This document shows, piece after piece, positions 1 to 56,064 of a stretch of 56,064 nucleotides of DNA (position 1 is the first letter of the stretch; each line of letters begins with the position of its first letter). The DNA is from a virus (lineage: Duplodnaviria > Caudoviricetes). The notes under the pieces were generated by a model. It saw only the letters and a program-made list of their open reading frames with translations. It made no database searches and was not told where the DNA came from. Location of the stretch: the IMG/VR virus record IMGVR_UViG_3300024500_000038, positions 1 to 56,064 of that record; one strand, written 5' to 3'. The position numbers and the translations under genes were made by a program.

Positions 1-37
1 CTCGCGCTGCGCGCTCGCCGAACGGCCGGGCTACACC

Positions 38-48
38 GCAAGTATAAT
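38..48 (+). promoter_or_regulatory. putative -10 (TATAAT 43-48) overlapping a GCAAGTAT motif
   Basis: Perfect TATAAT upstream of the first + strand gene; the motif recurs in other intergenic regions. Confidence 0.45.
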
Positions 49-148
49 GTTACAAATTAGGCACACACACACACCATGGTTCATAAAAACCTGTTCAGGA
101 TTACCTGCGGGTATGGTATCCTAATCGAAAATCACATTAGAAGGGAGT

Positions 149-568
149 GTGTTCTTGACACACTACGAAATCGCGCAGCAAATAGTGCGCAAGTTAGCAA
201 TGGAGGCTGACCCTGAACTGAAGGGTGGATGGGATGAGTTAGTTGTAAGGACAGGTTTCAATAAAGAAAAACCAGTAGCAACATTAGTGTGGCCATCATG
301 GCGTCTCGAGATATGTACGTTTGAATTACCACAGCATTACATAGAAGATGAAGTCTGGCATATACGCACATCGGATACCACGTACGAGATCAATGGTAAG
401 TGCGTAACCAGAGCGCACGGAAAAGATAACTCACACGATTGGGATATGCATCCTAGAGCTTACGTATCAGATGTAGTCGATCAGTTTCTTGATGGGCTGT
501 GGACACCGCCGTGGCGATGCGGATTCTGCCGTGATCGTATCTCGGGCAAGGTAAAACCAAACTGGTGA
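149..568 (+). CDS. hypothetical protein
   Basis: 139 aa; AAGGGAG SD before GTG; GTGA overlap with next gene. Confidence 0.7.
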   Translation: MFLTHYEIAQQIVRKLAMEADPELKGGWDELVVRTGFNKEKPVATLVWPSWRLEICTFELPQHYIEDEVWHIRTSDTTYEINGKCVTRAHGKDNSHDWDMHPRAYVSDVVDQFLDGLWTPPWRCGFCRDRISGKVKPNW

Positions 569-1125
569 CAAGGCTTCACAATGCAGCAAAAGGCCATCCT
601 AACGCAGTCAATAGCTGGTTCTACTTGGTCCGCATCAAAGGACGACACGTCTGGTGTAAAACCAAGATGGAGGCTGAGAAACAGTCAATCATCAGCATTG
701 ACATAATGCGCACAAGGAAACTAACCGGTCTATTCACGCTGATTCGTGTATGCAAACCAAAGCCAGGTAATGAGAACTTCATTGCCTGGCTGAATGGTGA
801 TTGCCAATGGAAACTTGTGCGCGCAATACAGTTCAGTAACGGTGAGATTGTTGATCGTTACGCAAAGGATGCGTATTTCTGTTTTAATCCTGAGTGGCTC
901 ACGCCTGAAATGCATCCTTCCGTTGCTCACAGTAGCTGGGTGCGGTTATGCAGCGATGATCCGCTGGTTCTTGAGTTAGTAACGCGCGCACCTGATTGGC
1001 GTAGCATGCTAACTGCATTCAAATTGAGTGGGATTACACTAAGCAAGACGCGGCATAAGATAAATCAAACCATCGCGAAATACTTATGGAATTGGGCGCA
1101 CAATGTACGCAACGATGTTGATTGA
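565..1125 (+). CDS. hypothetical protein
   Basis: 186 aa, coupled to upstream ORF. Confidence 0.7.
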   Translation: MTRLHNAAKGHPNAVNSWFYLVRIKGRHVWCKTKMEAEKQSIISIDIMRTRKLTGLFTLIRVCKPKPGNENFIAWLNGDCQWKLVRAIQFSNGEIVDRYAKDAYFCFNPEWLTPEMHPSVAHSSWVRLCSDDPLVLELVTRAPDWRSMLTAFKLSGITLSKTRHKINQTIAKYLWNWAHNVRNDVD

Positions 1126-1235
1126 TAAAGTTTACTAGGATATTCTACGCAAGTAGATAAGTAGCCAGACTGACGTGTTCGCTGGGAGCCAAATAAGCCA
1201 GCCTGGCCGGGGAGGTTATAGAAAGAAGTATACCA

Positions 1236-1649
1236 TTGACAGAGGCACAGCTTCAGACGCAAGTGCGTCACGTATTCGCTGCATTGGGCTATTACGTTAT
1301 CGAAGTAGGCAAGACCAGAGCTAAGTTAAAGTGCGCAAAGTGTGGGTCAATGGCTCACGCTACTGGATGGCAAGGTAACACGCCCGGCGCTCCAGACTTG
1401 TACTTTCATGCTCCTTGGTGGAAGCATCCCATTGCAGTAGCTATTGAACTCAAGATCAAGGGTGGGCGCGTACGCGAACAACAGAAACACCTTGACAATC
1501 TAGGAATGACTAAAGTCTGCCGATCTGTAGGCGCAGTGTTTGAAGTCATCAAGAATGTGGAACAAGAGTATGGGAATGATATTTCCCGTGAGAATTTAGA
1601 AAGGTTCGAGAAACTTAATGGACACCTTATGGCAGTGGGAAAAGACTGA
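1236..1649 (+). CDS. VRR-NUC / PD-(D/E)XK family nuclease
   Basis: TEAQLQ..., GAPDL, IELKIKGGRV...QQ motifs; CxxC insertion. Confidence 0.8.
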   Translation: MTEAQLQTQVRHVFAALGYYVIEVGKTRAKLKCAKCGSMAHATGWQGNTPGAPDLYFHAPWWKHPIAVAIELKIKGGRVREQQKHLDNLGMTKVCRSVGAVFEVIKNVEQEYGNDISRENLERFEKLNGHLMAVGKD

Positions 1650-2355
1650 CCTGTTCTTCATAACGCCGAAGGCATTGGAGACCGTTTACATCCTTGGAGA
1701 TATCAAGGATGGGTATCCAAGCGCAGTCACTAGCAACATCAATGGCAATTCATTGATTGTGCTTGGTGATGATAAAGAGTGCTGTGTCAAAACAGCTAAT
1801 CAAAAGCACAGTACGTTTGATGTCGTAGATGACATTGACGTGACAAAGTTCGATGCAAAACCTGTGCAATGGGGCGCCATCTCGCATCTGTTCAGGACTG
1901 TCTATTACAAAGGGCAGCCACGGTGCATCCGTGGTGGCGCTGACTACACTGTTTCCAACCTGCGATGCTGGCCTGGTGGGCCTTTGTTTCCTAGTCCCGT
2001 AGAGCAGGCTGGATACGTTGCGTACAACAAGCGACCTTACGTGAGTAATGACGGTGTTATGTACCTAACCCCAGATGCTCGCGACTTTGCTGCTTGCATG
2101 GAGATAATCAAGGACACAGGTGAAGGCGGATACGAGTTCGATGGGTATGAGTTCGAATACGTAAACACGAACTTAGGTGAGGTCGTTATTCTAGCTATGA
2201 AGCATGAAGTGAACACGATCTTCTACCGTGGCGCTGAATATGATGCCCGAGACCTAGCGTACAACATGAGATTGTTTGCTGAACTAGAAATGAAGAACGG
2301 AATCGGCGACCCTGAAGAGGAGTTGCTTTCGAAGATAAATGGAGAGAAAAAATGA
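1618..2355 (+). CDS. hypothetical protein
   Basis: 245 aa acidic ORF in operon. Confidence 0.7.
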   Translation: MDTLWQWEKTDLFFITPKALETVYILGDIKDGYPSAVTSNINGNSLIVLGDDKECCVKTANQKHSTFDVVDDIDVTKFDAKPVQWGAISHLFRTVYYKGQPRCIRGGADYTVSNLRCWPGGPLFPSPVEQAGYVAYNKRPYVSNDGVMYLTPDARDFAACMEIIKDTGEGGYEFDGYEFEYVNTNLGEVVILAMKHEVNTIFYRGAEYDARDLAYNMRLFAELEMKNGIGDPEEELLSKINGEKK

Positions 2356-3047
2356 TTCAAAAGATGTCAGATGAGATTGGTGAATTGATAGCTGCGCTAT
2401 GCTCAGCACAGGCTGAAATGGGTAGCATCGGACGCGATGGCAAGAACCCACACTTCAAGTCGCAGTACGCTACATTGGACAACATCCTGGACACTGTCCG
2501 TCCGATCCTTGCAAAGAATGGCCTTGTGTTGATTCAGGGCTGCAAGAATGAGCAGACTGAAAAGATTAGCGGTCTTGATGTGACTACGACATTGGCCCAC
2601 AAGTCCGGTCAATGGATTGCCACACATGTGTACGTACCTGTCAACAAGCAGGATGCGCACGCTGTTGGATCCGCACTCACGTATGGTCGGCGCTATGGTG
2701 CTGCCGCCATCCTCGCTATCAGCACAGACAATGATGATGATGGTAACGCTGCTGTTACACAGCACCGAATGCAGCAACAACCACAACAAGTCAAGGTTAC
2801 AGGTAAGGCTGAAGTAACTCAGGCTGTCGATGACGCAACCTTGCGCAAGCAGTTCTTTGCTGCGCTCAAGGCATTGAACTCAGACATAACGGCTGACACA
2901 GCTAAGGAAGTTTTTATCCGGCTGATGGGTGATGTGTCCCTGTCAGGCCAAGCATTGAATGACGCGATTACTATGGTCACTGGCCATAAGACGTGGGACG
3001 CGTTCTATCAGTTCATGGACAGCCATGTAGCCGTGGGAGGTAAGTAA
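2352..3047 (+). CDS. ERF-family single-strand annealing protein
   Basis: NPHFKSQYATLD, GSALTYGRRY, DDDGN motifs. Confidence 0.92.
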   Translation: MIQKMSDEIGELIAALCSAQAEMGSIGRDGKNPHFKSQYATLDNILDTVRPILAKNGLVLIQGCKNEQTEKISGLDVTTTLAHKSGQWIATHVYVPVNKQDAHAVGSALTYGRRYGAAAILAISTDNDDDGNAAVTQHRMQQQPQQVKVTGKAEVTQAVDDATLRKQFFAALKALNSDITADTAKEVFIRLMGDVSLSGQALNDAITMVTGHKTWDAFYQFMDSHVAVGGK

Positions 3048-3655
3048 TGGAAGACATAACGCAGATTGAGTGGGTCGAGATACCCGATGAAGAGGGACGT
3101 GTACATCTGTACCATCCAGAAACAGGCGAGTGGGCCGGCCCCAAAGGGGGCTGGCTTCCAGCCAGCATTGAGACGGATGATGACGTACATGTCGTGATGC
3201 GTCTGCATGCCAAGACTTGTGCGCAGATTAAGGCACAGCGCGAAGTTATCAAGCGCATCGTTGAGCAGGAGAGTCGCATGCTTCGCGGACTAACATCCCG
3301 CATCGAACGCATCGAATCCATGTACGCAGAGCAGTTGGGTAATTGGGCTGAACAGAACTTGCCACGCGATAAGAACGGCAACCTTCGTACCAAGACCATG
3401 AAGTTGCCATTCGGCGATATTGTCCTACGCGAAACAAAGGACAAGGTCGTTGTCACGAATCCTGAGTCGGCGATCCTGTGGGCAGAGGATTTCTGTCCCG
3501 CCGCAGTCTCGGTGAAGAAAAGCTTCTTGGTCAGTCAAATGCCTGACGATGTAAAGGCCAAGATGTTTGAAGACGAAGGCTTTGCTACCATTCATGGGTT
3601 GTCCGTCGAACGTGGCGCACGGACCGTTGCTATCAAGACCGTAACCAGTGAGTAG
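3047..3655 (+). CDS. Mu Gam-like host-nuclease inhibitor / DNA end-binding protein
   Basis: Coiled coil followed by KTMKLPFGDIVLRETKDKV; adjacent to ERF. Confidence 0.7.
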   Translation: MEDITQIEWVEIPDEEGRVHLYHPETGEWAGPKGGWLPASIETDDDVHVVMRLHAKTCAQIKAQREVIKRIVEQESRMLRGLTSRIERIESMYAEQLGNWAEQNLPRDKNGNLRTKTMKLPFGDIVLRETKDKVVVTNPESAILWAEDFCPAAVSVKKSFLVSQMPDDVKAKMFEDEGFATIHGLSVERGARTVAIKTVTSE

Positions 3656-3782
3656 TGTGCTGGTTGCAGTAACTGTCGTGGGCGTGATCATTGTGTTCAC
3701 GCCCATTCTTGTCCTCGCCTACATAGCCACAACCATAGAGCGATGGGTCAATGAAAAGAACGAAAGGTACGACAATGAGTAG
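3648..3782 (+). CDS. 44-aa single-pass membrane protein (not in ORF track)
   Basis: MSSVLVAVTVVGVIIVFTPILVLAYIATTIERWVNEKNERYDNE; overlaps the upstream stop and downstream ATG and fills the gap exactly. Confidence 0.65.
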   Translation: MSSVLVAVTVVGVIIVFTPILVLAYIATTIERWVNEKNERYDNE

Positions 3783-4347
3783 GGAAGAAGTTGTCCGCAT
3801 TGCCAGCATTCCAGATGCAATCCACATCAGCGATGTTGGTGTTACGTTTAGTGGACAGTTAGATGAGAACGACTGGATCCGACTGATGGGAACCCTTACC
3901 CGGCTAGAGAAAGCCATACAGTTCTCGATCGGTGACGCGCTCAACTACGGTAATGCCAGATACGGAGAAAAGTACAGCCAGGCCATGGAAGTCACAGGGC
4001 TGACATACCAAGCTCTTGCGAACTATTCATGGGTTTCGGCAGCGGTACCCATCGAGAATCGTAAAACAAACGTTACGTGGAGCCATCACAGACTGGCAGC
4101 TAAGTTACCGAAGGACGAACAGGCCACTGCTCTGTCGCTTGCCGAGCAGAATGATTGGACTCTAGATGAGATGAAGGAATACATTGACGGTAAACCAGCA
4201 AACCCACGCAACATTGAAACAGTAATTGTTCCGACAGGTATCAGCCCGAAGGAAGCGACCGACGTCCTGAAGGCATATGCAAAATGTCAACGCGAAGATG
4301 AACCCGTCGAGACATGCGAACGTTGTCCATTGAGGAGTATCGGATGA
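3775..4347 (+). CDS. LmbU-like DNA-binding protein
   Basis: IGDALNYG..RYGEKYSQAMEVTGLTYQALANYSWV...RK..VTWSHH pattern; ATG 3775 preferred. Confidence 0.7.
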   Translation: MSREEVVRIASIPDAIHISDVGVTFSGQLDENDWIRLMGTLTRLEKAIQFSIGDALNYGNARYGEKYSQAMEVTGLTYQALANYSWVSAAVPIENRKTNVTWSHHRLAAKLPKDEQATALSLAEQNDWTLDEMKEYIDGKPANPRNIETVIVPTGISPKEATDVLKAYAKCQREDEPVETCERCPLRSIG

Positions 4348-5201
4348 TCGCTGTGACATTCGGGCATTTTCGTGGCGATAACCGCGACATAGCTGTGACA
4401 AATCTAAGTATGTACGGGGACTTCAAGGAACACTTGAAGTCCTTTCAGCCTACCGATTGGATGGTATTCACGTATCTAATTTTCCAGATGACAGCTAAGA
4501 CACCCGCTGTGGCCGTCTCTGTTGGCGAAATAGCGAAGAATTGTGGCCTGTCCGAGTCAACTGTCAGATCCACGGTTAAACGCCTCTCTACGGTCAAAAT
4601 CGGCGACCAGAGAATACTCATTGTCAAGCAGCGCACGGACTCGGATGGTAGTCCGATGCAGAACTTGTACGTGTTACTGCCCACCAATGAAGAGGTCGAA
4701 TGGTTTGAGGGTACTGTAGATTTTGGGGGTACCTCAAATTTTGAGGGAGGGGGTACCTCAAATTTTGAGGGAGGGGGTACCTCAAATTTTGAGGGACACT
4801 ATAGTAAGCCTGTTAATTCGGTAGGCTTATTAAATATAAATAAACCCCCTATAATTCCCCCAAAGCCAAAGAAGGGTGTTTCTTTACCTAAAGATGACGA
4901 TCCAGCGCTGCCTTTATTCCTGGCATGGCGGCGCACCGTGTACCCAGAACTGAACGATGAATACACATTAGCCGAGTGGAGGAAAGCTCACATAGTCCTT
5001 CGGCAAATGATTCACAAGGGTGTTACGGAGGACGACGTGCAACGTGCGACGTCAGTACTGATTCGTAAATGGAAGAACAGGGACATGGTAACAATGCATG
5101 CTCTGTGGAGTCACTGGGCTACAGCGAATACCGTTGGATCATCCGGCGTCGTTTCACAGGGAGCATTGAGTGCAATCAGAGCAGCAAAGGGTATTGACTG
5201 A
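4344..5201 (+). CDS. replication initiator (lambda O-like, winged HTH)
   Basis: HTH EIAKNCGLSESTVRSTVKRL, NLYVL, internal iterons, upstream of loader and DnaB; ATGA overlap at 4344. Confidence 0.8.
   Translation: MIAVTFGHFRGDNRDIAVTNLSMYGDFKEHLKSFQPTDWMVFTYLIFQMTAKTPAVAVSVGEIAKNCGLSESTVRSTVKRLSTVKIGDQRILIVKQRTDSDGSPMQNLYVLLPTNEEVEWFEGTVDFGGTSNFEGGGTSNFEGGGTSNFEGHYSKPVNSVGLLNINKPPIIPPKPKKGVSLPKDDDPALPLFLAWRRTVYPELNDEYTLAEWRKAHIVLRQMIHKGVTEDDVQRATSVLIRKWKNRDMVTMHALWSHWATANTVGSSGVVSQGALSAIRAAKGID
4725..4796. repeat. three perfect tandem 24-bp iterons GGGGGTACCTCAAATTTTGAGGGA (putative origin)
   Basis: Units at 4725, 4749 and 4773, each with the inverted repeat CCTCAAA-T-TTTGAGG; AT-rich tract follows at ~4828-4845. 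Confidence 0.9.
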
Positions 5202-5223
5202 TACTTGCCTGCTAGTGTATAAA
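5194..5223 (+). promoter_or_regulatory. putative sigma70 promoter TTGACT-N18-TATAAA
   Basis: Precedes GAGAGG SD and ATG 5242; spacer contains ATACTTGC. Confidence 0.5.
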
Positions 5224-5241
5224 CAAATCGGGAGAGGTTAT

Positions 5242-5565
5242 ATGTACGATCCAGACACATACAAAACATATCCGTTTCACAGACTGGTTTATCGGTGGGA
5301 AGAACTAGGCGATGTTGACTGCTATAGTTCTACAATCGACCATTACACAAGAACTGTTACAGTCGAATGTGACAACATCAAAGAAGTCATTGAGATGGTG
5401 TTAGGTGCAGTTCGATTAGTTCGACAGAATGTCAGCATAGAAGTTGCGTGTACTGAAATGGGAATCAGACAACCAACGGAAGAAGAGCTTCGGTTCATCA
5501 AGGATCTAACAGATTACGATGATGATGAGGCCCAGGAAATTATCGAGGAGGTTATTAGTGACTGA
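5242..5565 (+). CDS. hypothetical protein
   Basis: SD-supported ATG at 5242 within the 5170 ORF. Confidence 0.7.
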   Translation: MYDPDTYKTYPFHRLVYRWEELGDVDCYSSTIDHYTRTVTVECDNIKEVIEMVLGAVRLVRQNVSIEVACTEMGIRQPTEEELRFIKDLTDYDDDEAQEIIEEVISD

Positions 5566-6091
5566 GAAGACTTTTGTGGCGTTTGCTAACTTCATGAGTG
5601 CGATGCCAGCTAAGCAAGAATGGGATGAGCGATCATCTGGTTTGTATGCCCTAGCGATGAGTGATTGGTCTGATGATGTAGTCAAGGCTGTAACCAAAGC
5701 GGCCGCCACACGTTGCAATTTCAGGCCATCGCCTTTCGAACTTCGTAACATTGCATTCGACATTATCTTCAACGGTGTTGATATCAACAGGATTACAAAT
5801 GAGATTAAGTCGATCATCCTTCATAAGCCATTGTCAATGCGTAATTCAGCACTTGAATCAATGGCTGAGAACAATCCTGACCTTAGAATCGTAGCTGACG
5901 TCGTCAAGCAGGCCGGCGGTTGGTTAACGCTAGGTAGCGTAACACCTGAACGCTTTGATTCTGTTATCCAATCAGCATTAGTCTCCGTGCTAAACTCCAG
6001 TAAATATGAGTTATTGCTAACTAAACCCATGAATGAATGGGCGCAGCAAATTGGAGACTCCGATGGGCAGAAGGAAAAATTGCTTGGTTAG
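5558..6091 (+). CDS. putative helicase loader/inhibitor-like protein
   Basis: Lies between initiator and DnaB; FRPSPFELR and VV..AGGW motifs; GAGGAGG before GTG 5558. Confidence 0.55.
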   Translation: MTEKTFVAFANFMSAMPAKQEWDERSSGLYALAMSDWSDDVVKAVTKAAATRCNFRPSPFELRNIAFDIIFNGVDINRITNEIKSIILHKPLSMRNSALESMAENNPDLRIVADVVKQAGGWLTLGSVTPERFDSVIQSALVSVLNSSKYELLLTKPMNEWAQQIGDSDGQKEKLLG

Positions 6092-6347
6092 TCCAGGTGT
6101 ATGCCTCACAGGCCTACATAGCGAACTGGTAGCAGTGGAGGCATTACTGAACTTCACTGCTATCTGTTGCAGTCGGAAGGTACATCGACACTTTTGTTCT
6201 ATGGTCAAGAAAGCTAAGGCTGGTATCGCTGATCCAGTTGAGCTTCTTATAAAAATGGAATACACATTAGATTCATTCGCATACAGGAATGGCTTTATGT
6301 TCGGACAACACGAAGAACGTCCTGATGAATGGGGGTTTTATGAATAA
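6063..6347 (+). CDS. hypothetical protein
   Basis: GGAG SD before ATG 6063; coupled to dnaB. Confidence 0.6.
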   Translation: MGRRKNCLVSPGVCLTGLHSELVAVEALLNFTAICCSRKVHRHFCSMVKKAKAGIADPVELLIKMEYTLDSFAYRNGFMFGQHEERPDEWGFYE

Positions 6348-7656
6348 TCCACCACCTCACAACATTGAAAGTGAGATGGCATTACTAGGCGCGATCCTTT
6401 TGGGGGGAGCGCCTGTTCTATCTAAAGTACTACCTTATATCCCGGATGGCGGCAGCTTTTACAGGCAAGCCCATGGCGTCATCTACGATGCATTTGCCAA
6501 GATTGGAAGCGAGAATAACCCTATAGACATTGTCTCGACAATGGACACACTGAACTCAAGGTCTGAGCTTGACAAAGTTGGAGGTATTGCATTCCTGATG
6601 CAGTTAGGTGAATTCGTACCTACTACATCCAACGCTGAATACTATGCCAAGATTGTGCGTCGTGATTCGGATCTGCGCAGAATCATTGAGCATTCAATGG
6701 AGATTATTGATCTAGGCTATAGCTCAGACCTGGAACCACAGGAGATTATAGACAAAGCAACGTTAATGATGGGGTCGATCACCAAGGATGGAAATACCGA
6801 AGTACATCATGTAGATGACCACATAGCAGAAGCCATCAATGATATTGCAAGTCGTCAGAATGACCACAAAGTATCTGGCATAAGTAGTGGTTACAAGGCT
6901 TTGGACGACATGATCGGCGGCTGGCGTAAAGGTGAGATGATAGTACTCGGCGCCCGTCCATCAATGGGTAAGAGTGCTTTTGCGATGGCACTAGCACGCA
7001 ATGCGAGTAGGCAAAACGCAAAGACATTGTTTATGAGCATTGAGATGTCCATGCAAATGACAATACATAGGTTGCTATCCTTAGAATCAGGCATAGACTT
7101 ACGACGTATCTCGAACAGTAAACTGACAGATTCTGAAATACTGCACCTGCGTGGCGCCAGAGCTAATCTGTTTGATGCACCATTATTTGTTGCAGCAAAG
7201 AATCCAATGTCCATGTCCGATATACGGAGCCTATGCATTAGGTTTAAGGAAAAGAATGGACTAGACTTTGTGATCATAGACTTTCTACAGATGGTGGAAA
7301 CTAAAGGCGTTAACAGAATTACCGAGATAGGAGCGGTAAGTCGTGGTGTGAAGCAGTTAGCAAGAGAGCTTGATATACCTGTGCTAATCCTGTCATCCCT
7401 AAACAGGGCTAGTGATAAGCGGGATGACAAACGCCCTACATTACCAGACCTGCGCGAGTCAGGAGACATTGAGTCCGATGCAGACGTTGTGGCATTCCTA
7501 TATCGTGCGAGTTACTACTCGGCTGTAGAGCCATCACCTATTGATGAAATCGAAGTCATCATCCGAAAGAACAGGAATGGACCGATTGGAACTGTATCCC
7601 TTGAATACAGACCAGCAATCGGTGCGTTTAGTGAATTGAGTTTTGGTGGACTATGA
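6340..7656 (+). CDS. dnaB: replicative DNA helicase
   Basis: PPHNIESE N-terminus, Walker A GARPSMGKS, IIDFLQ, DLRESGDIESDAD, KNRNGPIG. Confidence 0.97.
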   Translation: MNNPPPHNIESEMALLGAILLGGAPVLSKVLPYIPDGGSFYRQAHGVIYDAFAKIGSENNPIDIVSTMDTLNSRSELDKVGGIAFLMQLGEFVPTTSNAEYYAKIVRRDSDLRRIIEHSMEIIDLGYSSDLEPQEIIDKATLMMGSITKDGNTEVHHVDDHIAEAINDIASRQNDHKVSGISSGYKALDDMIGGWRKGEMIVLGARPSMGKSAFAMALARNASRQNAKTLFMSIEMSMQMTIHRLLSLESGIDLRRISNSKLTDSEILHLRGARANLFDAPLFVAAKNPMSMSDIRSLCIRFKEKNGLDFVIIDFLQMVETKGVNRITEIGAVSRGVKQLARELDIPVLILSSLNRASDKRDDKRPTLPDLRESGDIESDADVVAFLYRASYYSAVEPSPIDEIEVIIRKNRNGPIGTVSLEYRPAIGAFSELSFGGL

Positions 7657-8030
7657 GAGAAGTAAAAAGACTAACACCTTGGCTACGCGTAGTACTTATT
7701 ACATGTGTGTTGTGCAACGACAGAAATGAGGCAGCCAGACGACTCGGTATTAGTTACAGACGTATCAGAGATGACATAAGTAAAGTCTATTACCTGACCA
7801 ATACTAGAACGCCATGGCATGCAGCCCTCAGGCTAGGGATACTTCGAATCAACTACGATGAAATACCAGACTTTCTAGCAGTTGATGAAGTAGCCCTAGC
7901 GCCAGGCATATCGATTCTTATCGAACCTTATTCAGCCTCGGGTTCTTTCGTTTGGCGGCGGGACCGGCCTTTCGAGATGCTGACGCCAGAATCGCGCCAG
8001 CCCGATCCATCGGAATCCCCTGCTTCTTAG
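7653..8030 (+). CDS. LuxR-type HTH regulator
   Basis: LTP...EAARRLGISYRRIRDDISKVY...AALRLGIL. Confidence 0.65.
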   Translation: MREVKRLTPWLRVVLITCVLCNDRNEAARRLGISYRRIRDDISKVYYLTNTRTPWHAALRLGILRINYDEIPDFLAVDEVALAPGISILIEPYSASGSFVWRRDRPFEMLTPESRQPDPSESPAS

Positions 8031-8088
8031 CGATCTTTTGCTGCACAGCCTTGAATCCGGGATGTGCAGCAGACTTCTTACTATTCAT
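7918..8088 (-). CDS. 56-aa basic protein (not in ORF track)
   Basis: MNSKKSAAHPGFKAVQQKIAKKQGIPMDRAGAILASASRKAGPAAKRKNPRLNKVR; GGAGG SD; start overlaps the stop of the giant gene. Confidence 0.8.
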   Translation of the reverse strand: MNSKKSAAHPGFKAVQQKIAKKQGIPMDRAGAILASASRKAGPAAKRKNPRLNKVR

Positions 8089-11000
8089 ACGTGCCTCCTG
8101 TAAACGCCTTTCCAGGCTTACCCTGCTTCAACAGATCAATAATGTTAGGTGTTTGGTCTGCGGTGTACAGGTTCGTCTCTTGCTTGCGTTCCTTGATTGC
8201 CGCCTGCGGCTTAATCTCAGTCTTGAGACCGAAGCTGTTTAGCAATTGGCTCGCGATCGTGTAAGCAGATGTGTTGCCTTCATACTTGTCAGTTGCAGAC
8301 ATAGTGTCAAGTATCGTAGCAACAGCAGTAGGCATTCGCTCAACAACAGCATTTGAGAATCTAACATCATCCATCCAAGGTTGATAGCTGCCATTTATCT
8401 CAATAAGACGAGGTTTGACGAACTTGTCATACACATACTTAAAGCTTTCGCTTTCACCAAACATTGGTTCACCAATAGGTGTGCGACCTGTGAAGAATGC
8501 ACCAGATATGAAGTTGTACAAAGGACTTGCCTTGTAAGTGAACTCGCGATGTAGGTCATCGAATGTATCGCGTAGTACCGTAGTTCCAGCTTCCTTAGCT
8601 TTCTTCTGCTCCGATGGTGTAATCATCCATGCGGCTTGAGCCAAGCGGAACCCAAGACGATAGTGGTCAAAGACGCCGGCTGGAGGGTCAATCCTAAAGT
8701 CCCCAACTCTAATACGTCCAAAGTTTCTATCCGTATTAGTTTCTACTTCAGTGCCTTCAGGCAGTTTATCTGCAATCAACTGAGAGAAGAACATCAAGAA
8801 CATCCATGCTCCTGCCATTCTCGCCCACATCTTCATACCGATAGCAGTTGCAGCCTTATCACCCTTGTATAGATCAAATACGGGGTTATCCTGACCCATA
8901 ACATTACGCATGAATCCAAAGTAAGAAGATGACAGGACGTTATTGATTACTGGGTCTATCAATGCCCTAGATAGTAACCAACGTGGAGCGGTGAACAATA
9001 CTTTGAATATACGTGAAGCCTTAGCATCCGTCTCGGTGTTGGTAGAGTATTTGATATCACCCACACTAACCGCAAGTATCCGCGCTGAATCACGAAGCGC
9101 AGTTTTGTACTTTTCGGATCCTGGTATATAACCGTGTGCCATGATTGCTTTCTTCATGTGATCAAACTGAAGAAGTAGAACCATGTCATGAACGATGGCG
9201 TTGTAACGCTCGAACATTCCCTGGCCTGGAATGTGTTGCGTCCAACGTCCTTTAAGGAACCATTCGTCGTTCGTTCCTAGTTCGTCAATGTCCATAAGCG
9301 TTGTCTTACAGTCATCGATAGTAGCGTTAGGATTAACGCGGCGTAGGTTATACAACTCAAGATCAAGAGCATCCTGTAGGCGCTCATCGATTGTGAACAT
9401 AGTTAAAGGAAGCTGAGCTTCGCGTGCTTCCTCGTATACATCCATTGCACGCAGTTCGTTGCCGATCTTGTGGAACACTTCGCGTCCAAACTTGCGAGTG
9501 CCATACGTCTTTCCATTGAACTCAAGTTGCATGTTAGGCGCGAAGAATCCACGGAAGCCGGCGATCAAAGCCTTCATACCAACAGCTGGGTTCGTCAGGA
9601 GAATAAGTCCAGCCTGCAATGTTGTAAATGCAAAGTCAGCTGAAAGCACAAGGCGGGTAATGTCATTGAACTGGTCAACAATGTTGCCCAGTACTTGATA
9701 CTTTTCAGGCTTCTTGACTGGGTTAAATTTCTCTGGCATCGAAGGTCCGCGCATGTCAGAGTAGTCAACACGAATTGGCATAGGCGCCGGAGTCGCATCG
9801 TATGCCATGTCATCCGTAGAATCGACGCGCTCGTACATGACGGTCAATGGCTCAGCAGTTCGTGTTACCTTGACCGATGTATCTTTCTTGGTCCATGACG
9901 CAACATTAAGTGCTGCATGAGAGTTACGTGGCACAGCGATGTTTTGCAAAGCGTTGTCACCGCCAACACTGTGTTTCACATTAAGGAATACAATACCGTC
10001 GCGGTTCTTATGCTTAGCTAGTAACTTACTAACGGTACCAGCATCCATACCGCCACCGTTTAGATCAATGACCTGTGGGTTGTCCATACGGACATACTTC
10101 ATCTTCTTGTTCTGGCCAGTTAGCCTATCAACACCAGATGGAAGTATGTATCCTTGAGCGGAACGCAACCAGATCGACGTTGGTGTGTCAGGTACAAAGC
10201 CTATCGTAACCAATGGTTTTCCAGTGCGTGGACGCAGAGCCGCTTCCTTGTACGCGGTCGCATCTTTCAGTACTGTTCGCGCAACATCAAACTTTGTCTG
10301 CTTCATATCAAGCTTTAATGCCATTTGAACTGAAGCGTTTTTAGTATTGCCGTCTGCTGCAAAATCTACGATTCGCTTGATTGTTTTAGGCGTTTTCTCA
10401 CCACGATAGAAGTCATCAAGTGCAATCGACAATGAATCCATATCGTCGTCAGTTACGACTGCTGATGACGCCATGTCCTCCATAATGGCCAACGCATCCT
10501 GGCCGGCCATATAGCGACGAATACTACTCAGGTATGCGGGTGGAACATCTCCTATGGTCACATCAGGCCGGATATCCGCATTGGCTACCGATTCCACAAG
10601 TGGATGACCACCAGACCATTGCTTAAACTCTGGCGATTCGGTACGTGCATAATGAGCAGCAGCTTGATTAGGCGACATACCCATGACCTTGGTCATCAAG
10701 CGGAATGCGTGAGATGAGTTGCCACGGTAATCACGAACAGCAGTTACCTTGCCATTGTTACCAATCGTTATGCGGTCAGCCTTTGCTAGATCAACCATGC
10801 CACGCTTGGTCTGCGCCAATATATCTGGCTGCTGAATGAAAGTATCGGTTGCAGCAGCGTCATCGAATGTGTCAACACTGTCGAACATGAATTGGGACAT
10901 TGGTATTACGGTATTTACATTTTCTTCACCTCCCCATTCCATTAAATGAGCTGCTGTCAGCACATACCTATTAATAGGCATTTTTGTATCTCGAAGAACG

Positions 11001-14000
11001 AGACCGGCGTTAACGGATAGTGCCTTTACCGTATTACTGACTGGTAACGGAACTATAGTTCCGTCTTCTTTACGAAGCTTAGCATCACCATTACGACTTA
11101 CGATAACCGTACCTTTTGGTACGTCGCTGCTACCTTTAACACGTTGATATGTAAATGAGTCGCCCTCCATACCTCTAGGTGCATAGGCAAAATCGCTACC
11201 TCGACCTTCTTTTGTGTTAAGCGTCCAAATGTTTGCAACAGCCTTATTGGCTTCGATACCAGATGCAACTAATCGTTGCATGTATGCACGGTGAACCTTG
11301 TTGTAGTCTCCATTAGGGACAAGTTGCGCGCTGAGAGTAACGGCCATTTTACCGATAGTTGTATGTAAGGAGAGTGCTGACGCAACTTCACCTACTGTAA
11401 CAAGATTACGAAGATAACCTATAGATGCTTGATGAGCTGAAGTGTAATCACCAAATTCAGACAACTCGCGGAATGTCTGAAGCATATCTTTAATAGGTTC
11501 TCTAAATTTTTCAACACGCCGCTTATTATCTCCAAGTCCTTCAAGGAAATCGGTTATGTGTTTGTCCGTTAAAGATCCGTTGTAAAGAGCAACAAGTTGA
11601 TCGCGAGTTACATCTGTACTCCTAACGTTGAATGCATTGTCATTAGCATATTCGGGAACAGAGTTAAACACCTCTGGATCTTTAATCATATTAAGGAGAG
11701 TTTCTCTAACTGTTCCATCCGTTTTAACCACCGATGACATATTAGACAGGAACTTGTGAACAACAGGATGATTTATTCCGTTACGCAAATATTGGCTATT
11801 GTGTAAGAATGACGCAAGCTGTACTAGACCAGAGAACCCCTCATTGCGATACATACGGCGAATAACTGTTATCGGTTGTACGCCTTCAAGCATCTCTGGT
11901 GTAACGTCGCGAACGAGTCCATCAATACTTGTTCGCATGATGTACGCCAAGTTTTCGACATTAGCCGTACTTAGCAGTGGGTCGTAAACACGGGTTGATG
12001 CAGATGGTTGTGCAATGCGCATTTTGAGGACACTGTCAAACATCTCACCATTTACATCTGCATATTGCGTTGCAAAGTTGGTGTATGCATCTTTTGTTTC
12101 CTGGCTACGAATAATGCGTCCTAACGTATGGACGTTGATACCAGGACCAAAGCTCGGATGCTTTTCAATGATCTGTCGCCGGAAGTCAACACCAATACCA
12201 ATAGGAGCAGTGTTTGATCCTGAAATAGAGAATATCTGTTGACTAGGATCGATAAGACCAAAGTCTTTAAGTCTTGGAGGGTTTGAGAAAACAAACACGT
12301 TTTCGCGTGGGATACCCAATGACTTAGCAAGGTCAGAATACGCCTCAATCGTAGCATCGGACATATTGATGTCTTTGATTAGGAATATCGGGAAATCGTA
12401 ATCACGCTTAGTTAATGGTTTATCCGACTCGTACGTGTTGTATGCTATTCGACCGCGAGGCATCCATACGTCACCGGTGTCATCGTCACCAGTTCCATCT
12501 TCATCGTCTCCAGTGCCGTCTTCGTCACCGGTGTCGTCACCTGTACCGTCTCCGAAGTCATCTCCGGATCCGTCACCGTCTCCACCATCGTCAGGCCCAC
12601 CTGTACCCGATTCATCAGCGGTACCATCGCCAGGCTCGGTGAAGCCCTCAAACATCTGTGGCTCGACAGCCTCAAGCCACTTCATGTTTTCGTCGTAGTA
12701 AGAACCGATGAACGAACTCAATGTATCCATCAAGTTAGCGTTCATACCATTGGTTAATCCACCGTATTCGATAACACTACTTATCGGAATCTCAAAGACG
12801 GAACGACCATCTGTAACGCTTACAAAACCAACGCGTGTACGGCTTTCAGGGTAGCGATCAAACTCTGCCTGATCTACTGTCGTAGCCTTCTTAGCAGTAA
12901 CCCATCGCTTACTTCCGTTATGATTGATGTATAGGCCAGTTCCAGCGTAAATCTTTGCACCAGTGTATGGCGCACGCCATCGCACTGTGTAAGTACCATC
13001 AGGACCGCGCCGAATTGGTCTCTTACTCGCAATTGTTTGTATGACGCTATTCAGGTAACGACGAGTACCCTGATAAACCGTGTTGAGCGCCTGCGCTGGT
13101 TGTACCTGCTTTCGTACTCTAGTCCCATCACTTTGCAGTACCTCTTCGACTCGTCGTGGCGCCATACCGTTTTGGATATCAGCAACCATCATTGCCACTA
13201 ATTGTTCTTCAATATGTGTAGGTAAGTTATCTATATCAGTAACTTCATTGATACCTGCACGGCTTAGCTGGTTCACTAACTTGCGACGTGACGCAGAATC
13301 CATACCACGGATAAGCGCATGTACGACTTCATGGATACCAGTCAACTGATCACGGGCAGCCAAACCAACGATGACATTCGATGACATACCAGTTTGTTTT
13401 GCACGCTTGAATATGAATCCGGTTGCTTCACCATCAAGTTTGGTGACATCATTGATAAAAGCAAACGATGCGAGTCGTTCTTTGTAGAACACGCGCATAT
13501 AAGCAGCAACACTTTTGAGTACATCAGGATCCGTGTTAAACATTTCCCGATAAACTTTTTCGTCAAGAAGGTTGCCTTCATCATCTCTGACTTCGACAAC
13601 TGCTTCCCCTGGCCGACCAGATGTCATTAACGCAGCATGTGTATCTAACGCTACACGTCCGCTTCCTTCGACTTGACGCATCGCCCAGGCTCTCGCAAAG
13701 TTATCGACTATACCTGTAAAGAAATAGGCACCATCGTTACTGAAATTGAATTGTTCAACCAATACAGTCTGTAACTGTCTGCGGTTCGCTACTTGGGTTG
13801 CGTCAGCTTCGACTACATCTCCACCGATGTCAAGTAGTACCTTCTCAATGACACGATTATTAACCACGTCAGATGGAGCTTCGTCTATATTCGGCCGCTC
13901 TCGAATACGGCGGCGCGACCTTCCACGGGATCTACCGGCGTCCTCTGCATCAGCACGCGCAGCCTCAAGTTCACGTTTAAGTCTTTCAAGTTCGGCCCGT

Positions 14001-17000
14001 GCCGCTTGGATTTCAGCCAGGTAAGCTTCTTCTCGTTGCTTAGCCTCGTCCATAGCCTTGTTCAACTTGTCTGTAAGTTCGGCTAAAGCAGCATCACTAA
14101 TTTGTGTCGCCAACTGCAAGTTGGATGATCGTTCGTTCGCGTCAGTGATAGCCTTTGTCAGAGCCTCGATAAGGTCCTGCATCGATGTAAGATCAGTGCT
14201 TGTCTGTGGACGCCCATTCTCTATTATGCGTTGTAGACTTGCGATAGCCGCCTCGTATTGTGCCTTCTGGTCTAACAGTTCCCTGCGGAGATCGTCAGCG
14301 ACTCTACGGGCTTCCTCACTGCTTGCCGCTGCCGCAGCAGCAGCTGCCTGCCCAAGTTCTGTACGAATCTTAGCCAGCTCTTCACGTAGAAGCGCCTGTT
14401 GTTCAGATGCACGACCTTGCTCCTCAGCTAACTTTTTCGTTAGTTCTTCGATGGCAAGTCTAGCTGCTTCCAGTTCTGCTGTCTTTGCTGCCTTTAATCG
14501 GTCAACCTCAATCTGCTGTCGTCGAAGTTCGCGGTTGGCTTCTTCTTGGATGCGACGTGCTTCCAATTGTTTATCGAGCATCTCACGTCGGAATTGGCGA
14601 TCACGCTCACGTTCAGCCTCGCGCTTTGCTTCAGCCTCTTCACGCTCGCGTTTACGAGCCTCTGCCTTATCGGCAAGTTCAGCTGCTCGGCGTGCCTTCT
14701 CTGCATCCTCTGCGGTGGCATCTGCAAGATGAGCTGTTACTACAAATGTTCGGTCACGAACAGCCTGGCCCGTAGCATATGCAACAGAGTACTGAATTGC
14801 TTTATTGACTGCTTCGCGACGATCTAGTGTTGACGCAGGTGTGTATACAGCATCTGGTGTACCAGTTGCGTCAGGACTAGACATAGAGTTATAGAGATTG
14901 AAACTTCCGTCCGGATTACCTCGAAGCGCATACGTCGTACGATAGTCTCCAGTAACCTCACCTTTAGGGTTGAATTCTTGCAGGCGCAGTTGCAGAGAGA
15001 CAGTACCGTTTTCGTTACGATCTATTGTTCCGTATACGTGCTTGTATCTGGTTCGGACGTTGAATGTTCGGGCTGAACTAAATTCTGTCGTAGCCTCAGT
15101 ATCTGCGACGTCAGTATCAACTGACTCACGCATCGGTAGTTCATCTCTACCAAGGATTTCTGGATCACCTTCAACAGCGTCTTCATCCGCAGTTTCACCT
15201 TCTACGCCAGTAGTATCCTCAATAATCGGTGTTTCAACTTCGGCTTCTGGTTCAGCAGTGCCGAGTTCCGGGAACATATCAGTGAAGTCTTCTGTTTCCA
15301 ACAGATTACGCAAAGCACTATTGACACGGCCCTTGGTTGCAGATGTTAGTTCAATGACATCAACATCTTCAGTAGCACGCGATTCTACTGGCGTCATTTC
15401 TGGTGTTTCTGCTGTACCTTCGCCAACTTCAGCAGATGTACGCGCAGATACTGATCCGACGCGGCCGTCACCGTCCACGTCTTCACCAATCATAGTTTCA
15501 GCTTCAGCTGGAGTAATGGGATTACCCAACTGGTCTGCGACAACCATATTGTTTTGAACAACAAAGGCAGCTTTACGTGGTTGATCAACTAGGCGGACTT
15601 TGTAACCACGGGGTGTTAGTTCTGTAATGATAGCGGTTTGCTGGCCAAACTCAGCGGTCATGACGTCTACAACATCGGCACGCTTGAACCTGCCATCTGC
15701 TGGCTCAAATCCCATAGCCTCTTCGACGTCGGCAGCAATCTCGGAACGAGCGGCTTCGATCGCCAGGTCTCTAGCCTTCTTATCGGTAATAGCCCGTGCA
15801 TTATCGAACAGGTAACTCTTAGCGGACCGAGCGCGTGATACGGCTCTATTCTGTTCTGGTGTTAGTTCTACTACGTCAGCGGTGTTCGTATCTGGGTCAT
15901 AGAACTTCCATTGCATGCGACCGACACGCTCTTGTGGTGCTAGTTCACCAAGATATGTTGGGAAGTATTCGTCACGTATGTTTCCAAGGACTTCTGGTTT
16001 TGCACCAGATGTATCCTCAATGTTGATTTGACCTTCGTTTACACGGATGTGTGTGCCGTCTGGCAAACCAACGATATACATACCCTGACGTGGGTCACCA
16101 ACTGCTTTGATTACGCGACCAGGAATTGGTTCCATACCTTCTTCAAGGTAGATATTCTGCTTGTAAACGTATCGGTCGGCGTTATCAAAGTTATCCGGAT
16201 TGAACTGCGATGGTCTTTCGTTTGGCGCAACACCTTGAGCAGCCATCGTATCGACCAGCTTTTCGGCAATCTTCTTGTTAGAGATTGCGCTAACCGGGAC
16301 AACCATGATCTTACTGCGGCCATCAGGTGTTACATCACGCACAACTACGCCGGCGTCTCTCGAGATACCAATTACGTTTCGCGTTACACCAGATCGCCTA
16401 TCACTGTAGGCAATGACTGGCTGTCGTTGGAACAGTGCAGTAATCGTCTGCAATTGTTCTGCTGCGTATTGTGAGCGACGGCCTTCCAAAGGTAACGCCA
16501 TATCTTCAAAGATAGTCGCTTTGCGATTCTTACGATCGAAGACAGCATACTCAGCACCAGCAAGTATCGGTCTACCTGCGGCGTCCACACCAGGGCTATA
16601 TCGACCACCAAGGTTCAGGCGCTGTAGTCCCTCATCACCGTAAGGCGTGATTTCTGACTCTATTGGACGAGCTGGTCTACCTAATTCACGGGACTGTCGA
16701 AGCTCTGTAAGCTTATTCAATGCATAGGCAGGATCTGTAATCTTATTCGCAAATTCAAACGACGCCTTGCCAAGTGGAGTTTCGCCACCAAGCAATGCAC
16801 CAATCGCGCCATTGAATAGAATCTCCTGCGGAGACAAACCAAAGCCACCCTTAGCTTTTGCCGCTTCACTCTGCTGGTACGATTCGAACATACCTTGCGC
16901 GGCTTCGATGGAGCGGTCACCAATGTCGCTGACAGTTGCTTGTACCTGTGTATTCTTTAGTGCTTTGGTCACACCACGACGGGATATCTGACGTGCGGCC

Positions 17001-17986
17001 TCACGGATACCGACGCCAGGGATTTTTAGGCTAGGCGCAAAGAATGTAAGGTCTCCGGCAAGTGAACCAGCTTGTGACATCAGTGGGTAATCTGCTGCTA
17101 ATTGACCTCGATAGTCTTCCTTTGCTTTAAGAGCAGCTGACCCTAACATTAGACCAAAAGCTTTGTCATTGATAGCAGAGTTAATGTCTGTACCAATCGT
17201 GCCGCCGCCAGCAGCTCCAAGTAAACCAGCCATAAGGTACGCGGCACCCTTGTATTTCTTAGGTGCTAACGCAGCTGCTAATCCACCGGCTCCACGGAAG
17301 CCCAGTGTGCCTCCAAAGATGGTTCCTGGCATAGATGCTATGCGTTCTTGGTAAGGTGTACCAAACGCTTCGCCAGCCGCGATGAGAGGGTTGTTACTTT
17401 GTTGGTAGGCCAGACTTGGGTCACCACTTTGTCTTCCTTCAACAAAAGCCTGAATGGGTTTGTAAATACCAGAGATCACGCCAACGCCTGCGTCTGGAAG
17501 TTGCTGGAAGCCCGTCTGTAAATCCCGGAATGTATATGGCTGTTCATTCCATCGCTGCACGTCGTCGCGCGTATACTTTAACTTATCAAGATAAGCTTCT
17601 TCGTCCTCGCGAGTCTTCTGTATCTGTTGTCCAAAGTCTTCTTTGGCAGACTGCCTTAGTCCATAGATAGCTTCTGGTGATAGGTCTGGACGATACTCGT
17701 TATCAGGCGTAAAGTACTGTCGCTTATCTTGGTCATTGACAAGTTCAATAGCACGACTTGCTTTGAACTTAGCTAATGTAACTTTGTCCTCGCGTGAAAC
17801 TAAGCCTTCCTTGAACAGCCTGTCTACATTGCGGGTAAATGATTTGGAAAATAAAACGTCATCGTATTGACTACCGTTAGCAATATACTCTCGCGCACCT
17901 GCTTTAGTAGTTAAGTCCGGGGAATCCCGCAGAGCCTTAATAGTCGGAGCAATTGATTGATATTGTCTAAGTTGACGTTCATTCAT
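8081..17986 (-). CDS. giant (3301 aa) internal virion / ejection protein, polyvalent-like
   Basis: Last of three large genes after the tail genes; HExxH motif, degenerate ART-like segment, coiled coil, D/G linker; nearly Cys-free. Confidence 0.75.
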   Translation of the reverse strand: MNERQLRQYQSIAPTIKALRDSPDLTTKAGAREYIANGSQYDDVLFSKSFTRNVDRLFKEGLVSREDKVTLAKFKASRAIELVNDQDKRQYFTPDNEYRPDLSPEAIYGLRQSAKEDFGQQIQKTREDEEAYLDKLKYTRDDVQRWNEQPYTFRDLQTGFQQLPDAGVGVISGIYKPIQAFVEGRQSGDPSLAYQQSNNPLIAAGEAFGTPYQERIASMPGTIFGGTLGFRGAGGLAAALAPKKYKGAAYLMAGLLGAAGGGTIGTDINSAINDKAFGLMLGSAALKAKEDYRGQLAADYPLMSQAGSLAGDLTFFAPSLKIPGVGIREAARQISRRGVTKALKNTQVQATVSDIGDRSIEAAQGMFESYQQSEAAKAKGGFGLSPQEILFNGAIGALLGGETPLGKASFEFANKITDPAYALNKLTELRQSRELGRPARPIESEITPYGDEGLQRLNLGGRYSPGVDAAGRPILAGAEYAVFDRKNRKATIFEDMALPLEGRRSQYAAEQLQTITALFQRQPVIAYSDRRSGVTRNVIGISRDAGVVVRDVTPDGRSKIMVVPVSAISNKKIAEKLVDTMAAQGVAPNERPSQFNPDNFDNADRYVYKQNIYLEEGMEPIPGRVIKAVGDPRQGMYIVGLPDGTHIRVNEGQINIEDTSGAKPEVLGNIRDEYFPTYLGELAPQERVGRMQWKFYDPDTNTADVVELTPEQNRAVSRARSAKSYLFDNARAITDKKARDLAIEAARSEIAADVEEAMGFEPADGRFKRADVVDVMTAEFGQQTAIITELTPRGYKVRLVDQPRKAAFVVQNNMVVADQLGNPITPAEAETMIGEDVDGDGRVGSVSARTSAEVGEGTAETPEMTPVESRATEDVDVIELTSATKGRVNSALRNLLETEDFTDMFPELGTAEPEAEVETPIIEDTTGVEGETADEDAVEGDPEILGRDELPMRESVDTDVADTEATTEFSSARTFNVRTRYKHVYGTIDRNENGTVSLQLRLQEFNPKGEVTGDYRTTYALRGNPDGSFNLYNSMSSPDATGTPDAVYTPASTLDRREAVNKAIQYSVAYATGQAVRDRTFVVTAHLADATAEDAEKARRAAELADKAEARKREREEAEAKREAERERDRQFRREMLDKQLEARRIQEEANRELRRQQIEVDRLKAAKTAELEAARLAIEELTKKLAEEQGRASEQQALLREELAKIRTELGQAAAAAAAASSEEARRVADDLRRELLDQKAQYEAAIASLQRIIENGRPQTSTDLTSMQDLIEALTKAITDANERSSNLQLATQISDAALAELTDKLNKAMDEAKQREEAYLAEIQAARAELERLKRELEAARADAEDAGRSRGRSRRRIRERPNIDEAPSDVVNNRVIEKVLLDIGGDVVEADATQVANRRQLQTVLVEQFNFSNDGAYFFTGIVDNFARAWAMRQVEGSGRVALDTHAALMTSGRPGEAVVEVRDDEGNLLDEKVYREMFNTDPDVLKSVAAYMRVFYKERLASFAFINDVTKLDGEATGFIFKRAKQTGMSSNVIVGLAARDQLTGIHEVVHALIRGMDSASRRKLVNQLSRAGINEVTDIDNLPTHIEEQLVAMMVADIQNGMAPRRVEEVLQSDGTRVRKQVQPAQALNTVYQGTRRYLNSVIQTIASKRPIRRGPDGTYTVRWRAPYTGAKIYAGTGLYINHNGSKRWVTAKKATTVDQAEFDRYPESRTRVGFVSVTDGRSVFEIPISSVIEYGGLTNGMNANLMDTLSSFIGSYYDENMKWLEAVEPQMFEGFTEPGDGTADESGTGGPDDGGDGDGSGDDFGDGTGDDTGDEDGTGDDEDGTGDDDTGDVWMPRGRIAYNTYESDKPLTKRDYDFPIFLIKDINMSDATIEAYSDLAKSLGIPRENVFVFSNPPRLKDFGLIDPSQQIFSISGSNTAPIGIGVDFRRQIIEKHPSFGPGINVHTLGRIIRSQETKDAYTNFATQYADVNGEMFDSVLKMRIAQPSASTRVYDPLLSTANVENLAYIMRTSIDGLVRDVTPEMLEGVQPITVIRRMYRNEGFSGLVQLASFLHNSQYLRNGINHPVVHKFLSNMSSVVKTDGTVRETLLNMIKDPEVFNSVPEYANDNAFNVRSTDVTRDQLVALYNGSLTDKHITDFLEGLGDNKRRVEKFREPIKDMLQTFRELSEFGDYTSAHQASIGYLRNLVTVGEVASALSLHTTIGKMAVTLSAQLVPNGDYNKVHRAYMQRLVASGIEANKAVANIWTLNTKEGRGSDFAYAPRGMEGDSFTYQRVKGSSDVPKGTVIVSRNGDAKLRKEDGTIVPLPVSNTVKALSVNAGLVLRDTKMPINRYVLTAAHLMEWGGEENVNTVIPMSQFMFDSVDTFDDAAATDTFIQQPDILAQTKRGMVDLAKADRITIGNNGKVTAVRDYRGNSSHAFRLMTKVMGMSPNQAAAHYARTESPEFKQWSGGHPLVESVANADIRPDVTIGDVPPAYLSSIRRYMAGQDALAIMEDMASSAVVTDDDMDSLSIALDDFYRGEKTPKTIKRIVDFAADGNTKNASVQMALKLDMKQTKFDVARTVLKDATAYKEAALRPRTGKPLVTIGFVPDTPTSIWLRSAQGYILPSGVDRLTGQNKKMKYVRMDNPQVIDLNGGGMDAGTVSKLLAKHKNRDGIVFLNVKHSVGGDNALQNIAVPRNSHAALNVASWTKKDTSVKVTRTAEPLTVMYERVDSTDDMAYDATPAPMPIRVDYSDMRGPSMPEKFNPVKKPEKYQVLGNIVDQFNDITRLVLSADFAFTTLQAGLILLTNPAVGMKALIAGFRGFFAPNMQLEFNGKTYGTRKFGREVFHKIGNELRAMDVYEEAREAQLPLTMFTIDERLQDALDLELYNLRRVNPNATIDDCKTTLMDIDELGTNDEWFLKGRWTQHIPGQGMFERYNAIVHDMVLLLQFDHMKKAIMAHGYIPGSEKYKTALRDSARILAVSVGDIKYSTNTETDAKASRIFKVLFTAPRWLLSRALIDPVINNVLSSSYFGFMRNVMGQDNPVFDLYKGDKAATAIGMKMWARMAGAWMFLMFFSQLIADKLPEGTEVETNTDRNFGRIRVGDFRIDPPAGVFDHYRLGFRLAQAAWMITPSEQKKAKEAGTTVLRDTFDDLHREFTYKASPLYNFISGAFFTGRTPIGEPMFGESESFKYVYDKFVKPRLIEINGSYQPWMDDVRFSNAVVERMPTAVATILDTMSATDKYEGNTSAYTIASQLLNSFGLKTEIKPQAAIKERKQETNLYTADQTPNIIDLLKQGKPGKAFTGGTYE
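12470..12640 (-). repeat. Asp/Gly-rich low-complexity linker (GDDTGDEDGT-like repeats)
   Basis: Degenerate tandem repeats inside the giant ORF. Confidence 0.8.
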
Positions 17987-18021
17987 ACCTGCATTGTACT
18001 GTAGAGTACTTTGCAGGTATG
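17984..18021 (-). promoter_or_regulatory. inverted repeat covering a TACAAT -10 and the giant-gene ATG
   Basis: CATACCTGCA-TT-GTACT-gtag-AGTAC-TT-TGCAGGTATG. Confidence 0.65.
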
Positions 18022-18028
18022 GCTTGCA

Positions 18029-19843
18029 TTACAGGTCTTTAAACTTTGGTGTACCTACAGGCTTCACTGGTTTAGTAGGTTTAGGTCTCGGTCCACCTGT
18101 AGGTTTTGTCGGTTTAGGCTGACCACCGCCGCCAGTGATCTTCACTGGTTTGACATCAGGTCCAACACGTCCGGTGAACCCGGGCATGAATCCACCGCCA
18201 CCACCGAAGGCACCCGCCGAATCTGGTTGTCGCCCCTGTCCAAAGTTACCACTACGTATGATGTCTTGGATGTAAGGTAAAGCATCTGGACTCAATCCTG
18301 GCTGAGTACCAAGGAACTGAGCAACTGGTAGCGGCGCAGATGAACCAAAGTTCATACTTGTGTAAGGCGTATTAATTATCTTGTTTGCGGCGGCTAACGC
18401 AGCTATTGCTTGTGGATTACCCGGATCCCAGGATAGACGCTCTTTGGCTTTCTCCGCAGATGCTATAGCATTTGCCACATTGACCATTGCGACCTGTGGG
18501 TTTCCAGTAGTTTCTTTAACCCATCGATCGACCTGATTGTAAAGCTCGCCAACGTCCTCGGATACTTTAAGTATTCTTGCGGCTTCTTCTTTATTGCCGG
18601 CTTTCATTGCAGCCGCATACGCACCAGCATTATTACTTTGTGTCAAACGCAAGTTACCAAGAGTCTGTTGTGCTTGTTGCACAATAGATGCCTGGTTCAT
18701 ATCCTGACGCTCGCTGAACTCACGTTCTTTTAAATCCTGACCAACGTTAAAACGACGCATGCGACCAGCTTCAGCATTGGCAGCAATTTGTGCAGACAGA
18801 TTACGGACAGCAATAGCTGCTTGCTTCAATTGCATCTCAACTGGTTTGAACGCGTTAGATAACTTAAGGCCAACTATCTTCTGTTCCAACAATGCGAGTC
18901 TTGGTGTAAGCGTCGATTTCAAATCAACAGCACGCTGCCTTGAAAGGTCAGTAGCGGCTCGCTGCTGGTCAATCTTTGCACGCGTCTGTTCACGCATGCC
19001 GTACGTAGCTGTCAGAGGAATCTGCCCCTGTTGTGCTTCTCGCTCACCGAACGCAACAACATCCTTTGGAACTTGTGTAGTTGGCTTACGGAAGCGCGAA
19101 TCAGGAACGCCACGCATGTTGTACGCAGCCACACCAAGGTCACGTTGGTCTTGTGGCAAAGCATCCACGTTAGGTGGGCCATACAAACCAACCATTCCCT
19201 GCTGTGCTGGGTTTAGTGTTTTACGCTCAAATGTCTCGAAACGTCCGGTCTGCGGGTTGAACTCAGCACCCGATGTCATACCCATGACGCCAGGGAATTC
19301 CTTTGCTGCCTTGTCGAGAGGCATGAGACCCTCGATAGCACCACGACCTTGCCCTTGATCGACTACTGCACCGGGTACGTTCCCAATTGTGTATTGACCA
19401 GCAATCTGCTCACCAGGCATAGGAACCATTCCGGCAATCTGCTCCGCCTTTAGACCATATGGTCTTGATTCAGGGTCATACCCTAGAGCTTGCTGTAATG
19501 AATTACGCAAAGCCGCAACGTTAGTCTTGATACTGTCTTCGTCAAGACCTTCCCACTCTTTGCGGTATTTGTTGATTTCACCAAGCGCGCTACTCAGTGC
19601 GTTCTGATTAAGGCTTGCGTATCTGTAATCACGATCGGCAGCAGCATCTTCACGCTTAAGCCTATTCTCATTAAGCATAGCCTGAAGTTTTGCGGCTTCA
19701 ATGGCGTTGCGGGAGCGATCAGACTTAATGCGTTGCATATTGGTCATCGTAGAGATGCGCTCGCGACGACCTTGATTTATAGCGTTTAGGTAACCGCTAC
19801 CAATGCCTTTAAAAACACTTGCTAGTCCTGATGATACTGCCAT
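18029..19843 (-). CDS. putative internal virion / ejection protein
   Basis: 604 aa, Gln/Ala/Gly-rich, Cys-free, between nozzle and giant protein. Confidence 0.6.
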   Translation of the reverse strand: MAVSSGLASVFKGIGSGYLNAINQGRRERISTMTNMQRIKSDRSRNAIEAAKLQAMLNENRLKREDAAADRDYRYASLNQNALSSALGEINKYRKEWEGLDEDSIKTNVAALRNSLQQALGYDPESRPYGLKAEQIAGMVPMPGEQIAGQYTIGNVPGAVVDQGQGRGAIEGLMPLDKAAKEFPGVMGMTSGAEFNPQTGRFETFERKTLNPAQQGMVGLYGPPNVDALPQDQRDLGVAAYNMRGVPDSRFRKPTTQVPKDVVAFGEREAQQGQIPLTATYGMREQTRAKIDQQRAATDLSRQRAVDLKSTLTPRLALLEQKIVGLKLSNAFKPVEMQLKQAAIAVRNLSAQIAANAEAGRMRRFNVGQDLKEREFSERQDMNQASIVQQAQQTLGNLRLTQSNNAGAYAAAMKAGNKEEAARILKVSEDVGELYNQVDRWVKETTGNPQVAMVNVANAIASAEKAKERLSWDPGNPQAIAALAAANKIINTPYTSMNFGSSAPLPVAQFLGTQPGLSPDALPYIQDIIRSGNFGQGRQPDSAGAFGGGGGFMPGFTGRVGPDVKPVKITGGGGQPKPTKPTGGPRPKPTKPVKPVGTPKFKDL

Positions 19844-19847
19844 GTCA

Positions 19848-21161
19848 TTACAACCTTATCTGCTCAATAGAACCAATACCACGATTAGCATCAATAGGTG
19901 GAAGGAAACCACCAGCCAATGGCATTTGTCCTAGTGATGGCCTACGACGACTAAATTGAGGCATAGATACTCCAGGTTCCTGACCGAAACCAATGCCATT
20001 AAGATCTATTGGATGGGTACGAATAGGAGCCATTCCAGGATCAGCACCGGTTACACCGTAACCTCTTGCCGGAATATTAAACGGTGGAAGAATCTGGTCT
20101 ATAGGAACTGGTGGGTTAAACCCGTCACCCATAGGTTCAATGTCATCGGCCGATTTATCACCGTACATATCCATGAAACGGTTCATGTCACGGCGGCTTT
20201 GTTCCATACCCATTGCCGTACCGGCTAGGTTTGCAATGCCACCCATTGCCATGGCCTCACGATCACGGTTAGCCTGGCTAATAGCCTGATTCTGTCGTTG
20301 CTCAGCAGAGTTCATGTTGTACAAGTTTTGGTCCACATTGAACATGCCTTGCCGACCAGTGTTTACATAGCGGTCGCCGCGATTGATCTGATTACCAATC
20401 GCACCTTGTAGTTGACCAATGAGTTGAGGTTGCATCGCAAGGTTACGCCCGGCGAGGTCGTAAGCACCTTGCGCCATACCACTGACGGCAGCTTGGTTGA
20501 TACCACCATAGCCAGACAATGCCTGTCCGCCACCAATCATTCCGCCTGTCGCACGCATACGTGATTCGGCAGCGCGGCGTGCGGCTTCGGTGCCTGCGGC
20601 AGCACCTGCCATCTGCGTCGTACCGTAACTAGAACTAAGGCCACGATTCGAAAGGTCTTGTAGACGCCCGATGGTTTCTTCCATCATCGGGTTATAACGG
20701 TCAAGCATTGACTGACCAGTGCCGATGTCGGCACCGTATGCGCCACGCATATTTGCTATATTGGCTTTTGCCTCACCCATCGCTATCTGTTCTGGGCTAG
20801 GTCCACGATTGCCGCCACCAAACAATGTCCTACCTAGAGATGATATTCCTTTGGATAGGAATGGCAAAGCGGCCATGCCAAGCTGTACTGCATTAACTCC
20901 AGGAATAGCCATCCCAAGAGCCTTCATTCCAGCTCCGCCTAATGCTTGGCGTAGAGCGTATTGTCCAAGCTGACCTGTCCCGCCAAAGTTATTTCCAAAC
21001 GCTTGATTTAAAAGATACTGTGGACCAATCTGCCTAGCAGTACTACCGAGCATGCCAAGTAGACCGTTAGGTTGCCCCATTGCCGCCTGTCCTGCACGTA
21101 TACGTCGGGCTAAGTCTGGAAACTGTTGCTCAACTGTGCTATCTGGTCCATTTGTACTCAT
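19848..21161 (-). CDS. putative internal virion / ejection protein
   Basis: Gly/Met/Ala-rich with hydrophobic segments; ATG 21161 overlaps upstream stop. Confidence 0.6.
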   Translation of the reverse strand: MSTNGPDSTVEQQFPDLARRIRAGQAAMGQPNGLLGMLGSTARQIGPQYLLNQAFGNNFGGTGQLGQYALRQALGGAGMKALGMAIPGVNAVQLGMAALPFLSKGISSLGRTLFGGGNRGPSPEQIAMGEAKANIANMRGAYGADIGTGQSMLDRYNPMMEETIGRLQDLSNRGLSSSYGTTQMAGAAAGTEAARRAAESRMRATGGMIGGGQALSGYGGINQAAVSGMAQGAYDLAGRNLAMQPQLIGQLQGAIGNQINRGDRYVNTGRQGMFNVDQNLYNMNSAEQRQNQAISQANRDREAMAMGGIANLAGTAMGMEQSRRDMNRFMDMYGDKSADDIEPMGDGFNPPVPIDQILPPFNIPARGYGVTGADPGMAPIRTHPIDLNGIGFGQEPGVSMPQFSRRRPSLGQMPLAGGFLPPIDANRGIGSIEQIRL

Positions 21162-21550
21162 TACGCCACCTTCAACCAACCACTGGTTGTCCCTATAGTT
21201 ACTCCGATAAACATTACTGTTGCGTACCTCGTTGCGAGACTACTGAAACCTGCTGGCGCAAAGACACTTTCTCCAGAAATAGGAGTAAAAGTCACGGCGT
21301 TAGCCGAAGTATCTGTCTTCACCACAACTAGCAGTTTACCGCCAGCAGCCCTACCGGAAGGTAACGTAAGCACTACGGCGCCACTTGTAGCGTCAACCGC
21401 AACTAAGCTGTTGTAATCAACCAAAGTCTTGCTTGCTGTTACATTCAGTTGCCTAGATAACGTAAAGCTGTAGTTCTCAGGGGCAACACCTACGGTCAAT
21501 GTTGTGCTTGCCGTATCTCCAGATGAACCACCTACTAGTACTGAACTCAT
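21161..21550 (-). CDS. small tail-associated protein
   Basis: VDATSGAVVLTLP...VKTDTSANAVT beta-rich motif common in tail proteins. Confidence 0.55.
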   Translation of the reverse strand: MSSVLVGGSSGDTASTTLTVGVAPENYSFTLSRQLNVTASKTLVDYNSLVAVDATSGAVVLTLPSGRAAGGKLLVVVKTDTSANAVTFTPISGESVFAPAGFSSLATRYATVMFIGVTIGTTSGWLKVA

Positions 21551-24500
21551 ACTCTTGGAATCCTCGCATCTGAAGAATGCACATGGGTGGCATATATTAC
21601 TCCGGGCGTGCGGCCGGATCCGGAAAGACTAATTTGCACACATTGTGAAAATACATCGCGATACACATCACGCAAAGCGATTGTCTTGTTTTGCCCCCCA
21701 GTAAATGTGAAAGAACTAGGTGTAGCGGCTGGACTAAAGATGCCATCAGATGACACTGATTGAATGTTGTAGTTCACTGTGTGGTCAACCAGATGTACAA
21801 AAGCACCATCATTTGAAAAGCCAGGATTTGCAACCTCAGCTCCACCCACAGTTGTCGATATCCTAAACTTATTCTTAGTCAAACCCGTGGCAAGCACGTA
21901 GTAGTTAGTGCCAGTGGTTACGACGCCTGACGTTCGCGTGAAACGTATGAGGTCGCCGGCCTGGAGATCTTGCGTGGCGAAGAAGTCGTTGCCAGTAGAA
22001 GGTTGCGTGTACTTAAACGACTTAGCCTTTGACTCATAATGGACATTAACCTGACTTACCCTGTTGAGGTTATAGTAAGCAATACCCTCGCTGTATGTCT
22101 GCCCGTACTGCCTTGTAGTCAATGTCCAGTTAATAGGTGTAGGATTGGATGTCGGATACAGAATGCGATCAGCAGTGCCAACTAGTTTGTATATCTGGCC
22201 AAACTCTGTGCCTATATACATTGTCGAGGTATCTTCACCGCCGGTCAAAGCAGCCGCAGCGGTAAAACCTGTGGTCGTAGACGTAAGCTCCGGAGCTAAC
22301 CATCGAGTCCAACCGCCTGTTCTAAGATCGTAAACGTATGCCGCAGAGTTCAGTGTGTCATATGTGGTCGGTGCAAACACAAATAATCGCATATCGTGTG
22401 CAAAGAACGCAATGTTCTTGAAAGGCGCCGCGGCGAGGTCGGCACTATTCATACTACTGTTCATACTGAGAAGCTTTCGCAATTGAATACTCTTGTTCTC
22501 AGGAACACCATTATTGAACTCTAGAACACCTTGCGGTGACATCCACATAAGACGTCCGAATAGACTTATCGTGCCGCGCGGTGATACGCATCCAACAGAT
22601 GGTTCTCGAAGCATTGACTGAATAGTAAAGTTTGTTGGATCAAAGCCAAGTACAGGTAGTACAGAATTTTCCCTTAGTACTAGAAGGACTGCGCTTGTAG
22701 TATTGTTGACGAACATCCCGTCACCTGCATAACTGAGCAGGGCTGTAATCTTTTCGTTGTCATACTTACTACTGACAGTGAACGACGTACCCTTCGTAAA
22801 GATATTAGGATCGGATTGATCAGGGACTAACGTCGTGTATACAGGCGCCTCATTGATACCGTTAAGCATCCACGTCGCATACACGGTGTTATCCTTGGCT
22901 AGGAACAATCGACGTGAATGTTCTGTTATTGCAGTACAACCAATTGGGACGATGTCACGACCACTCTCAAATGGGTACCCGGGTTCATAAGGGCCAGCCT
23001 CATAAAGGATGTCAGCATCCGGGACTCGATCTATAAACTTGATACGTTTAAAGGCAGACCCTGCAGTAACCGACGTGTATTCGGCACGCCAGTTTTTACC
23101 AATAGTAGCCGAGACTGCATCAGATGGTATTACTGCAATAAGCCGCAGGCGTCCATCCGGAAATACACCCTGGCCTCTACGATAGATACATATCCAGCTG
23201 TACTCAAGACCAGAATAGGCGCAAGTATGCTGGACCCATATAGGAAACGGCGCACTGGTTACAGACTTTATCGGGAATGTAAGTGTTGTTGGTACATAGG
23301 CAGTCACAGCAACGGTACGCGTAGTCCCAGTAGTGTCAACGTAGACCACAGAACCAGTTGCAGAGGAGACTACACGTTTCTGGTCAAGTGCTGGAACAGT
23401 GTTTGTAAAGTCCTGACCAACAGGGGTAGCTGCAACAATTTCAGTGGTGTCATATCTCAGATCAAGGTTATTGTTGTTACTGTCTGCTGGATTCAGTATT
23501 AACTCAGCCATACTCATAGCTGCGGTAGTCGTGACACTCTTACTTGGCAGACTTGGAAGTGATTCAACACCCTGAGCGTAAACTTCGTTTTCAATGTAGT
23601 ACGGTGGGCGTTCTACGCCACCCTCAGTCTTCCATCGAGTGAATACGTATTCGTACGTCACGTCAGGCGTCAATCCACCATCAGTTGTAAGTTGTCCTAT
23701 GGACATCAAGACTGTGTCATGCGTTGTATCAAAGTCTTGCTCAAGTCTGACGTAAACAGATGCAACGTTGTTTCGGTTGGCCTGGGATATACCAAAGATA
23801 TTCCAAGACATGTATCCATACTTAGGATCGTAAATGCCGTACCCTGTCCAGTTGATCGTACTAGATCCGGTATTCTTGATGCCTAGTGACATGTAAGGCG
23901 GGTTTGCTCTATATGCTTCTGGAAACTCCACTTGCAGGCTGACGGTGTCGCGATTACTTAGATCCGTAACAGCCAGGTTACTTATACGAACAGCAACACC
24001 TTTGACGTAACCTGCTCGTAGAGGAGCCAGCGATGTAGTCTGCTGGCGGGTGCGAATTTGTACTAACCCAGATGCGTTAGTTACTTCTGAGTTAGGCGCT
24101 AAATTACTGAGAATTGGATGCAATGCAATATTGTCTACTAGGATTCCACGACTATCTCCAGTCGTAGATTGTGCTGCATTAGCGGTCTGAAGCTTAATAC
24201 GTATTTGAGTCAACGTCCCACGGAATGCACGGAAGTCTATGAATAGACTGATCTCTTTCCAGTCGGTGACGCTCTGTGCAACAGTAGGCTGGACAATTTG
24301 TGTAAACACACATCCGACAATAGGGTTACCACCAGAATCTAATCCTGTGACTGTTACAAATACGCCATGGTTACGACGACTATCCAGTGAGTCGTTGTTG
24401 TACATCAAGCAACGCAAGCTGTACATTCCAATCTTATACGTAGTGCCGTCGTACGTATACGTCGGCGCTGTCATTGTCTTTTGAATCCAGTCGCCGCCAG

Positions 24501-25329
24501 CGTCAAGCAGTAATGCCTTATTACCAGTCTGGGAGGCGTAGTTAGATATCTTTTCTGCCCCACTCAATGCCGCATCAATAAGTGTGTACTGTTTTACGGT
24601 AGCCAGGCCGGCTCCACTATTCTGCCAAACTGTAGCATTAGGCACAGCATTATCGGTGTCGGATTCAAACGTGTAACCTTCCGACGTAGCGGTAGCCGTA
24701 ATCATCTCGTATGAAGCAGCTAACGAACTGAAAGCCATGCCAAAGGTTGTCGCAGCTGAATCGTTATCGATGTCAGATGCGCCTGTTATTCCTTTAGCCT
24801 CATATGTCTTTACGTTGGCAACAGGCTGTATATGATCTTTACCATTGATCATAGGTGCCTTAGGCATGAACACTTGTGTAACATTGGTGCCGTTGTACTT
24901 CCATATAGTCCCACCACTAGCACCAGGAATTCCGTATATGTACTTACCGTGCTGGACCATTCGTGAGTCTTGTGGGTATCCGTTAACTACAGTCAATGGT
25001 GTCAAAGCTGTAGCCCCATCAGACCACTCACTGATCGATGTAGTTGGAACAGTAGGGTCACCGCTAATAACCAGTATTTTTGATGCTACATTGGACGACT
25101 GTCTGTATTGCAGCATGTTGTGAATAGGATCACTTGGGCTAGTCAATTGCGCGTGCATACCAGGCCTGGTCGTCAAAGCACCACCATCGTTCCATAGGTT
25201 GTCTGCTACCTGTACATAACCATCCTGCAACCTATTTGGCGTCGTGTTAGTATCGATGCCAATAAACTGACGATCGCCAAACGTATATGTTTGACGCACA
25301 GCTTGTGCGTTACGTGTTGTATCTGCCAT
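21547..25329 (-). CDS. tail nozzle / tubular protein B-like with large insertions
   Basis: N-terminal FIGIDT...ADNLW..GALTTRPG; propeller-like GCVSPRGT and AYVYDLRTGGWTRW; position. Confidence 0.7.
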   Translation of the reverse strand: MADTTRNAQAVRQTYTFGDRQFIGIDTNTTPNRLQDGYVQVADNLWNDGGALTTRPGMHAQLTSPSDPIHNMLQYRQSSNVASKILVISGDPTVPTTSISEWSDGATALTPLTVVNGYPQDSRMVQHGKYIYGIPGASGGTIWKYNGTNVTQVFMPKAPMINGKDHIQPVANVKTYEAKGITGASDIDNDSAATTFGMAFSSLAASYEMITATATSEGYTFESDTDNAVPNATVWQNSGAGLATVKQYTLIDAALSGAEKISNYASQTGNKALLLDAGGDWIQKTMTAPTYTYDGTTYKIGMYSLRCLMYNNDSLDSRRNHGVFVTVTGLDSGGNPIVGCVFTQIVQPTVAQSVTDWKEISLFIDFRAFRGTLTQIRIKLQTANAAQSTTGDSRGILVDNIALHPILSNLAPNSEVTNASGLVQIRTRQQTTSLAPLRAGYVKGVAVRISNLAVTDLSNRDTVSLQVEFPEAYRANPPYMSLGIKNTGSSTINWTGYGIYDPKYGYMSWNIFGISQANRNNVASVYVRLEQDFDTTHDTVLMSIGQLTTDGGLTPDVTYEYVFTRWKTEGGVERPPYYIENEVYAQGVESLPSLPSKSVTTTAAMSMAELILNPADSNNNNLDLRYDTTEIVAATPVGQDFTNTVPALDQKRVVSSATGSVVYVDTTGTTRTVAVTAYVPTTLTFPIKSVTSAPFPIWVQHTCAYSGLEYSWICIYRRGQGVFPDGRLRLIAVIPSDAVSATIGKNWRAEYTSVTAGSAFKRIKFIDRVPDADILYEAGPYEPGYPFESGRDIVPIGCTAITEHSRRLFLAKDNTVYATWMLNGINEAPVYTTLVPDQSDPNIFTKGTSFTVSSKYDNEKITALLSYAGDGMFVNNTTSAVLLVLRENSVLPVLGFDPTNFTIQSMLREPSVGCVSPRGTISLFGRLMWMSPQGVLEFNNGVPENKSIQLRKLLSMNSSMNSADLAAAPFKNIAFFAHDMRLFVFAPTTYDTLNSAAYVYDLRTGGWTRWLAPELTSTTTGFTAAAALTGGEDTSTMYIGTEFGQIYKLVGTADRILYPTSNPTPINWTLTTRQYGQTYSEGIAYYNLNRVSQVNVHYESKAKSFKYTQPSTGNDFFATQDLQAGDLIRFTRTSGVVTTGTNYYVLATGLTKNKFRISTTVGGAEVANPGFSNDGAFVHLVDHTVNYNIQSVSSDGIFSPAATPSSFTFTGGQNKTIALRDVYRDVFSQCVQISLSGSGRTPGVIYATHVHSSDARIPRV

Positions 25330-26966
25330 TAGTCACAAGGTCCTCGGTTCCATTGTATTGCACTAGGTGGTTCCTGTTTGTACACGGGCAATGGCAGCTG
25401 ATTGTTGGTGTAGTTACATGAAACGTTATTTGCTACCGTATATACGTTTACTGGTTGATTATTACCAAGTATGTGTAATCTAAACACTGGCAGCGTATAA
25501 GGTAATACATAAAGACCTCTAGTTAAATTACCGTCCGGTAGCCAGTTATCGACGAGTGTTCCATTACTTGTAAACAAGTATGCTAATGTCTGTGGTTGCT
25601 TGAATGCAGATGATAGTGTGCCAAGTTTAGAGAAAGCATTGACGATAGTCTGTTCAACATTGTATGTCGGTACAACACATGTGTTGACTGTCCAATTACA
25701 GGTATTAGCATCAAACGGTATAGCCAGGTCATATATTCGATATACAGGAATAGTAAACGGGAATGGGTACGCTTGTTGGCTTACGCCATATCCATTTTGT
25801 ATCCAACCACATATAGTCTCATCAATGATCTGCCAAGGAGGACAAGTGCAAAGTTCTATGCCTCCGGACGTTGCATTGGCATTGATAGTGGCAATACCAG
25901 TAATGCTTGACGCACTAGACAAAACACATTGCCCAGTACTAGTAATAGACGCTACGCCGGTTATGCTTGAGGTGACTTGTTTCTCACAAGTACCCACGAC
26001 AACTATAGATCCAACACCTGTAATTGATGAGCTTACTTGTACTTCTTTTGTAAACGTACCAGTAACGGATGCTGTGCCTACAAGGCTTGATGAACCACGT
26101 TTTTCAGTGACACCATCCGCCGATATGGAAGCAACGCCAGTAACATTCGCTGCACCGTTTACAACACCACCAATGACGGCATTTGCTGTAACTGTTGCTA
26201 TACCACTAATACTAGCCGTGGCTCGTTTTTCAACAACGCCTACGGATGTTATCGATGCAACACCAGATACATTGGCTGTAGCCGTTACAATGCCGGAGAT
26301 TATTGCATCTGCATTGACTGTTGCAACGCCTGATATTGATGACGTGGCTCGTTTTTCAACTAGACCAGCGGATGTTATTGAAGCAACACCACTTAGTGAA
26401 CCGGTTCCGAGTTTCTCAACAACACCCGCACTAGCAACGGTTGCGATACCGGTAAGTGAACTACTCCCTAGTTTTTCAACAACACCTGTCGATGTTATTG
26501 ATCCAATGCCTGTAAGAGAACTGCTTCCTAGTTTCTCAACAATACCCGCGCTGGCAACTGTTGCAACACCATTGATACTTGCTGTCGCATTGACAACTCC
26601 AACAATGGATCCATTGGCTGTAACGGTTGCAATACCAGATAGTGACGATGTTGCTAGTTTTTCAACAACACCTGCACTAGTGATGGAAGCAATACCACTT
26701 AGTGAACTGCTGCCTCGTTTTTCAACGATAGCGGACGATGTAATGGTGGCAACACCAGTAAGTGATGATGCGCCTAACTTATCTACTTGACCGGCTGATA
26801 CTACTGTTGCAACACCAGAAGGATTAGATGTTGCTCGTTTTTCTACTAGACCTGCTGACGTAACAGCAGCCAGTGCAACAAGTGACGCACTGGCTGATAT
26901 GACCCCGGCGGTACTACCTTTACCAAAGGCCCATTTACCCCACCAGGAAATATAACCGTCAGCCAT
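25329..26966 (-). CDS. repeat-containing tail fiber-like protein
   Basis: More than 15 imperfect 19-21 aa repeats (GVATVASAGVVEKLGSSSLT-type). Confidence 0.65.
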   Translation of the reverse strand: MADGYISWWGKWAFGKGSTAGVISASASLVALAAVTSAGLVEKRATSNPSGVATVVSAGQVDKLGASSLTGVATITSSAIVEKRGSSSLSGIASITSAGVVEKLATSSLSGIATVTANGSIVGVVNATASINGVATVASAGIVEKLGSSSLTGIGSITSTGVVEKLGSSSLTGIATVASAGVVEKLGTGSLSGVASITSAGLVEKRATSSISGVATVNADAIISGIVTATANVSGVASITSVGVVEKRATASISGIATVTANAVIGGVVNGAANVTGVASISADGVTEKRGSSSLVGTASVTGTFTKEVQVSSSITGVGSIVVVGTCEKQVTSSITGVASITSTGQCVLSSASSITGIATINANATSGGIELCTCPPWQIIDETICGWIQNGYGVSQQAYPFPFTIPVYRIYDLAIPFDANTCNWTVNTCVVPTYNVEQTIVNAFSKLGTLSSAFKQPQTLAYLFTSNGTLVDNWLPDGNLTRGLYVLPYTLPVFRLHILGNNQPVNVYTVANNVSCNYTNNQLPLPVYKQEPPSAIQWNRGPCD

Positions 26967-27388
26967 TAGGTCACACTAATAGTTAGGTTGCTTGCTAAAA
27001 ATTTAAATACGTCACCAGATGCAACAACTCTCGGAGTCGTTAATGCTCCACCGAATAAAAAGTTACCAGCACTTACAGCATTCCATATACCAACGTGTGT
27101 AACTCCGGGAGACGAAGCACTCCATGTGACAGTACCTGACGCAGGAAAAACAATTTCGTTAGTATTGGTTGCACTTGCTGTGCCACCAGTAGTTTTAGTC
27201 CAACCTGCTGACGTAACAGGAATACGAGCGTAGTTACCACCAGTGACTTCATTTGCACCTGTATCTGCTGGGTCTGCGGTATGCAGTGATACCCATACAG
27301 TTCCTGTAGTAGGCAGTGTAGCAAACGTGGCGCCTGAAAACGCCCATCCAATAATCTGGTCTTCCAAGTAGTTTGAGAATGCTGACAT
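26966..27388 (-). CDS. tail-associated structural protein
   Basis: MSAFSNYLE...WVSLHTADP...EVTGGNYAR...THVGIW pattern of a widespread phage structural family. Confidence 0.7.
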   Translation of the reverse strand: MSAFSNYLEDQIIGWAFSGATFATLPTTGTVWVSLHTADPADTGANEVTGGNYARIPVTSAGWTKTTGGTASATNTNEIVFPASGTVTWSASSPGVTHVGIWNAVSAGNFLFGGALTTPRVVASGDVFKFLASNLTISVT

Positions 27389-27396
27389 AATTCCTC

Positions 27397-28416
27397 CTAT
27401 GTAGGATCTATACTTATTATAGGGTTAGCCGATGGATCAGAACCGACAGTAGCAGTCCAAGCAGCCGCTGTGTCATCTTCCTGATAAACAGTCAATGTCC
27501 CCGACGCAATGACTGATTTGTTACGAATAGCTCTCATGGCTGAAAGCACGTCACGTCCAGTTACTTTAGTGGCAGTAAATGCACCAGTTGACGAAGTACC
27601 ATTTGCTAATCCACCTTGCGTAAGAGCAAGTTGGAATGTGGTAGATGAAAGGTTAGTCGATACAACCCAATAAACAGTTCCTATTACAAAGTTATTTGGA
27701 GCAGTGCCTACGAATGTAACTCTGTCATCGACCACTAATGTGTTAGATGCTTGAAATACGTTAGCCACAATAGACGTGATTGCAATATTGTTAACTGCAC
27801 CGGCTGAAGCCAAACTGCGAGTTAGTAATCCATCTGCAATTTTGTCTATTGCTGATGTTGCAAATTCTGCGGCTGTAAACGCATCAGTAGCAATTGAAGC
27901 CGCAGTAATTCCACCAGTTGCTATCGATCCTACGGAACCAGTAACATTACCAGTAATATTGCCTGTGACGTTAAACGTCTGTGTACCAGACAGTGAGTAG
28001 CCAGTCTTGTCGTTGTTAGTCGCAACAATGACTTGTCCAGTTGCACTCGCGTCTAGTGTACGACCAGCTGTGGTTGGATATAAATAGGCTTGATCACGCA
28101 TTGTAAAACGTCCAACACATGACCCTACAACGCTAACAGAATCAACTGTTCCAGTTGTAATAACGCATTCGTACGATGAACCGTCAACGTAAAATGCACC
28201 AGTGGTGGCTATAGAAACAAAGTTAAGTCCTGTAACGCCATCGTAGTTCGTAGTCAATGTAACACCCGCAGTGTCTTGTGTAAGGTTATTGTCCTTATAT
28301 ACAGACACAACGGGCGTTCCTGCTAAAAGAAACGGCGCACCAGTTGATGGTCTATATGTCGTAAACATAAAAGTAATTGTGTCATTCTTACTGAAGTCAC
28401 CAATATATTTACTCAT
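27397..28416 (-). CDS. tail appendage/adaptor protein, paralog of 29758-30750
   Basis: Shared C-terminus SAMRAIRNK..ASG.LTV..EDD..AAWTA...DPT. Confidence 0.6.
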   Translation of the reverse strand: MSKYIGDFSKNDTITFMFTTYRPSTGAPFLLAGTPVVSVYKDNNLTQDTAGVTLTTNYDGVTGLNFVSIATTGAFYVDGSSYECVITTGTVDSVSVVGSCVGRFTMRDQAYLYPTTAGRTLDASATGQVIVATNNDKTGYSLSGTQTFNVTGNITGNVTGSVGSIATGGITAASIATDAFTAAEFATSAIDKIADGLLTRSLASAGAVNNIAITSIVANVFQASNTLVVDDRVTFVGTAPNNFVIGTVYWVVSTNLSSTTFQLALTQGGLANGTSSTGAFTATKVTGRDVLSAMRAIRNKSVIASGTLTVYQEDDTAAAWTATVGSDPSANPIISIDPT

Positions 28417-29537
28417 CGCACGTACCCCGCTAACGGATTAGCTGCTAGTCCACCAGATGTGTATAGTGTAGTCTGTTCAGATGCACCAATGGCTGGTGGG
28501 GATGGACGAGTAGTCCCATGCACGTCATCGGTTGGCATACCTGTAGCAGTACCATCACCGTTTATGATGTTAGTAACGTATGGCATATACCAAGGCGTAC
28601 GAGGATCAATATCAAAAAGAAATGATCTACCCATATCTATACTTAGGTTGCCAACTAGATTCGTGTTAGCTCCATTGGTTGCTATGTTAGAAGTAGGTGT
28701 AGAACACATTGTAAACCTATTAAAGTTTTCAGATACCTGCCCAGATGTTCCAGCCGCTATACCAGTCTGACATTGATAGAACAAAGTGTTTGTTACTACA
28801 ACTCCTGCTGGGCCAGTTCCGTAAGCGTTAGCTGCCACTTGAATACCTGTTGCCGAGCGTATAGTACAGTTTTTCACTGTAACAGCAGACGCGACACGAC
28901 CACTATTTGCAGACGAAAAAAATATTCCACGATTTAATGTAGACGTTATTACACAGTTTTCAATATTAAGGTTTAAGTTCCAATCAGAACCGCCACCTAA
29001 GTTTGGCACAATCAATATTGCATCCGACAAACCACTTATTATGCATCGTCTAATATTGCATCCCAACGCAACACTTGCGCCAGATGACATTGCTATTGTG
29101 CCTTGATTTTGATTTATAAGAACGCAATCTTCAATGTCTATATTGATTGACCCGTTAGGCACATCAATACACCTGGAAACACTTTCCATTCTAATTCCAC
29201 GAATGGTTATATTGTCTCTCCCATTTAGGTTCAACAGGGTTGTACCAGTACCTGACGCGTCATCAGTGGTGAGAAAACCAGACAATCTAACTTCACCAGC
29301 CGTACCAAATATAGCACCGTTGTAATCGCCAATGACAAAAGCGCGTGTAGTCGGAGATGTGTTTAGTGCTGTTACTGTTTCGCGATATACACCAGGTTCA
29401 ACGTACACCGTGTCACCACTTGTAAATCCAGATGCTGAAAACGCTTTAGTAAACGTAGCCCAGGCAGTGGTAGTACTAGTCCCAGCAGCTGCATCGCTTC
29501 CTCCGTTTGCCGGAGTCCTTACGTAGTACGTAGCCAT
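28413..29537 (-). CDS. right-handed beta-helix (pectin-lyase-like) receptor-binding protein
   Basis: MATYYVR...GDTVYVEPGVYRE, repeated IENCVI/VKNCTI strands, DDVHGTTRPSPPAIGA end. Confidence 0.75.
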   Translation of the reverse strand: MATYYVRTPANGGSDAAAGTSTTTAWATFTKAFSASGFTSGDTVYVEPGVYRETVTALNTSPTTRAFVIGDYNGAIFGTAGEVRLSGFLTTDDASGTGTTLLNLNGRDNITIRGIRMESVSRCIDVPNGSINIDIEDCVLINQNQGTIAMSSGASVALGCNIRRCIISGLSDAILIVPNLGGGSDWNLNLNIENCVITSTLNRGIFFSSANSGRVASAVTVKNCTIRSATGIQVAANAYGTGPAGVVVTNTLFYQCQTGIAAGTSGQVSENFNRFTMCSTPTSNIATNGANTNLVGNLSIDMGRSFLFDIDPRTPWYMPYVTNIINGDGTATGMPTDDVHGTTRPSPPAIGASEQTTLYTSGGLAANPLAGYVR

Positions 29538-29758
29538 TACGGAGTTACTTCATCCTTGATGTACGTAATGAACATACCAAGAATGTCAAGCTGGAAGTCT
29601 TCAGATTGACTGTTCCACCAACTATTGATATCAGTGCCATCTGGCCCAAAGTCAGCAACTTTGTTGCCTTCTGTGTCATACACGTCTGCTTTTATAATCC
29701 AGTTAGGCACGGGTTGTGTCACGCGAATGTACTCTACGTTTTTAAGTACAGTAGTCAT
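29537..29758 (-). CDS. small hypothetical protein (possible chaperone)
   Basis: 73 aa, translationally coupled on both sides. Confidence 0.65.
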   Translation of the reverse strand: MTTVLKNVEYIRVTQPVPNWIIKADVYDTEGNKVADFGPDGTDINSWWNSQSEDFQLDILGMFITYIKDEVTP

Positions 29759-30750
29759 CAGGTTGGATCCACCGTTACGTTAGCCGTGTTCGATAGCGAG
29801 GCAGTCCATGCTGTTGTAGCATCGTCTTCTTTGGTGACAGTCATCACGCCAGACGCTACAGATACCTTATTACGCATTGCACGTAATGCTGATCGAACTG
29901 TGCGTTCGTTTAGCGTATCTGTACCATTACCAGTACTGTCTAAGTTACGATTTAATACGGCATCTGCAACCTGAACTGCGGTTGGTGCTGACAGGCCAGT
30001 TTGGATTTCAGTAACAAAGGATGAGTCCGTAGCAGCTGCTGTCAACACGTCTGGCTGAAATTGGTGAATATCGGCTGCCGCATGATTAGACCCAGTGACT
30101 TGTATTTTGAAATTCGTATTAGAAGACAACAACGGGTAACCACCAAATGTGTCAAATGTTATAAACCTGGCGTTACTAGCCGTGGCGTCATTGCCTAATC
30201 TCATAGTGATAGCATTATTAGCAATTGTAGTAGCAGTAATAGCACCTGTTCCAAATGCGGCATTAGTAATTGATCCTGCTGTAAAACCACCTACCGTTAC
30301 GTTTCCAGATACTGTAACTGGACCAGTAAGTGTACGTGTGGTTGCTGCCCAAATTTGCGATGCTGTAGGATCCAAAGAAGCAGTCAACTGCCTGTCAGAG
30401 TGACTCCAAACCTGTGCAGCAGTAGCACCGCTAGGTTGCATCCAGTCATAGTTTAAGACTTCAGCCATCAACACTACAGGACGGATATTAGTATCACTGA
30501 CCGTAACCGTAAGTATTCCAAGGTCACTAAGGTATGTTTGAGGGATTTCGTAATACCAATGACCAACACTAATGTGGGTTAAAGTTGCTGGAGTCAAAGG
30601 CTGTGAGCCAAATGCAACGCCATTACGAAATAAATTGACTGTTGCTCCTGAGAGAGAAGTTACAGGTGTATACCCATCAGTAGGAGAAGCCAAGAACATA
30701 TAGATACGTCTATACGTTGCCGTTGTTTCATTTTGCTTGAACTTCTGCAT
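29758..30750 (-). CDS. tail appendage/adaptor protein, paralog of 27397-28416
   Basis: C-terminus SALRAMRNKVSVASGVMTVTKEDDATTAWTA...DPT. Confidence 0.6.
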   Translation of the reverse strand: MQKFKQNETTATYRRIYMFLASPTDGYTPVTSLSGATVNLFRNGVAFGSQPLTPATLTHISVGHWYYEIPQTYLSDLGILTVTVSDTNIRPVVLMAEVLNYDWMQPSGATAAQVWSHSDRQLTASLDPTASQIWAATTRTLTGPVTVSGNVTVGGFTAGSITNAAFGTGAITATTIANNAITMRLGNDATASNARFITFDTFGGYPLLSSNTNFKIQVTGSNHAAADIHQFQPDVLTAAATDSSFVTEIQTGLSAPTAVQVADAVLNRNLDSTGNGTDTLNERTVRSALRAMRNKVSVASGVMTVTKEDDATTAWTASLSNTANVTVDPT

Positions 30751-31853
30751 TAGTTAATACCTGCGTTTATTGTATACCGAGGGGCTGCCGTTAATGTGCT
30801 TGGAGGTGTTGGTCCAGTCGCTGGACTAAAACCATCGATATCCAGGTTCATCACATACCTGAAAGTCCCGGACTCCGTCCACGTATTTGCAGTAATATCT
30901 GCCTCTACTCCAAACGTCGGAATGTCGGATAGGCAGTTTGCATCCTGCGCACGATTGAATGTAAGTTTAGGGATGTTAAAGGCATCCCCACTATTCTGTA
31001 TTCCAACAACATATTTTACGCCTGTAGTTAAAAGCTGTGGCGTGGTAAATGGGAAATACGTATGACCATTAGTTGTATAAGTAGCATTTACAAATGAGGG
31101 AGCAGCCCCATCTCCTATAACTCTACTAGTTATTAAAGTTGGTGGGTATGAGGTTGCGTTATATAACCTCAAAGAAGCTGTTACAAAGTTTGGGTTTGCG
31201 CCTATAGGTGCAAGTATCCCTTGCAATGTACAAGTACCACCCATTGAGGTAGGAACCGTAAACGCTACTCCAGCCAACGTGTTAGTACTAAATGAACCAA
31301 TATTGACAATACTTTGACTTTGCACAGGATACCCATATGTTTTTGTTGATGAGGCAACTCCGAATCTAAAGGGTCCTATGTCTTGAGTCCACGTTCTTGC
31401 AAATGGCTGTGCAGACATCAGCGTGTAGTCACGTTTATTTTGATCCTGCGTTGACACCAAGCTAAGTCCACCACTCCACGTCCCATACGTTTCAAGACCT
31501 ATGGCAACTGTATTACCCCTAGTAATATTTTGTGGTGTAGTAAGATTCCACCATATAAATGTCGGCGTACTGATGCCTGGTGTAATACTGACTGGATTCG
31601 GATCAGTGTAAGTTTTAGTGGTCAGAGGGTTTGCTGGCAATGACTGTCCTTTGACATATTGCCACATAGCAATCCGGACGGGTGGAGTGCCAGACGAACT
31701 AGATACGCACATACCTAGTTGTGTAATAGTCATATCTTCTTCTGCTGTAAACACGTTGACTATGTATTGACTAGCAGCAGTGAATGTCCATTGAGAATAA
31801 CCGAAGGCTGGAACAAAGCCAGTGCCATATCTGCTGACTGTGTTGATAATCAC
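30750..31853 (-). CDS. beta-rich putative receptor-binding protein
   Basis: Thr/aromatic-rich; GTGA overlap start at 31853. Confidence 0.55.
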   Translation of the reverse strand: MIINTVSRYGTGFVPAFGYSQWTFTAASQYIVNVFTAEEDMTITQLGMCVSSSSGTPPVRIAMWQYVKGQSLPANPLTTKTYTDPNPVSITPGISTPTFIWWNLTTPQNITRGNTVAIGLETYGTWSGGLSLVSTQDQNKRDYTLMSAQPFARTWTQDIGPFRFGVASSTKTYGYPVQSQSIVNIGSFSTNTLAGVAFTVPTSMGGTCTLQGILAPIGANPNFVTASLRLYNATSYPPTLITSRVIGDGAAPSFVNATYTTNGHTYFPFTTPQLLTTGVKYVVGIQNSGDAFNIPKLTFNRAQDANCLSDIPTFGVEADITANTWTESGTFRYVMNLDIDGFSPATGPTPPSTLTAAPRYTINAGIN

Positions 31854-32110
31854 GATGCGACCACCCAAATATTGTCTGGGTCGCTGATTGATAGAGACGC
31901 GGTTTTACCATCAACTCTTTGTTCTGAATAGTCCAGCAACAAAAGCGTTCTCAGTAATAGTTTTATTTGTGGCGTTAAGTCGGTGCAATAATCTAAAAAA
32001 GCTTGGTCGTTCTCAAACACCAATGACTCAGATTCATTCCACCAGATAATTAACCTACCATCCGGCATTTGATCAGCTCGATATATATGTGCAGAATCTT
32101 GATACGTCAT
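31850..32110 (-). CDS. small hypothetical protein
   Basis: 86 aa, coupled on both sides. Confidence 0.65.
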   Translation of the reverse strand: MTYQDSAHIYRADQMPDGRLIIWWNESESLVFENDQAFLDYCTDLTPQIKLLLRTLLLLDYSEQRVDGKTASLSISDPDNIWVVAS

Positions 32111-32388
32111 TACACTTCAATCTTTTTAATTAACTTTTCAGCTATGGCATTTACTAATTGAACAGATCTAAGACCTAAAATTCCAACTGCAAATGCAACT
32201 CCTACAACTTGATCTGGCGTATTCCAGCCTACTTGCTTAGCAATAATTGGAGTTAAATAAACTGCTGAGAAGGTGCCAGCAATAACACCAGATAGACCAT
32301 GCCAAAAGTTTCTGACTTTGGTTTTATCCCACCAGTCTGTACCAGCAACAGCTCCAACTGCACCTGCAATAAGTTGCTCTTTATCCAT
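32110..32388 (-). CDS. putative holin
   Basis: ~92 aa, 2-3 hydrophobic segments, basic C-terminus. Confidence 0.65.
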   Translation of the reverse strand: MDKEQLIAGAVGAVAGTDWWDKTKVRNFWHGLSGVIAGTFSAVYLTPIIAKQVGWNTPDQVVGVAFAVGILGLRSVQLVNAIAEKLIKKIEV

Positions 32389-32677
32389 CGATGTCCCTCG
32401 TCGTTTCACTGACTTTTCTCACCTCCGGTACGTTTATTGAAAACACTGGAAGGCTGCTATCTTGTCGCATAAAGAAGGCAATCAACGCAGTTGTCATTGC
32501 GGGTATACCAGCACGAAGGCCTTCAATGCCAGAAATTAATAGAGCGCGAGTCACCGTGCCAAAAGATGCTGTATCAGCAATGTGTTGTGCTTTCCAGGCG
32601 GCGTCGAATTCTGGTGCAGCTGATGCAACAAATGCACCAAGCCCGATTAGAATCATACGACCCCAAGCTACATTCAT
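32381..32677 (-). CDS. membrane protein (holin/antiholin-like)
   Basis: Hydrophobic segments; adjacent to the holin. Confidence 0.45.
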   Translation of the reverse strand: MNVAWGRMILIGLGAFVASAAPEFDAAWKAQHIADTASFGTVTRALLISGIEGLRAGIPAMTTALIAFFMRQDSSLPVFSINVPEVRKVSETTRDIDG

Positions 32678-33420
32678 TTCGGCATCACCGGAGGTATCGC
32701 AAAAGGTCCACCTGGCGTTCTTAGTCCAGAGTCAAGCTGAGCATACAACGTCATGCGAATATTATTGTACATAGCATTAAGAAAGCTACGTTCAGCTATG
32801 GTTGGATCATCAACATTCTTCATCACTATCCGATTGGCGGCATAGGCAGCGAGTGCTTGTCGCAAGATGTCGTCTGGTAGAAATGAGAATGACTTTAAGT
32901 TATCTGTTCCAGCTATCCCACTAAGCGCAGTGTCCGGCATTCCATATCCGTAGACAGTTATAGTTAATGATGCGCTGCAATAGGGATACAAACTGATTGC
33001 GTAGTTGTCATGTCGATACCAATGCGTAACGGAAGTTGTTGTCGCTGTAATATTGGCGGCGTAACCTAGATCATGCGCGCGAATACTGGACTCACTAGCA
33101 TGAGTCAACCTCGTACCAGCAAGATATACATCGGACGGAAACCATAATTGACCACTTGCAGGAAGAGTAATACTTAAATCAGATAGTTGTTTTGTGCGAA
33201 TATTGGCACCATATGCAATTGTTCCACTAGCGGGGATAGCGACGCACGATCGGCAAAGTTCTGCTACACCCTCCATGATGAACTTGTTAATATTCGAATC
33301 ACTATCATCACCGGATGCTACTGTGCCAAGTCCCGTAGATAAAGCGCCAACAGTACTGTTCGTGGCCTCATTTAGGAGCTTATAGACCTCCTTACGGATA
33401 GTCTGAATGGTTTGCGCCAT
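32674..33420 (-). CDS. head-tail adaptor / tubular protein A-like
   Basis: TIQTIRKEVYKLLNE N-terminus, ISLYPY, helical C-terminus; position. Confidence 0.6.
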   Translation of the reverse strand: MAQTIQTIRKEVYKLLNEATNSTVGALSTGLGTVASGDDSDSNINKFIMEGVAELCRSCVAIPASGTIAYGANIRTKQLSDLSITLPASGQLWFPSDVYLAGTRLTHASESSIRAHDLGYAANITATTTSVTHWYRHDNYAISLYPYCSASLTITVYGYGMPDTALSGIAGTDNLKSFSFLPDDILRQALAAYAANRIVMKNVDDPTIAERSFLNAMYNNIRMTLYAQLDSGLRTPGGPFAIPPVMPK

Positions 33421-34067
33421 TATGGTGTCCTTCGCGCGTACGTGGCGGCGTATGACTCTACAAGACCAAGCCGCTCATTATATTGTGCGTTGTAGATAGT
33501 GAAGCCGCCTTCATTACCAATCATGGCAGCTTTATTGGCCAACATCCCGTATACGACACAGTCGTGCGCTACATCAGGCAACGGGCATTCATCATTGTCT
33601 GTAGGATTCTGTGCGACGCCGGCAGTTGAGTAAACCCAGTAATCGCCAGGCACGGCATATCCCTCTACTAGTAATCCTTGAGTTACAGCAGCCGTAGGAA
33701 TCGGATAGACACCTATGCGATTCATTCCATAGATAACTGCGTACTCAGGATACGAAGCGGTTGGGTCGCTTCTAAATTGGTCAACCTTTTGATCAAACGC
33801 ATCAAACAATCGCATGCGTCGATATTCGCCAAGGTTGTTTTTGGCCTGTATGTTACGAATTTTGTATAGGTCTGGCGCACAATACTCTTTAGTATTTGCC
33901 ACCAGATCGAGATACCGACGGCCAAAATAGCAGTCGGTAGCTCGAGCGATCTGATTGGTCGTCTCAATAATGAGCAGGTCGAGACCAAACGGATCTTGGT
34001 CCGGATCCGAACCAAAGTAGTGCCGACCAAGTAGTCGGAACCGCCGTTTGATCTCTCCCCTAGTCAT
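33420..34067 (-). CDS. head-tail adaptor / tubular protein A-like
   Basis: MTRGEIKRR, IGVYPIP, DECPLPDVAHDCVVYG pattern. Confidence 0.65.
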   Translation of the reverse strand: MTRGEIKRRFRLLGRHYFGSDPDQDPFGLDLLIIETTNQIARATDCYFGRRYLDLVANTKEYCAPDLYKIRNIQAKNNLGEYRRMRLFDAFDQKVDQFRSDPTASYPEYAVIYGMNRIGVYPIPTAAVTQGLLVEGYAVPGDYWVYSTAGVAQNPTDNDECPLPDVAHDCVVYGMLANKAAMIGNEGGFTIYNAQYNERLGLVESYAATYARRTP

Positions 34068-34588
34068 TACGAGTAGGCCCCATCCTTACCGGAGACGATA
34101 GCCGCGGTAGATGTATAGGTAACGTTTGGAGTTGTTCCACCATTGAAGATTGGTGTAGCGGTTACACGCAAACGGTTGTAGTTGTCCTGGACGTTATTGC
34201 TTGCATCAACAAAAGACTGAGGTACGACTACAGGAAGGAATGCCGTAACGCCGCCATCAGCAACACCGGATGCAACTGTCATTTTTAGTCCATCTGGAAG
34301 CTGTGCAAACGTACCAGTTGTTGCGGCTCCTAGCACCTGGCCTGGCGTAGAGCTAACAGTGAAGAAGTTAGTTCCATCATCAGATGCTTCTACACTAAAG
34401 ATCCATGCAATACCAGTAGGAGTGCCGACTGTAGCTGTTGCATTCACGGTGAAACGAACAACCAACTCACGACGATGTCCCTGAATAAATGGGTCAATAG
34501 TCAGTGTGTTTGACGTTTGCTTCGTACCACCTGTTGCGGTAGCTCCTCCAGTAAATGCAGGAAATACAAGTAATCCATCTCTTGCCAT
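34067..34588 (-). CDS. putative capsid decoration/cement protein
   Basis: Beta-rich, VEASDDGTNF; immediately downstream of the major capsid gene. Confidence 0.5.
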   Translation of the reverse strand: MARDGLLVFPAFTGGATATGGTKQTSNTLTIDPFIQGHRRELVVRFTVNATATVGTPTGIAWIFSVEASDDGTNFFTVSSTPGQVLGAATTGTFAQLPDGLKMTVASGVADGGVTAFLPVVVPQSFVDASNNVQDNYNRLRVTATPIFNGGTTPNVTYTSTAAIVSGKDGAYS

Positions 34589-34598
34589 AATTTACTCC

Positions 34599-35621
34599 TT
34601 AAGCAATCTTGATGTTGAATACACGACCGATTGCGCGAGTATGTGGTACCCACAAACCAACGCCCCAATCGAAGACGATATTGTGCAGGACACCGTTTTC
34701 TTTCGACAAACCAAGGTATGTCGGTTTAAACGGACCTGGCTGCCAACCTGTGCAGTAGCCATCACCGTAGCGGACTGCGAACAAAGACTGGAATCCACCT
34801 GCACCCGGTACACCTGCCGCGGTCTCAGATCCAAGGATATGAGTTACACCGTCGGAACGACGTCCAACGGAGCGAATCTTAGCACCCTTGTACATCTCAA
34901 CAGGTCGGTCAAAGGAGTCCTTAGTGACATCAAATCCAGCACCGATACCCATGGTACGGATACCGAATTCGATAGCACGCTTCAGAGCTTCTGAGACGTA
35001 GATTACAACACCATCACCATCAGGTGCGTTCATGTTGTCGAGAAGAGCCTGGAGACGCTCCATAAAGCGGTTTGTACCAGCTGTCGTCGTCAAGTCAGCG
35101 CCAGAGGCACCGTTACCGTTGATAGACATTTCGCCGGGGATGTCAAACTGCTCTGGGTTGGTAAGGCGGTAACGAAGACCAGGGAAGCAGTCAACGTCGT
35201 TGCCAGCGGCAGTGGACGTTGGGTCATTGTCTATGAATTTCTGGTTGAAATCATAAGCGAGAGCTTCCATAAAATAGTTGATCTGCATCTGAACAGGATC
35301 AACGATGTTGTTTGGCTGATCAAGCAGCACATGGTCAACCTGAATCTTGTTACGAATCAGGTACATGCTTTCTTCGTACTGCTTTGGCTTACCCTTACTA
35401 ACAACAGGTTCTTCGTTTACCGTAGCCCAGTTAATGGTTGGAAAAGCGTTAGCCTGGTTGATCATACGTGTGCCAACCTGGCGGAGAGAAGGGTTGGTGA
35501 CAAGCGGGATGTCTTTCAATGCATTCCATGTCTGGTGCAGAGATTTTGTGATCTCTTTTACCAATGGGTCATTCGAGATAATCGCTTGATCGGCAAGTGT
35601 CAATGCATTTGCGTCTGGCAT
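34599..35621 (-). CDS. major capsid protein (epsilon15 gp7-like)
   Basis: LTLADQA N-terminus, FPGLRYRL, DWGVGL...AIGRVFNIK C-terminus; follows scaffold; AGAGG SD. Confidence 0.85.
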   Translation of the reverse strand: MPDANALTLADQAIISNDPLVKEITKSLHQTWNALKDIPLVTNPSLRQVGTRMINQANAFPTINWATVNEEPVVSKGKPKQYEESMYLIRNKIQVDHVLLDQPNNIVDPVQMQINYFMEALAYDFNQKFIDNDPTSTAAGNDVDCFPGLRYRLTNPEQFDIPGEMSINGNGASGADLTTTAGTNRFMERLQALLDNMNAPDGDGVVIYVSEALKRAIEFGIRTMGIGAGFDVTKDSFDRPVEMYKGAKIRSVGRRSDGVTHILGSETAAGVPGAGGFQSLFAVRYGDGYCTGWQPGPFKPTYLGLSKENGVLHNIVFDWGVGLWVPHTRAIGRVFNIKIA

Positions 35622-35633
35622 TTCTTAATCCTC

Positions 35634-36518
35634 TTATAACGAATTTCGTCCTCGGTTGATACCAAGAAGATCAGACCATCCAGCACGTCTCTGTTGACCA
35701 TTATTTACGGGAGCCATACGAGGCGAACCGCTTTGGCCAATAGGTTGTGGAGCGCGACGGCCCTGACTTACTTTTGCAGCAACCTCAGGTACGAGTGAAG
35801 AAACGATTGTGCGAACCTGTTCATGTACTGCCTCTACTGCTTGATATGGGTCATATCCAGCAGCAATGAGGTTGTCAACAAGCGCAGGTGCGCGCGCAGC
35901 CAACGGGAACTGTTCCAATGCAACATCTCTCTGTTGCATCATCATGTAGTTGTTGACTTCTTCCATCTGTCGTTCATACTGCATCTTGGAAAGCTGAGCT
36001 TCCATTTGCATCTGCGCAACATTTGGATCTAACCCTTGTTGGTCAACGAGGCCTTGGTAATACTGCCGGAGCTGTGCTTCCTCGGCTTTTGCTGCCTGTT
36101 CCGCTTGCGCGGCAAGCACTGCCTCAGCGTCTCCGTACCCCTGGCTTTCAAGCTGTTCAATAACTGAACTCCACTTGCTAAGCTTTGACTCAACATCTTG
36201 AAGCTGCCGTGCCTTCTCATTTACCTCACGAAACCTTTCGTAGGGTACAGCGCCCGGCTGCTCATCGGGTTCTTGTGGTGTTACGGTGCGATTAATACCT
36301 AAGACTTCATCAAGGATGTCGTCGTAGTTGTTATCCTCGTAGCCACCATCGTAATCTTGACTCGCAGCCTGACCATCATGCTCGCTTGTCGCCCATTGCG
36401 AGTTATCTCCGGGAGCGGCGTTCTCCTGGATAAAGTCCCGAACCGCGTTCATCATTCCTGACTCGCCCGTCGCCGCTGCTGGTGAGTCAGCGGTACGTGT
36501 CACCATCTCTTCAGGCAT
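35634..36518 (-). CDS. capsid scaffolding protein
   Basis: Acidic N-terminus, VPYERFREVNEK, coiled coil; between portal and capsid genes. Confidence 0.8.
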   Translation of the reverse strand: MPEEMVTRTADSPAAATGESGMMNAVRDFIQENAAPGDNSQWATSEHDGQAASQDYDGGYEDNNYDDILDEVLGINRTVTPQEPDEQPGAVPYERFREVNEKARQLQDVESKLSKWSSVIEQLESQGYGDAEAVLAAQAEQAAKAEEAQLRQYYQGLVDQQGLDPNVAQMQMEAQLSKMQYERQMEEVNNYMMMQQRDVALEQFPLAARAPALVDNLIAAGYDPYQAVEAVHEQVRTIVSSLVPEVAAKVSQGRRAPQPIGQSGSPRMAPVNNGQQRRAGWSDLLGINRGRNSL

Positions 36519-36544
36519 ATATCAGTTACTCCTATCTTAGCACA

Positions 36545-38761
36545 TCAACTTTTTTGTTTTGGTACACGGGTACCCTGTTGCTGCGCTTCCCCTGCTCCTT
36601 TACCGGAGATTAGGTCCCTACTAACATCAGTGATGGCCTTAGCCGCATAGTTGTTAGTGTCGATCTTGGCTTGCTCTTGCATCTTCTGTACATCGAGCTG
36701 AGCCTTCGCTTGATCCTGTTGCATTTGCAATTGAGCCTTCATCTGCTCTGCCTCAGGATTGAATTTCTGTTGAGCGGCCATTTGAGCCTGTTGCATCTGC
36801 ATCATCTGCTCCTGCATTGCCTGCTGTTTTTGAGCCTGGAATGCGAGATTCTGTAGGATGTCAGATGTTTCCGGCAGTTGTAGCATACGTACAACCATGG
36901 CGTTTGTCTCTGGGTCGTTTGGATCTCCGAATAGACCCATCTGCCGAAGCATAACGACCTTCTGTAGTTTCTGGTCATCCGACTCGCGTTGCGAAGAACC
37001 AGGAATGTACACAACACGATACTGACCACCAGAACGGATTGAATCGTACGTGATGATCCCCTGTTGGATTTCATTGCGTGGGTTGATGTTGTCATCCACA
37101 GAACCGATGAACGGCGCGACAGCGAACTGCTCTACTAGTGCGATCTCCCACTCTTTGATAGTGGCGATACTGCGTTCGATATCAGCTCGAATATAACTGT
37201 GCTGAGTGTTATCTGCACGCTGTAGCAACTTCACCGCTTCAGCAGGTGTTCCGGCCTGGGCCTGACCCTGACTAACATCATGAAGACCAGCAATGTCCAT
37301 CATGTCCTTTTCAAAAGACTGAAGCATTGGGAAGATCTCATTGGAAATGCCAGGCGCTCGTTGGATTACAGGAGGCTGAGAACCGCGGTTATAGTAAACC
37401 TTACGGTAGATACGAGCCTTATCATCGATGTCATCACTTGACTGTTGGAAGGCATCGGCGCCAATGTTAGCTCCGCGCTCTACCATGATGTAGTCTTTGT
37501 TCTGCTCGAACTGTTCGATCATGCGGCTATAAACACGGTTGTATCCAAGCTGCAATGGGCAAAGGTCGAACGCCAGGCTATGACCATACGGCGTGCCTGA
37601 TCGTGGCTGCCAGCGCAGAGGGATAAACGGAAACTTATCCTTCTTGTTGTATGGCCAATCGCCGGCGTACAACAACGCAGTGTTTGTACTTACGATGTAA
37701 CGCCCATTAGGGTAAACCGCAGTGGGCTTTTCCCAGTATTCGTAGACAATAGCACTTGCCTTCTTAATGTCTACGTTATTAAGTCTTGCAGTAGACGGCT
37801 GTACCCATCCAGTTCCACTTGCATTAGCGCCTTCAAGGTAAGCATCCACATAACCAGCGTTCTGACCAGTGACTGCGTCAGGCTCGACAAGCTTACCAGC
37901 ATCACCGTAGTTGTCAACGAACCACGAAAGCGGTTTGATTGATGCATGAATTATGTAACGAACATCCTCGTCACGTTGGGCTTTTGGATCAAGAAATACA
38001 TTGAAACATGGGACGATTTCTTCATCCACATCACCAAGCGGTAGTTCTTTGTAACCGGTAATCTCACCGCTGTCCAAGTCTCGCATTGGAATTACAACCG
38101 GCGACTTAGCATTCCAACTGACCTTGACAAAGCTGGTACCAGTGATACACGCCCAACGGACGCGCTCTTTTGTCTGGGTTTCGCGTGAGAACTTACGTGT
38201 GTAATGGCCTGCGATAAAGTTTGCTTCATCGGCTGCTTGTTGATCCTTAGGATTGTAAGACAATGGAACAGCGCGACAGTCTGGCGCGACCTGTGTCAGT
38301 TTTCCTACTACACCGTCAATCAATGGCCGAATCTTATTGACCGTCATGTAACGATGAGGTGGATCTCTGTCGCTCTGAAGTGTAACCAGGTTACGTGTTT
38401 GACTGTTGATGCGAAACCACTGACGGCCTTCGAAGAATGCCAAAGCCTGCGCCCATTCGATTTCCATCTCCTGGCGCGCGCGATACGCTTCATCAAACTG
38501 ATTACGTACGTACCCGGTGACTTTCTTGGCTTCTTCGGGTTGTTCCTTTGGATCAACTGACCATTGGTTTGGCTCGATGTCGATACCAAGGATGTCTTCA
38601 TCTTCTACATCCGTAGACTTTACTTCAAAGCTACCACGCATACCTGTCGCCTCTGGGCGTTGCAGGGCAGCCATCTGTGGCGGCTTGCGTAACTTAGCTG
38701 TGATATTAGCCAACATCTGTGGGAACAGACTGTTGGGTATCTTTGGCTGCTTTGGTTCCAT
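36545..38761 (-). CDS. portal protein (P22-like, Gln-rich C-terminal barrel)
   Basis: FFEGRQW, NKIRPLIDGVVG, FLDPKA, poly-Q/M tail; downstream of TerL. Confidence 0.9.
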   Translation of the reverse strand: MEPKQPKIPNSLFPQMLANITAKLRKPPQMAALQRPEATGMRGSFEVKSTDVEDEDILGIDIEPNQWSVDPKEQPEEAKKVTGYVRNQFDEAYRARQEMEIEWAQALAFFEGRQWFRINSQTRNLVTLQSDRDPPHRYMTVNKIRPLIDGVVGKLTQVAPDCRAVPLSYNPKDQQAADEANFIAGHYTRKFSRETQTKERVRWACITGTSFVKVSWNAKSPVVIPMRDLDSGEITGYKELPLGDVDEEIVPCFNVFLDPKAQRDEDVRYIIHASIKPLSWFVDNYGDAGKLVEPDAVTGQNAGYVDAYLEGANASGTGWVQPSTARLNNVDIKKASAIVYEYWEKPTAVYPNGRYIVSTNTALLYAGDWPYNKKDKFPFIPLRWQPRSGTPYGHSLAFDLCPLQLGYNRVYSRMIEQFEQNKDYIMVERGANIGADAFQQSSDDIDDKARIYRKVYYNRGSQPPVIQRAPGISNEIFPMLQSFEKDMMDIAGLHDVSQGQAQAGTPAEAVKLLQRADNTQHSYIRADIERSIATIKEWEIALVEQFAVAPFIGSVDDNINPRNEIQQGIITYDSIRSGGQYRVVYIPGSSQRESDDQKLQKVVMLRQMGLFGDPNDPETNAMVVRMLQLPETSDILQNLAFQAQKQQAMQEQMMQMQQAQMAAQQKFNPEAEQMKAQLQMQQDQAKAQLDVQKMQEQAKIDTNNYAAKAITDVSRDLISGKGAGEAQQQGTRVPKQKS

Positions 38762-38904
38762 CAGATGTAGTGATCCTTAGTGCGCTGGTATTCAACATGA
38801 ACTTCTTGGCGCTTACGAATTGTATTCAACTCACGCCAAGTAAGTCCAGTAAAAATAGCCGTAATTAACATCAATATACTTTGGATGATATCAAACAGCG
38901 TCAT
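38761..38904 (-). CDS. 47-aa membrane peptide between TerL and portal (not in ORF track)
   Basis: MTLFDIIQSILMLITAIFTGLTWRELNTIRKRQEVHVEYQRTKDHYI; ATGA/TGATG overlaps, GAGGA SD. Confidence 0.7.
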   Translation of the reverse strand: MTLFDIIQSILMLITAIFTGLTWRELNTIRKRQEVHVEYQRTKDHYI

Positions 38905-40622
38905 ATGTACTGGTCCTCGTTATTGTCTTGCATCCACACTGGCTTCCACGGAGTCTTTCCCTGAGTCTCCGGACATGTCACTGGGTATTCACGCCACATA
39001 ACACCGTAACGACATGAGTCTAGTGCGTGGTCAGATTTGGTACCACTGTCGAGGTCTTCTGGATCTTTCGGGTCCGCCATAGCAGCAGTTAATTCACGTA
39101 TCAAATTAGGGCATGCTCTACGTACAATTCTAAACCTGGGTTGATGCTGGCCATCCTTGACGCGCACGGATGCTAACCATTCCTTAAGTCGCCGCCAACC
39201 AGCTTTACGATCTTTAACCGCAGCAACAGCTGGAAGTCCACGTCGCCACCAAACCTCAACAGGATATTCACCGATACGTTGTTCGTGATTCTTCGGAGGG
39301 AATGTGTTTGCCCAGTCAAAAGCAATAGCCTCGAGTTTTGTCAGCCAAGGCCCATCGGGTTTGTCTTTATTGACAGGGGCTGCATACCCGCGTTCTTTCA
39401 GTAACTGAAGCGTATCTTCTGCTTGTTTAGAACTGACACGGCCGGCTTCGTATATCTCACCGATTACGTAAATGTCTTCATTCTCATCCGACGCGTACAA
39501 TAGCGTTGCTGCCGGCGCCCCAGTACCAAAGTCATGTGATGCCCAAACACGCCACCATGGTTGCACTTGAACATGATCGATTACATGCCACGGTTTCCCA
39601 GTCGTATCGTACTCTTGGAACTCAGGGAAGAACCGACCACCGACGCCGACTTCATGTTGACACTCACGTAGGAATGAGATGATGCCATAGTCGTCGATCT
39701 CTCTTTGGCACACTTCAATACTTTTGTGAGACCAAGTATTTGTGCCACCAGTAATCCGGTATCCGGTTCGACCATCCTCGCGCTCGAAAGGTTCGTAGGT
39801 AAGTCCTTTGATCGCAGGCACAATAGGTGACTGCACGCGATATTGAAGCATGTCTAGTTCACCAGACAACACCTGTGCCATAACACTATTGGCATGGATT
39901 TTGTTCTGCACAAATACGATTGCGCAGTCCGTACTTTTAGCTGGCAAGATAGTCTGAGTTATCGTAGCAATCTTCTTATCGACACGATTAACAGAGTCAT
40001 CAAGTTCATCAATGTCGTCAAGAATGATGAAATCAGGACGCAGGTGATCGAGCTTGACACCGCGAGCGCCAGTATCCAACCCAAACGCCAACACGTTAAA
40101 TCCGTTAGCGGTCCGAAGTTTCGAAGCGTTCCATCCCTTTGAAAAACCATATTTATTAAGCGCCCTTTCAATCCCACAACGCTCCATTGTGTGTCCAATA
40201 TCCGATACGTGACGGTCGGCAGCCTCCTGTGTAGAACAGACGTACAAGAGAAATCGTCTGGTGCCTTTTACTGCGATGCGAGCAGCAATATGCTCCATGG
40301 TGGTGGACTTACCACCACCACGAAACCAGCACTCGATCAATGCTGGCGGAGCGACCCCAGGCTCTATTGACTCAGCCCATTCCCACGCGCGCTTGTGATG
40401 CTCACCAAGTGACGACGACATAGCATGCGGTGCATATGTTCTCAACCATGTGTTGTAATCCAATTTAGATCCATCTATTGCGAATGCTCGCCCACTGTCG
40501 TAATCACCAGTCTTAATGACATCAGATATCTGCGCGTCTAACGCTTCCAGTAGTGCTACTGATAGCGGTTTATCACTGCGCGTAAATTGCTTAAACTCCT
40601 TAGGTACTTTCTGGTATGCCAT
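38901..40622 (-). CDS. terL: terminase large subunit
   Basis: Walker A FRGGGKST, Walker B IILDDID, nuclease HDFG and DHALDSCRY. Confidence 0.93.
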   Translation of the reverse strand: MAYQKVPKEFKQFTRSDKPLSVALLEALDAQISDVIKTGDYDSGRAFAIDGSKLDYNTWLRTYAPHAMSSSLGEHHKRAWEWAESIEPGVAPPALIECWFRGGGKSTTMEHIAARIAVKGTRRFLLYVCSTQEAADRHVSDIGHTMERCGIERALNKYGFSKGWNASKLRTANGFNVLAFGLDTGARGVKLDHLRPDFIILDDIDELDDSVNRVDKKIATITQTILPAKSTDCAIVFVQNKIHANSVMAQVLSGELDMLQYRVQSPIVPAIKGLTYEPFEREDGRTGYRITGGTNTWSHKSIEVCQREIDDYGIISFLRECQHEVGVGGRFFPEFQEYDTTGKPWHVIDHVQVQPWWRVWASHDFGTGAPAATLLYASDENEDIYVIGEIYEAGRVSSKQAEDTLQLLKERGYAAPVNKDKPDGPWLTKLEAIAFDWANTFPPKNHEQRIGEYPVEVWWRRGLPAVAAVKDRKAGWRRLKEWLASVRVKDGQHQPRFRIVRRACPNLIRELTAAMADPKDPEDLDSGTKSDHALDSCRYGVMWREYPVTCPETQGKTPWKPVWMQDNNEDQYI

Positions 40623-41391
40623 TTGTTTCTACTACTTCCGCTTCCTGTACATCGTCATCGCTAGATGTATACATTCGTATGAGCTTACCGACGCCACTAC
40701 GTATTGCAATGAGTGTCTCCTGATCTCGTATCGTCTGCTTCATAAGCTCTACGATCTGCATAACAAGCATAAGTGCTTGGTCTGCTTCAATTGTATACGC
40801 TCTCGTCTGCATCATTCGTTGCTCTGCTTCGACAAGTTCCGCCCGACGTTCAATTAGATCCAATACGTCTTTACTAGCATCGTACTCGTTCATGCGTTCG
40901 TTCAGAAGATCGCCTATCTGTTCGAATGCATCAATGAAGTCAGGAGAACCAAGCTTTGATTTAGCCAGATGATATGCAGACTCAATCTTTCTATATTGCT
41001 CTAATCCAACGCCTTCAGCTGCGGCCTCTGCCCTGACGTCAACTAGTGCAGTTACGTAAGCAGTATCATCACGTAAACTAAACAAGTCTGGGTCGTCACG
41101 ATAGTTATCAACTTTCGCTAGTAGTTCTGTGCCGACGCGCTTAAACCTACTGCGCTCTTTCTGAAATAAGTGTTGTAGGTACTGTGGTTTTTCTGATTTC
41201 TTAAGATGTGTTGATCCATGATGCGCGCAATACTCTTTACCTTTTAAGGCTGGGTTTTTGCATTGTCGGTTTACGTCACCATCACGAATGATAGCGCTGC
41301 AACACTTTGCGTAACCGCTACCAGATCTCCTGTATAAGCCGTCATCTTTCTCGATGAAAAATGGATCGTCAACACCTTTTGAGTCGAACAT
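40600..41391 (-). CDS. terminase small subunit-like protein with Zn finger
   Basis: C..C..CAHHG motif, helical body, directly upstream of TerL; ATG 41391. Confidence 0.65.
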   Translation of the reverse strand: MFDSKGVDDPFFIEKDDGLYRRSGSGYAKCCSAIIRDGDVNRQCKNPALKGKEYCAHHGSTHLKKSEKPQYLQHLFQKERSRFKRVGTELLAKVDNYRDDPDLFSLRDDTAYVTALVDVRAEAAAEGVGLEQYRKIESAYHLAKSKLGSPDFIDAFEQIGDLLNERMNEYDASKDVLDLIERRAELVEAEQRMMQTRAYTIEADQALMLVMQIVELMKQTIRDQETLIAIRSGVGKLIRMYTSSDDDVQEAEVVETNGIPEST

Positions 41392-41412
41392 ACTTGCAAG
41401 TATACTGGACCG
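41390..41412. promoter_or_regulatory. symmetric bidirectional -10 (AGTATACT) plus 14-bp palindrome ATACTTGCAAGTAT
   Basis: TATACT on each strand, 6 nt before ATG 41413 (+) and 7 nt before ATG 41391 (-). Confidence 0.65.
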
Positions 41413-41670
41413 ATGAGTAAAACAGCACCAGACCACTATCGGCAAACATCTATCGACACATGTACAGTTGCAGACGCGTGGGACCTTAGTCGATGGCTAA
41501 CGATGTCACTCAAGTACATTCAGCGAGCCGGCAAGAAAAGCCAAGAGTCTAAGATGGATGACATACGAAAAGCAGTGTGGTATCTCGTATACGACGTTAC
41601 AAAAGACCACACTGCTGCTGATGAAGTTTTAAAGGTTTTTCTTGAGCGCTCTAACAACTCTCTTAAATGA
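41413..41670 (+). CDS. DUF3310-family protein
   Basis: PDHY...KYIQRAGKK...DDIRKAVWYL. Confidence 0.85.
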   Translation: MSKTAPDHYRQTSIDTCTVADAWDLSRWLTMSLKYIQRAGKKSQESKMDDIRKAVWYLVYDVTKDHTAADEVLKVFLERSNNSLK

Positions 41671-42660
41671 GTTAGGTTTACCTGTTGATGCAGCAGCTTT
41701 ACCGTAAACAGCGTTGCGTGCTGCGTTAAGACCACCAGGCGTTTGCGCGAATCGATTAGGAATACGCTGAGTCAAAGTGTTACCTCTGCCTCTAGCTGCT
41801 GACATAGCCATCAAGTCACGTACGCTGTCAAGCTGACTATACGAAGGCGCCATTTGTGGCATACCCGTGTATCGGTCTGCACCTAACTGCATCCCACGTT
41901 CTTCATCGGTACGCTGAGATTTTAGTAACGGCATCGTAATCCTTGGTTGATCAAGTTCATCAGGATTACTTAATACACGCTTCCAATCTTGAAGTTTGCC
42001 AGCATTGAAGTTAGGCTTCTTTTCAATAAAAGCCTCATTCATAAAAGATTTGATATCCATAGATGGATCATTATAAATAGCTTGGTAAATCGTGTTTAAG
42101 GTATCCCTATCTACAACTCCATCACCAATACGCAGTTTTTTCATTGGCTGCATTATGTTGTGGAGTTTTTCAAATTCTGGGTCCCACTGTTGACCACGTT
42201 GTTGGTATTCCTTTTGCCATTTACTTAAAGGCTCAATGATACCGAACATCATTTGTTCATATTCACGACTGAAGCCAGCAGGGCGTGGATTAAGTATTTC
42301 ACCTGCGACTATCTGTGCTACTGGACCAATGCGACCAAGTTGGTTACCTGCCAATTTAGCGGTATCACCAACGACCTTACCTGCGTTTCGAACTGTCTGA
42401 ACAAGACCGCGTGATCGAGCCATCTTTGGCAAAATATCGGCGGCAGTCTTTGCATACTTACCGCCAGTTATTCCGCGCAGTAATGCCTTACCACCCTCAA
42501 TACCACCTTGCGTAAGTGCGGCACCAAGACCAGCACCAAACATACCCGGGTTCGTACCTTGAAGAAAACCTTTTACATCGTCGCGTGCATCTTCGTAGGC
42601 TCCCTGAGCAATTTGCCCAGGGATACCTAGAAGATCACTAAGTACGTTACCTTGAGGCAC
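41629..42660 (-). CDS. hypothetical protein (possibly virion-associated)
   Basis: 343 aa, Gly-rich N-terminus, in late operon. Confidence 0.65.
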   Translation of the reverse strand: MPQGNVLSDLLGIPGQIAQGAYEDARDDVKGFLQGTNPGMFGAGLGAALTQGGIEGGKALLRGITGGKYAKTAADILPKMARSRGLVQTVRNAGKVVGDTAKLAGNQLGRIGPVAQIVAGEILNPRPAGFSREYEQMMFGIIEPLSKWQKEYQQRGQQWDPEFEKLHNIMQPMKKLRIGDGVVDRDTLNTIYQAIYNDPSMDIKSFMNEAFIEKKPNFNAGKLQDWKRVLSNPDELDQPRITMPLLKSQRTDEERGMQLGADRYTGMPQMAPSYSQLDSVRDLMAMSAARGRGNTLTQRIPNRFAQTPGGLNAARNAVYGKAAASTGKPNSFKRVVRALKKNL

Positions 42661-43585
42661 TAGCCTTCTCCCTCATCTGCTGTAGCGTTGTGCCTTTAGC
42701 ATACTTGCCACGATAAGCTTCAAGGAGAGCGCCACGTTTGTTTGGATTCTCGGCATCAAATTCTTCGGTTACTCCACTTGTCTTGTAACCCTTCAGCGAT
42801 TCCTGGTTGCCGATTTCATTATCGAAACGCTTCATAAGTCGCATTCCAGTTTCATTGTCAACACCATCACGTTGAAGCATAGCAGCAAGATGTTTGCGAC
42901 CCGTAGCTACACCTTTTTGTACAGTAGCGTCGAAAGCCTCACCAAGATAAGACTTCGCATCACGTACTGCACGCTGATTACGTTTCATCGTGTCAGTCAA
43001 TGAAGACTGGCCACCACGATACCCTCCACCACCCTGTCCACCCACAGCGGACGATGGTGCAGATCCACCAGCAATAATGCCACCAGTATCAGCACCACGG
43101 AAACTTGGTGCGTTTACGCCTGGACGCTTGATGTCTTCGTATGGCGGACGGATGACCTTTTCCGGTGCATCTTTCTTACCCTTGACATATCCACCAAGGA
43201 AACCGAGTCCTCCACCTACAGCAAGAGCAGATGGAACACCAATGATTGCAGCACGGCGTAGTTTCTTGTTACCAACCTTAAGCTTGCCTGCAAGTTTAAG
43301 TACTTTAGCCGCACGACCTTTATTTGTTTCTGCAATTCGCATTGCTGAATCGCGAGCTAATTCGGCGGCTTTTCGTGCAGTACGTTCAGCACGACGGCCA
43401 GCACCTAAAGCAAGACCACGTCTACGTGTCACATCACGCGCTGCTCGAGCGGCATCACGTTCACCACCTATACGTACAGCATTGGCAAGTTGTGCTGCGG
43501 CACCACGTTCTGCGGTTCTACGTAATGCTCCTTGTCTCCGTGCAGCTGCTGTCCCTACTATACGGGCAATGCTTTCCAAATCCAT
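42647..43585 (-). CDS. Arg/Ala-rich protein with a TM-like segment; C-domain paralogous to 43588-44424
   Basis: YLGEAFDA...LLEAYRGKY. Confidence 0.7.
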   Translation of the reverse strand: MDLESIARIVGTAAARRQGALRRTAERGAAAQLANAVRIGGERDAARAARDVTRRRGLALGAGRRAERTARKAAELARDSAMRIAETNKGRAAKVLKLAGKLKVGNKKLRRAAIIGVPSALAVGGGLGFLGGYVKGKKDAPEKVIRPPYEDIKRPGVNAPSFRGADTGGIIAGGSAPSSAVGGQGGGGYRGGQSSLTDTMKRNQRAVRDAKSYLGEAFDATVQKGVATGRKHLAAMLQRDGVDNETGMRLMKRFDNEIGNQESLKGYKTSGVTEEFDAENPNKRGALLEAYRGKYAKGTTLQQMREKASASR

Positions 43586-43587
43586 GA

Positions 43588-44424
43588 TTATTTACCTCGG
43601 GCCAAATCTGTAATTTCAGCTGCGGTAGCACCTTTACGATATCCACCATACTTACCACGATAGGCATCAAGCAATTTCTTTGCTTCGCCGCCCTTTTCAT
43701 ACCCAGCAACAAGACCATCCTTCTTAGACGTAAGTGATTCGTCGTTAGCAAATTTCTCTTGGAAACGACCAAGAATTTCCTGTTGCTTCTTATCTGATAC
43801 GTTATCCTTCGCAAGCTGAGACTTAAGGTATTCTCGTCCTTTACCTACGCCGCGTCGTAGTGATGCATCAAAAGCTTCACCCATGTAGTCGCGATCGCCT
43901 CGAACAACTTTAGCACTTGTCTTCATGTCCTCTTTCATTGACGACAAAGCAGACCCATCGGTCTTTACTTTCTCTGCCGCCTTTGGAGGAGAACTTGCTT
44001 TGATTGAGTTTAACTTCTTGTAATCGCGAAGTGTCTGGCCCATCTGTGTCAGGCCGACAGCAAACTTAGTAGCCTTATCGTACTTTGGCGCACTAGATAC
44101 TTGTGCAGGCGCAGGTTTAGGTGCAGTTGATTTACGATTACCACCTGTGTTTCGTGGGTCGTTGCGGTTTGCATCCTGCGCTTCACGATTCTGGCGCGCA
44201 CGCAATCGTTGCGTCTCAGCGTCATCTTGCGCTGAAGCCGATACGCGTGTAGACCTACCACCTGTGCCACCAATATTACGCGGATCGTTTTCATTCTTTA
44301 TAATGTTGCGATTGCGTACTTCTCTAGCCTCAAGATTACGATAGTACTGACGACTACCTTCTTCAGAGACAGGTCTTAGGCGTAATGTCGTTATAGGTAC
44401 ACCAATCGGTGCGCGCCCAGGCAT
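43588..44424 (-). CDS. basic protein; C-domain paralogous to 42647-43585
   Basis: YMGEAFDA...LLDAYRGKY. Confidence 0.7.
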   Translation of the reverse strand: MPGRAPIGVPITTLRLRPVSEEGSRQYYRNLEAREVRNRNIIKNENDPRNIGGTGGRSTRVSASAQDDAETQRLRARQNREAQDANRNDPRNTGGNRKSTAPKPAPAQVSSAPKYDKATKFAVGLTQMGQTLRDYKKLNSIKASSPPKAAEKVKTDGSALSSMKEDMKTSAKVVRGDRDYMGEAFDASLRRGVGKGREYLKSQLAKDNVSDKKQQEILGRFQEKFANDESLTSKKDGLVAGYEKGGEAKKLLDAYRGKYGGYRKGATAAEITDLARGK

Positions 44425-44427
44425 AAC

Positions 44428-44517
44428 CTAGCACTTGCCCTTCTTGCATCCTGCACACTTACATCCAGCAGGATGTGGTTTCTTGATACCCATGATCTGT
44501 GACATAGTCTTCTTCAT
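44428..44517 (-). CDS. 29-aa Cys/Lys-rich peptide (not in ORF track)
   Basis: MKKTMSQIMGIKKPHPAGCKCAGCKKGKC; ATGA overlap with upstream gene, ends 3 nt before the next start. Confidence 0.65.
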   Translation of the reverse strand: MKKTMSQIMGIKKPHPAGCKCAGCKKGKC

Positions 44518-44753
44518 TTTCTTGCCCTTCCTTCGTGACCGCGACCAACAATGATTTTCCCATCCCTCTCATGTTCCTTACGCTCCATTTGCAGGAGTTC
44601 GGACATGGTAGGTTTCCGTTTAAGTTGATGCTCCTTTTGTTCCATAGACAACATCTCTGACTTAGTAGGATTCCTCTTAAGCCCATGTTCCCTACGTTCC
44701 AATCCTGGCAGGTCTTGTAAATACAGGTTCCTGTGAAACAAATGTTTGTTCAT
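44514..44753 (-). CDS. hypothetical protein with internal 20-aa repeat
   Basis: EHGLKRNPTKSEMLSMEQK / EHQLKRKPTMSELLQMERK. Confidence 0.7.
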   Translation of the reverse strand: MNKHLFHRNLYLQDLPGLERREHGLKRNPTKSEMLSMEQKEHQLKRKPTMSELLQMERKEHERDGKIIVGRGHEGRARK

Positions 44754-45001
44754 TAACAGTTCCAGGCCCTAAGCGATTTATTAATCCTGCTATTCGGATC
44801 GTTTGCAGTCTTAGACGAAGTCAACTTAGCCTTCATTCCAGACATGCGTGCGCAAAACGATTTGCGTCTTGCAGCATCTTTGGGTGTCTTCGGCTTCGGT
44901 GCTGGCGGTTTTAGATTGGCACCAGTTGTACGCTTGAAGTACGCGCGGCCAGCCGCATTTAGTCCACCTTTAGGGTTCTGCAATTTCTTAGTGACGCCCA
45001 T
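44753..45001 (-). CDS. small basic phage protein (DUF6321-like)
   Basis: NPKGGLNAAGRA...RRKSFCARMSG...DPNSRINKSLRAWNC. Confidence 0.8.
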   Translation of the reverse strand: MGVTKKLQNPKGGLNAAGRAYFKRTTGANLKPPAPKPKTPKDAARRKSFCARMSGMKAKLTSSKTANDPNSRINKSLRAWNC

Positions 45002-45064
45002 AGGTTGATTGTACGTCAAACACATGTTCTATAAACACGCGCAAGTAAGCAGGTATAATGTACT
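45002..45064. promoter_or_regulatory. divergent promoter region with two leaderless-type -10 elements
   Basis: TACAAT (-, 45008-45013) 6 nt before ATG 45001; TATAAT (+, 45054-45059) 5 nt before ATG 45065; tandem GCAAGTAA-GCAGGTAT. Confidence 0.65.
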
Positions 45065-45523
45065 ATGGATGAAACAATTAAGGTCACATTTTGGCCTATG
45101 GATAACATGCAACCAACGCTGCCAACTAAAGCGACTAATGGTGCTGCTGCGTACGATCTTTATGCATGTGTAGAAAAACCAGTGCCGATTCAACCAGGGA
45201 AACGTGTGTTGATCGAAACTGGTTGGAAGTTAAAGATGCCTGTGACGATGGCTGCTTATGTCATGCCACGTAGCGGATTAGCATGGAAAAACGGCGTAAC
45301 TGTGCTGAACGCACCAGGTTTAATTGATAGTGATTACCGTGGTTCCATCAAAGTGTTATTAATCAATCATGGCGACGAACCATTCTTCGTATTGCCAAAC
45401 ATGCGCATAGCGCAGCTGATGTTTGTTCCCTCTGCAAATACCGAATTGGTAGTGATCGAAACAGGATCTCTATTTGATGATACGCAACGTGGCGCCGGCG
45501 GGTTTGGGAGTACTGGTGTATGA
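45065..45523 (+). CDS. dut: trimeric dUTPase
   Basis: AAYDL, PRSGLA, GLIDSDYRG, RIAQL, RGAGGFGSTG motifs. Confidence 0.97.
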   Translation: MDETIKVTFWPMDNMQPTLPTKATNGAAAYDLYACVEKPVPIQPGKRVLIETGWKLKMPVTMAAYVMPRSGLAWKNGVTVLNAPGLIDSDYRGSIKVLLINHGDEPFFVLPNMRIAQLMFVPSANTELVVIETGSLFDDTQRGAGGFGSTGV

Positions 45524-46140
45524 GGCAGCGAGCGCGATTAATTTGGATTACTGAAAATGCAGAGAAGCACATTGCTTACTGCGCGCGCGTGAGTAACCCA
45601 AAGAACCAGGAAAACGACGAGTTTGGCAAATTGCTAAAGTATTGTAAAAAGCATGGTCACTGGTCAGTATTTGAGATGGCTAGTGCATGCTTTGAACTTA
45701 AAACCACAGTAGCAATTGCTCAGCAGTTAGTACGACACAAGAGTTTTTCTTTTCAAGTGTTCTCTCAACGTTACAGCCCTGTGTCAGAGAAACCTGATCC
45801 TATTCGATTACGCCTAAAACATCCGACCAACCGTCAATCATCCATTGATGTAAGTGATACTGGCATTCTGCATGAACTCGAGGCCCTAGCTGATGAGTCT
45901 GTAGCTCTTGCCTATGATACGTACGACAAGATGATTGCAGGCGGTGTGGCACCAGAAACAGCACGTAACGTATTGCCTATGTGTACACCTACTACACTGT
46001 ATATGGTTGGCACGTTGCGTAGCTGGATCCATTACCTCGAGACTCGCCTTGCTGAAGGGACACAGGGCGAACATCAAGAACTGGCTAAACTTATTCACGC
46101 AGTTCTACGGAATCGATGTCCCACGATATGGAGTGAATAA
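45520..46140 (+). CDS. thyX: FAD-dependent thymidylate synthase
   Basis: GHWSVFE, QLVRHKSFSFQVFSQRY, PETARNVLP. Confidence 0.96.
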   Translation: MRQRARLIWITENAEKHIAYCARVSNPKNQENDEFGKLLKYCKKHGHWSVFEMASACFELKTTVAIAQQLVRHKSFSFQVFSQRYSPVSEKPDPIRLRLKHPTNRQSSIDVSDTGILHELEALADESVALAYDTYDKMIAGGVAPETARNVLPMCTPTTLYMVGTLRSWIHYLETRLAEGTQGEHQELAKLIHAVLRNRCPTIWSE

Positions 46141-46141
46141 C

Positions 46142-46405
46142 ATGGAAGAGCAGGAAGTACCAGAAGTCAAAGACGTGGCGACTGCCAACAATGAGTTGCA
46201 GTATCCATTGTCGGAACGCGAACTCGAAGTCCTCGAGATGCTGCCACGTAACCGCACAGCTAAGATGATGGGCGTCGCTATGGGAATCAGTCACCGTACG
46301 GTGCAGTTCCATATGGACAACCTATATTGGAAGCTCGGTGTGTCTGGCCTCAACGCCAAGGATAGAGCCATAAAGAAAGGCCGATCGCTCGGCCTAATCA
46401 AATAA
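46142..46405 (+). CDS. LuxR-type HTH regulator
   Basis: LSERELEVL...MGISHRTVQFHMDNLYWKLGV; GGAG SD before ATG 46142. Confidence 0.9.
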   Translation: MEEQEVPEVKDVATANNELQYPLSERELEVLEMLPRNRTAKMMGVAMGISHRTVQFHMDNLYWKLGVSGLNAKDRAIKKGRSLGLIK

Positions 46406-46407
46406 GT

Positions 46408-46436
46408 AAAGGGGAGTTTCCACTCCCCTTTTTTTT
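46408..46436. terminator. intrinsic terminator between convergent operons
   Basis: AAAGGGGAGT-ttcc-ACTCCCCTTT followed by a T-run. Confidence 0.85.
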
Positions 46437-46734
46437 AGTCCGTGAGGTCTCTAAACCTTTGGACGATGATTGGTTGATACGGGCCTACAAAGGCTCCGGA
46501 TATGTTGAACTCGATGTATTCAGCAGCATCTTCGGCTGTGCATTCCTCGTCAATCATTGACTGCACCATTAAAGTGTAGTCATAAACAGCAACGGTCCGG
46601 CGCGTATTATCGCGCCAGACGTCTGCTATACCAATCAAGCAATCCTCGAATCCATCAATGTAAAGAGCTTCTTCATCAGCATACTCTTGTACTAGTTCGA
46701 TTACTGGATTAGGCGAATGGGTCTTCGATGTCAT
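46435..46734 (-). CDS. conserved phage hypothetical protein
   Basis: DGFEDCLIG...AVYDY...AAEYIEFNISGAFVG..QPI pattern. Confidence 0.75.
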   Translation of the reverse strand: MTSKTHSPNPVIELVQEYADEEALYIDGFEDCLIGIADVWRDNTRRTVAVYDYTLMVQSMIDEECTAEDAAEYIEFNISGAFVGPYQPIIVQRFRDLTD

Positions 46735-47092
46735 CAAAACCTCCAGGTTGGGGTCGATTCAACGGTTGCGCTGGCGCGTCACCAGCAGTCTTGTTGCTAT
46801 CCAGTGGGTACAACTGATCGCACACTACTTCAAACCCACGGCGCTTAGAACCATCCTCGGCTTGCCATTCGCGTGTGCGAATCTTGCCGATGACGCCAAT
46901 CTTACGACCTTTAGCAAGGTACTTAGACGCAAAGTCAGCAGTCGATTGAAATGCCGTAAGGTCGATGAAGTCGGATGGTTGATCCTTGCCACGATCAACA
47001 GCCAGGCGCATCTTAGCAATGCCCTTGCCGTCACTCATGGTCTTGTATTCGACGTCTGCGACCAAGCGGCCGGCTAGTACTACATTATTCAT
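46709..47092 (-). CDS. ssb: single-stranded DNA-binding protein
   Basis: MNNVVLAGRLVAD OB-fold start; acidic DDIEDPFA tail. Confidence 0.95.
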   Translation of the reverse strand: MNNVVLAGRLVADVEYKTMSDGKGIAKMRLAVDRGKDQPSDFIDLTAFQSTADFASKYLAKGRKIGVIGKIRTREWQAEDGSKRRGFEVVCDQLYPLDSNKTAGDAPAQPLNRPQPGGFDDIEDPFA

Positions 47093-47358
47093 TCTTCACC
47101 ATCCAAAACAGACTTACTGATTACAGCAGAAAATGAGCTAATAACGTCATCTGCCAATTCAAGCAGGACGCGATTTGGGATCTTATAACTAGTGGTCAAA
47201 CCAAGCAGCAGATTCCATGCCTTTACTGGACTGAGTTGTGTTGCGCATGTGATTCCGTCAGTGCCGACGTACTCTACATCGTATTCTGCCAGGCCATTGC
47301 GGTGGCTTAGGCGGATAGTGACGTCACTATCGCGCCCGGTCTTACAAATCGTGATCAT
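47089..47358 (-). CDS. hypothetical protein
   Basis: 89 aa, AAGGA SD, coupled to ssb. Confidence 0.7.
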   Translation of the reverse strand: MITICKTGRDSDVTIRLSHRNGLAEYDVEYVGTDGITCATQLSPVKAWNLLLGLTTSYKIPNRVLLELADDVISSFSAVISKSVLDGEE

Positions 47359-47425
47359 TTGGTATCCTTTAACAGTAAAGTGTAATCACCTTACGTCAAC
47401 ATGATACCACGCCCAGCAAGTATTA

Positions 47426-47962
47426 CTAGAAGTTTACGCGTAAGATCCCGCCAAACTGTCCAAGCTCGTTCCATTCACGCATTTTGCGGTAAACGCCATC
47501 TCCGTCACGGTTGACTTCTGTAACATCTGATGGTTCTGGGCCAGTGTTACCCTCAATCGTCCATACACCGTTCTCGAATGACTGCGTCACAATACCGATG
47601 TGTGCAATGCGACATTTGGTGCGACTGTAGAACAATGCTAGGTCACCTCTGCGCGCCGGCGTGTGGTCCAAGGCAAGCTGCGCTCTTGGTATCCAAAGAT
47701 CGTTTGCTTTTGCATAACGCTCCCAGTCCGGTGTAAATCCAGATCGTGGGAACCCAGAGACGTAAGTTGTGTTTAATTCTGTGGCAGCAATCTTCATGCA
47801 CGCGCGAACAAAAGCTGCGCAGTATGGTGATCCTGGAGTCAGGGCAGGCACAGCCATCTTTTGAAACATCTCTACCTCGTCGCCGCGGTTTTCACCTTCT
47901 TCTCGGACGTGTAGATATCTCTTTGCTACTTCAACTGTTTTCAGAGCTATTTGCCGACTCAT
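47426..47962 (-). CDS. CHAP-domain endolysin/amidase
   Basis: PYCAAFV (Cys), HIGIV (His), IEGNT. Confidence 0.85.
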   Translation of the reverse strand: MSRQIALKTVEVAKRYLHVREEGENRGDEVEMFQKMAVPALTPGSPYCAAFVRACMKIAATELNTTYVSGFPRSGFTPDWERYAKANDLWIPRAQLALDHTPARRGDLALFYSRTKCRIAHIGIVTQSFENGVWTIEGNTGPEPSDVTEVNRDGDGVYRKMREWNELGQFGGILRVNF

Positions 47963-48278
47963 TGATATCCTCTTGTGTAAAGATTTCTGGCCAGACTTGC
48001 CAATCCGTCGCCGTTAAGTCATCAAGTGAGATTATCCAATCCCACGATTCAAACAATGGTAAGTCCGGCGCACCCGGGCTAATAGAGATAATGTTTTCCT
48101 CAGGAACTCCACGAATACATATCCCCTGATTCAACTCCAACTCAAAATCCTCATCAGACACAAATAATCCGCTATGCAGGTTGTTGCCGTTGAATATGGA
48201 GTAAAGATAGCCATCATCCGACATCCTGTGACAAAACCTGCCAGCAATTAAGTATGGCCGGATCTCTTCAAAGGTCAT
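47931..48278 (-). CDS. DUF2829/Tad2-like protein
   Basis: MTFEEIRPYLIAGRFCHR...SLDDLTATDWQV; ATGA-coupled start at 48278. Confidence 0.55.
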   Translation of the reverse strand: MTFEEIRPYLIAGRFCHRMSDDGYLYSIFNGNNLHSGLFVSDEDFELELNQGICIRGVPEENIISISPGAPDLPLFESWDWIISLDDLTATDWQVWPEIFTQEDINESANSSENS

Positions 48279-48448
48279 GGGGTGCGTTTGCGAAGCTCCT
48301 TGCCGCATGCTGCAAACAATTGTTTGAGTTGTGTCGTAGACATTAGTTCGACTTCGCGATCCAGATCCAAACCTAGCATGTATACCGACAGTGAAGTGAC
48401 TTCTCGATCTACCAGTTTCAATTTCTTCCGTAACCATTCACGCAACAT
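48275..48448 (-). CDS. hypothetical protein
   Basis: AGGAGG SD before ATG 48448. Confidence 0.7.
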   Translation of the reverse strand: MLREWLRKKLKLVDREVTSLSVYMLGLDLDREVELMSTTQLKQLFAACGKELRKRTP

Positions 48449-48682
48449 TATCCACCTCCTACTGGCCATTCTACAACAAACAGGGACCACGTATACCTAC
48501 GCAGTCCCTGCCATTTGTGTTGTTGTTGATACCGGGTAACCCGGTTTCCAATAAGCTCACTCAGTTACGATGTGGCAATTGATTGTACCTATGAGTGCGA
48601 TAATATATGCGTCGAAACGCGATGAAAACTTAAAAGTCCACCCATCATGCCAAAACCTATGACAATTGAGTCGAGCGAATCT

Positions 48683-48707
48683 AAAGCCCCTTCACAGAGG
48701 GGCTTTT
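48683..48707. terminator. intrinsic terminator hairpin
   Basis: AAAGCCCCT-tcacag-AGGGGCTTTT next to the thermonuclease stop. Confidence 0.75.
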
Positions 48708-48711
48708 CTAA

Positions 48712-49059
48712 TTAGCGTTTACCGCCTTCGTAATCAACACCGTGACCCGCTAGTTTGAGCGCGTCGGCAAGGCTCTGACCATCAGAAACAACTGTTCCTA
48801 GAATACGTCCGTACTTGTCTTCGCGGTGGTTTTTCACGCTGATTACAACGTCTGACTTCTTGCTAGTGACCCAATTCCACGTAAACTGCTTGGCTGTTAC
48901 TCCAGCCTCAGTATCCTTCTCAGGGCAGTTAATATGCTCAAGGCGAATCTTCTTACCCGCAAGTATTACGCCGAAGCCCAGGTCAAGATCAGCCTTAAGC
49001 GTGTCGCCATCTACAACAGATATATTCTTCAATGAGTATTGATATAGAGTTGATTTCAT
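48712..49059 (-). CDS. thermonuclease (SNase-like)
   Basis: VVDGDTL...DLGFG...IRLEHINCPE...DKYGRILG. Confidence 0.9.
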   Translation of the reverse strand: MKSTLYQYSLKNISVVDGDTLKADLDLGFGVILAGKKIRLEHINCPEKDTEAGVTAKQFTWNWVTSKKSDVVISVKNHREDKYGRILGTVVSDGQSLADALKLAGHGVDYEGGKR

Positions 49060-49442
49060 CGGTGCCTTGCCGCCTTACGTGCAATGGATTTTGGCTGTGC
49101 TACGAACTGTTTGCCTGCGCGATTACCGGCAGCTTTAGCTCGGTTAGTAGCAGCTACTTCACCTTTAGACAATGAACCCCACGCCTTGTCTGGTAGGTAG
49201 CGTTTCTTTCCTTCACTAGGCGTTCCATCGGATGTGCGCCACTTCTGATCAGTCCATTTTGCTAAACTGTTGTCAGCCTTCTTTGGACCTACGTAGCCGC
49301 CACCAGACTTCTTGTATTGCTGTGTAGCAAGCTGCGCTTTGCGAGCAGACCACTCACCAGGATCGCCACCCTTTGTACCAGCTTTAACACTTGCGACGAT
49401 ACGTTTCCACTTAGCGGGATCACGCTTTACAGCACTAGACAT
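49056..49442 (-). CDS. basic phage protein (DUF5872-like)
   Basis: GEWSARKAQL...YKKSGGGY...SLAKWTDQKWRT...RYLP. Confidence 0.8.
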   Translation of the reverse strand: MSSAVKRDPAKWKRIVASVKAGTKGGDPGEWSARKAQLATQQYKKSGGGYVGPKKADNSLAKWTDQKWRTSDGTPSEGKKRYLPDKAWGSLSKGEVAATNRAKAAGNRAGKQFVAQPKSIARKAARHR

Positions 49443-49471
49443 GTCTCAGTATAGCAAAAGCCATAAACAGC

Positions 49472-49500
49472 AAAAAGACCAGCATGGCGGACTGGTCTTT
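49472..49500 (-). terminator. intrinsic terminator
   Basis: On -: AAAGACCAG-N9-CTGGTCTTTTT. Confidence 0.65.
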
Positions 49501-49551
49501 CTGTTTGCAGAGTTTGTGTGTGTCGGGACTGACCGGGTTTCTGGCCTTTCC

Positions 49552-49728
49552 TTATTGATCTTTCGATCGATCAGATTCTACCATCTTGTTGACATCAACA
49601 ATATGGTCGTACACGTCCTTGCGCATAAACATAACTGCGTCCCCTTTAATAAGTGATGCGTCTTTTAACTTATTAGTAAAGGGTTTAGCAAAGGCAACTA
49701 GCCTAGTTCGTTTCTGGCCATTTTTCAT
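49552..49728 (-). CDS. 58-aa hypothetical protein (not in ORF track)
   Basis: MKNGQKRTRLVAFAKPF...DRSKDQ; AAGGGA SD; fills the gap before the terminator. Confidence 0.5.
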   Translation of the reverse strand: MKNGQKRTRLVAFAKPFTNKLKDASLIKGDAVMFMRKDVYDHIVDVNKMVESDRSKDQ

Positions 49729-49996
49729 TAGTGCTATCCCTTGTTAATACTGTTCGCTTTGCAGTGTTAAGTTTGTGACGATGCAGTGCGATGTGTACTG
49801 CCTCGATCATCTCATCAAACATGGGGTTGTTTATTTTCCCAGATACAACAACTTCACCATTGTCTTCCATTACAAACTTAACAAACGGCTCATCTGGATT
49901 AGCGTTAAAGTAAGTGACCAGCATACCAGCAGCTTCGTGTAGATCAGGATCGATGTCCTCGTCAGTTTTGCACACAGGCACAATTTTAAAATTCAT
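49703..49996 (-). CDS. hypothetical protein
   Basis: 97 aa, GGAGG SD. Confidence 0.7.
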   Translation of the reverse strand: MNFKIVPVCKTDEDIDPDLHEAAGMLVTYFNANPDEPFVKFVMEDNGEVVVSGKINNPMFDEMIEAVHIALHRHKLNTAKRTVLTRDSTNEKWPETN

Positions 49997-50181
49997 TCCA
50001 TTACCTCCCAGTCATCATGTAATAGGTCATCTATTGTTGGCTTACCATGCAGTTTCTCGTCTTTGTAGCGACATATGATGACCCTCGAATCTACAACTAT
50101 TGCGTACGTTCCTGGCAGCCATCTAGCCTGGCGCACGCGCTTGCCGTCACGTAATGCCTGTAGGGCTTCAATACCTGTCAT
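49993..50181 (-). CDS. DUF2829/Tad2-like protein (minimal)
   Basis: EALQALRDGKRVRQARW...KPTIDDLLHDDWEV. Confidence 0.75.
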   Translation of the reverse strand: MTGIEALQALRDGKRVRQARWLPGTYAIVVDSRVIICRYKDEKLHGKPTIDDLLHDDWEVME

Positions 50182-50575
50182 TCACAGCCTCCCAAGCAAG
50201 TACAACCCAGTCCTTTGCCAATAAGTCTTCCAGGCTAAGATCCAGCGTATATGTGATGCATTCCATTATTCCTTCTGGACAACTGTAAGCTCGGACAAAC
50301 CATCTGTTTTCAATGTCGTAGTAGTACCAACACTGCCAACATTTACGTGTAAACGGCAATCCAGTCTTGATCAACTCCATGCAACTATCTAAGGAAGAAC
50401 GCTTGAGCTTAACCTCACCGTTACGCATAGCTGACTGGATCCTATATATGTGTGTTGTACTGACACTCCATTTACGAGCAACCGTTTTAACGTTTACGCC
50501 AGCCGTAAGCTCATCCTGAATCCCTTTAATGTCTTTCTCGCTTAACTTCCTACGGTTATCGGTACTAGTGGCCAT
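50168..50575 (-). CDS. HTH + DUF2829/Tad2-like fusion protein
   Basis: N: KLSEKDI...VKTVARKWSVSTTHIYRI; C: MELIKTGLPFTRKCW...LSLEDLLAKDWVV. Confidence 0.6.
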   Translation of the reverse strand: MATSTDNRRKLSEKDIKGIQDELTAGVNVKTVARKWSVSTTHIYRIQSAMRNGEVKLKRSSLDSCMELIKTGLPFTRKCWQCWYYYDIENRWFVRAYSCPEGIMECITYTLDLSLEDLLAKDWVVLAWEAVNDRY

Positions 50576-50894
50576 AGTATTCCTCGTCACCGCGAAGCTT
50601 AATTACAAAAGCCTTGTAGGCTTCCATAATCGTTTCATGATCGCCATCGAACTCATCAATCAGATACTTGGGGAACCGACCAACATAGAAACACAGGATC
50701 CAGTCATCGACTAGCAAAGCTTCCGCCAGATCGTCGATGTAAGGCTCATAGCTGCGGCGCCCATGCTCGATACAGTTCATCATCTGTGGAGAAATGGATC
50801 CGTCGCCATCCAGGCGACGAACCCTACGCGCGAGCGCACGCTGTGACATGCCAAGGGCCTCACGGCGCTGCTTGATGTACTCATGCCCCTTCAT
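50565..50894 (-). CDS. XRE-family HTH regulator
   Basis: IKQRREALGMSQRALARRV...ISPQMMNCIEHGRR...LAEAL. Confidence 0.85.
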   Translation of the reverse strand: MKGHEYIKQRREALGMSQRALARRVRRLDGDGSISPQMMNCIEHGRRSYEPYIDDLAEALLVDDWILCFYVGRFPKYLIDEFDGDHETIMEAYKAFVIKLRGDEEYYGH

Positions 50895-51141
50895 CTTTTA
50901 CCTCCACTCCCCAGATAGGCGATTTGCCCATCGGGTGCCATTTACCAAGGACCCAGCAAGGATCGCAAAACGTATCAGCCTCAATCTCAATCGTCTCAAG
51001 CAAATGCTCAGACGGACCGTTATGCATAACAAACATCAACTGTAATTCCGAATACCGCAGGTATTCATCATCATTCCAACAATCGAGGCGTGCAGGGTAC
51101 CCATGCATAATCCACTCCAACGCCTTACTGATCGTTACCAT
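50881..51141 (-). CDS. divergent DUF2829/Tad2-like protein
   Basis: TISKALEWIMHGYPARLDCWN...DTFCDPCWVL. Confidence 0.45.
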   Translation of the reverse strand: MVTISKALEWIMHGYPARLDCWNDDEYLRYSELQLMFVMHNGPSEHLLETIEIEADTFCDPCWVLGKWHPMGKSPIWGVEVKDEGA

Positions 51142-51403
51142 TGCGTACCTTTATCCCTAGCTTATGAAGCAAACCAACCTTCTCCTCTGGCCGAAATTCA
51201 GAGTAATCACCAAGCGCTTCAAGCGCATCGATAGCTTTGTGGATAGCCCACGTAACGTCACGCGTGTCCTTCAAGAACGACGCCGACTCATACAAATCAT
51301 CTACAACAATGTCCCTGCGCAGCTTCTCGTACGCGCTCTGGCACGCAAGCATAGACGCCAACACACTACGATACTGCGACCACGCAGCTTCTCTCTTATT
51401 CAT
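51125..51403 (-). CDS. hypothetical protein
   Basis: GGAGG SD; TGgTATACT promoter upstream (~51422-51430). Confidence 0.7.
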   Translation of the reverse strand: MNKREAAWSQYRSVLASMLACQSAYEKLRRDIVVDDLYESASFLKDTRDVTWAIHKAIDALEALGDYSEFRPEEKVGLLHKLGIKVRNGNDQ

Positions 51404-51444
51404 AACAAACCTCCACCCGCAAGTATACCATGCAATCGCGCATA

Positions 51445-51996
51445 CTACGCGACTTCATTACCCCATACGTCCCAGCCAGGGTACGGTCTACGCGCGAACA
51501 ACTCGATCTTACGCATGCCCGGATACAACTGATCTATACGCTCATGCACAGCATCAGGCTTCCTGCTATGCTCCATTCGCGGCGCCATAACTACCTGTCT
51601 GACGCTCTCGTCAGACAGCTTCAAAGGCCTACCAGACTTGCAAGGGCTACCAACCAACACAAGCTCCGTCGTAGGCTTTACAACGCTAGGACGGACGCCC
51701 TGCGCGCCCACAGGCGTACCATCCTGCTTCGTCTTCACCCACACAAAGCCAACCCCCCTATACGCTAAGCCCCAGCCTCGCAATAAGTCCAGCGCAGCGT
51801 CCAGACGCGGACCAGTAGCCCACATAAACACCACGCTGCGCGAATGCAACAGCTGCTGGACAGGCAACGCCAACAGATCAGCGTCGCTCATCGTTGGGTA
51901 GAACTTCGCGGCGGCGCCCCACTTATCCTGGCTACCGCTATACGACCACGGGGGGTCACACAACACTACGTCATACTGAACGGAAGGGAAATCCAT
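51445..51996 (-). CDS. MT-A70-family N6-adenine methyltransferase
   Basis: DPPW, FMWAT, FVWVKT, EHSRKPD, IELFARR, GWDVWGNE. Confidence 0.93.
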   Translation of the reverse strand: MDFPSVQYDVVLCDPPWSYSGSQDKWGAAAKFYPTMSDADLLALPVQQLLHSRSVVFMWATGPRLDAALDLLRGWGLAYRGVGFVWVKTKQDGTPVGAQGVRPSVVKPTTELVLVGSPCKSGRPLKLSDESVRQVVMAPRMEHSRKPDAVHERIDQLYPGMRKIELFARRPYPGWDVWGNEVA

Positions 51997-52140
51997 ATAC
52001 ACCTCGGTACGTTATAACATGGCTTCTACGGCGGGAGAAAGTCAATTTTGAGGAGATGTTCCGTAGGCGTGGGGATCGTAAGAAAAAAATAATAAGGGGG
52101 CGGGGGCTTGCCATACCCCCCTGCCACACACGGTGTGTGA

Positions 52141-52156
52141 GGGAGGGAGGGGAGGG
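52141..52156 (+). other. canonical G-quadruplex-forming motif
   Basis: GGG-A-GGG-A-GGGG-A-GGG. Confidence 0.6.
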
Positions 52157-52183
52157 AAGGCACGGCGTCGCGTGCGTAGGGCG

Positions 52184-52327
52184 GCCCGCGGTAGCGGGCT
52201 GCTTCTCTTGGAGGGGGAGGCTTCCCCCGAACGGAAGCCATGCGGACGCATGGCCGCAGCTCCGCGCGGATGCGCGGGGCTGTAGCTCGCGCGGTAGCGC
52301 GATCTATTCCCAGCCGCGGATGCGGCT
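52184..52327 (+). repeat. cluster 1 of five short hairpins with GC-GG(TA/AT/AC)-GC cores
   Basis: Hairpins at 52184-52199, 52237-52254, 52262-52277, 52287-52302, 52312-52327. Confidence 0.85.
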
Positions 52328-52447
52328 TGTTTGCGTTCCTGTTCAAAAGGCGGCGGCAGCCGACTTGCGAACAGGAGCATCCATCCCCCCAGCAAGTATG
52401 CGATACTGTCCCTGTTGGTGGTTGGAACACTCTGAAAGGAAACTAGT

Positions 52448-52828
52448 ATGGAAAAAGATAGAATGTTTGCTATTTGCCGTGCGGCGAATACCTACTTCAA
52501 GAATATCGGTCACATCGACTGGGCGACAGACCGACAGTGCAAGTCATGGAATGTGGACTATTGGCGCATAACGCAGTCCGACAATGATTTTGCTGAGCCT
52601 ACCGCGTACGTTGTCGAATTCGACCTTGCAGTCTTCACCGATTGTGAAGGCGTAGAAAGTACTTGTGAAGGTACTTGCGACATGGGCGAAAGTGAACAAT
52701 TCCGCATCCATGTAGAATCCGGTCACGACGCGGAATGTTTGATGAAATACGCGCTGGCCGACCCAGACTGCTGGATTATGTCCATCAGGTCGGAACCTGA
52801 TAGCGTGCGAAAGTGGACGACTAGATAG
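52448..52828 (+). CDS. hypothetical early protein
   Basis: AAGGA SD; acidic, 126 aa. Confidence 0.7.
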   Translation: MEKDRMFAICRAANTYFKNIGHIDWATDRQCKSWNVDYWRITQSDNDFAEPTAYVVEFDLAVFTDCEGVESTCEGTCDMGESEQFRIHVESGHDAECLMKYALADPDCWIMSIRSEPDSVRKWTTR

Positions 52829-52837
52829 TTTAGACTG

Positions 52838-52859
52838 CCTGCCCGGGCAACCGGGCAGG
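52838..52859 (+). repeat. hairpin CCTGCCCGG-gcaa-CCGGGCAGG (copy 1 of 3)
   Basis: Related copies at 53179-53198 and 53281-53298. Confidence 0.8.
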
Positions 52860-52880
52860 TTTGAAGGAAAGGAAAGTAGA

Positions 52881-53168
52881 ATGAAACTCAAAACAATTGC
52901 AGGATTAGACGGGTACGAATTTGCTGGTGCTATCAGCAAGGCGACAGATAACGCGGAAATTGCCGAAGCGGCATATCAGCGTGCTAGAAATGCCAAACAT
53001 AACGCCAATTATCAAATTGAATGTCCGACAGTCTTTATCAGCGAAGCGGCCGCGGATTGGGATACTGTAATTTCATTGTCTGATATTCGCGCATTGGTAG
53101 CAAGCGTTGAAATTATCGCCGCAGAAAACGGTATCTTGCTGCCGCAGAATTGGCAGGTAATCTATTGA
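52881..53168 (+). CDS. hypothetical early protein
   Basis: AAGGAAAGGA SD; 95 aa. Confidence 0.7.
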   Translation: MKLKTIAGLDGYEFAGAISKATDNAEIAEAAYQRARNAKHNANYQIECPTVFISEAAADWDTVISLSDIRALVASVEIIAAENGILLPQNWQVIY

Positions 53169-53272
53169 TGCGGCGGAATAGCCCGGGCAACCGGGCTAGA
53201 CTTCGCGAGTTTATAGGTTTTGTTCTAATATTCGCGCTCGTAGTATTGGCCAGTGGCCTAAATAACAATTGA
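53168..53272 (+). CDS. 34-aa hydrophobic peptide (not in ORF track)
   Basis: MRRNSPGNRARLREFIGFVLIFALVVLASGLNNN; TGATG coupling; ends just before a terminator. Confidence 0.5.
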   Translation: MRRNSPGNRARLREFIGFVLIFALVVLASGLNNN

Positions 53273-53280
53273 AACTTTAC

Positions 53281-53304
53281 AGCCCGGGCGACCGGGCTTT
53301 TTTT
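53281..53304 (+). terminator. intrinsic terminator
   Basis: AGCCCGG-gcga-CCGGGCT followed by a T-run. Confidence 0.85.
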
Positions 53305-53503
53305 CCGGCCGGCCATTGAAGCCCAGCAGGTATGCGAGGGCTTCAATGGTGAGAGTAAAAGACAGTGTCACAAAGTGACGGCCTGATTATTTGTAGATAA
53401 TAGAATCAATATTAGACTCCACAAAAATAGTAATAGTAACCACGCGCTCCACTATATAGATCCATATACACATACACACATCGTTCTCTCAACCCTTTCA
53501 GTG

Positions 53504-53853
53504 GCGCGTAGCGCTGCGGATGCAGCGGTACGCAGGTCGCGTCCTTCCTCCCAGCTTTCTTCTACACAGGGCGTAGGTGGCGCGTGTGCGTCGCGGTAGC
53601 GTCCACATGCAGTGGGCGGTTGTGCTTTGCGAAGCGTAGGCGGTGCCTGGGATCAGGTATAGCCGTAGCGCAGCAGCTTCTCAATTCCCTCGCCGGGCAG
53701 TCGCCGGGCAACACATACACGCAGGTAAGCGGGTGCCTCGCCGGGCCGCGCGGGGCGCCGCGGTAGCGGCGTCCTGCGGCTGCGCGGAGCGCTGCGGATG
53801 CAGCGGTCTGCACCCCGCGGTAGCGGGGTTAGCACATAGCTGCGCGGATGCGC
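53504..53853 (+). repeat. cluster 2 of eight short hairpins with GGTA/GGAT/GTA/GGA loops
   Basis: 53504-14, 53512-27, 53592-601, 53756-71, 53782-92, 53790-805, 53812-29, 53842-53; 20-bp direct repeat AGCGCTGCGGATGCAGCGGT at 53510 and 53788. Confidence 0.85.
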
Positions 53854-54288
53854 GGGTATGTATTCGGGGGCCTCACAATTTGCTGTCGCTGTGCTATCCC
53901 CCTTGATGCGTTACACAAAGCGTGGAGTAGGGAAAAGGATCGCGAAGCGCACATACTTCTTCTCGGCAGCAGTGCGCCCACGCTCGCCTACCTGATTGCG
54001 TACTGTTCGTAGTGGGGGCAGATCGTATAGACACAAGCCTAAGCGTGGAAGCACGTCAGCTGCCGGGAAAAATTTTTTGGCCTTTCTGGGGGGAGTCTGG
54101 CCAGTTGTCGTACTGCACTAGGTCGCGCGCAATTGTGGAGGGCGCGCGCTTGGGCTGGCCGTTGGGGTTGTTCGGGCTGTCGATCGTGTCGCGCTAGGTG
54201 GTGCGGGTATGTGGCAATTTCGCTGTTGGCTACGTTCGCGCAACCTTGTTGCATTCTTTCGCGAAGCTCCGCGCGTTTTACACTCCGT

Positions 54289-54318
54289 TTGTCCGATTGC
54301 GTCCACTTGTCGTATACT
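54289..54318 (+). promoter_or_regulatory. putative promoter TTGTCC-N18-TATACT
   Basis: Upstream of the operon starting at 54363. Confidence 0.45.
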
Positions 54319-54362
54319 GTGCTGTGCCTGCGGCGTTGCAGGCCTGAAGGGTAATAGATCCA

Positions 54363-54674
54363 ATGTTTGATTATCTTACGCGCGCGGAAGTTACGCGGCT
54401 GGCTGTCCGGCTGGCGTGGTACGCGCTCTGCTTGCTTGGTTGTTTGTTTGCCGTTGGGTTGTGTTGTGCGTCCATTCTGGGGGCGTTTGATGTACCGGGC
54501 GTTATTCCATCGGATCGCATTAAATACGCGCGCGTTGCGTTGTTGGTGTTGTCTGGCATGGCGTCCATGGGGGCGTGGTGGTCAATCGATGACGCGCTCC
54601 GCGGCGCGGCGTTTCTGTCGTTTGGCCGTGGTTTGTCCCTGCGTGCGCGGGGTGTAAAGGGTGCAGGTAATTAG
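54363..54674 (+). CDS. two-TM membrane protein
   Basis: Two hydrophobic segments; GAAGG SD. Confidence 0.6.
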   Translation: MFDYLTRAEVTRLAVRLAWYALCLLGCLFAVGLCCASILGAFDVPGVIPSDRIKYARVALLVLSGMASMGAWWSIDDALRGAAFLSFGRGLSLRARGVKGAGN

Positions 54675-54675
54675 A

Positions 54676-55239
54676 ATGAGTGAACATGACATTGATAAAG
54701 TGCGCGCGATAATTAAGGCGTCGTCGGTCTTGGCGTCTGGTATAGAGTGCGCGCTATTGGCGGCGGGTTGCCATCGCGCTTATGCAAAACAAATAAGCTT
54801 TGATGTCGTATTTGAGTGGGCGCGCCTTAGCGGATCGGATCCATACCGCGCTCCGCGTGCTAGTGTGGGATCTGTGGCCGCTATGGTGGCGGGGTATTAC
54901 CGGCTGGCGGTGTGCTGGGATTATCCCGATGATGTCGCGGCAGGTGTGACGGCGCAAAAGCTCTGCGATACGGTCGCGGCTGTGTCTGCGCTTGATGGGC
55001 GGTGGTCGTTGGGTATCACATCGCCTCCTGTGCGCATTGTGCCTGTTGGCGTGTGGCGTTCGATGTCTGCTGATGGGGTCGCGCGCTTATTGGTTGCTGT
55101 ATCGCATGGTGTCCGAAGTCAAGGGGTGGATAATTTGACGCGGACACATCGTGATACCGGTTTTGCTCTGGTGTCTCTTGATGGGGAATTGCCGCTGTCG
55201 GCATATCTCGATCATGTCGCAGAGAATAAAGGGGAATAG
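54676..55239 (+). CDS. hypothetical protein
   Basis: ATG two nt after upstream stop. Confidence 0.6.
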   Translation: MSEHDIDKVRAIIKASSVLASGIECALLAAGCHRAYAKQISFDVVFEWARLSGSDPYRAPRASVGSVAAMVAGYYRLAVCWDYPDDVAAGVTAQKLCDTVAAVSALDGRWSLGITSPPVRIVPVGVWRSMSADGVARLLVAVSHGVRSQGVDNLTRTHRDTGFALVSLDGELPLSAYLDHVAENKGE

Positions 55240-55243
55240 TGTT

Positions 55244-55543
55244 ATGGGATTGGATTTTGAGGGCGCGTTGTTCGCGTGGTTAGGTTATGATTCCGACGCG
55301 GTGAAAAACGTCGTGTATGACATTGTGAAGGATCCAGACACGGGCGAATATGCCGATTCATACTTTAGTTGGGCTGGTTGCGATTGTTGCAACCTTGACG
55401 GGGCTACGCGTGGCGGGTCTGTCTATGACGTCAACATTATTGCATTCGGCGCAGGGTCTGAGATCATCGGCCAGACTCTGGCGCAGGTCTGCGGGGATTG
55501 CTTGTACGGTCTGGAGTATGGGGAGTGGCCAGATAATGAGTAG
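55244..55543 (+). CDS. Cys-containing hypothetical protein (possible Zn-binding)
   Basis: FSWAGCDCC...VCGDC; AGGGGA SD before ATG 55244. Confidence 0.65.
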   Translation: MGLDFEGALFAWLGYDSDAVKNVVYDIVKDPDTGEYADSYFSWAGCDCCNLDGATRGGSVYDVNIIAFGAGSEIIGQTLAQVCGDCLYGLEYGEWPDNE

Positions 55544-56064
55544 ACGCGAATTACCGGTTTTCACCGATTCGGTGATACCTAAAAGCGGGATAAGTTCCAA
55601 CGGTAAACTGGGCGGCTGTGGCGCTACCTATCGCGCGGTTGGTTGCGGCGTCGCGTCTGGTACCTGTCCGGCTACTTGTTCCTATCTTCCAGAGTCCGCA
55701 GGCGGTTTGCCTGCGGCGCTTTGGTCGGCGCGTCTGGTAGCGGGGGCGGCAGGTTTTCCGGCCGTGCAGGCGGCCGCGCTAGAATGGGCGGCGGATCTGG
55801 CCGCAGGGCGTGCCAAGCTTGATAGGTGTTACGTCTTGGGGGCGCCTGCGGAATTCTCCGCGCGGCGCGCGCCGGGGTTGGATTCGTCCACGGGTTTGAT
55901 TCCGGGCGGGCTTGATGTGCGTTTGCACGTTAGCGGGGATTTCCTCCGGGCAGATAGGCGGTTTGATGCGGCGCGTCTTACCCGTTGTATTGATTGGGAA
56001 TATGTCGATCGCGTTTGCGAATTTGCCGCTATGCATCGCGGCCGCTGTTGGGTTTATACTCAAG
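55536..56064 (+). CDS. GP88-like phage protein, truncated by window end (not in ORF track)
   Basis: Open frame to the end: SSNGKLG, TCPATC, CY, VRLHVSGDF, WVYT. Confidence 0.7.
   Translation, partial: MSRRELPVFTDSVIPKSGISSNGKLGGCGATYRAVGCGVASGTCPATCSYLPESAGGLPAALWSARLVAGAAGFPAVQAAALEWAADLAAGRAKLDRCYVLGAPAEFSARRAPGLDSSTGLIPGGLDVRLHVSGDFLRADRRFDAARLTRCIDWEYVDRVCEFAAMHRGRCWVYTQ

Follow-up and report, generated by a model that had tools for sequence, protein, structure and literature searches.

Tad2 of Bacillus phage SPO1 (gp34.65; PDB 8SME/8SMF/8SMG and 8WJE), the founder of the DUF2829 family (Pfam PF11195), is described as a homotetramer that acts as a sponge for the immune signal gcADPR. The main contacts with this ligand are reported to be W25, N26, W73, and D79, and helix α2, which lies on the insertion, is part of the dimer interface (10.1101/2023.05.01.538930). 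The equivalent residues in HgmTad2 are given as W21, N22, W87, and D93. Tad2 homotetramers can also hold cyclic dinucleotides by way of the insertion, and about 1% of the Tad2 proteins analyzed in that study were predicted to be unable to bind gcADPR (10.1101/2023.11.15.567273). Other ligands reported for homotetramers of this fold are His-ADPR, cUMP/cCMP, and N7-cADPR; in the same report, 84 sponge homologues from three families were tested against seven systems, and 19 of them failed to inhibit any (10.1101/2025.08.24.671296). In AcrIIA7, a homotetramer of the Tad2 fold, a positively charged groove is described as the binding site for tracrRNA (PMC13133391).

Members of the DUF2829 family in an uncultured river phage

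The window (the whole stretch of DNA analyzed, 56,064 nucleotides) covers nearly the whole genome of an uncultured tailed phage from a river. Four ORFs in it, here called A, B, C, and D, are all present on the minus strand, and all are members of the DUF2829/Tad2-like family. The initial annotation had proposed four such paralogs within 3.2 kb from shared motifs. Motif resemblance by itself was not above chance: when B was compared with C or A by BLASTP, the alignment was confined to the 12-13-residue C-terminal motif (E 0.011 and 0.012, respectively), and the sole match of B to D was out of register (24 residues, E 0.023). The family membership of the four ORFs rests instead on profile and fold evidence (A and D were modelled), and profiles, relatives, and structure models bore out the proposal.

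B (49993..50181, minus strand) is a minimal DUF2829 protein of 62 residues, with no insertion and a net charge close to neutral. It scored 27.9 bits against PF11195 (E 3.5e-6, residues 1-60 on profile positions 1-72 of 73), above the curated cut-off of 25 bits. An HMM built without the B family recovered it at E 9.2e-7, and all four of its matches in a PDB sequence search were Tad2. The other three proteins were tied to the family through their relatives.

C (50168..50575, minus strand) is a fusion of a helix-turn-helix and a DUF2829 domain in one polypeptide. The N-terminal half (approximately residues 1-61; 50393..50575) is basic, with a net charge of +7, and matched phrog_4629 (3.3e-5), phrog_517 (4.6e-5), and Mor (19.4 bits); HTH_7 was present in 32 of the 42 members of the C family. 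The helix-turn-helix is followed by a near-invariant linker, GEVKLKRSSL, the best-conserved stretch of the family. The C-terminal half (approximately residues 62-135; 50168..50392) has a net charge of -5 and scored 13.8 bits against PF11195 over the full length of the domain, below the cut-off. Nevertheless, 19 of the 42 family members had PF11195 at E ≤ 0.01 (best 1.1e-9), and an HMM built without C recovered it at 3.9e-9 among 770 window ORFs. The DUF2829 assignment of this half in the initial annotation thus stands; the fusion to a DNA-binding domain had gone unnoted there. No fifth DUF2829 copy was found in the window.

A (47931..48278, minus strand) is an acidic protein of 115 residues (net charge -18) in which a long insertion separates the N-terminal helix from the C-terminal motif. 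An ATGA overlap of its start codon with the stop codon of the upstream ORF supports the start at 48278. A scored 14.5 bits against PF11195, in the C-terminal motif only, and an HMM built without the A family missed it among the window ORFs (E 0.74). A profile search with A in 1.84 billion proteins returned three proteins at E ≤ 0.001, and relatives of A matched PF11195 over the full domain (P0054, 26.7 bits; P0053, 23.7 bits; P0047, 23.7 bits and 62% identical to A). Its structure model was of moderate confidence (pLDDT 69.2); ranks 1-10 were all Tad2/AcrIIA7, with Z 5.8-7.2, barely above the next chain, an unrelated phage neck protein (Z 5.6).

D (50881..51141, minus strand) is likewise acidic (86 residues, net charge -9) and ends in a C-terminal tail, GKWHP...IW. 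It did not match PF11195 directly at E ≤ 1; BLASTP linked it over 78 residues (E 7e-11) to a viral ORF, L006:5329-5565, that scores 29.0 bits on that profile. An HMM without the D family found D at 0.0015, and one including distant D-like sequences at 1.5e-9. The D model was confident (pLDDT 87.3), and again ranks 1-10 were all Tad2/AcrIIA7 (Z 7.2-8.8, rmsd 1.9-2.5 Å, 63-66 residues aligned), the next unrelated chain having a Z of 4.2. PF11195 was present in 41% and 13% of the members of the ESM Atlas clusters nearest to A and D, respectively (first matches; score 0.90 each). D had been called degenerate, a description that holds for its C-terminal motif only, where the pocket helix is remodelled to TFCDPCW; otherwise D belongs to a conserved subfamily, in which C59 and C62 are invariant in six of six close relatives and F58 and W63 are also invariant.

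None of the four proteins has all four gcADPR contacts, and each lacks at least two (alignment A5, with SPO1 gp34.65). At the positions of W25 and N26, B has W21 and L22, C has W and Q, D has W22 and N23, and A has D21 and D22; the Trp of the N-terminal motif said to be shared by all copies is absent from A. At W73, A has W81, B has a Gly, and C and D have no Trp (in C, none occurs within approximately 25 residues upstream of the motif). At D79, A, B, and C keep an Asp (D87 in A, D52 in B) and D has T57. A also has S84 at S76, and W81, D92, and W93 are invariant in its family. In addition, B is without the insertion that bears α2. These incomplete contacts make it unlikely that the proteins bind the type I Thoeris signal in the known way. 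Given the figure of about 1% cited above, the window copies are atypical, and they may not be sponges at all.

Divergence of the copies and organization of the locus

The initial annotation had suggested a diversified set, and the phylogeny agrees. In a tree of 44 rows the four window copies required four changes, each in a starred, supported clade with genes of other phages (support 100/100 for A, 100/99 for C, 100/98 for D, and 98/96 for the clade within which B lies). On this tree the copies are anciently separated subfamilies and not recent duplicates. Orthologues of every subfamily occur in further uncultured phages (43 for C, 4-6 for A, at least 5 for D), and a repeat search of 47300-53300 found no DNA repeats linking the copies.

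Comparison with sister phages indicated that DUF2829 genes are gained, lost, and recombined, and that the copies diverge faster than their neighbors. In L017 the flanking methyltransferase, CHAP peptidase, and SSB are 95%, 92%, and 95% identical to those of the window; the identity is 60% for D, 43% for B, and 82% for A, and there is no C gene. Only D and A occur in L016 and only D and C in L015; L001 and L002 carry B and C. Ten related viral records had two to seven DUF2829 matches each at E ≤ 0.001, with a model built partly from the sequences of those same records. Among 17 loci with a C-type gene, 10 had one to three further DUF2829-like ORFs within 3 kb and seven had none. No comparable Tad2-like arrays were found in the published literature.

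The four genes are located near the head of a long leftward block, no more than 4 kb from its start, among DNA-metabolism and accessory genes, and their reading frames are overlapping and coupled; B, C, and D each overlap their neighbors and have GGAG-type ribosome-binding sites. A gene for an XRE-type helix-turn-helix protein (50565..50894, minus strand; HTH_31, 4.6e-5; matches to the transcription regulators phrog_3 and phrog_8) sits between D and C and overlaps both. It is kept in L015 (84%) and in L016 and L017 (64%), and the order D-(XRE)-C-B was seen again in L023 and L024. Directly after B, with an ATGA overlap, follows a 97-residue ORF of unassigned function (49703..49996, minus strand), which had no family match in Pfam, PHROG, or NCBIfam searches; its relatives come after DUF2829 genes in L015, L016, L017, L005, and L009. 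The ORF upstream of A (48275..48448, minus strand) encodes a basic protein of 57 residues, has an AGGAGG ribosome-binding site, and is translationally coupled to A by its ATGA overlap. It is conserved jointly with A in L016 and L017 (75% identity), is not a DUF2829 protein, and had no PHROG or NCBIfam match.

A terminator-like hairpin of 13 pairs (49471..49503, minus strand; a consensus match only) lies downstream of the D-XRE-C-B-g49703-g49552 block. A second one (48687-48700) and a promoter-like site (48600-48628), both on the minus strand and both consensus matches only, lie upstream of the 57-residue ORF and A and suggest that A is in a separate transcription unit, although the region holds fewer promoter-like sites than shuffled sequence. 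Contigs from four river metatranscriptome runs matched A in all four runs, B or C in three, and D in two (≥99%), and such contigs may derive from DNA carried over into the RNA libraries.

Possible roles of the four proteins

We favor, with about even confidence, the reading that A-D are a fast-evolving early-gene counter-defense kit of ligand binders with several specificities, by analogy with Tad2, ModTad2, and HgmTad2/AcrIIA7. Each copy would probably assemble with itself into an oligomer and bind a host immune molecule at the interfaces between subunits. The incomplete contacts indicate that the ligands are probably not the gcADPR of type I Thoeris bound in the known mode; candidates are other signals derived from nucleotides or something so far undescribed. 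C probably couples a binding and oligomerizing domain to DNA binding, and it could autoregulate the cluster, as helix-turn-helix anti-CRISPR proteins do, or respond to a ligand.

The fusion in C also opens a regulatory reading, which we consider unlikely. Here the DUF2829 fold would serve phage gene regulators mainly for oligomerization or sensing and would not be a sponge; C and the XRE protein would control early transcription, and the small copies would perhaps be partners or anti-partners of C. Consistent with this are the prevalence of HTH_7 and the conserved linker in the C family, the position of the XRE gene, and the recurrence of the gene order in L023 and L024. The combination with DNA-binding domains also recurs in related phages: L006:3283-3693 joins PF11195 to a different helix-turn-helix part, HTH_23, and further fusions were recognized by eye in L008:3441-4004 and L012:3273-4004. 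B and C weakly matched phrog_643, "transcriptional regulator" (E 0.007 and 0.023). However, a DNA-binding domain occurs in C alone, the net charges of A and D are strongly negative, and the repeat search of 47300-53300 revealed no evident operator repeat. The variable presence of the genes among sister phages also suits accessory genes better than core regulators.

It is improbable, in our judgment, that one or more copies act as AcrIIA7 does, binding a host defense RNA or protein (e.g., a CRISPR guide component) and not a small signal. AcrIIA7 itself provides the precedent, being a tracrRNA binder of the same fold. The DUF2829 half of C weakly matched AcrIIA7 (9kzr_A, E 0.19, residues 72-129 to 94-152), and the models of A and D aligned to AcrIIA7 as well as to Tad2 (8kbi_A, Z 6.4 and 8.3). 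The sequence match is not significant alone, and the net charges of the window proteins, acidic for A, D, and the DUF2829 domain of C and about neutral for B, argue against a basic RNA-binding groove. That the copies are former sponges in decay, with the ligand site lost and little or no function left, is highly improbable despite the missing contacts and the degenerate motif of D, since all frames are open with conserved orthologues and subfamily-specific invariant residues, the D model is confident, the genes are translationally coupled, and RNA-library contigs span them.

Comparison with known systems

Among known systems, the four proteins are closest to SPO1 Tad2. They belong to the same Pfam family, B directly and A, C, and D through relatives, and share with it the N-terminal helix, the antiparallel sheet, and a short helix with the D-x-x-x-x-D-W motif. 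Against the SPO1 structures, the models gave Z 7.0-7.2 for A and 7.2-8.1 for D. Like SPO1 Tad2, the proteins are small, acidic in the case of A and D, and encoded outside the structural module. They differ in that B has 62 residues against 89 in SPO1 Tad2, that the insertion of A is longer, that D has its extra tail and a CxxC replacing the L-A-x-D of the pocket-helix motif, that C carries an N-terminal helix-turn-helix, and that four copies occur in one genome.

HgmTad2/AcrIIA7 (8KBI, 8KBJ, 8KBK, 9KZR) and SptTad2 (8WJD) have the same fold (Z 5.8-6.5 for A and 7.7-8.8 for D). In these proteins a variable insertion sets a second specificity, for cyclic dinucleotides, and the fold can also take RNA. 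By description, the extra N-terminal "head" domain of pdAcrIIA7 resembles the extra N-terminal domain of C, which is a helix-turn-helix. The window proteins differ from AcrIIA7 in charge and in the non-significant sequence match. ModTad2/MoTad2 (9EIB, 8V3E) and Tad2_71 are reported as Tad2 homologues with other ligands (10.1101/2025.08.24.671296). ModTad2/MoTad2 chains were the best PDB sequence matches of B (E 0.021-0.022), over residues 6-31 only, the region of the N-terminal helix.

Fusion to a helix-turn-helix autorepressor domain is also known from the anti-CRISPR proteins AcrIIA1 and AcrIIA13-15; an AcrIIA15 chain (8jfr_B) was listed at E 0.79. Like these, C joins a helix-turn-helix to a domain of anti-defense type and is encoded among clustered small early genes, with an extra XRE regulator, although its domain order and type of helix-turn-helix may differ.

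Membership of the four genes in the Tad2 fold family

The minus-strand genes A (47931-48278, 115 aa), B (49993-50181, 62 aa), C (50168-50575, 135 aa), and D (50881-51141, 86 aa) are four members of the Tad2 fold family and represent four old subfamilies; they are accessory, fast-evolving, and translationally coupled. The initial annotation had grouped them by a shared two-part motif. In BLASTP comparisons, the alignments of B with C and with A were limited to the 12–13-residue C-terminal motif (E 0.011 and 0.012), and B and D gave only a 24-residue match, out of register (E 0.023). Judged by pairwise comparison alone, the motif resemblance is not beyond chance, but family membership stands through profiles and fold. 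Comparison by hhalign was weak for A against C (14 columns, P 0.0034) and for D against C (63 collinear columns, P 0.0016, probability 16%), and gave no alignment of A with D.

The proposed assignment to DUF2829/Tad2 (PF11195) was borne out by HMM searches, directly for B and through the PF11195 matches of relatives for A, C, and D. In the direct Pfam scan, B passed PF11195 with 27.9 bits (cut-off 25). The score of C was 13.8 bits, covering the whole domain, and that of A was 14.5 bits, confined to the final 16 positions of the profile; D had no PF11195 match. Neither A nor D had a match in PHROGs or NCBIfam. Against PDB sequences, the family profile of C matched only helix-turn-helix proteins and that of A had no match; AcrIIC5, found with the D family profile at E 1, was taken as a chance hit.

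A search of 5.8 billion proteins returned 43 relatives of C. PF11195 was found at E ≤ 0.01 in 19 of the 42 scanned members (best 1.1e-9) and HTH_7 in 32 of them. When the window's 770 stop-to-stop frames were searched with an HMM built without C, C was recovered at 3.9e-9. Because the family matches both domains and this HMM finds C, the gene encodes a helix-turn-helix–DUF2829 fusion. As a single-sequence query C found no viral locus; its family alignment found 17.

For D there were five close relatives, and a tblastn search of the loci retrieved through B showed weaker D-like ORFs beside B-like genes. One of these, at 5329-5565 in the related locus L006, gave a 78-residue alignment with D at 31% identity (E 7e-11), tail motif GK[WF]HP...IW included, and scored 29.0 bits on PF11195; among the 12 related ORFs scanned for PF11195, this one included, three passed the cut-off, seven matched below it, and two had no match. 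The AlphaFold2 model of D, made from a 10-row alignment, had a pLDDT of 87.3. In Foldseek at least the first 16 ranks were all Tad2 chains (probability 1.00, E 0.08–0.4), and VIA-align gave Z 7.2–8.8 (rmsd 1.9–2.5 Å, 63–66 residues aligned) for all ten of the Tad2/AcrIIA7 entries listed, the next chain being at Z 4.2.

A had four close relatives, and its profile search of 1.84 billion representatives gave only three proteins at E ≤ 0.001. Relatives from the profile search matched PF11195 over the whole domain (P0054, 26.7 bits; P0053, 23.7; P0047, 23.7), and P0047 is 62% identical to A. The model of A was moderate (pLDDT 69.2). Its first ten VIA-align rows were, like those of D, all Tad2/AcrIIA7 (Z 5.8–7.2, 17–24% identity), but an unrelated phage neck protein came next at Z 5.6. 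Foldseek E values were above 0.001 for both models (best 0.015 for A and 0.081 for D), with the top ranks all Tad2; in the ESM Atlas, the clusters closest to A and D (score 0.90 each) have PF11195 in part of their members. Since the model is only moderate and an HMM built without the A family failed to find A among the window frames (E 0.74), A is the least certain family member of the four.

Genome setting and possible expression of the region

The window, 56,064 bases long, makes up an entire IMG/VR virus record, which CheckV estimated to be 90% complete, with linear ends. The PHROG matches are those of a tailed dsDNA phage: Erf, DnaB helicase, large terminase, portal, major head protein, dUTPase, ThyX, SSB, CHAP-type endolysin, endonuclease, and DNA methyltransferase. 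Among 50,697 cultured-phage records, the 4.1-kb region had no megablast match and none of the four genes had a tblastn match at E ≤ 0.01; the same DNA is present in river metagenomes. The genome collections contained a single relative of the large terminase (71% identity, 2001-3701 of the 61-kb contig L022). This contig probably derives from a phage and was binned with a MAG bearing the label uncultured Armatimonadia. The MAG had no DUF2829 match at E ≤ 0.001, and the terminase relative was rejected as a pointer to the host.

The minus strand carries nearly all genes between about 52.0 kb and 8.1 kb, and the opening 4 kb of this leftward block contain A–D among DNA-metabolism and small accessory genes. 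The start codon of A overlaps, as ATGA, the stop codon of a 57-aa ORF (48275-48448, minus strand) that carries an AGGAGG site, and for this reason a longer, 168-aa reading of A is unlikely. B, C, and D each share a few bases with adjoining genes and carry GGAG-type sites, and an XRE-type helix-turn-helix gene (50565-50894, minus strand) lies between D and C. No fifth DUF2829 copy was found in the window. A 26-nt inverted repeat (50432-50457/50681-50706, 81% complementary, arms 223 nt apart) has one arm inside the helix-turn-helix part of C and the other inside the XRE gene.

Other features were seen elsewhere in the window. A 3301-aa ORF (8081-17986, minus strand) had no PHROG match at E ≤ 1e-5, nor did the large ORFs of the structural block at 18029-19843, 19848-21179, 21547-25329, and 25329-26966. 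A plus-strand island at 45065-46405, inside the minus-strand block, holds dUTPase, ThyX, and, by eye, a LuxR/GerE-like helix-turn-helix ORF; ThyX is directly flanked by DUF2829 genes in L006 and in a second related locus, L010. Beyond 52 kb, where G+C is higher (0.55–0.57) and GC skew reversed, an 18-nt GC-rich palindrome of the AGCCCGGGCAACCGGGCT type has three copies (52840-52857, 53180-53197, and 53281-53298), the third of which precedes a T run and resembles a plus-strand terminator.

Contigs of four river metatranscriptome libraries matched the region at ≥99%, covering A in four of four runs, D in two, and B or C in three; as DNA carry-over into the libraries is possible, this coverage is only consistent with transcription of the A–D region. 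In run X15, one 518-nt contig (47930-48447) covers the 57-aa ORF and A end to end; in the other three runs the contigs stop at 48426-48435. No run covered 48470-48676, a gap that we did not adopt as a transcript boundary. Promoter-like sites were fewer than in shuffles (5 observed, shuffle mean 7.8), so transcription units are only suggested.

Divergence and distribution in related phages

A maximum-likelihood tree was built from 44 DUF2829 domains of the window, related loci, and phage SPO1, after the truncated row 4001-4252 of locus L004 was dropped. The window copies were never sisters (4 changes), and each grouped with genes from other phages in a separate supported clade (support 100/100 for A, 100/99 for C, 100/98 for D, and 98/96 for the 20-row clade containing B), in agreement with the divergent set originally proposed. 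Recent tandem duplication was ruled out, because no DNA repeats link the copies and they belong to four separate clades.

The copies come and go among relatives. Locus L017 has D (60% identity), B (43%), and A (82%) and lacks C; in its flanks, identity to the window is 95% for the methyltransferase, 92% for the CHAP peptidase, and 95% for SSB. L016 has D and A without C and B, and L015 has D and C without B and A. In L001 and L002, C and B are present, D was not found, and A is absent; both absences are uncertain because these loci come from short or incomplete records. The D-C-B order of the D-(XRE)-C-B cluster is repeated in L023 and L024. Of the 17 viral loci in which a C-type gene occurs, 10 contain one to three additional DUF2829-like ORFs at a distance of up to 3 kb, and the other 7 contain no such ORF in that range. 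Ten related viral records gave 2, 2, 3, 2, 2, 6, 5, 7, 5, and 4 matches (E ≤ 0.001) to a model of the four families plus SPO1 gp34.65, counts that lean upward because the model contains sequences from some of those records.

In B-type genes the N-terminus (MTGIEALQAL...) and the C-terminus (DDWEVVE) are nearly fixed and the middles are hypervariable. At 49993-50020 in the window and at B-type ends in L006, L008, L009, and L012, the DDWEV(V)E codons contain GGGAGG about 9 nt upstream of the next gene, and the closing GAA-TGA creates an ATGA overlap of its stop with the start of that gene. Since these codons also serve the next gene, part of the conservation of the C-terminal motif may concern the nucleotide sequence, as a means of coupling translation along arrays. 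Another DUF2829-like subtype, which extends further at its C-terminus (MKFELAFEALRHGY...DRWQVGVY), was seen at L006:3690-4004, which had no Pfam match, L010:3689-4237, and L011:4906-5232; the L010 ORF reads through into a B-type copy and is possibly a two-domain protein.

Ligand site and proposed function

The main gcADPR contacts of SPO1 Tad2 are W25, N26, W73, and D79, with S76, T78, and others as further contacts (10.1101/2023.05.01.538930), and the HgmTad2 mutants W21A/N22A and S90A/T92A/D93A lose binding (10.1101/2023.11.15.567273). We mapped these residues by aligning SPO1 gp34.65 (Tad2), taken from its GenBank record, with the four families. At W25/N26/W73/S76/T78/D79, A has D, D, W, S, D, and D; B has W, L, G or a gap, T, D, and D; C has W, Q, no Trp, S, E, and D; and D has W, N, no Trp, E, D, and T. 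There is no Trp in the ~20–25 residues upstream of the motif in C and D, and the W73 result is therefore independent of the alignment. None of the four copies keeps all four main contacts together in this alignment. Only ~1% of the Tad2 proteins analysed in one study were predicted unable to bind gcADPR (10.1101/2023.11.15.567273); given this figure and the incomplete contacts, A–D lie outside the canonical sponge type. Because the gcADPR site is incomplete in every copy, the sequences argue for other ligands as the likely ones. In the close subfamily of D, the pocket-helix motif is replaced by TFCDPCW, with C59 and C62 invariant in six of six sequences.

Known members of the fold are homotetramers (10.1101/2023.05.01.538930; 10.1101/2023.11.15.567273; 10.1101/2025.08.24.671296; PMC13133391). 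Their ligands include gcADPR (10.1101/2023.05.01.538930), cyclic dinucleotides (10.1101/2023.11.15.567273), and His-ADPR, N7-cADPR, and cUMP/cCMP (10.1101/2025.08.24.671296), and AcrIIA7 binds tracrRNA (PMC13133391). By analogy with this known biology, A–D would most likely be homo-oligomeric binders of host immune molecules. An AcrIIA7-like RNA groove is disfavoured because A (net charge −18), D (−9), and the DUF2829 domain of C (−5) are acidic.

The helix-turn-helix half of C is basic (net +7), which suggests cluster autoregulation or ligand-responsive DNA binding; a repeat search saw no operator-like repeat upstream of the cluster. We think it improbable that C and the similar fusions of related phages are one-component sensors, making the conserved D-(XRE)-C-B cluster a signal-regulated counter-defence module and not a mere sponge set. 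The sponge-type domain of C would then bind a host immune signal, the bound signal would switch DNA binding of the fused domain, and the phage would read the alarm state of its host and tune its early transcription accordingly, including perhaps that of the binders D, B, and A.

The family, the sponge mechanism, and the ligand range are already known. We found no published description of multi-copy Tad2-like arrays in the DUF2829/Tad2 literature searched, where supplementary tables may list multi-copy phages; the same searches gave no case of several deep subfamilies in one genome, none with the full known ligand site, or of a recurring helix-turn-helix fusion at a cluster centre. This fusion hints at a regulatory use of the fold, and the sets of 2–7 copies seen in the genomes of related uncultured phages suggest that phages diversify counter-defence by a general, little-studied route. 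Four deep subfamilies side by side, lacking the complete known site, point to undescribed ligands or targets and offer baits to find them; Tad2-type sponges have already helped the discovery of immune signals such as His-ADPR and N7-cADPR.

Follow-up and report, generated by a model that had tools for sequence, protein, structure and literature searches.

Phased one-strand arrays of DNA-type mini-hairpins in the control region of an uncultured freshwater phage

Small hairpins that all point the same way, with constant loops and variable stems, raise the question of what selects them, on which strand, and whether as DNA or as RNA. We addressed this question for the virus record IMGVR_UViG_3300024500_000038, whose 56,064 bases constitute the window of this study. 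The initial annotation had reported about 13 co-oriented mini-hairpins in two non-coding clusters at positions 52184-53853, and every hairpin that it listed is indeed present on the + strand. Counting as one class those hairpins whose stem is closed by C:G and whose loop reads GNA, GNNA or GNAB, we found 13 perfect hairpins with stems of 4-7 bp on the + strand of 52184-53853 and none on the - strand, which bears out the proposed strand bias. This number is far above that obtained in 1000 dinucleotide-preserving shuffles of 52100-53899, both for stems of at least 4 bp (13 observed, against a mean of 0.54 and a maximum of 5) and for stems of at least 6 bp (9 observed, against a mean of 0.03 and a maximum of 1). 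Over the whole record, class hairpins with stems of at least 6 bp occur ten times on the + strand, nine of them inside 52184-53829, and never on the - strand, while 13 of the 26 + strand cases with stems of at least 4 bp fall in 52000-54000.

Along the + strand, cluster 1 opens with hairpin 1, GCCCGC-GGTA-GCGGGC (52184-52199), and continues with hairpin 2, GCCATGC-GGAC-GCATGGC (52237-52254), hairpin 3, CCGCGC-GGAT-GCGCGG (52262-52277), hairpin 4, TCGCGC-GGTA-GCGCGA (52287-52302), and hairpin 5, AGCCGC-GGAT-GCGGCT (52312-52327), which is followed by a T-rich tract. The starts of hairpins 2 to 5 are spaced by exactly 25 nt. Since Tandem Repeats Finder does not call these four hairpins as a repeat, their phasing does not stem from a recent duplication. 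A sixth phased hairpin of the + strand, 1b, GGGGGA-GGCT-TCCCCC (52213-52228), has a loop outside the GNA/GNNA/GNAB class, and CGGC-GGCA-GCCG (52351-52362, + strand) is present in addition to the examples given initially. Cluster 2, on the same strand, comprises GCGC-GTA-GCGC (53504-53514) overlapping with CGCTGC-GGAT-GCAGCG (53512-53527) in the segment 53504-53527; CGCCGC-GGTA-GCGGCG (53756-53771); GCGC-GGA-GCGC (53782-53792) overlapping with a further CGCTGC-GGAT-GCAGCG (53790-53805) in the segment 53782-53805; ACCCCGC-GGTA-GCGGGGT (53812-53829); and (CT)GCGC-GGAT-GCGC(GG) (53840-53855, core 53842-53853), again with a T-rich tract behind it. A weak 3-bp hairpin, CGC-GGTA-GCG (53592-53601, + strand), lies inside a block that is conserved with the relative G001.

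The apexes, taken together with their closing pairs, belong to loop classes that are stable in DNA, namely GCGNAGC, GCGNNAGC, d(cGNNAg) and d(cGNABg), as had been suggested at the outset. Nakano et al. 2002 reportedly described d(cGNNAg) and d(cGNABg) as stable hairpin loop classes. Seven of the 13 apexes of the window read GCGNAGC or GCGNNAGC, and the other six GCGNABGC. In ten related control regions, the loops were GGTA (17), GGAT (16), GGA (7), GGAC (3), GAAT (2) and GAA (2), with GTAT, GCAT, GTTA, GTAG and GAAC seen once each, and none of these 52 class loops was GNRA. Loop swaps among relatives, namely three GGAT loops of the window that are GGTA in G001, and GGAC replaced by GTAT, all stay within d(cGNNAg) and d(cGNABg). 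By comparison, the two small genes of these regions are followed by hairpins with CCCGG/CCGGG stems, and the loops there are without exception GCAA, GCGA or GAAA; these hairpins were read as terminators by eye, the terminator scan having scored only the one at 53281-53298. According to PMC13037366, GCGNAGC and GCGNNAGC constitute a mini-hairpin DNA motif that SSB binds poorly, and r(GCGAAAGC) melts at 39 C as compared to 76.5 C for the DNA form.

One-strand arrays are also found in nine related uncultured phage contigs. Of 119 perfect hairpins with stems of at least 5 bp in the ten related control regions, 52 belong to the class on the + strand, as opposed to 2 on the - strand. The claim that the outer stems differ but stay paired is upheld by a 4-genome alignment, in which pairing is kept in 98.3% of 177 cells and both sides have changed in 10 of 46 pairs; none of 500 shuffles reached the observed covariation, and slid controls paired at 32-46%. 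Such compensatory changes indicate that the hairpins are selected for their structure. Two pairs of hairpin 1 have changed on both sides, its stems in relatives being GCGCGC/GTGCGC, GCTCGC/GCGAGC and GGCCGC/GCGGCC; the same holds for two pairs of hairpin 1b, which reads GGGCAA-GGCT-TTGCCC in G001. The loop of hairpin 2 is GTAT, GGAT or GGTA in relatives. In hairpin 3 a C:G pair is T:A in G001, and the L254 version is CTTCGC-GAAT-GCGAAG; in hairpin 4, three pairs have changed on both sides in L254 (CGACGC-GGAT-GCGTCG). Hairpin 5 is identical in G001 and L243 and absent in L254. Within cluster 2, the hairpins at 53756-53771 and 53812-53829 are unchanged in G001. The overlapping pair at 53504-53527 shows GGTA instead of GGAT and an outer C:G pair turned into T.G; the counterpart of 53790-53805 is CGTCGC-GGTA-GCGGCG, in which both sides of one pair have changed and another pair is T.G; and the hairpin at 53840-53855 has A:T for G:C and a GGTA loop.

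Between the window and G001, ten of ten mini-hairpins stay paired, with four double and three one-sided changes. Together with two one-sided changes in 4-bp hairpins, the three in these ten mini-hairpins make five, all of which read as G.T on the + strand and would be A.C on the - strand. The G006-like relatives have GCGAGC-GGA-GCGAGC, paired via tandem G.A, in place of a Watson-Crick stem, GCTCGC-GGA-GCGAGC. Tandem G.A mismatches form stable sheared pairs. Cluster 1 is 95% identical to G001, as compared to about 79% for most of the genome. The more distant relatives G003-G005 contain no such arrays, and the arrays are confined to one sub-lineage. The strand bias could in part have been inherited through duplication rather than imposed by a reader. 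A metagenome scan with an 18-mer from a G-rich element at the array border yielded 12 stretches, among which L243, L244, L250 and L254 are true relatives with enough flank; L246, L247, L252 and L253 are chance matches, and L245, L248, L249 and L251 do not extend far enough towards the array. INPHARED held no DNA match for 51900-54400. A pattern scan of IMG/VR for triple GCGGWHGC returned at least 117 stretches, nearly all of them without hairpins. Among the IMG/VR matches listed is L085, an unrelated high-GC contig with CGCGC-GGAT-GCGCG hairpins near gene starts.

The clusters had been placed near a probable genome end. This placement is not supported: they sit in the spacer between the divergent leftward and rightward early gene blocks of an uncultured freshwater podovirus-like phage, and the end of the contig is an assembly break. 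The record is linear and about 90% complete, and its right end cuts a gene. A circular genome was considered and rejected, because the ORF that seemingly runs from the end into the start is a truncated gene (residues 1-167 of a 290-aa homologue). The portal protein is only 22-26% identical to those of known phages. At the left border of the array lies a G-rich hairpin element (52083-52125, - strand), whose 18-mer is identical in 10 related contigs and which is probably a leftward sigma-70-type promoter, judging from its -35 ATGGCA and A/T-rich -10; a promoter scan gave a match at the homologous site in L233 and reported no site at 52083-52125 itself. The idea that this element is a - strand terminator was discarded, since its G-run pairs with an upstream C-rich tract in the fold of the - sense RNA. 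A sigma-70-like site precedes the leftward genes, whose start lies 180 nt away from cluster 1. A G-quadruplex-type motif, GGGAGGGAGGGGAGGGAAGG (52141-52160), is located on the + strand like the hairpins, and similar runs occur at the same place in aligned relatives. The right border of cluster 1 is formed by an element of about 100 nt (52330-52430, + strand) that is nearly invariant in 4 genomes and contains a 9-bp hairpin (52336-52377) and the box GCAAGTATGCG (52392-52402). A second box, GCAGGTATGCG, lies in the loop of a 12-bp hairpin (53313-53349, + strand) whose arms differ between the window and G001, both versions folding by eye; it is followed by an A/T-rich stretch (53360-53480) and then by cluster 2. 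Before the rightward block, whose first gene starts at 54363, the promoter scan placed a sigma-70-like promoter, TTGTCC-18-TATACT (54289-54318, + strand); the G006 homologue, TTCACA-18-TATAAT, matches at 11 of 12 positions. Three exact 24-bp iterons are found at 4725-4796, within an initiator-like gene, and the arrays were therefore rejected as the main replication origin, though they may house a secondary one.

Hairpins of this kind are known to serve N4 virion RNA polymerase, and an N4-type reader had been considered for them from the beginning. This expectation was not borne out: PHROGs, Pfam, PDB sequence profiles and profile-profile comparison detected no T7/N4-like RNA polymerase. The obvious candidate by size, a 3301-aa ORF, matched no PHROGs and no Pfam family, gave only coiled-coil matches and no polymerase in PDB sequence and profile searches, and has a middle part without protein match among known phages. 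In hhalign, a 15-sequence family alignment of this ORF, cut into ten overlapping windows, reached at most 3.8% probability against 8 Schitoviridae polymerase domains, for which leave-one-out controls gave 99.9-100%. PF00940 had no match in the six frames of the record, a result of little weight as there was none in its 14 control genomes either. Longer homologues of the ORF carry C5-methylase, MerR and AAA domains, and the ESM Atlas gave weak pointers (scores of 0.77-0.82) to polyvalent-protein domains, so that the protein looks like a polyvalent injected protein. The ORF scans recognised no primase gene, HTH regulators are encoded nearby, and sigma-70-like promoters are present. Since neither an RNA polymerase nor a primase was found among these ORFs, any protein that reads the hairpins would need to be of host origin or lack an annotation. 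Among 48 anchored hairpins, no sequence recurred at a fixed distance from the hairpin that could represent a start-site motif.

The explanation that we favour, tentatively and at less than an even chance, is that the + strand hairpins act as DNA and, when folded, form SSB-resistant landmarks in an underwound control region. Negative supercoils collect between divergent transcription units, as described by the twin-domain model. Gyrase, divergent transcription or transcription crossing the spacer may underwind or open it, whereupon the inverted repeats would extrude. The + strand arms, capped by DNA-stabilising loops that are poor substrates for SSB, would stay folded while the complementary arms melt, and the region would be held open, with identical hairpin apexes displayed in a phased row. 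Such apexes could serve as landmarks to a host enzyme or an unannotated phage protein that initiates RNA or primer synthesis or loads replication proteins, a role for which the same motif has precedents at the early promoters of N4, the primase origin of G4/St-1/alpha3 and the ssiA of RSF1010. We infer DNA as the folded species, its extrusion and its landmark function from several features: the loops follow a DNA-stability rule and are never GNRA, while the neighbouring terminator-like hairpins carry GNRA; the stable loop is always on the + strand, with the G-quadruplex-type motif on the same strand and the whole positioned between divergent blocks; covariation keeps the stems, one-sided changes giving G.T on the + strand; and G006-like relatives keep one stem through tandem G.A pairs. 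However, the iteron origin is 8 kb away, so that a second start site is not evidently needed, no start-site motif is visible near the hairpins, and G003-G005 do without arrays. Moreover, RNA-library contigs over the arrays mean that RNA containing the hairpins or their complement exists, a hairpin with a T-run behind the array in 2 of 4 G006-like contigs resembles the end of an RNA gene, and the one-sided changes fit RNA at least as well as DNA, because DNA stems suffer more from G.T than RNA stems do from G.U.

The main rival of the folded-DNA explanation is a stable, highly structured + sense RNA: the arrays would be transcribed rightward into a leader or a non-coding RNA, with apexes that serve as protein-binding sites or simply shield the RNA. 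We regard this as possible but doubtful. RNA-library contigs cover cluster 1 in three of four runs (X19, X20 and X21) and cluster 2 likewise in three of four, the lack of any contig over either cluster in run X22 carrying no weight, and in X20 a separate 293-nt contig (52085-52377) has its right end at the foot of the 52336-52377 hairpin. These four runs are riverine samples from 2018-2019 that may represent one campaign, and their contigs give no levels; they are also strand-blind, and DNA carry-over is possible in such libraries. All one-sided stem changes are compatible with G.U in the + sense, which folds with z = -5.8 against shuffles, but the - sense folds equally well (z = -6.9). The hairpin and T-run behind the array on the + strand, seen in G006 and L233 out of four aligned G006-like contigs, would suit an RNA gene; upstream of cluster 1, however, neither scans nor reading by eye revealed a convincing + strand promoter, and Rfam 15 gave no match at E <= 1 on either strand of 51900-54500. 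The loops themselves argue against RNA, as they are never GNRA, whereas the adjoining terminator-like hairpins always are, and as many of them are triloops. Triloops are poor in RNA. Furthermore, a single sequence-specific binder would have to accept GGUA, GGAU, GGAC, GUAU, GGA, GAA and GUA alike.

The remaining alternatives have less in their favour. The idea of N4-type early promoters, with a polymerase injected along with the DNA that recognises the hairpin on the template strand and transcribes the 44-kb - strand block leftward from there, appears very improbable to us. The apex is the same as that of N4 P2 (GC-GGA-GC on the template strand), G006-type relatives use GGA and GAA triloops on 4-7 bp stems, the 3301-aa ORF is similar in size to the N4 polymerase, and LUZ7 sets a precedent with nine early start sites, of which two are tandemly arranged at a distance of 33 nt (PMC9163698). 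Besides the failure of the PHROG, Pfam, PDB and hhalign searches, the domains of the homologues and the weak polyvalent-protein signal, what argues against such promoters is that sigma-70-like promoters and HTH regulators are present, that no -17 to +1 flank is conserved, that most loops of the window have 4 nt and not 3, and that cluster 2 would fire antisense into two small + strand genes. A role as double-stranded DNA without strand-specific reading, be it as palindromic operators for a dimeric regulator or as supercoil-absorbing cruciforms, would suit the location between divergent promoter-like sites, the phasing of about 25 bp and the HTH proteins encoded nearby. Yet the arms vary around a fixed asymmetric centre, which is the opposite of an operator, stems are fully replaced between relatives with pairing kept, the stable loop is strand-fixed (52 versus 2), and the one-sided changes favour the + strand; we therefore judge this role improbable. 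Equally small, in our estimation, is the chance that the hairpins are terminators or insulators, or selfish or neutral palindromic repeats of the REP or MITE type. They are GC-rich, a T-rich tract follows the last hairpin of each cluster, and they are confined to one sub-lineage, but a T-rich tail is present at only 3 of 13 hairpins (numbers 1, 5 and 14), and the hairpins read by eye as real terminators carry other loops. The class hairpins with stems of at least 6 bp are almost confined to this region, 9 of 10 lying inside 52184-53829; position and phase are kept while compensatory change replaces the stems, and the 95% identity of cluster 1 to G001, compared with about 79% for most of the genome, also speaks against these possibilities. 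Two further ideas, a mimic of CRISPR repeats and type III antitoxin repeats, were dismissed, as either loops or stems are not constant.

If the folded-DNA explanation is correct, hairpin-DNA signalling would extend beyond N4 and imply a reader outside the N4 type; if the arrays act as RNA, they would represent a new phage RNA with unusual loop rules. To our knowledge, GCGNAGC-type hairpins are the only well-documented DNA secondary structure that serves as a start signal, and the known cases, namely N4 promoters, G4-type origins and ssiA, are single sites. Here the motif recurs 5-8 times per phased array; compensatory evolution has maintained it in at least 10 uncultured freshwater phage contigs, and the window genome has no detectable N4-type polymerase. 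Our search of the open-access literature found no description of such arrays. In its strongest form, the proposal would be a second, independent case of hairpin-DNA signalling in a double-stranded DNA phage lineage that lacks an N4-type polymerase, with phased, SSB-resistant arrays on one strand whose reader would be a host enzyme or belong to a new family of phage proteins, and whose effect would be the initiation of RNA or primer synthesis or the loading of replication proteins; as a whole, we consider this rather unlikely.

Several known systems resemble the arrays in part. Like the PeSL cassettes of T4-type phages, they are rows of small hairpins in early non-coding regions. Each PeSL cassette has its own promoter ahead of the hairpins, which are near-identical to one another; here, in contrast, the stems all differ, the apex alone is fixed and the loops follow DNA-stability classes. 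The CsrA/RsmA-sequestering RNAs CsrB and RsmY/Z likewise have many GGA-loop hairpins, whereas here GGAT changes to GGTA between close relatives. A CsrA sponge was dismissed, as GGA is not kept and 6 of the 13 window loops lack it (GGTA in four, GTA in one and GGCA in one). With the early promoters of N4 and other Schitoviridae, the arrays share a small GC-rich hairpin with the apex GC-GGA/GAA-GC, a free lower stem and a position in a podovirus early control region; a conserved top and a free lower stem are the defining features of the N4 P2 hairpin according to PMC4496689 and PMC13037366. The N4 hairpins are used strand-specifically and the present arrays are one-stranded, and LUZ7 also has tandem copies. 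Unlike those phages, this one has no detectable N4-type polymerase, and it carries 13-15 copies per genome as opposed to 3-9. The N4 type has a 5-7 bp stem with conserved C:G and G:C pairs at the top, a free lower stem and a 3-nt purine loop (GGA or GAA). The top and the free lower stem recur in the window, where only 2 of the 13 loops have 3 nt (GTA and GGA); the loops of the G006-type relatives are mostly GGA or GAA. At N4 promoters, a conserved sequence connects the hairpin to a start site 11-14 nt away, ahead of early genes for which the hairpin strand is the template; the 48 anchored hairpins show no conserved flank, and the hairpins here do not stand directly before genes of the predicted strand. 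The complementary-strand origins of G4, St-1 and alpha3 and the ssiA of RSF1010 differ in that they belong to genomes or plasmids with a single-stranded stage and have one or two hairpins per site, as compared to arrays of 5-8 in a double-stranded DNA phage for which no phage primase was found and whose iteron origin lies elsewhere. Nevertheless, they contain the same mini-hairpin DNA motifs: according to PMC13037366, hairpins of the G4 and ssiA type resist SSB and mark the start site on one strand, GCGAAAGC and GCGTTAGC being found at the G4/St-1/alpha3 phage origins, and GCGTTAGC is also present in the relative G006.

All of the hairpins named in the initial annotation, which had claimed about 13 co-oriented mini-hairpins with fixed loops and variable stems in two clusters, were found on the + strand by a scan of the whole record and by reading of positions 51500-56064. 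Perfect hairpins were counted if their stem was closed by C:G and their loop was GNA, GNNA or GNAB. By this rule, the + strand of 52184-53853 contains 13 hairpins of the class, their stems measuring 4-7 bp, and the - strand contains none. This is far above the numbers in 1000 dinucleotide-preserving shuffles of 52100-53899, in which stems of at least 4 bp had a mean of 0.54 (maximum 5) and stems of at least 6 bp a mean of 0.03 (maximum 1). Over the 56,064-base record, stems of at least 6 bp occur ten times on the + strand, nine of them in 52184-53853, and never on the - strand. The core GCGGWHGC is present 18 times, and the 11 copies within 52188-53851 are all on the + strand. The hairpin arrays are far beyond chance, and the observation is confirmed. 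The six hairpins of cluster 1 are phased (+ strand; starts at 52184, 52213, 52237, 52262, 52287 and 52312), the last four starts being spaced by exactly 25 nt. Tandem Repeats Finder called no repeat at this cluster, because the likeness is limited to the apexes.

INPHARED contained no close relative of the window. In IMG/VR there is a large family: 113 portal relatives were found, 80 loci were retained, and six long contigs (G001-G006) were fetched. G001, with a DNA identity to the window of about 79% over most of its length (91% and 81% in two control-region segments), has both clusters, at 95% (cluster 1) and 87% (cluster 2) identity. G006 (portal identity 76%) has a single compact array that matches the window in place and strand, its loops being GAA, GGA, GCAT and GTTA. 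Arrays of this type are absent from the more distant G003-G005 (portal identity 62-67%), and G002 has a fragment only, at its contig end. Extra control regions were retrieved with a conserved G-rich 18-mer from the left border of the array, yielding L233, L234 and L235 from IMG/VR and L243, L254, L250 and L244 from metagenomes; of the other metagenome matches, four were by chance and four were too short toward the array. Among 119 perfect hairpins in ten control regions (stem of at least 5 bp, loop of 3-4 nt), 52 + strand and 2 - strand hairpins belong to the class. An unrelated high-GC phage in IMG/VR (L085) carries, on the reverse strand, CGCGC-GGAT-GCGCG hairpins and a set of four CACGC-GGAT-GCGTG units repeated in tandem every 24 nt (about 1065-1150, 2801-2843 and 3159-3172). 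They are near gene starts, on the strand that serves those genes as template, and may be an independent instance of the same apex.

The initial annotation had noted that the outer stems differ but stay paired, and in relatives the pairing is indeed kept through compensatory changes. In a comparison of the window with G001, the ten mini-hairpins of 6-7 bp are all fully paired; four pairs are altered on both sides, and three changes are one-sided and produce G.T. Pairing was 14-53% when the partner was slid, in rows that include one mis-specified helix, and the shuffle control for this pair of genomes comprised two rows only and is little informative. For cluster 1, seven helices were compared among the window, G001, L243 and L254. 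Here, 98.3% of 177 cells are paired and 10 of 46 pairs (12 cells) are altered on both sides, a number reached by 0 of 500 shuffles, while slid controls gave 32-46% pairing and 0-1 double changes. The stems of L254 are nearly all replaced, with position, phase and apex kept. Loop changes between the window and its relatives stay in class (GGAC to GTAT, and three cases of GGAT to GGTA). Among the G006-type arrays, one genome has a Watson-Crick stem (GCTCGC-GGA-GCGAGC) where three others have GCGAGC-GGA-GCGAGC, with tandem G.A pairing. All five readable one-sided stem changes yield G.T on the + strand and would read as A.C on its complement. Selection on pairing in one strand maintains the hairpins, whose loops obey DNA-stability rules. 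That they act as double-stranded DNA, be it as operators or as cruciforms, is improbable.

The window comprises the whole record, a linear contig with an estimated completeness of 90%. An ORF spanning from the contig end to its start, and so closing a circle, was ruled out, as the last gene, a truncated DUF7227 homologue aligned to residues 1-167 of 290, has no match at the record start. The clusters lie inside a 2.4-kb spacer separating two divergent gene blocks, since these run leftward from 52002 and rightward from 54363. The rightward block (+ strand; 54363 to the end and 149 to about 8030) encodes an Erf-like annealing protein, a weak Gam-like match, an initiator-like HTH protein and a DnaB-like helicase. 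Within the gene of the HTH protein (4314-5201), three exact 24-bp copies of GGGGGTACCTCAAATTTTGAGGGA (4725-4796), each with a small inverted repeat, look like a lambda-type iteron origin inside an initiator gene. The leftward block (- strand; 52002 down to 8081) encodes a methyltransferase, HTH proteins, an endonuclease, an endolysin-like protein, an SSB, a P22-type portal, a capsid protein and a 3301-aa ORF, with a dUTPase gene and a thymidylate synthase gene (45065-46140, + strand) interposed. Its 573-aa ORF (38901-40622), without a Pfam match and strongly kept in relatives, is taken for the large terminase.

The left border of the array is a conserved G-rich element that aligns across six genomes and reads, on the - strand, ATGGCA, a GC-rich spacer and then TATAAT, GATAAT, TATTAT or TAATAT. 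We infer that it is a leftward promoter; a promoter scan called one here in L233 and reported none at the window's site. It is directly adjoined by a G3-tract motif on the hairpin strand (GGGAGGGAGGGGAGGG, 52141-52160) that is predicted to be able to form a quadruplex, and similar runs occupy the same place in the aligned relatives and in most array-bearing relatives. Sigma-70-like sites are located upstream of the rightward block. Because the putative leftward promoter and these sites flank the arrays, the arrays would be upstream of both divergent promoter sets. According to the twin-domain model, negative supercoils accumulate upstream of divergent promoters.

Several other elements were observed in these control regions. 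Next to cluster 1, about 100 nt (52330-52430) are near-invariant in four genomes whose adjoining hairpin stems diverged. Within this element are a 9-bp hairpin (52336-52377) and the box GCAAGTATGCG (52392-52402); the element allows alternative pairings (TTCCTGTTC / GAACAGGAG / CCTGTT) and could be a regulatory leader or protein site ahead of gene 52448. A second copy of the box, GCAGGTATGCG, lies in the loop of a 12-bp hairpin (53313-53349; about 1000-1040 in the G001 stretch). The window and G001 have different arms for this hairpin, which fold in both. The distant relative G003 has a similar box, GCAGGTATGGG, four times on the - strand (34372, 35382, 36116 and 37194), each within a repeat of about 150 nt ahead of small early genes. 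The non-coding stretch 54017-54349, upstream of gene 54363, is a separate contig in one RNA library (X20), which begins about 11 nt past TACTGT (54001-54006), ends past a hairpin (54329-54347) and could represent a small RNA or a long leader. On the + strand, the hexamer TACTGT or its counterpart TATACT followed by GT is found at 52405-52410, 54001-54006 and 54313-54318, 30-50 nt upstream of a gene or RNA contig start; it is a possible -10 element for rightward promoters of the phage. In G006-type relatives (L233-L235; L231, 3400-3500), an inverted repeat GCAGGT-NNN-ACCTGC between TATACT and the first leftward gene looks like an operator.

Which molecule folds was judged mainly from the loops. 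The title of Nakano et al. 2002 names the classes d(cGNNAg) and d(cGNABg). Seven of the 13 apexes in the window are GCGNAGC or GCGNNAGC, the two forms of mini-hairpin DNA in a 2026 review (PMC13037366), and six are GCGNABGC. The review states that such DNA binds SSB poorly, that r(GCGAAAGC), the RNA form, has a melting temperature of 39 C, and that natural sites are known in the primase origin of G4, St-1 and alpha3, in RSF1010 ssiA and in the N4 promoter (GCGGAGC). None of 52 array loops is of the GNRA type. Two small genes within the spacer (52448-52828 and 52881-53168, + strand) are followed by three hairpins with CCCGG/CCGGG stems, which are read as terminators, although only the third (53281-53298, with a T-run) received a terminator-like score; in the same regions, the loops of such hairpins are all GCAA, GCGA or GAAA. 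There are two hairpin populations in one region with two loop rules, and the array obeys the DNA rule. That the array hairpins are terminators themselves, or neutral repeats, is just as little to be expected as a double-stranded role. Mainly because of this difference in loop rules, we tentatively prefer, at less than even confidence, the view that the hairpins are folded + strand DNA: in an underwound control region they would fold as DNA and serve as SSB-resistant landmarks. A structured + sense RNA is a possible but doubtful alternative. It would agree with riverine metatranscriptome contigs covering cluster 1 in three of four runs, which do not give strand or level and may reflect DNA carry-over; in X20 this coverage is a separate 293-nt contig (52085-52377) that ends at the foot of the conserved hairpin. 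RNA folding gave good structures for both strands (z = -5.8 and -6.9), and Rfam had no match to the array region.

N4-type promoters would be a very unlikely explanation, as the defining enzyme was not found in the window by family, PDB and profile searches. The 3301-aa ORF (8081-17986, - strand), similar in size to the N4 polymerase, has no PHROG or Pfam family, and gave only coiled-coil matches in the PDB, as a single sequence and as a seven-sequence profile. PF00940 had no match in six frames of the record, a search that was also negative in all its controls. The family of the giant ORF, aligned as 15 sequences and divided into ten overlapping windows, was compared with a profile of eight Schitoviridae polymerase domains; the highest probability was 3.8%, against 99.9-100% for three leave-one-out controls. 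Near residue 1552 of the ORF is an HExxH motif; the protein also has a long coiled coil and an acidic linker, and its homologues in relatives measure 3265-4841 aa. Injected polyvalent proteins are a familiar concept. Some of the longer homologues have C5-methylase, MerR and AAA domains, and the ESM Atlas gave weak pointers (scores 0.77-0.82) to polyvalent-protein domains; the ORF is therefore probably an injected polyvalent protein and not a polymerase. Moreover, no sequence is kept at a fixed distance from the hairpins, and transcription from cluster 2, if arranged as in N4, would enter the two small genes in the antisense direction.

As far as our literature search reaches, the use of mini-hairpin DNA in phased arrays by a phage lacking an N4-type polymerase has not been described, whereas such DNA is already known as a kind of signal. 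The N4 promoter is a stable hairpin on the template strand, reading 5'-GC GGA GC-3', with a conserved top and a free lower stem (PMC4496689), and LUZ7 has nine early start sites, two of them tandem (PMC9163698). The arrays closely resemble the N4 promoter hairpin, most of all in the G006-type relatives.
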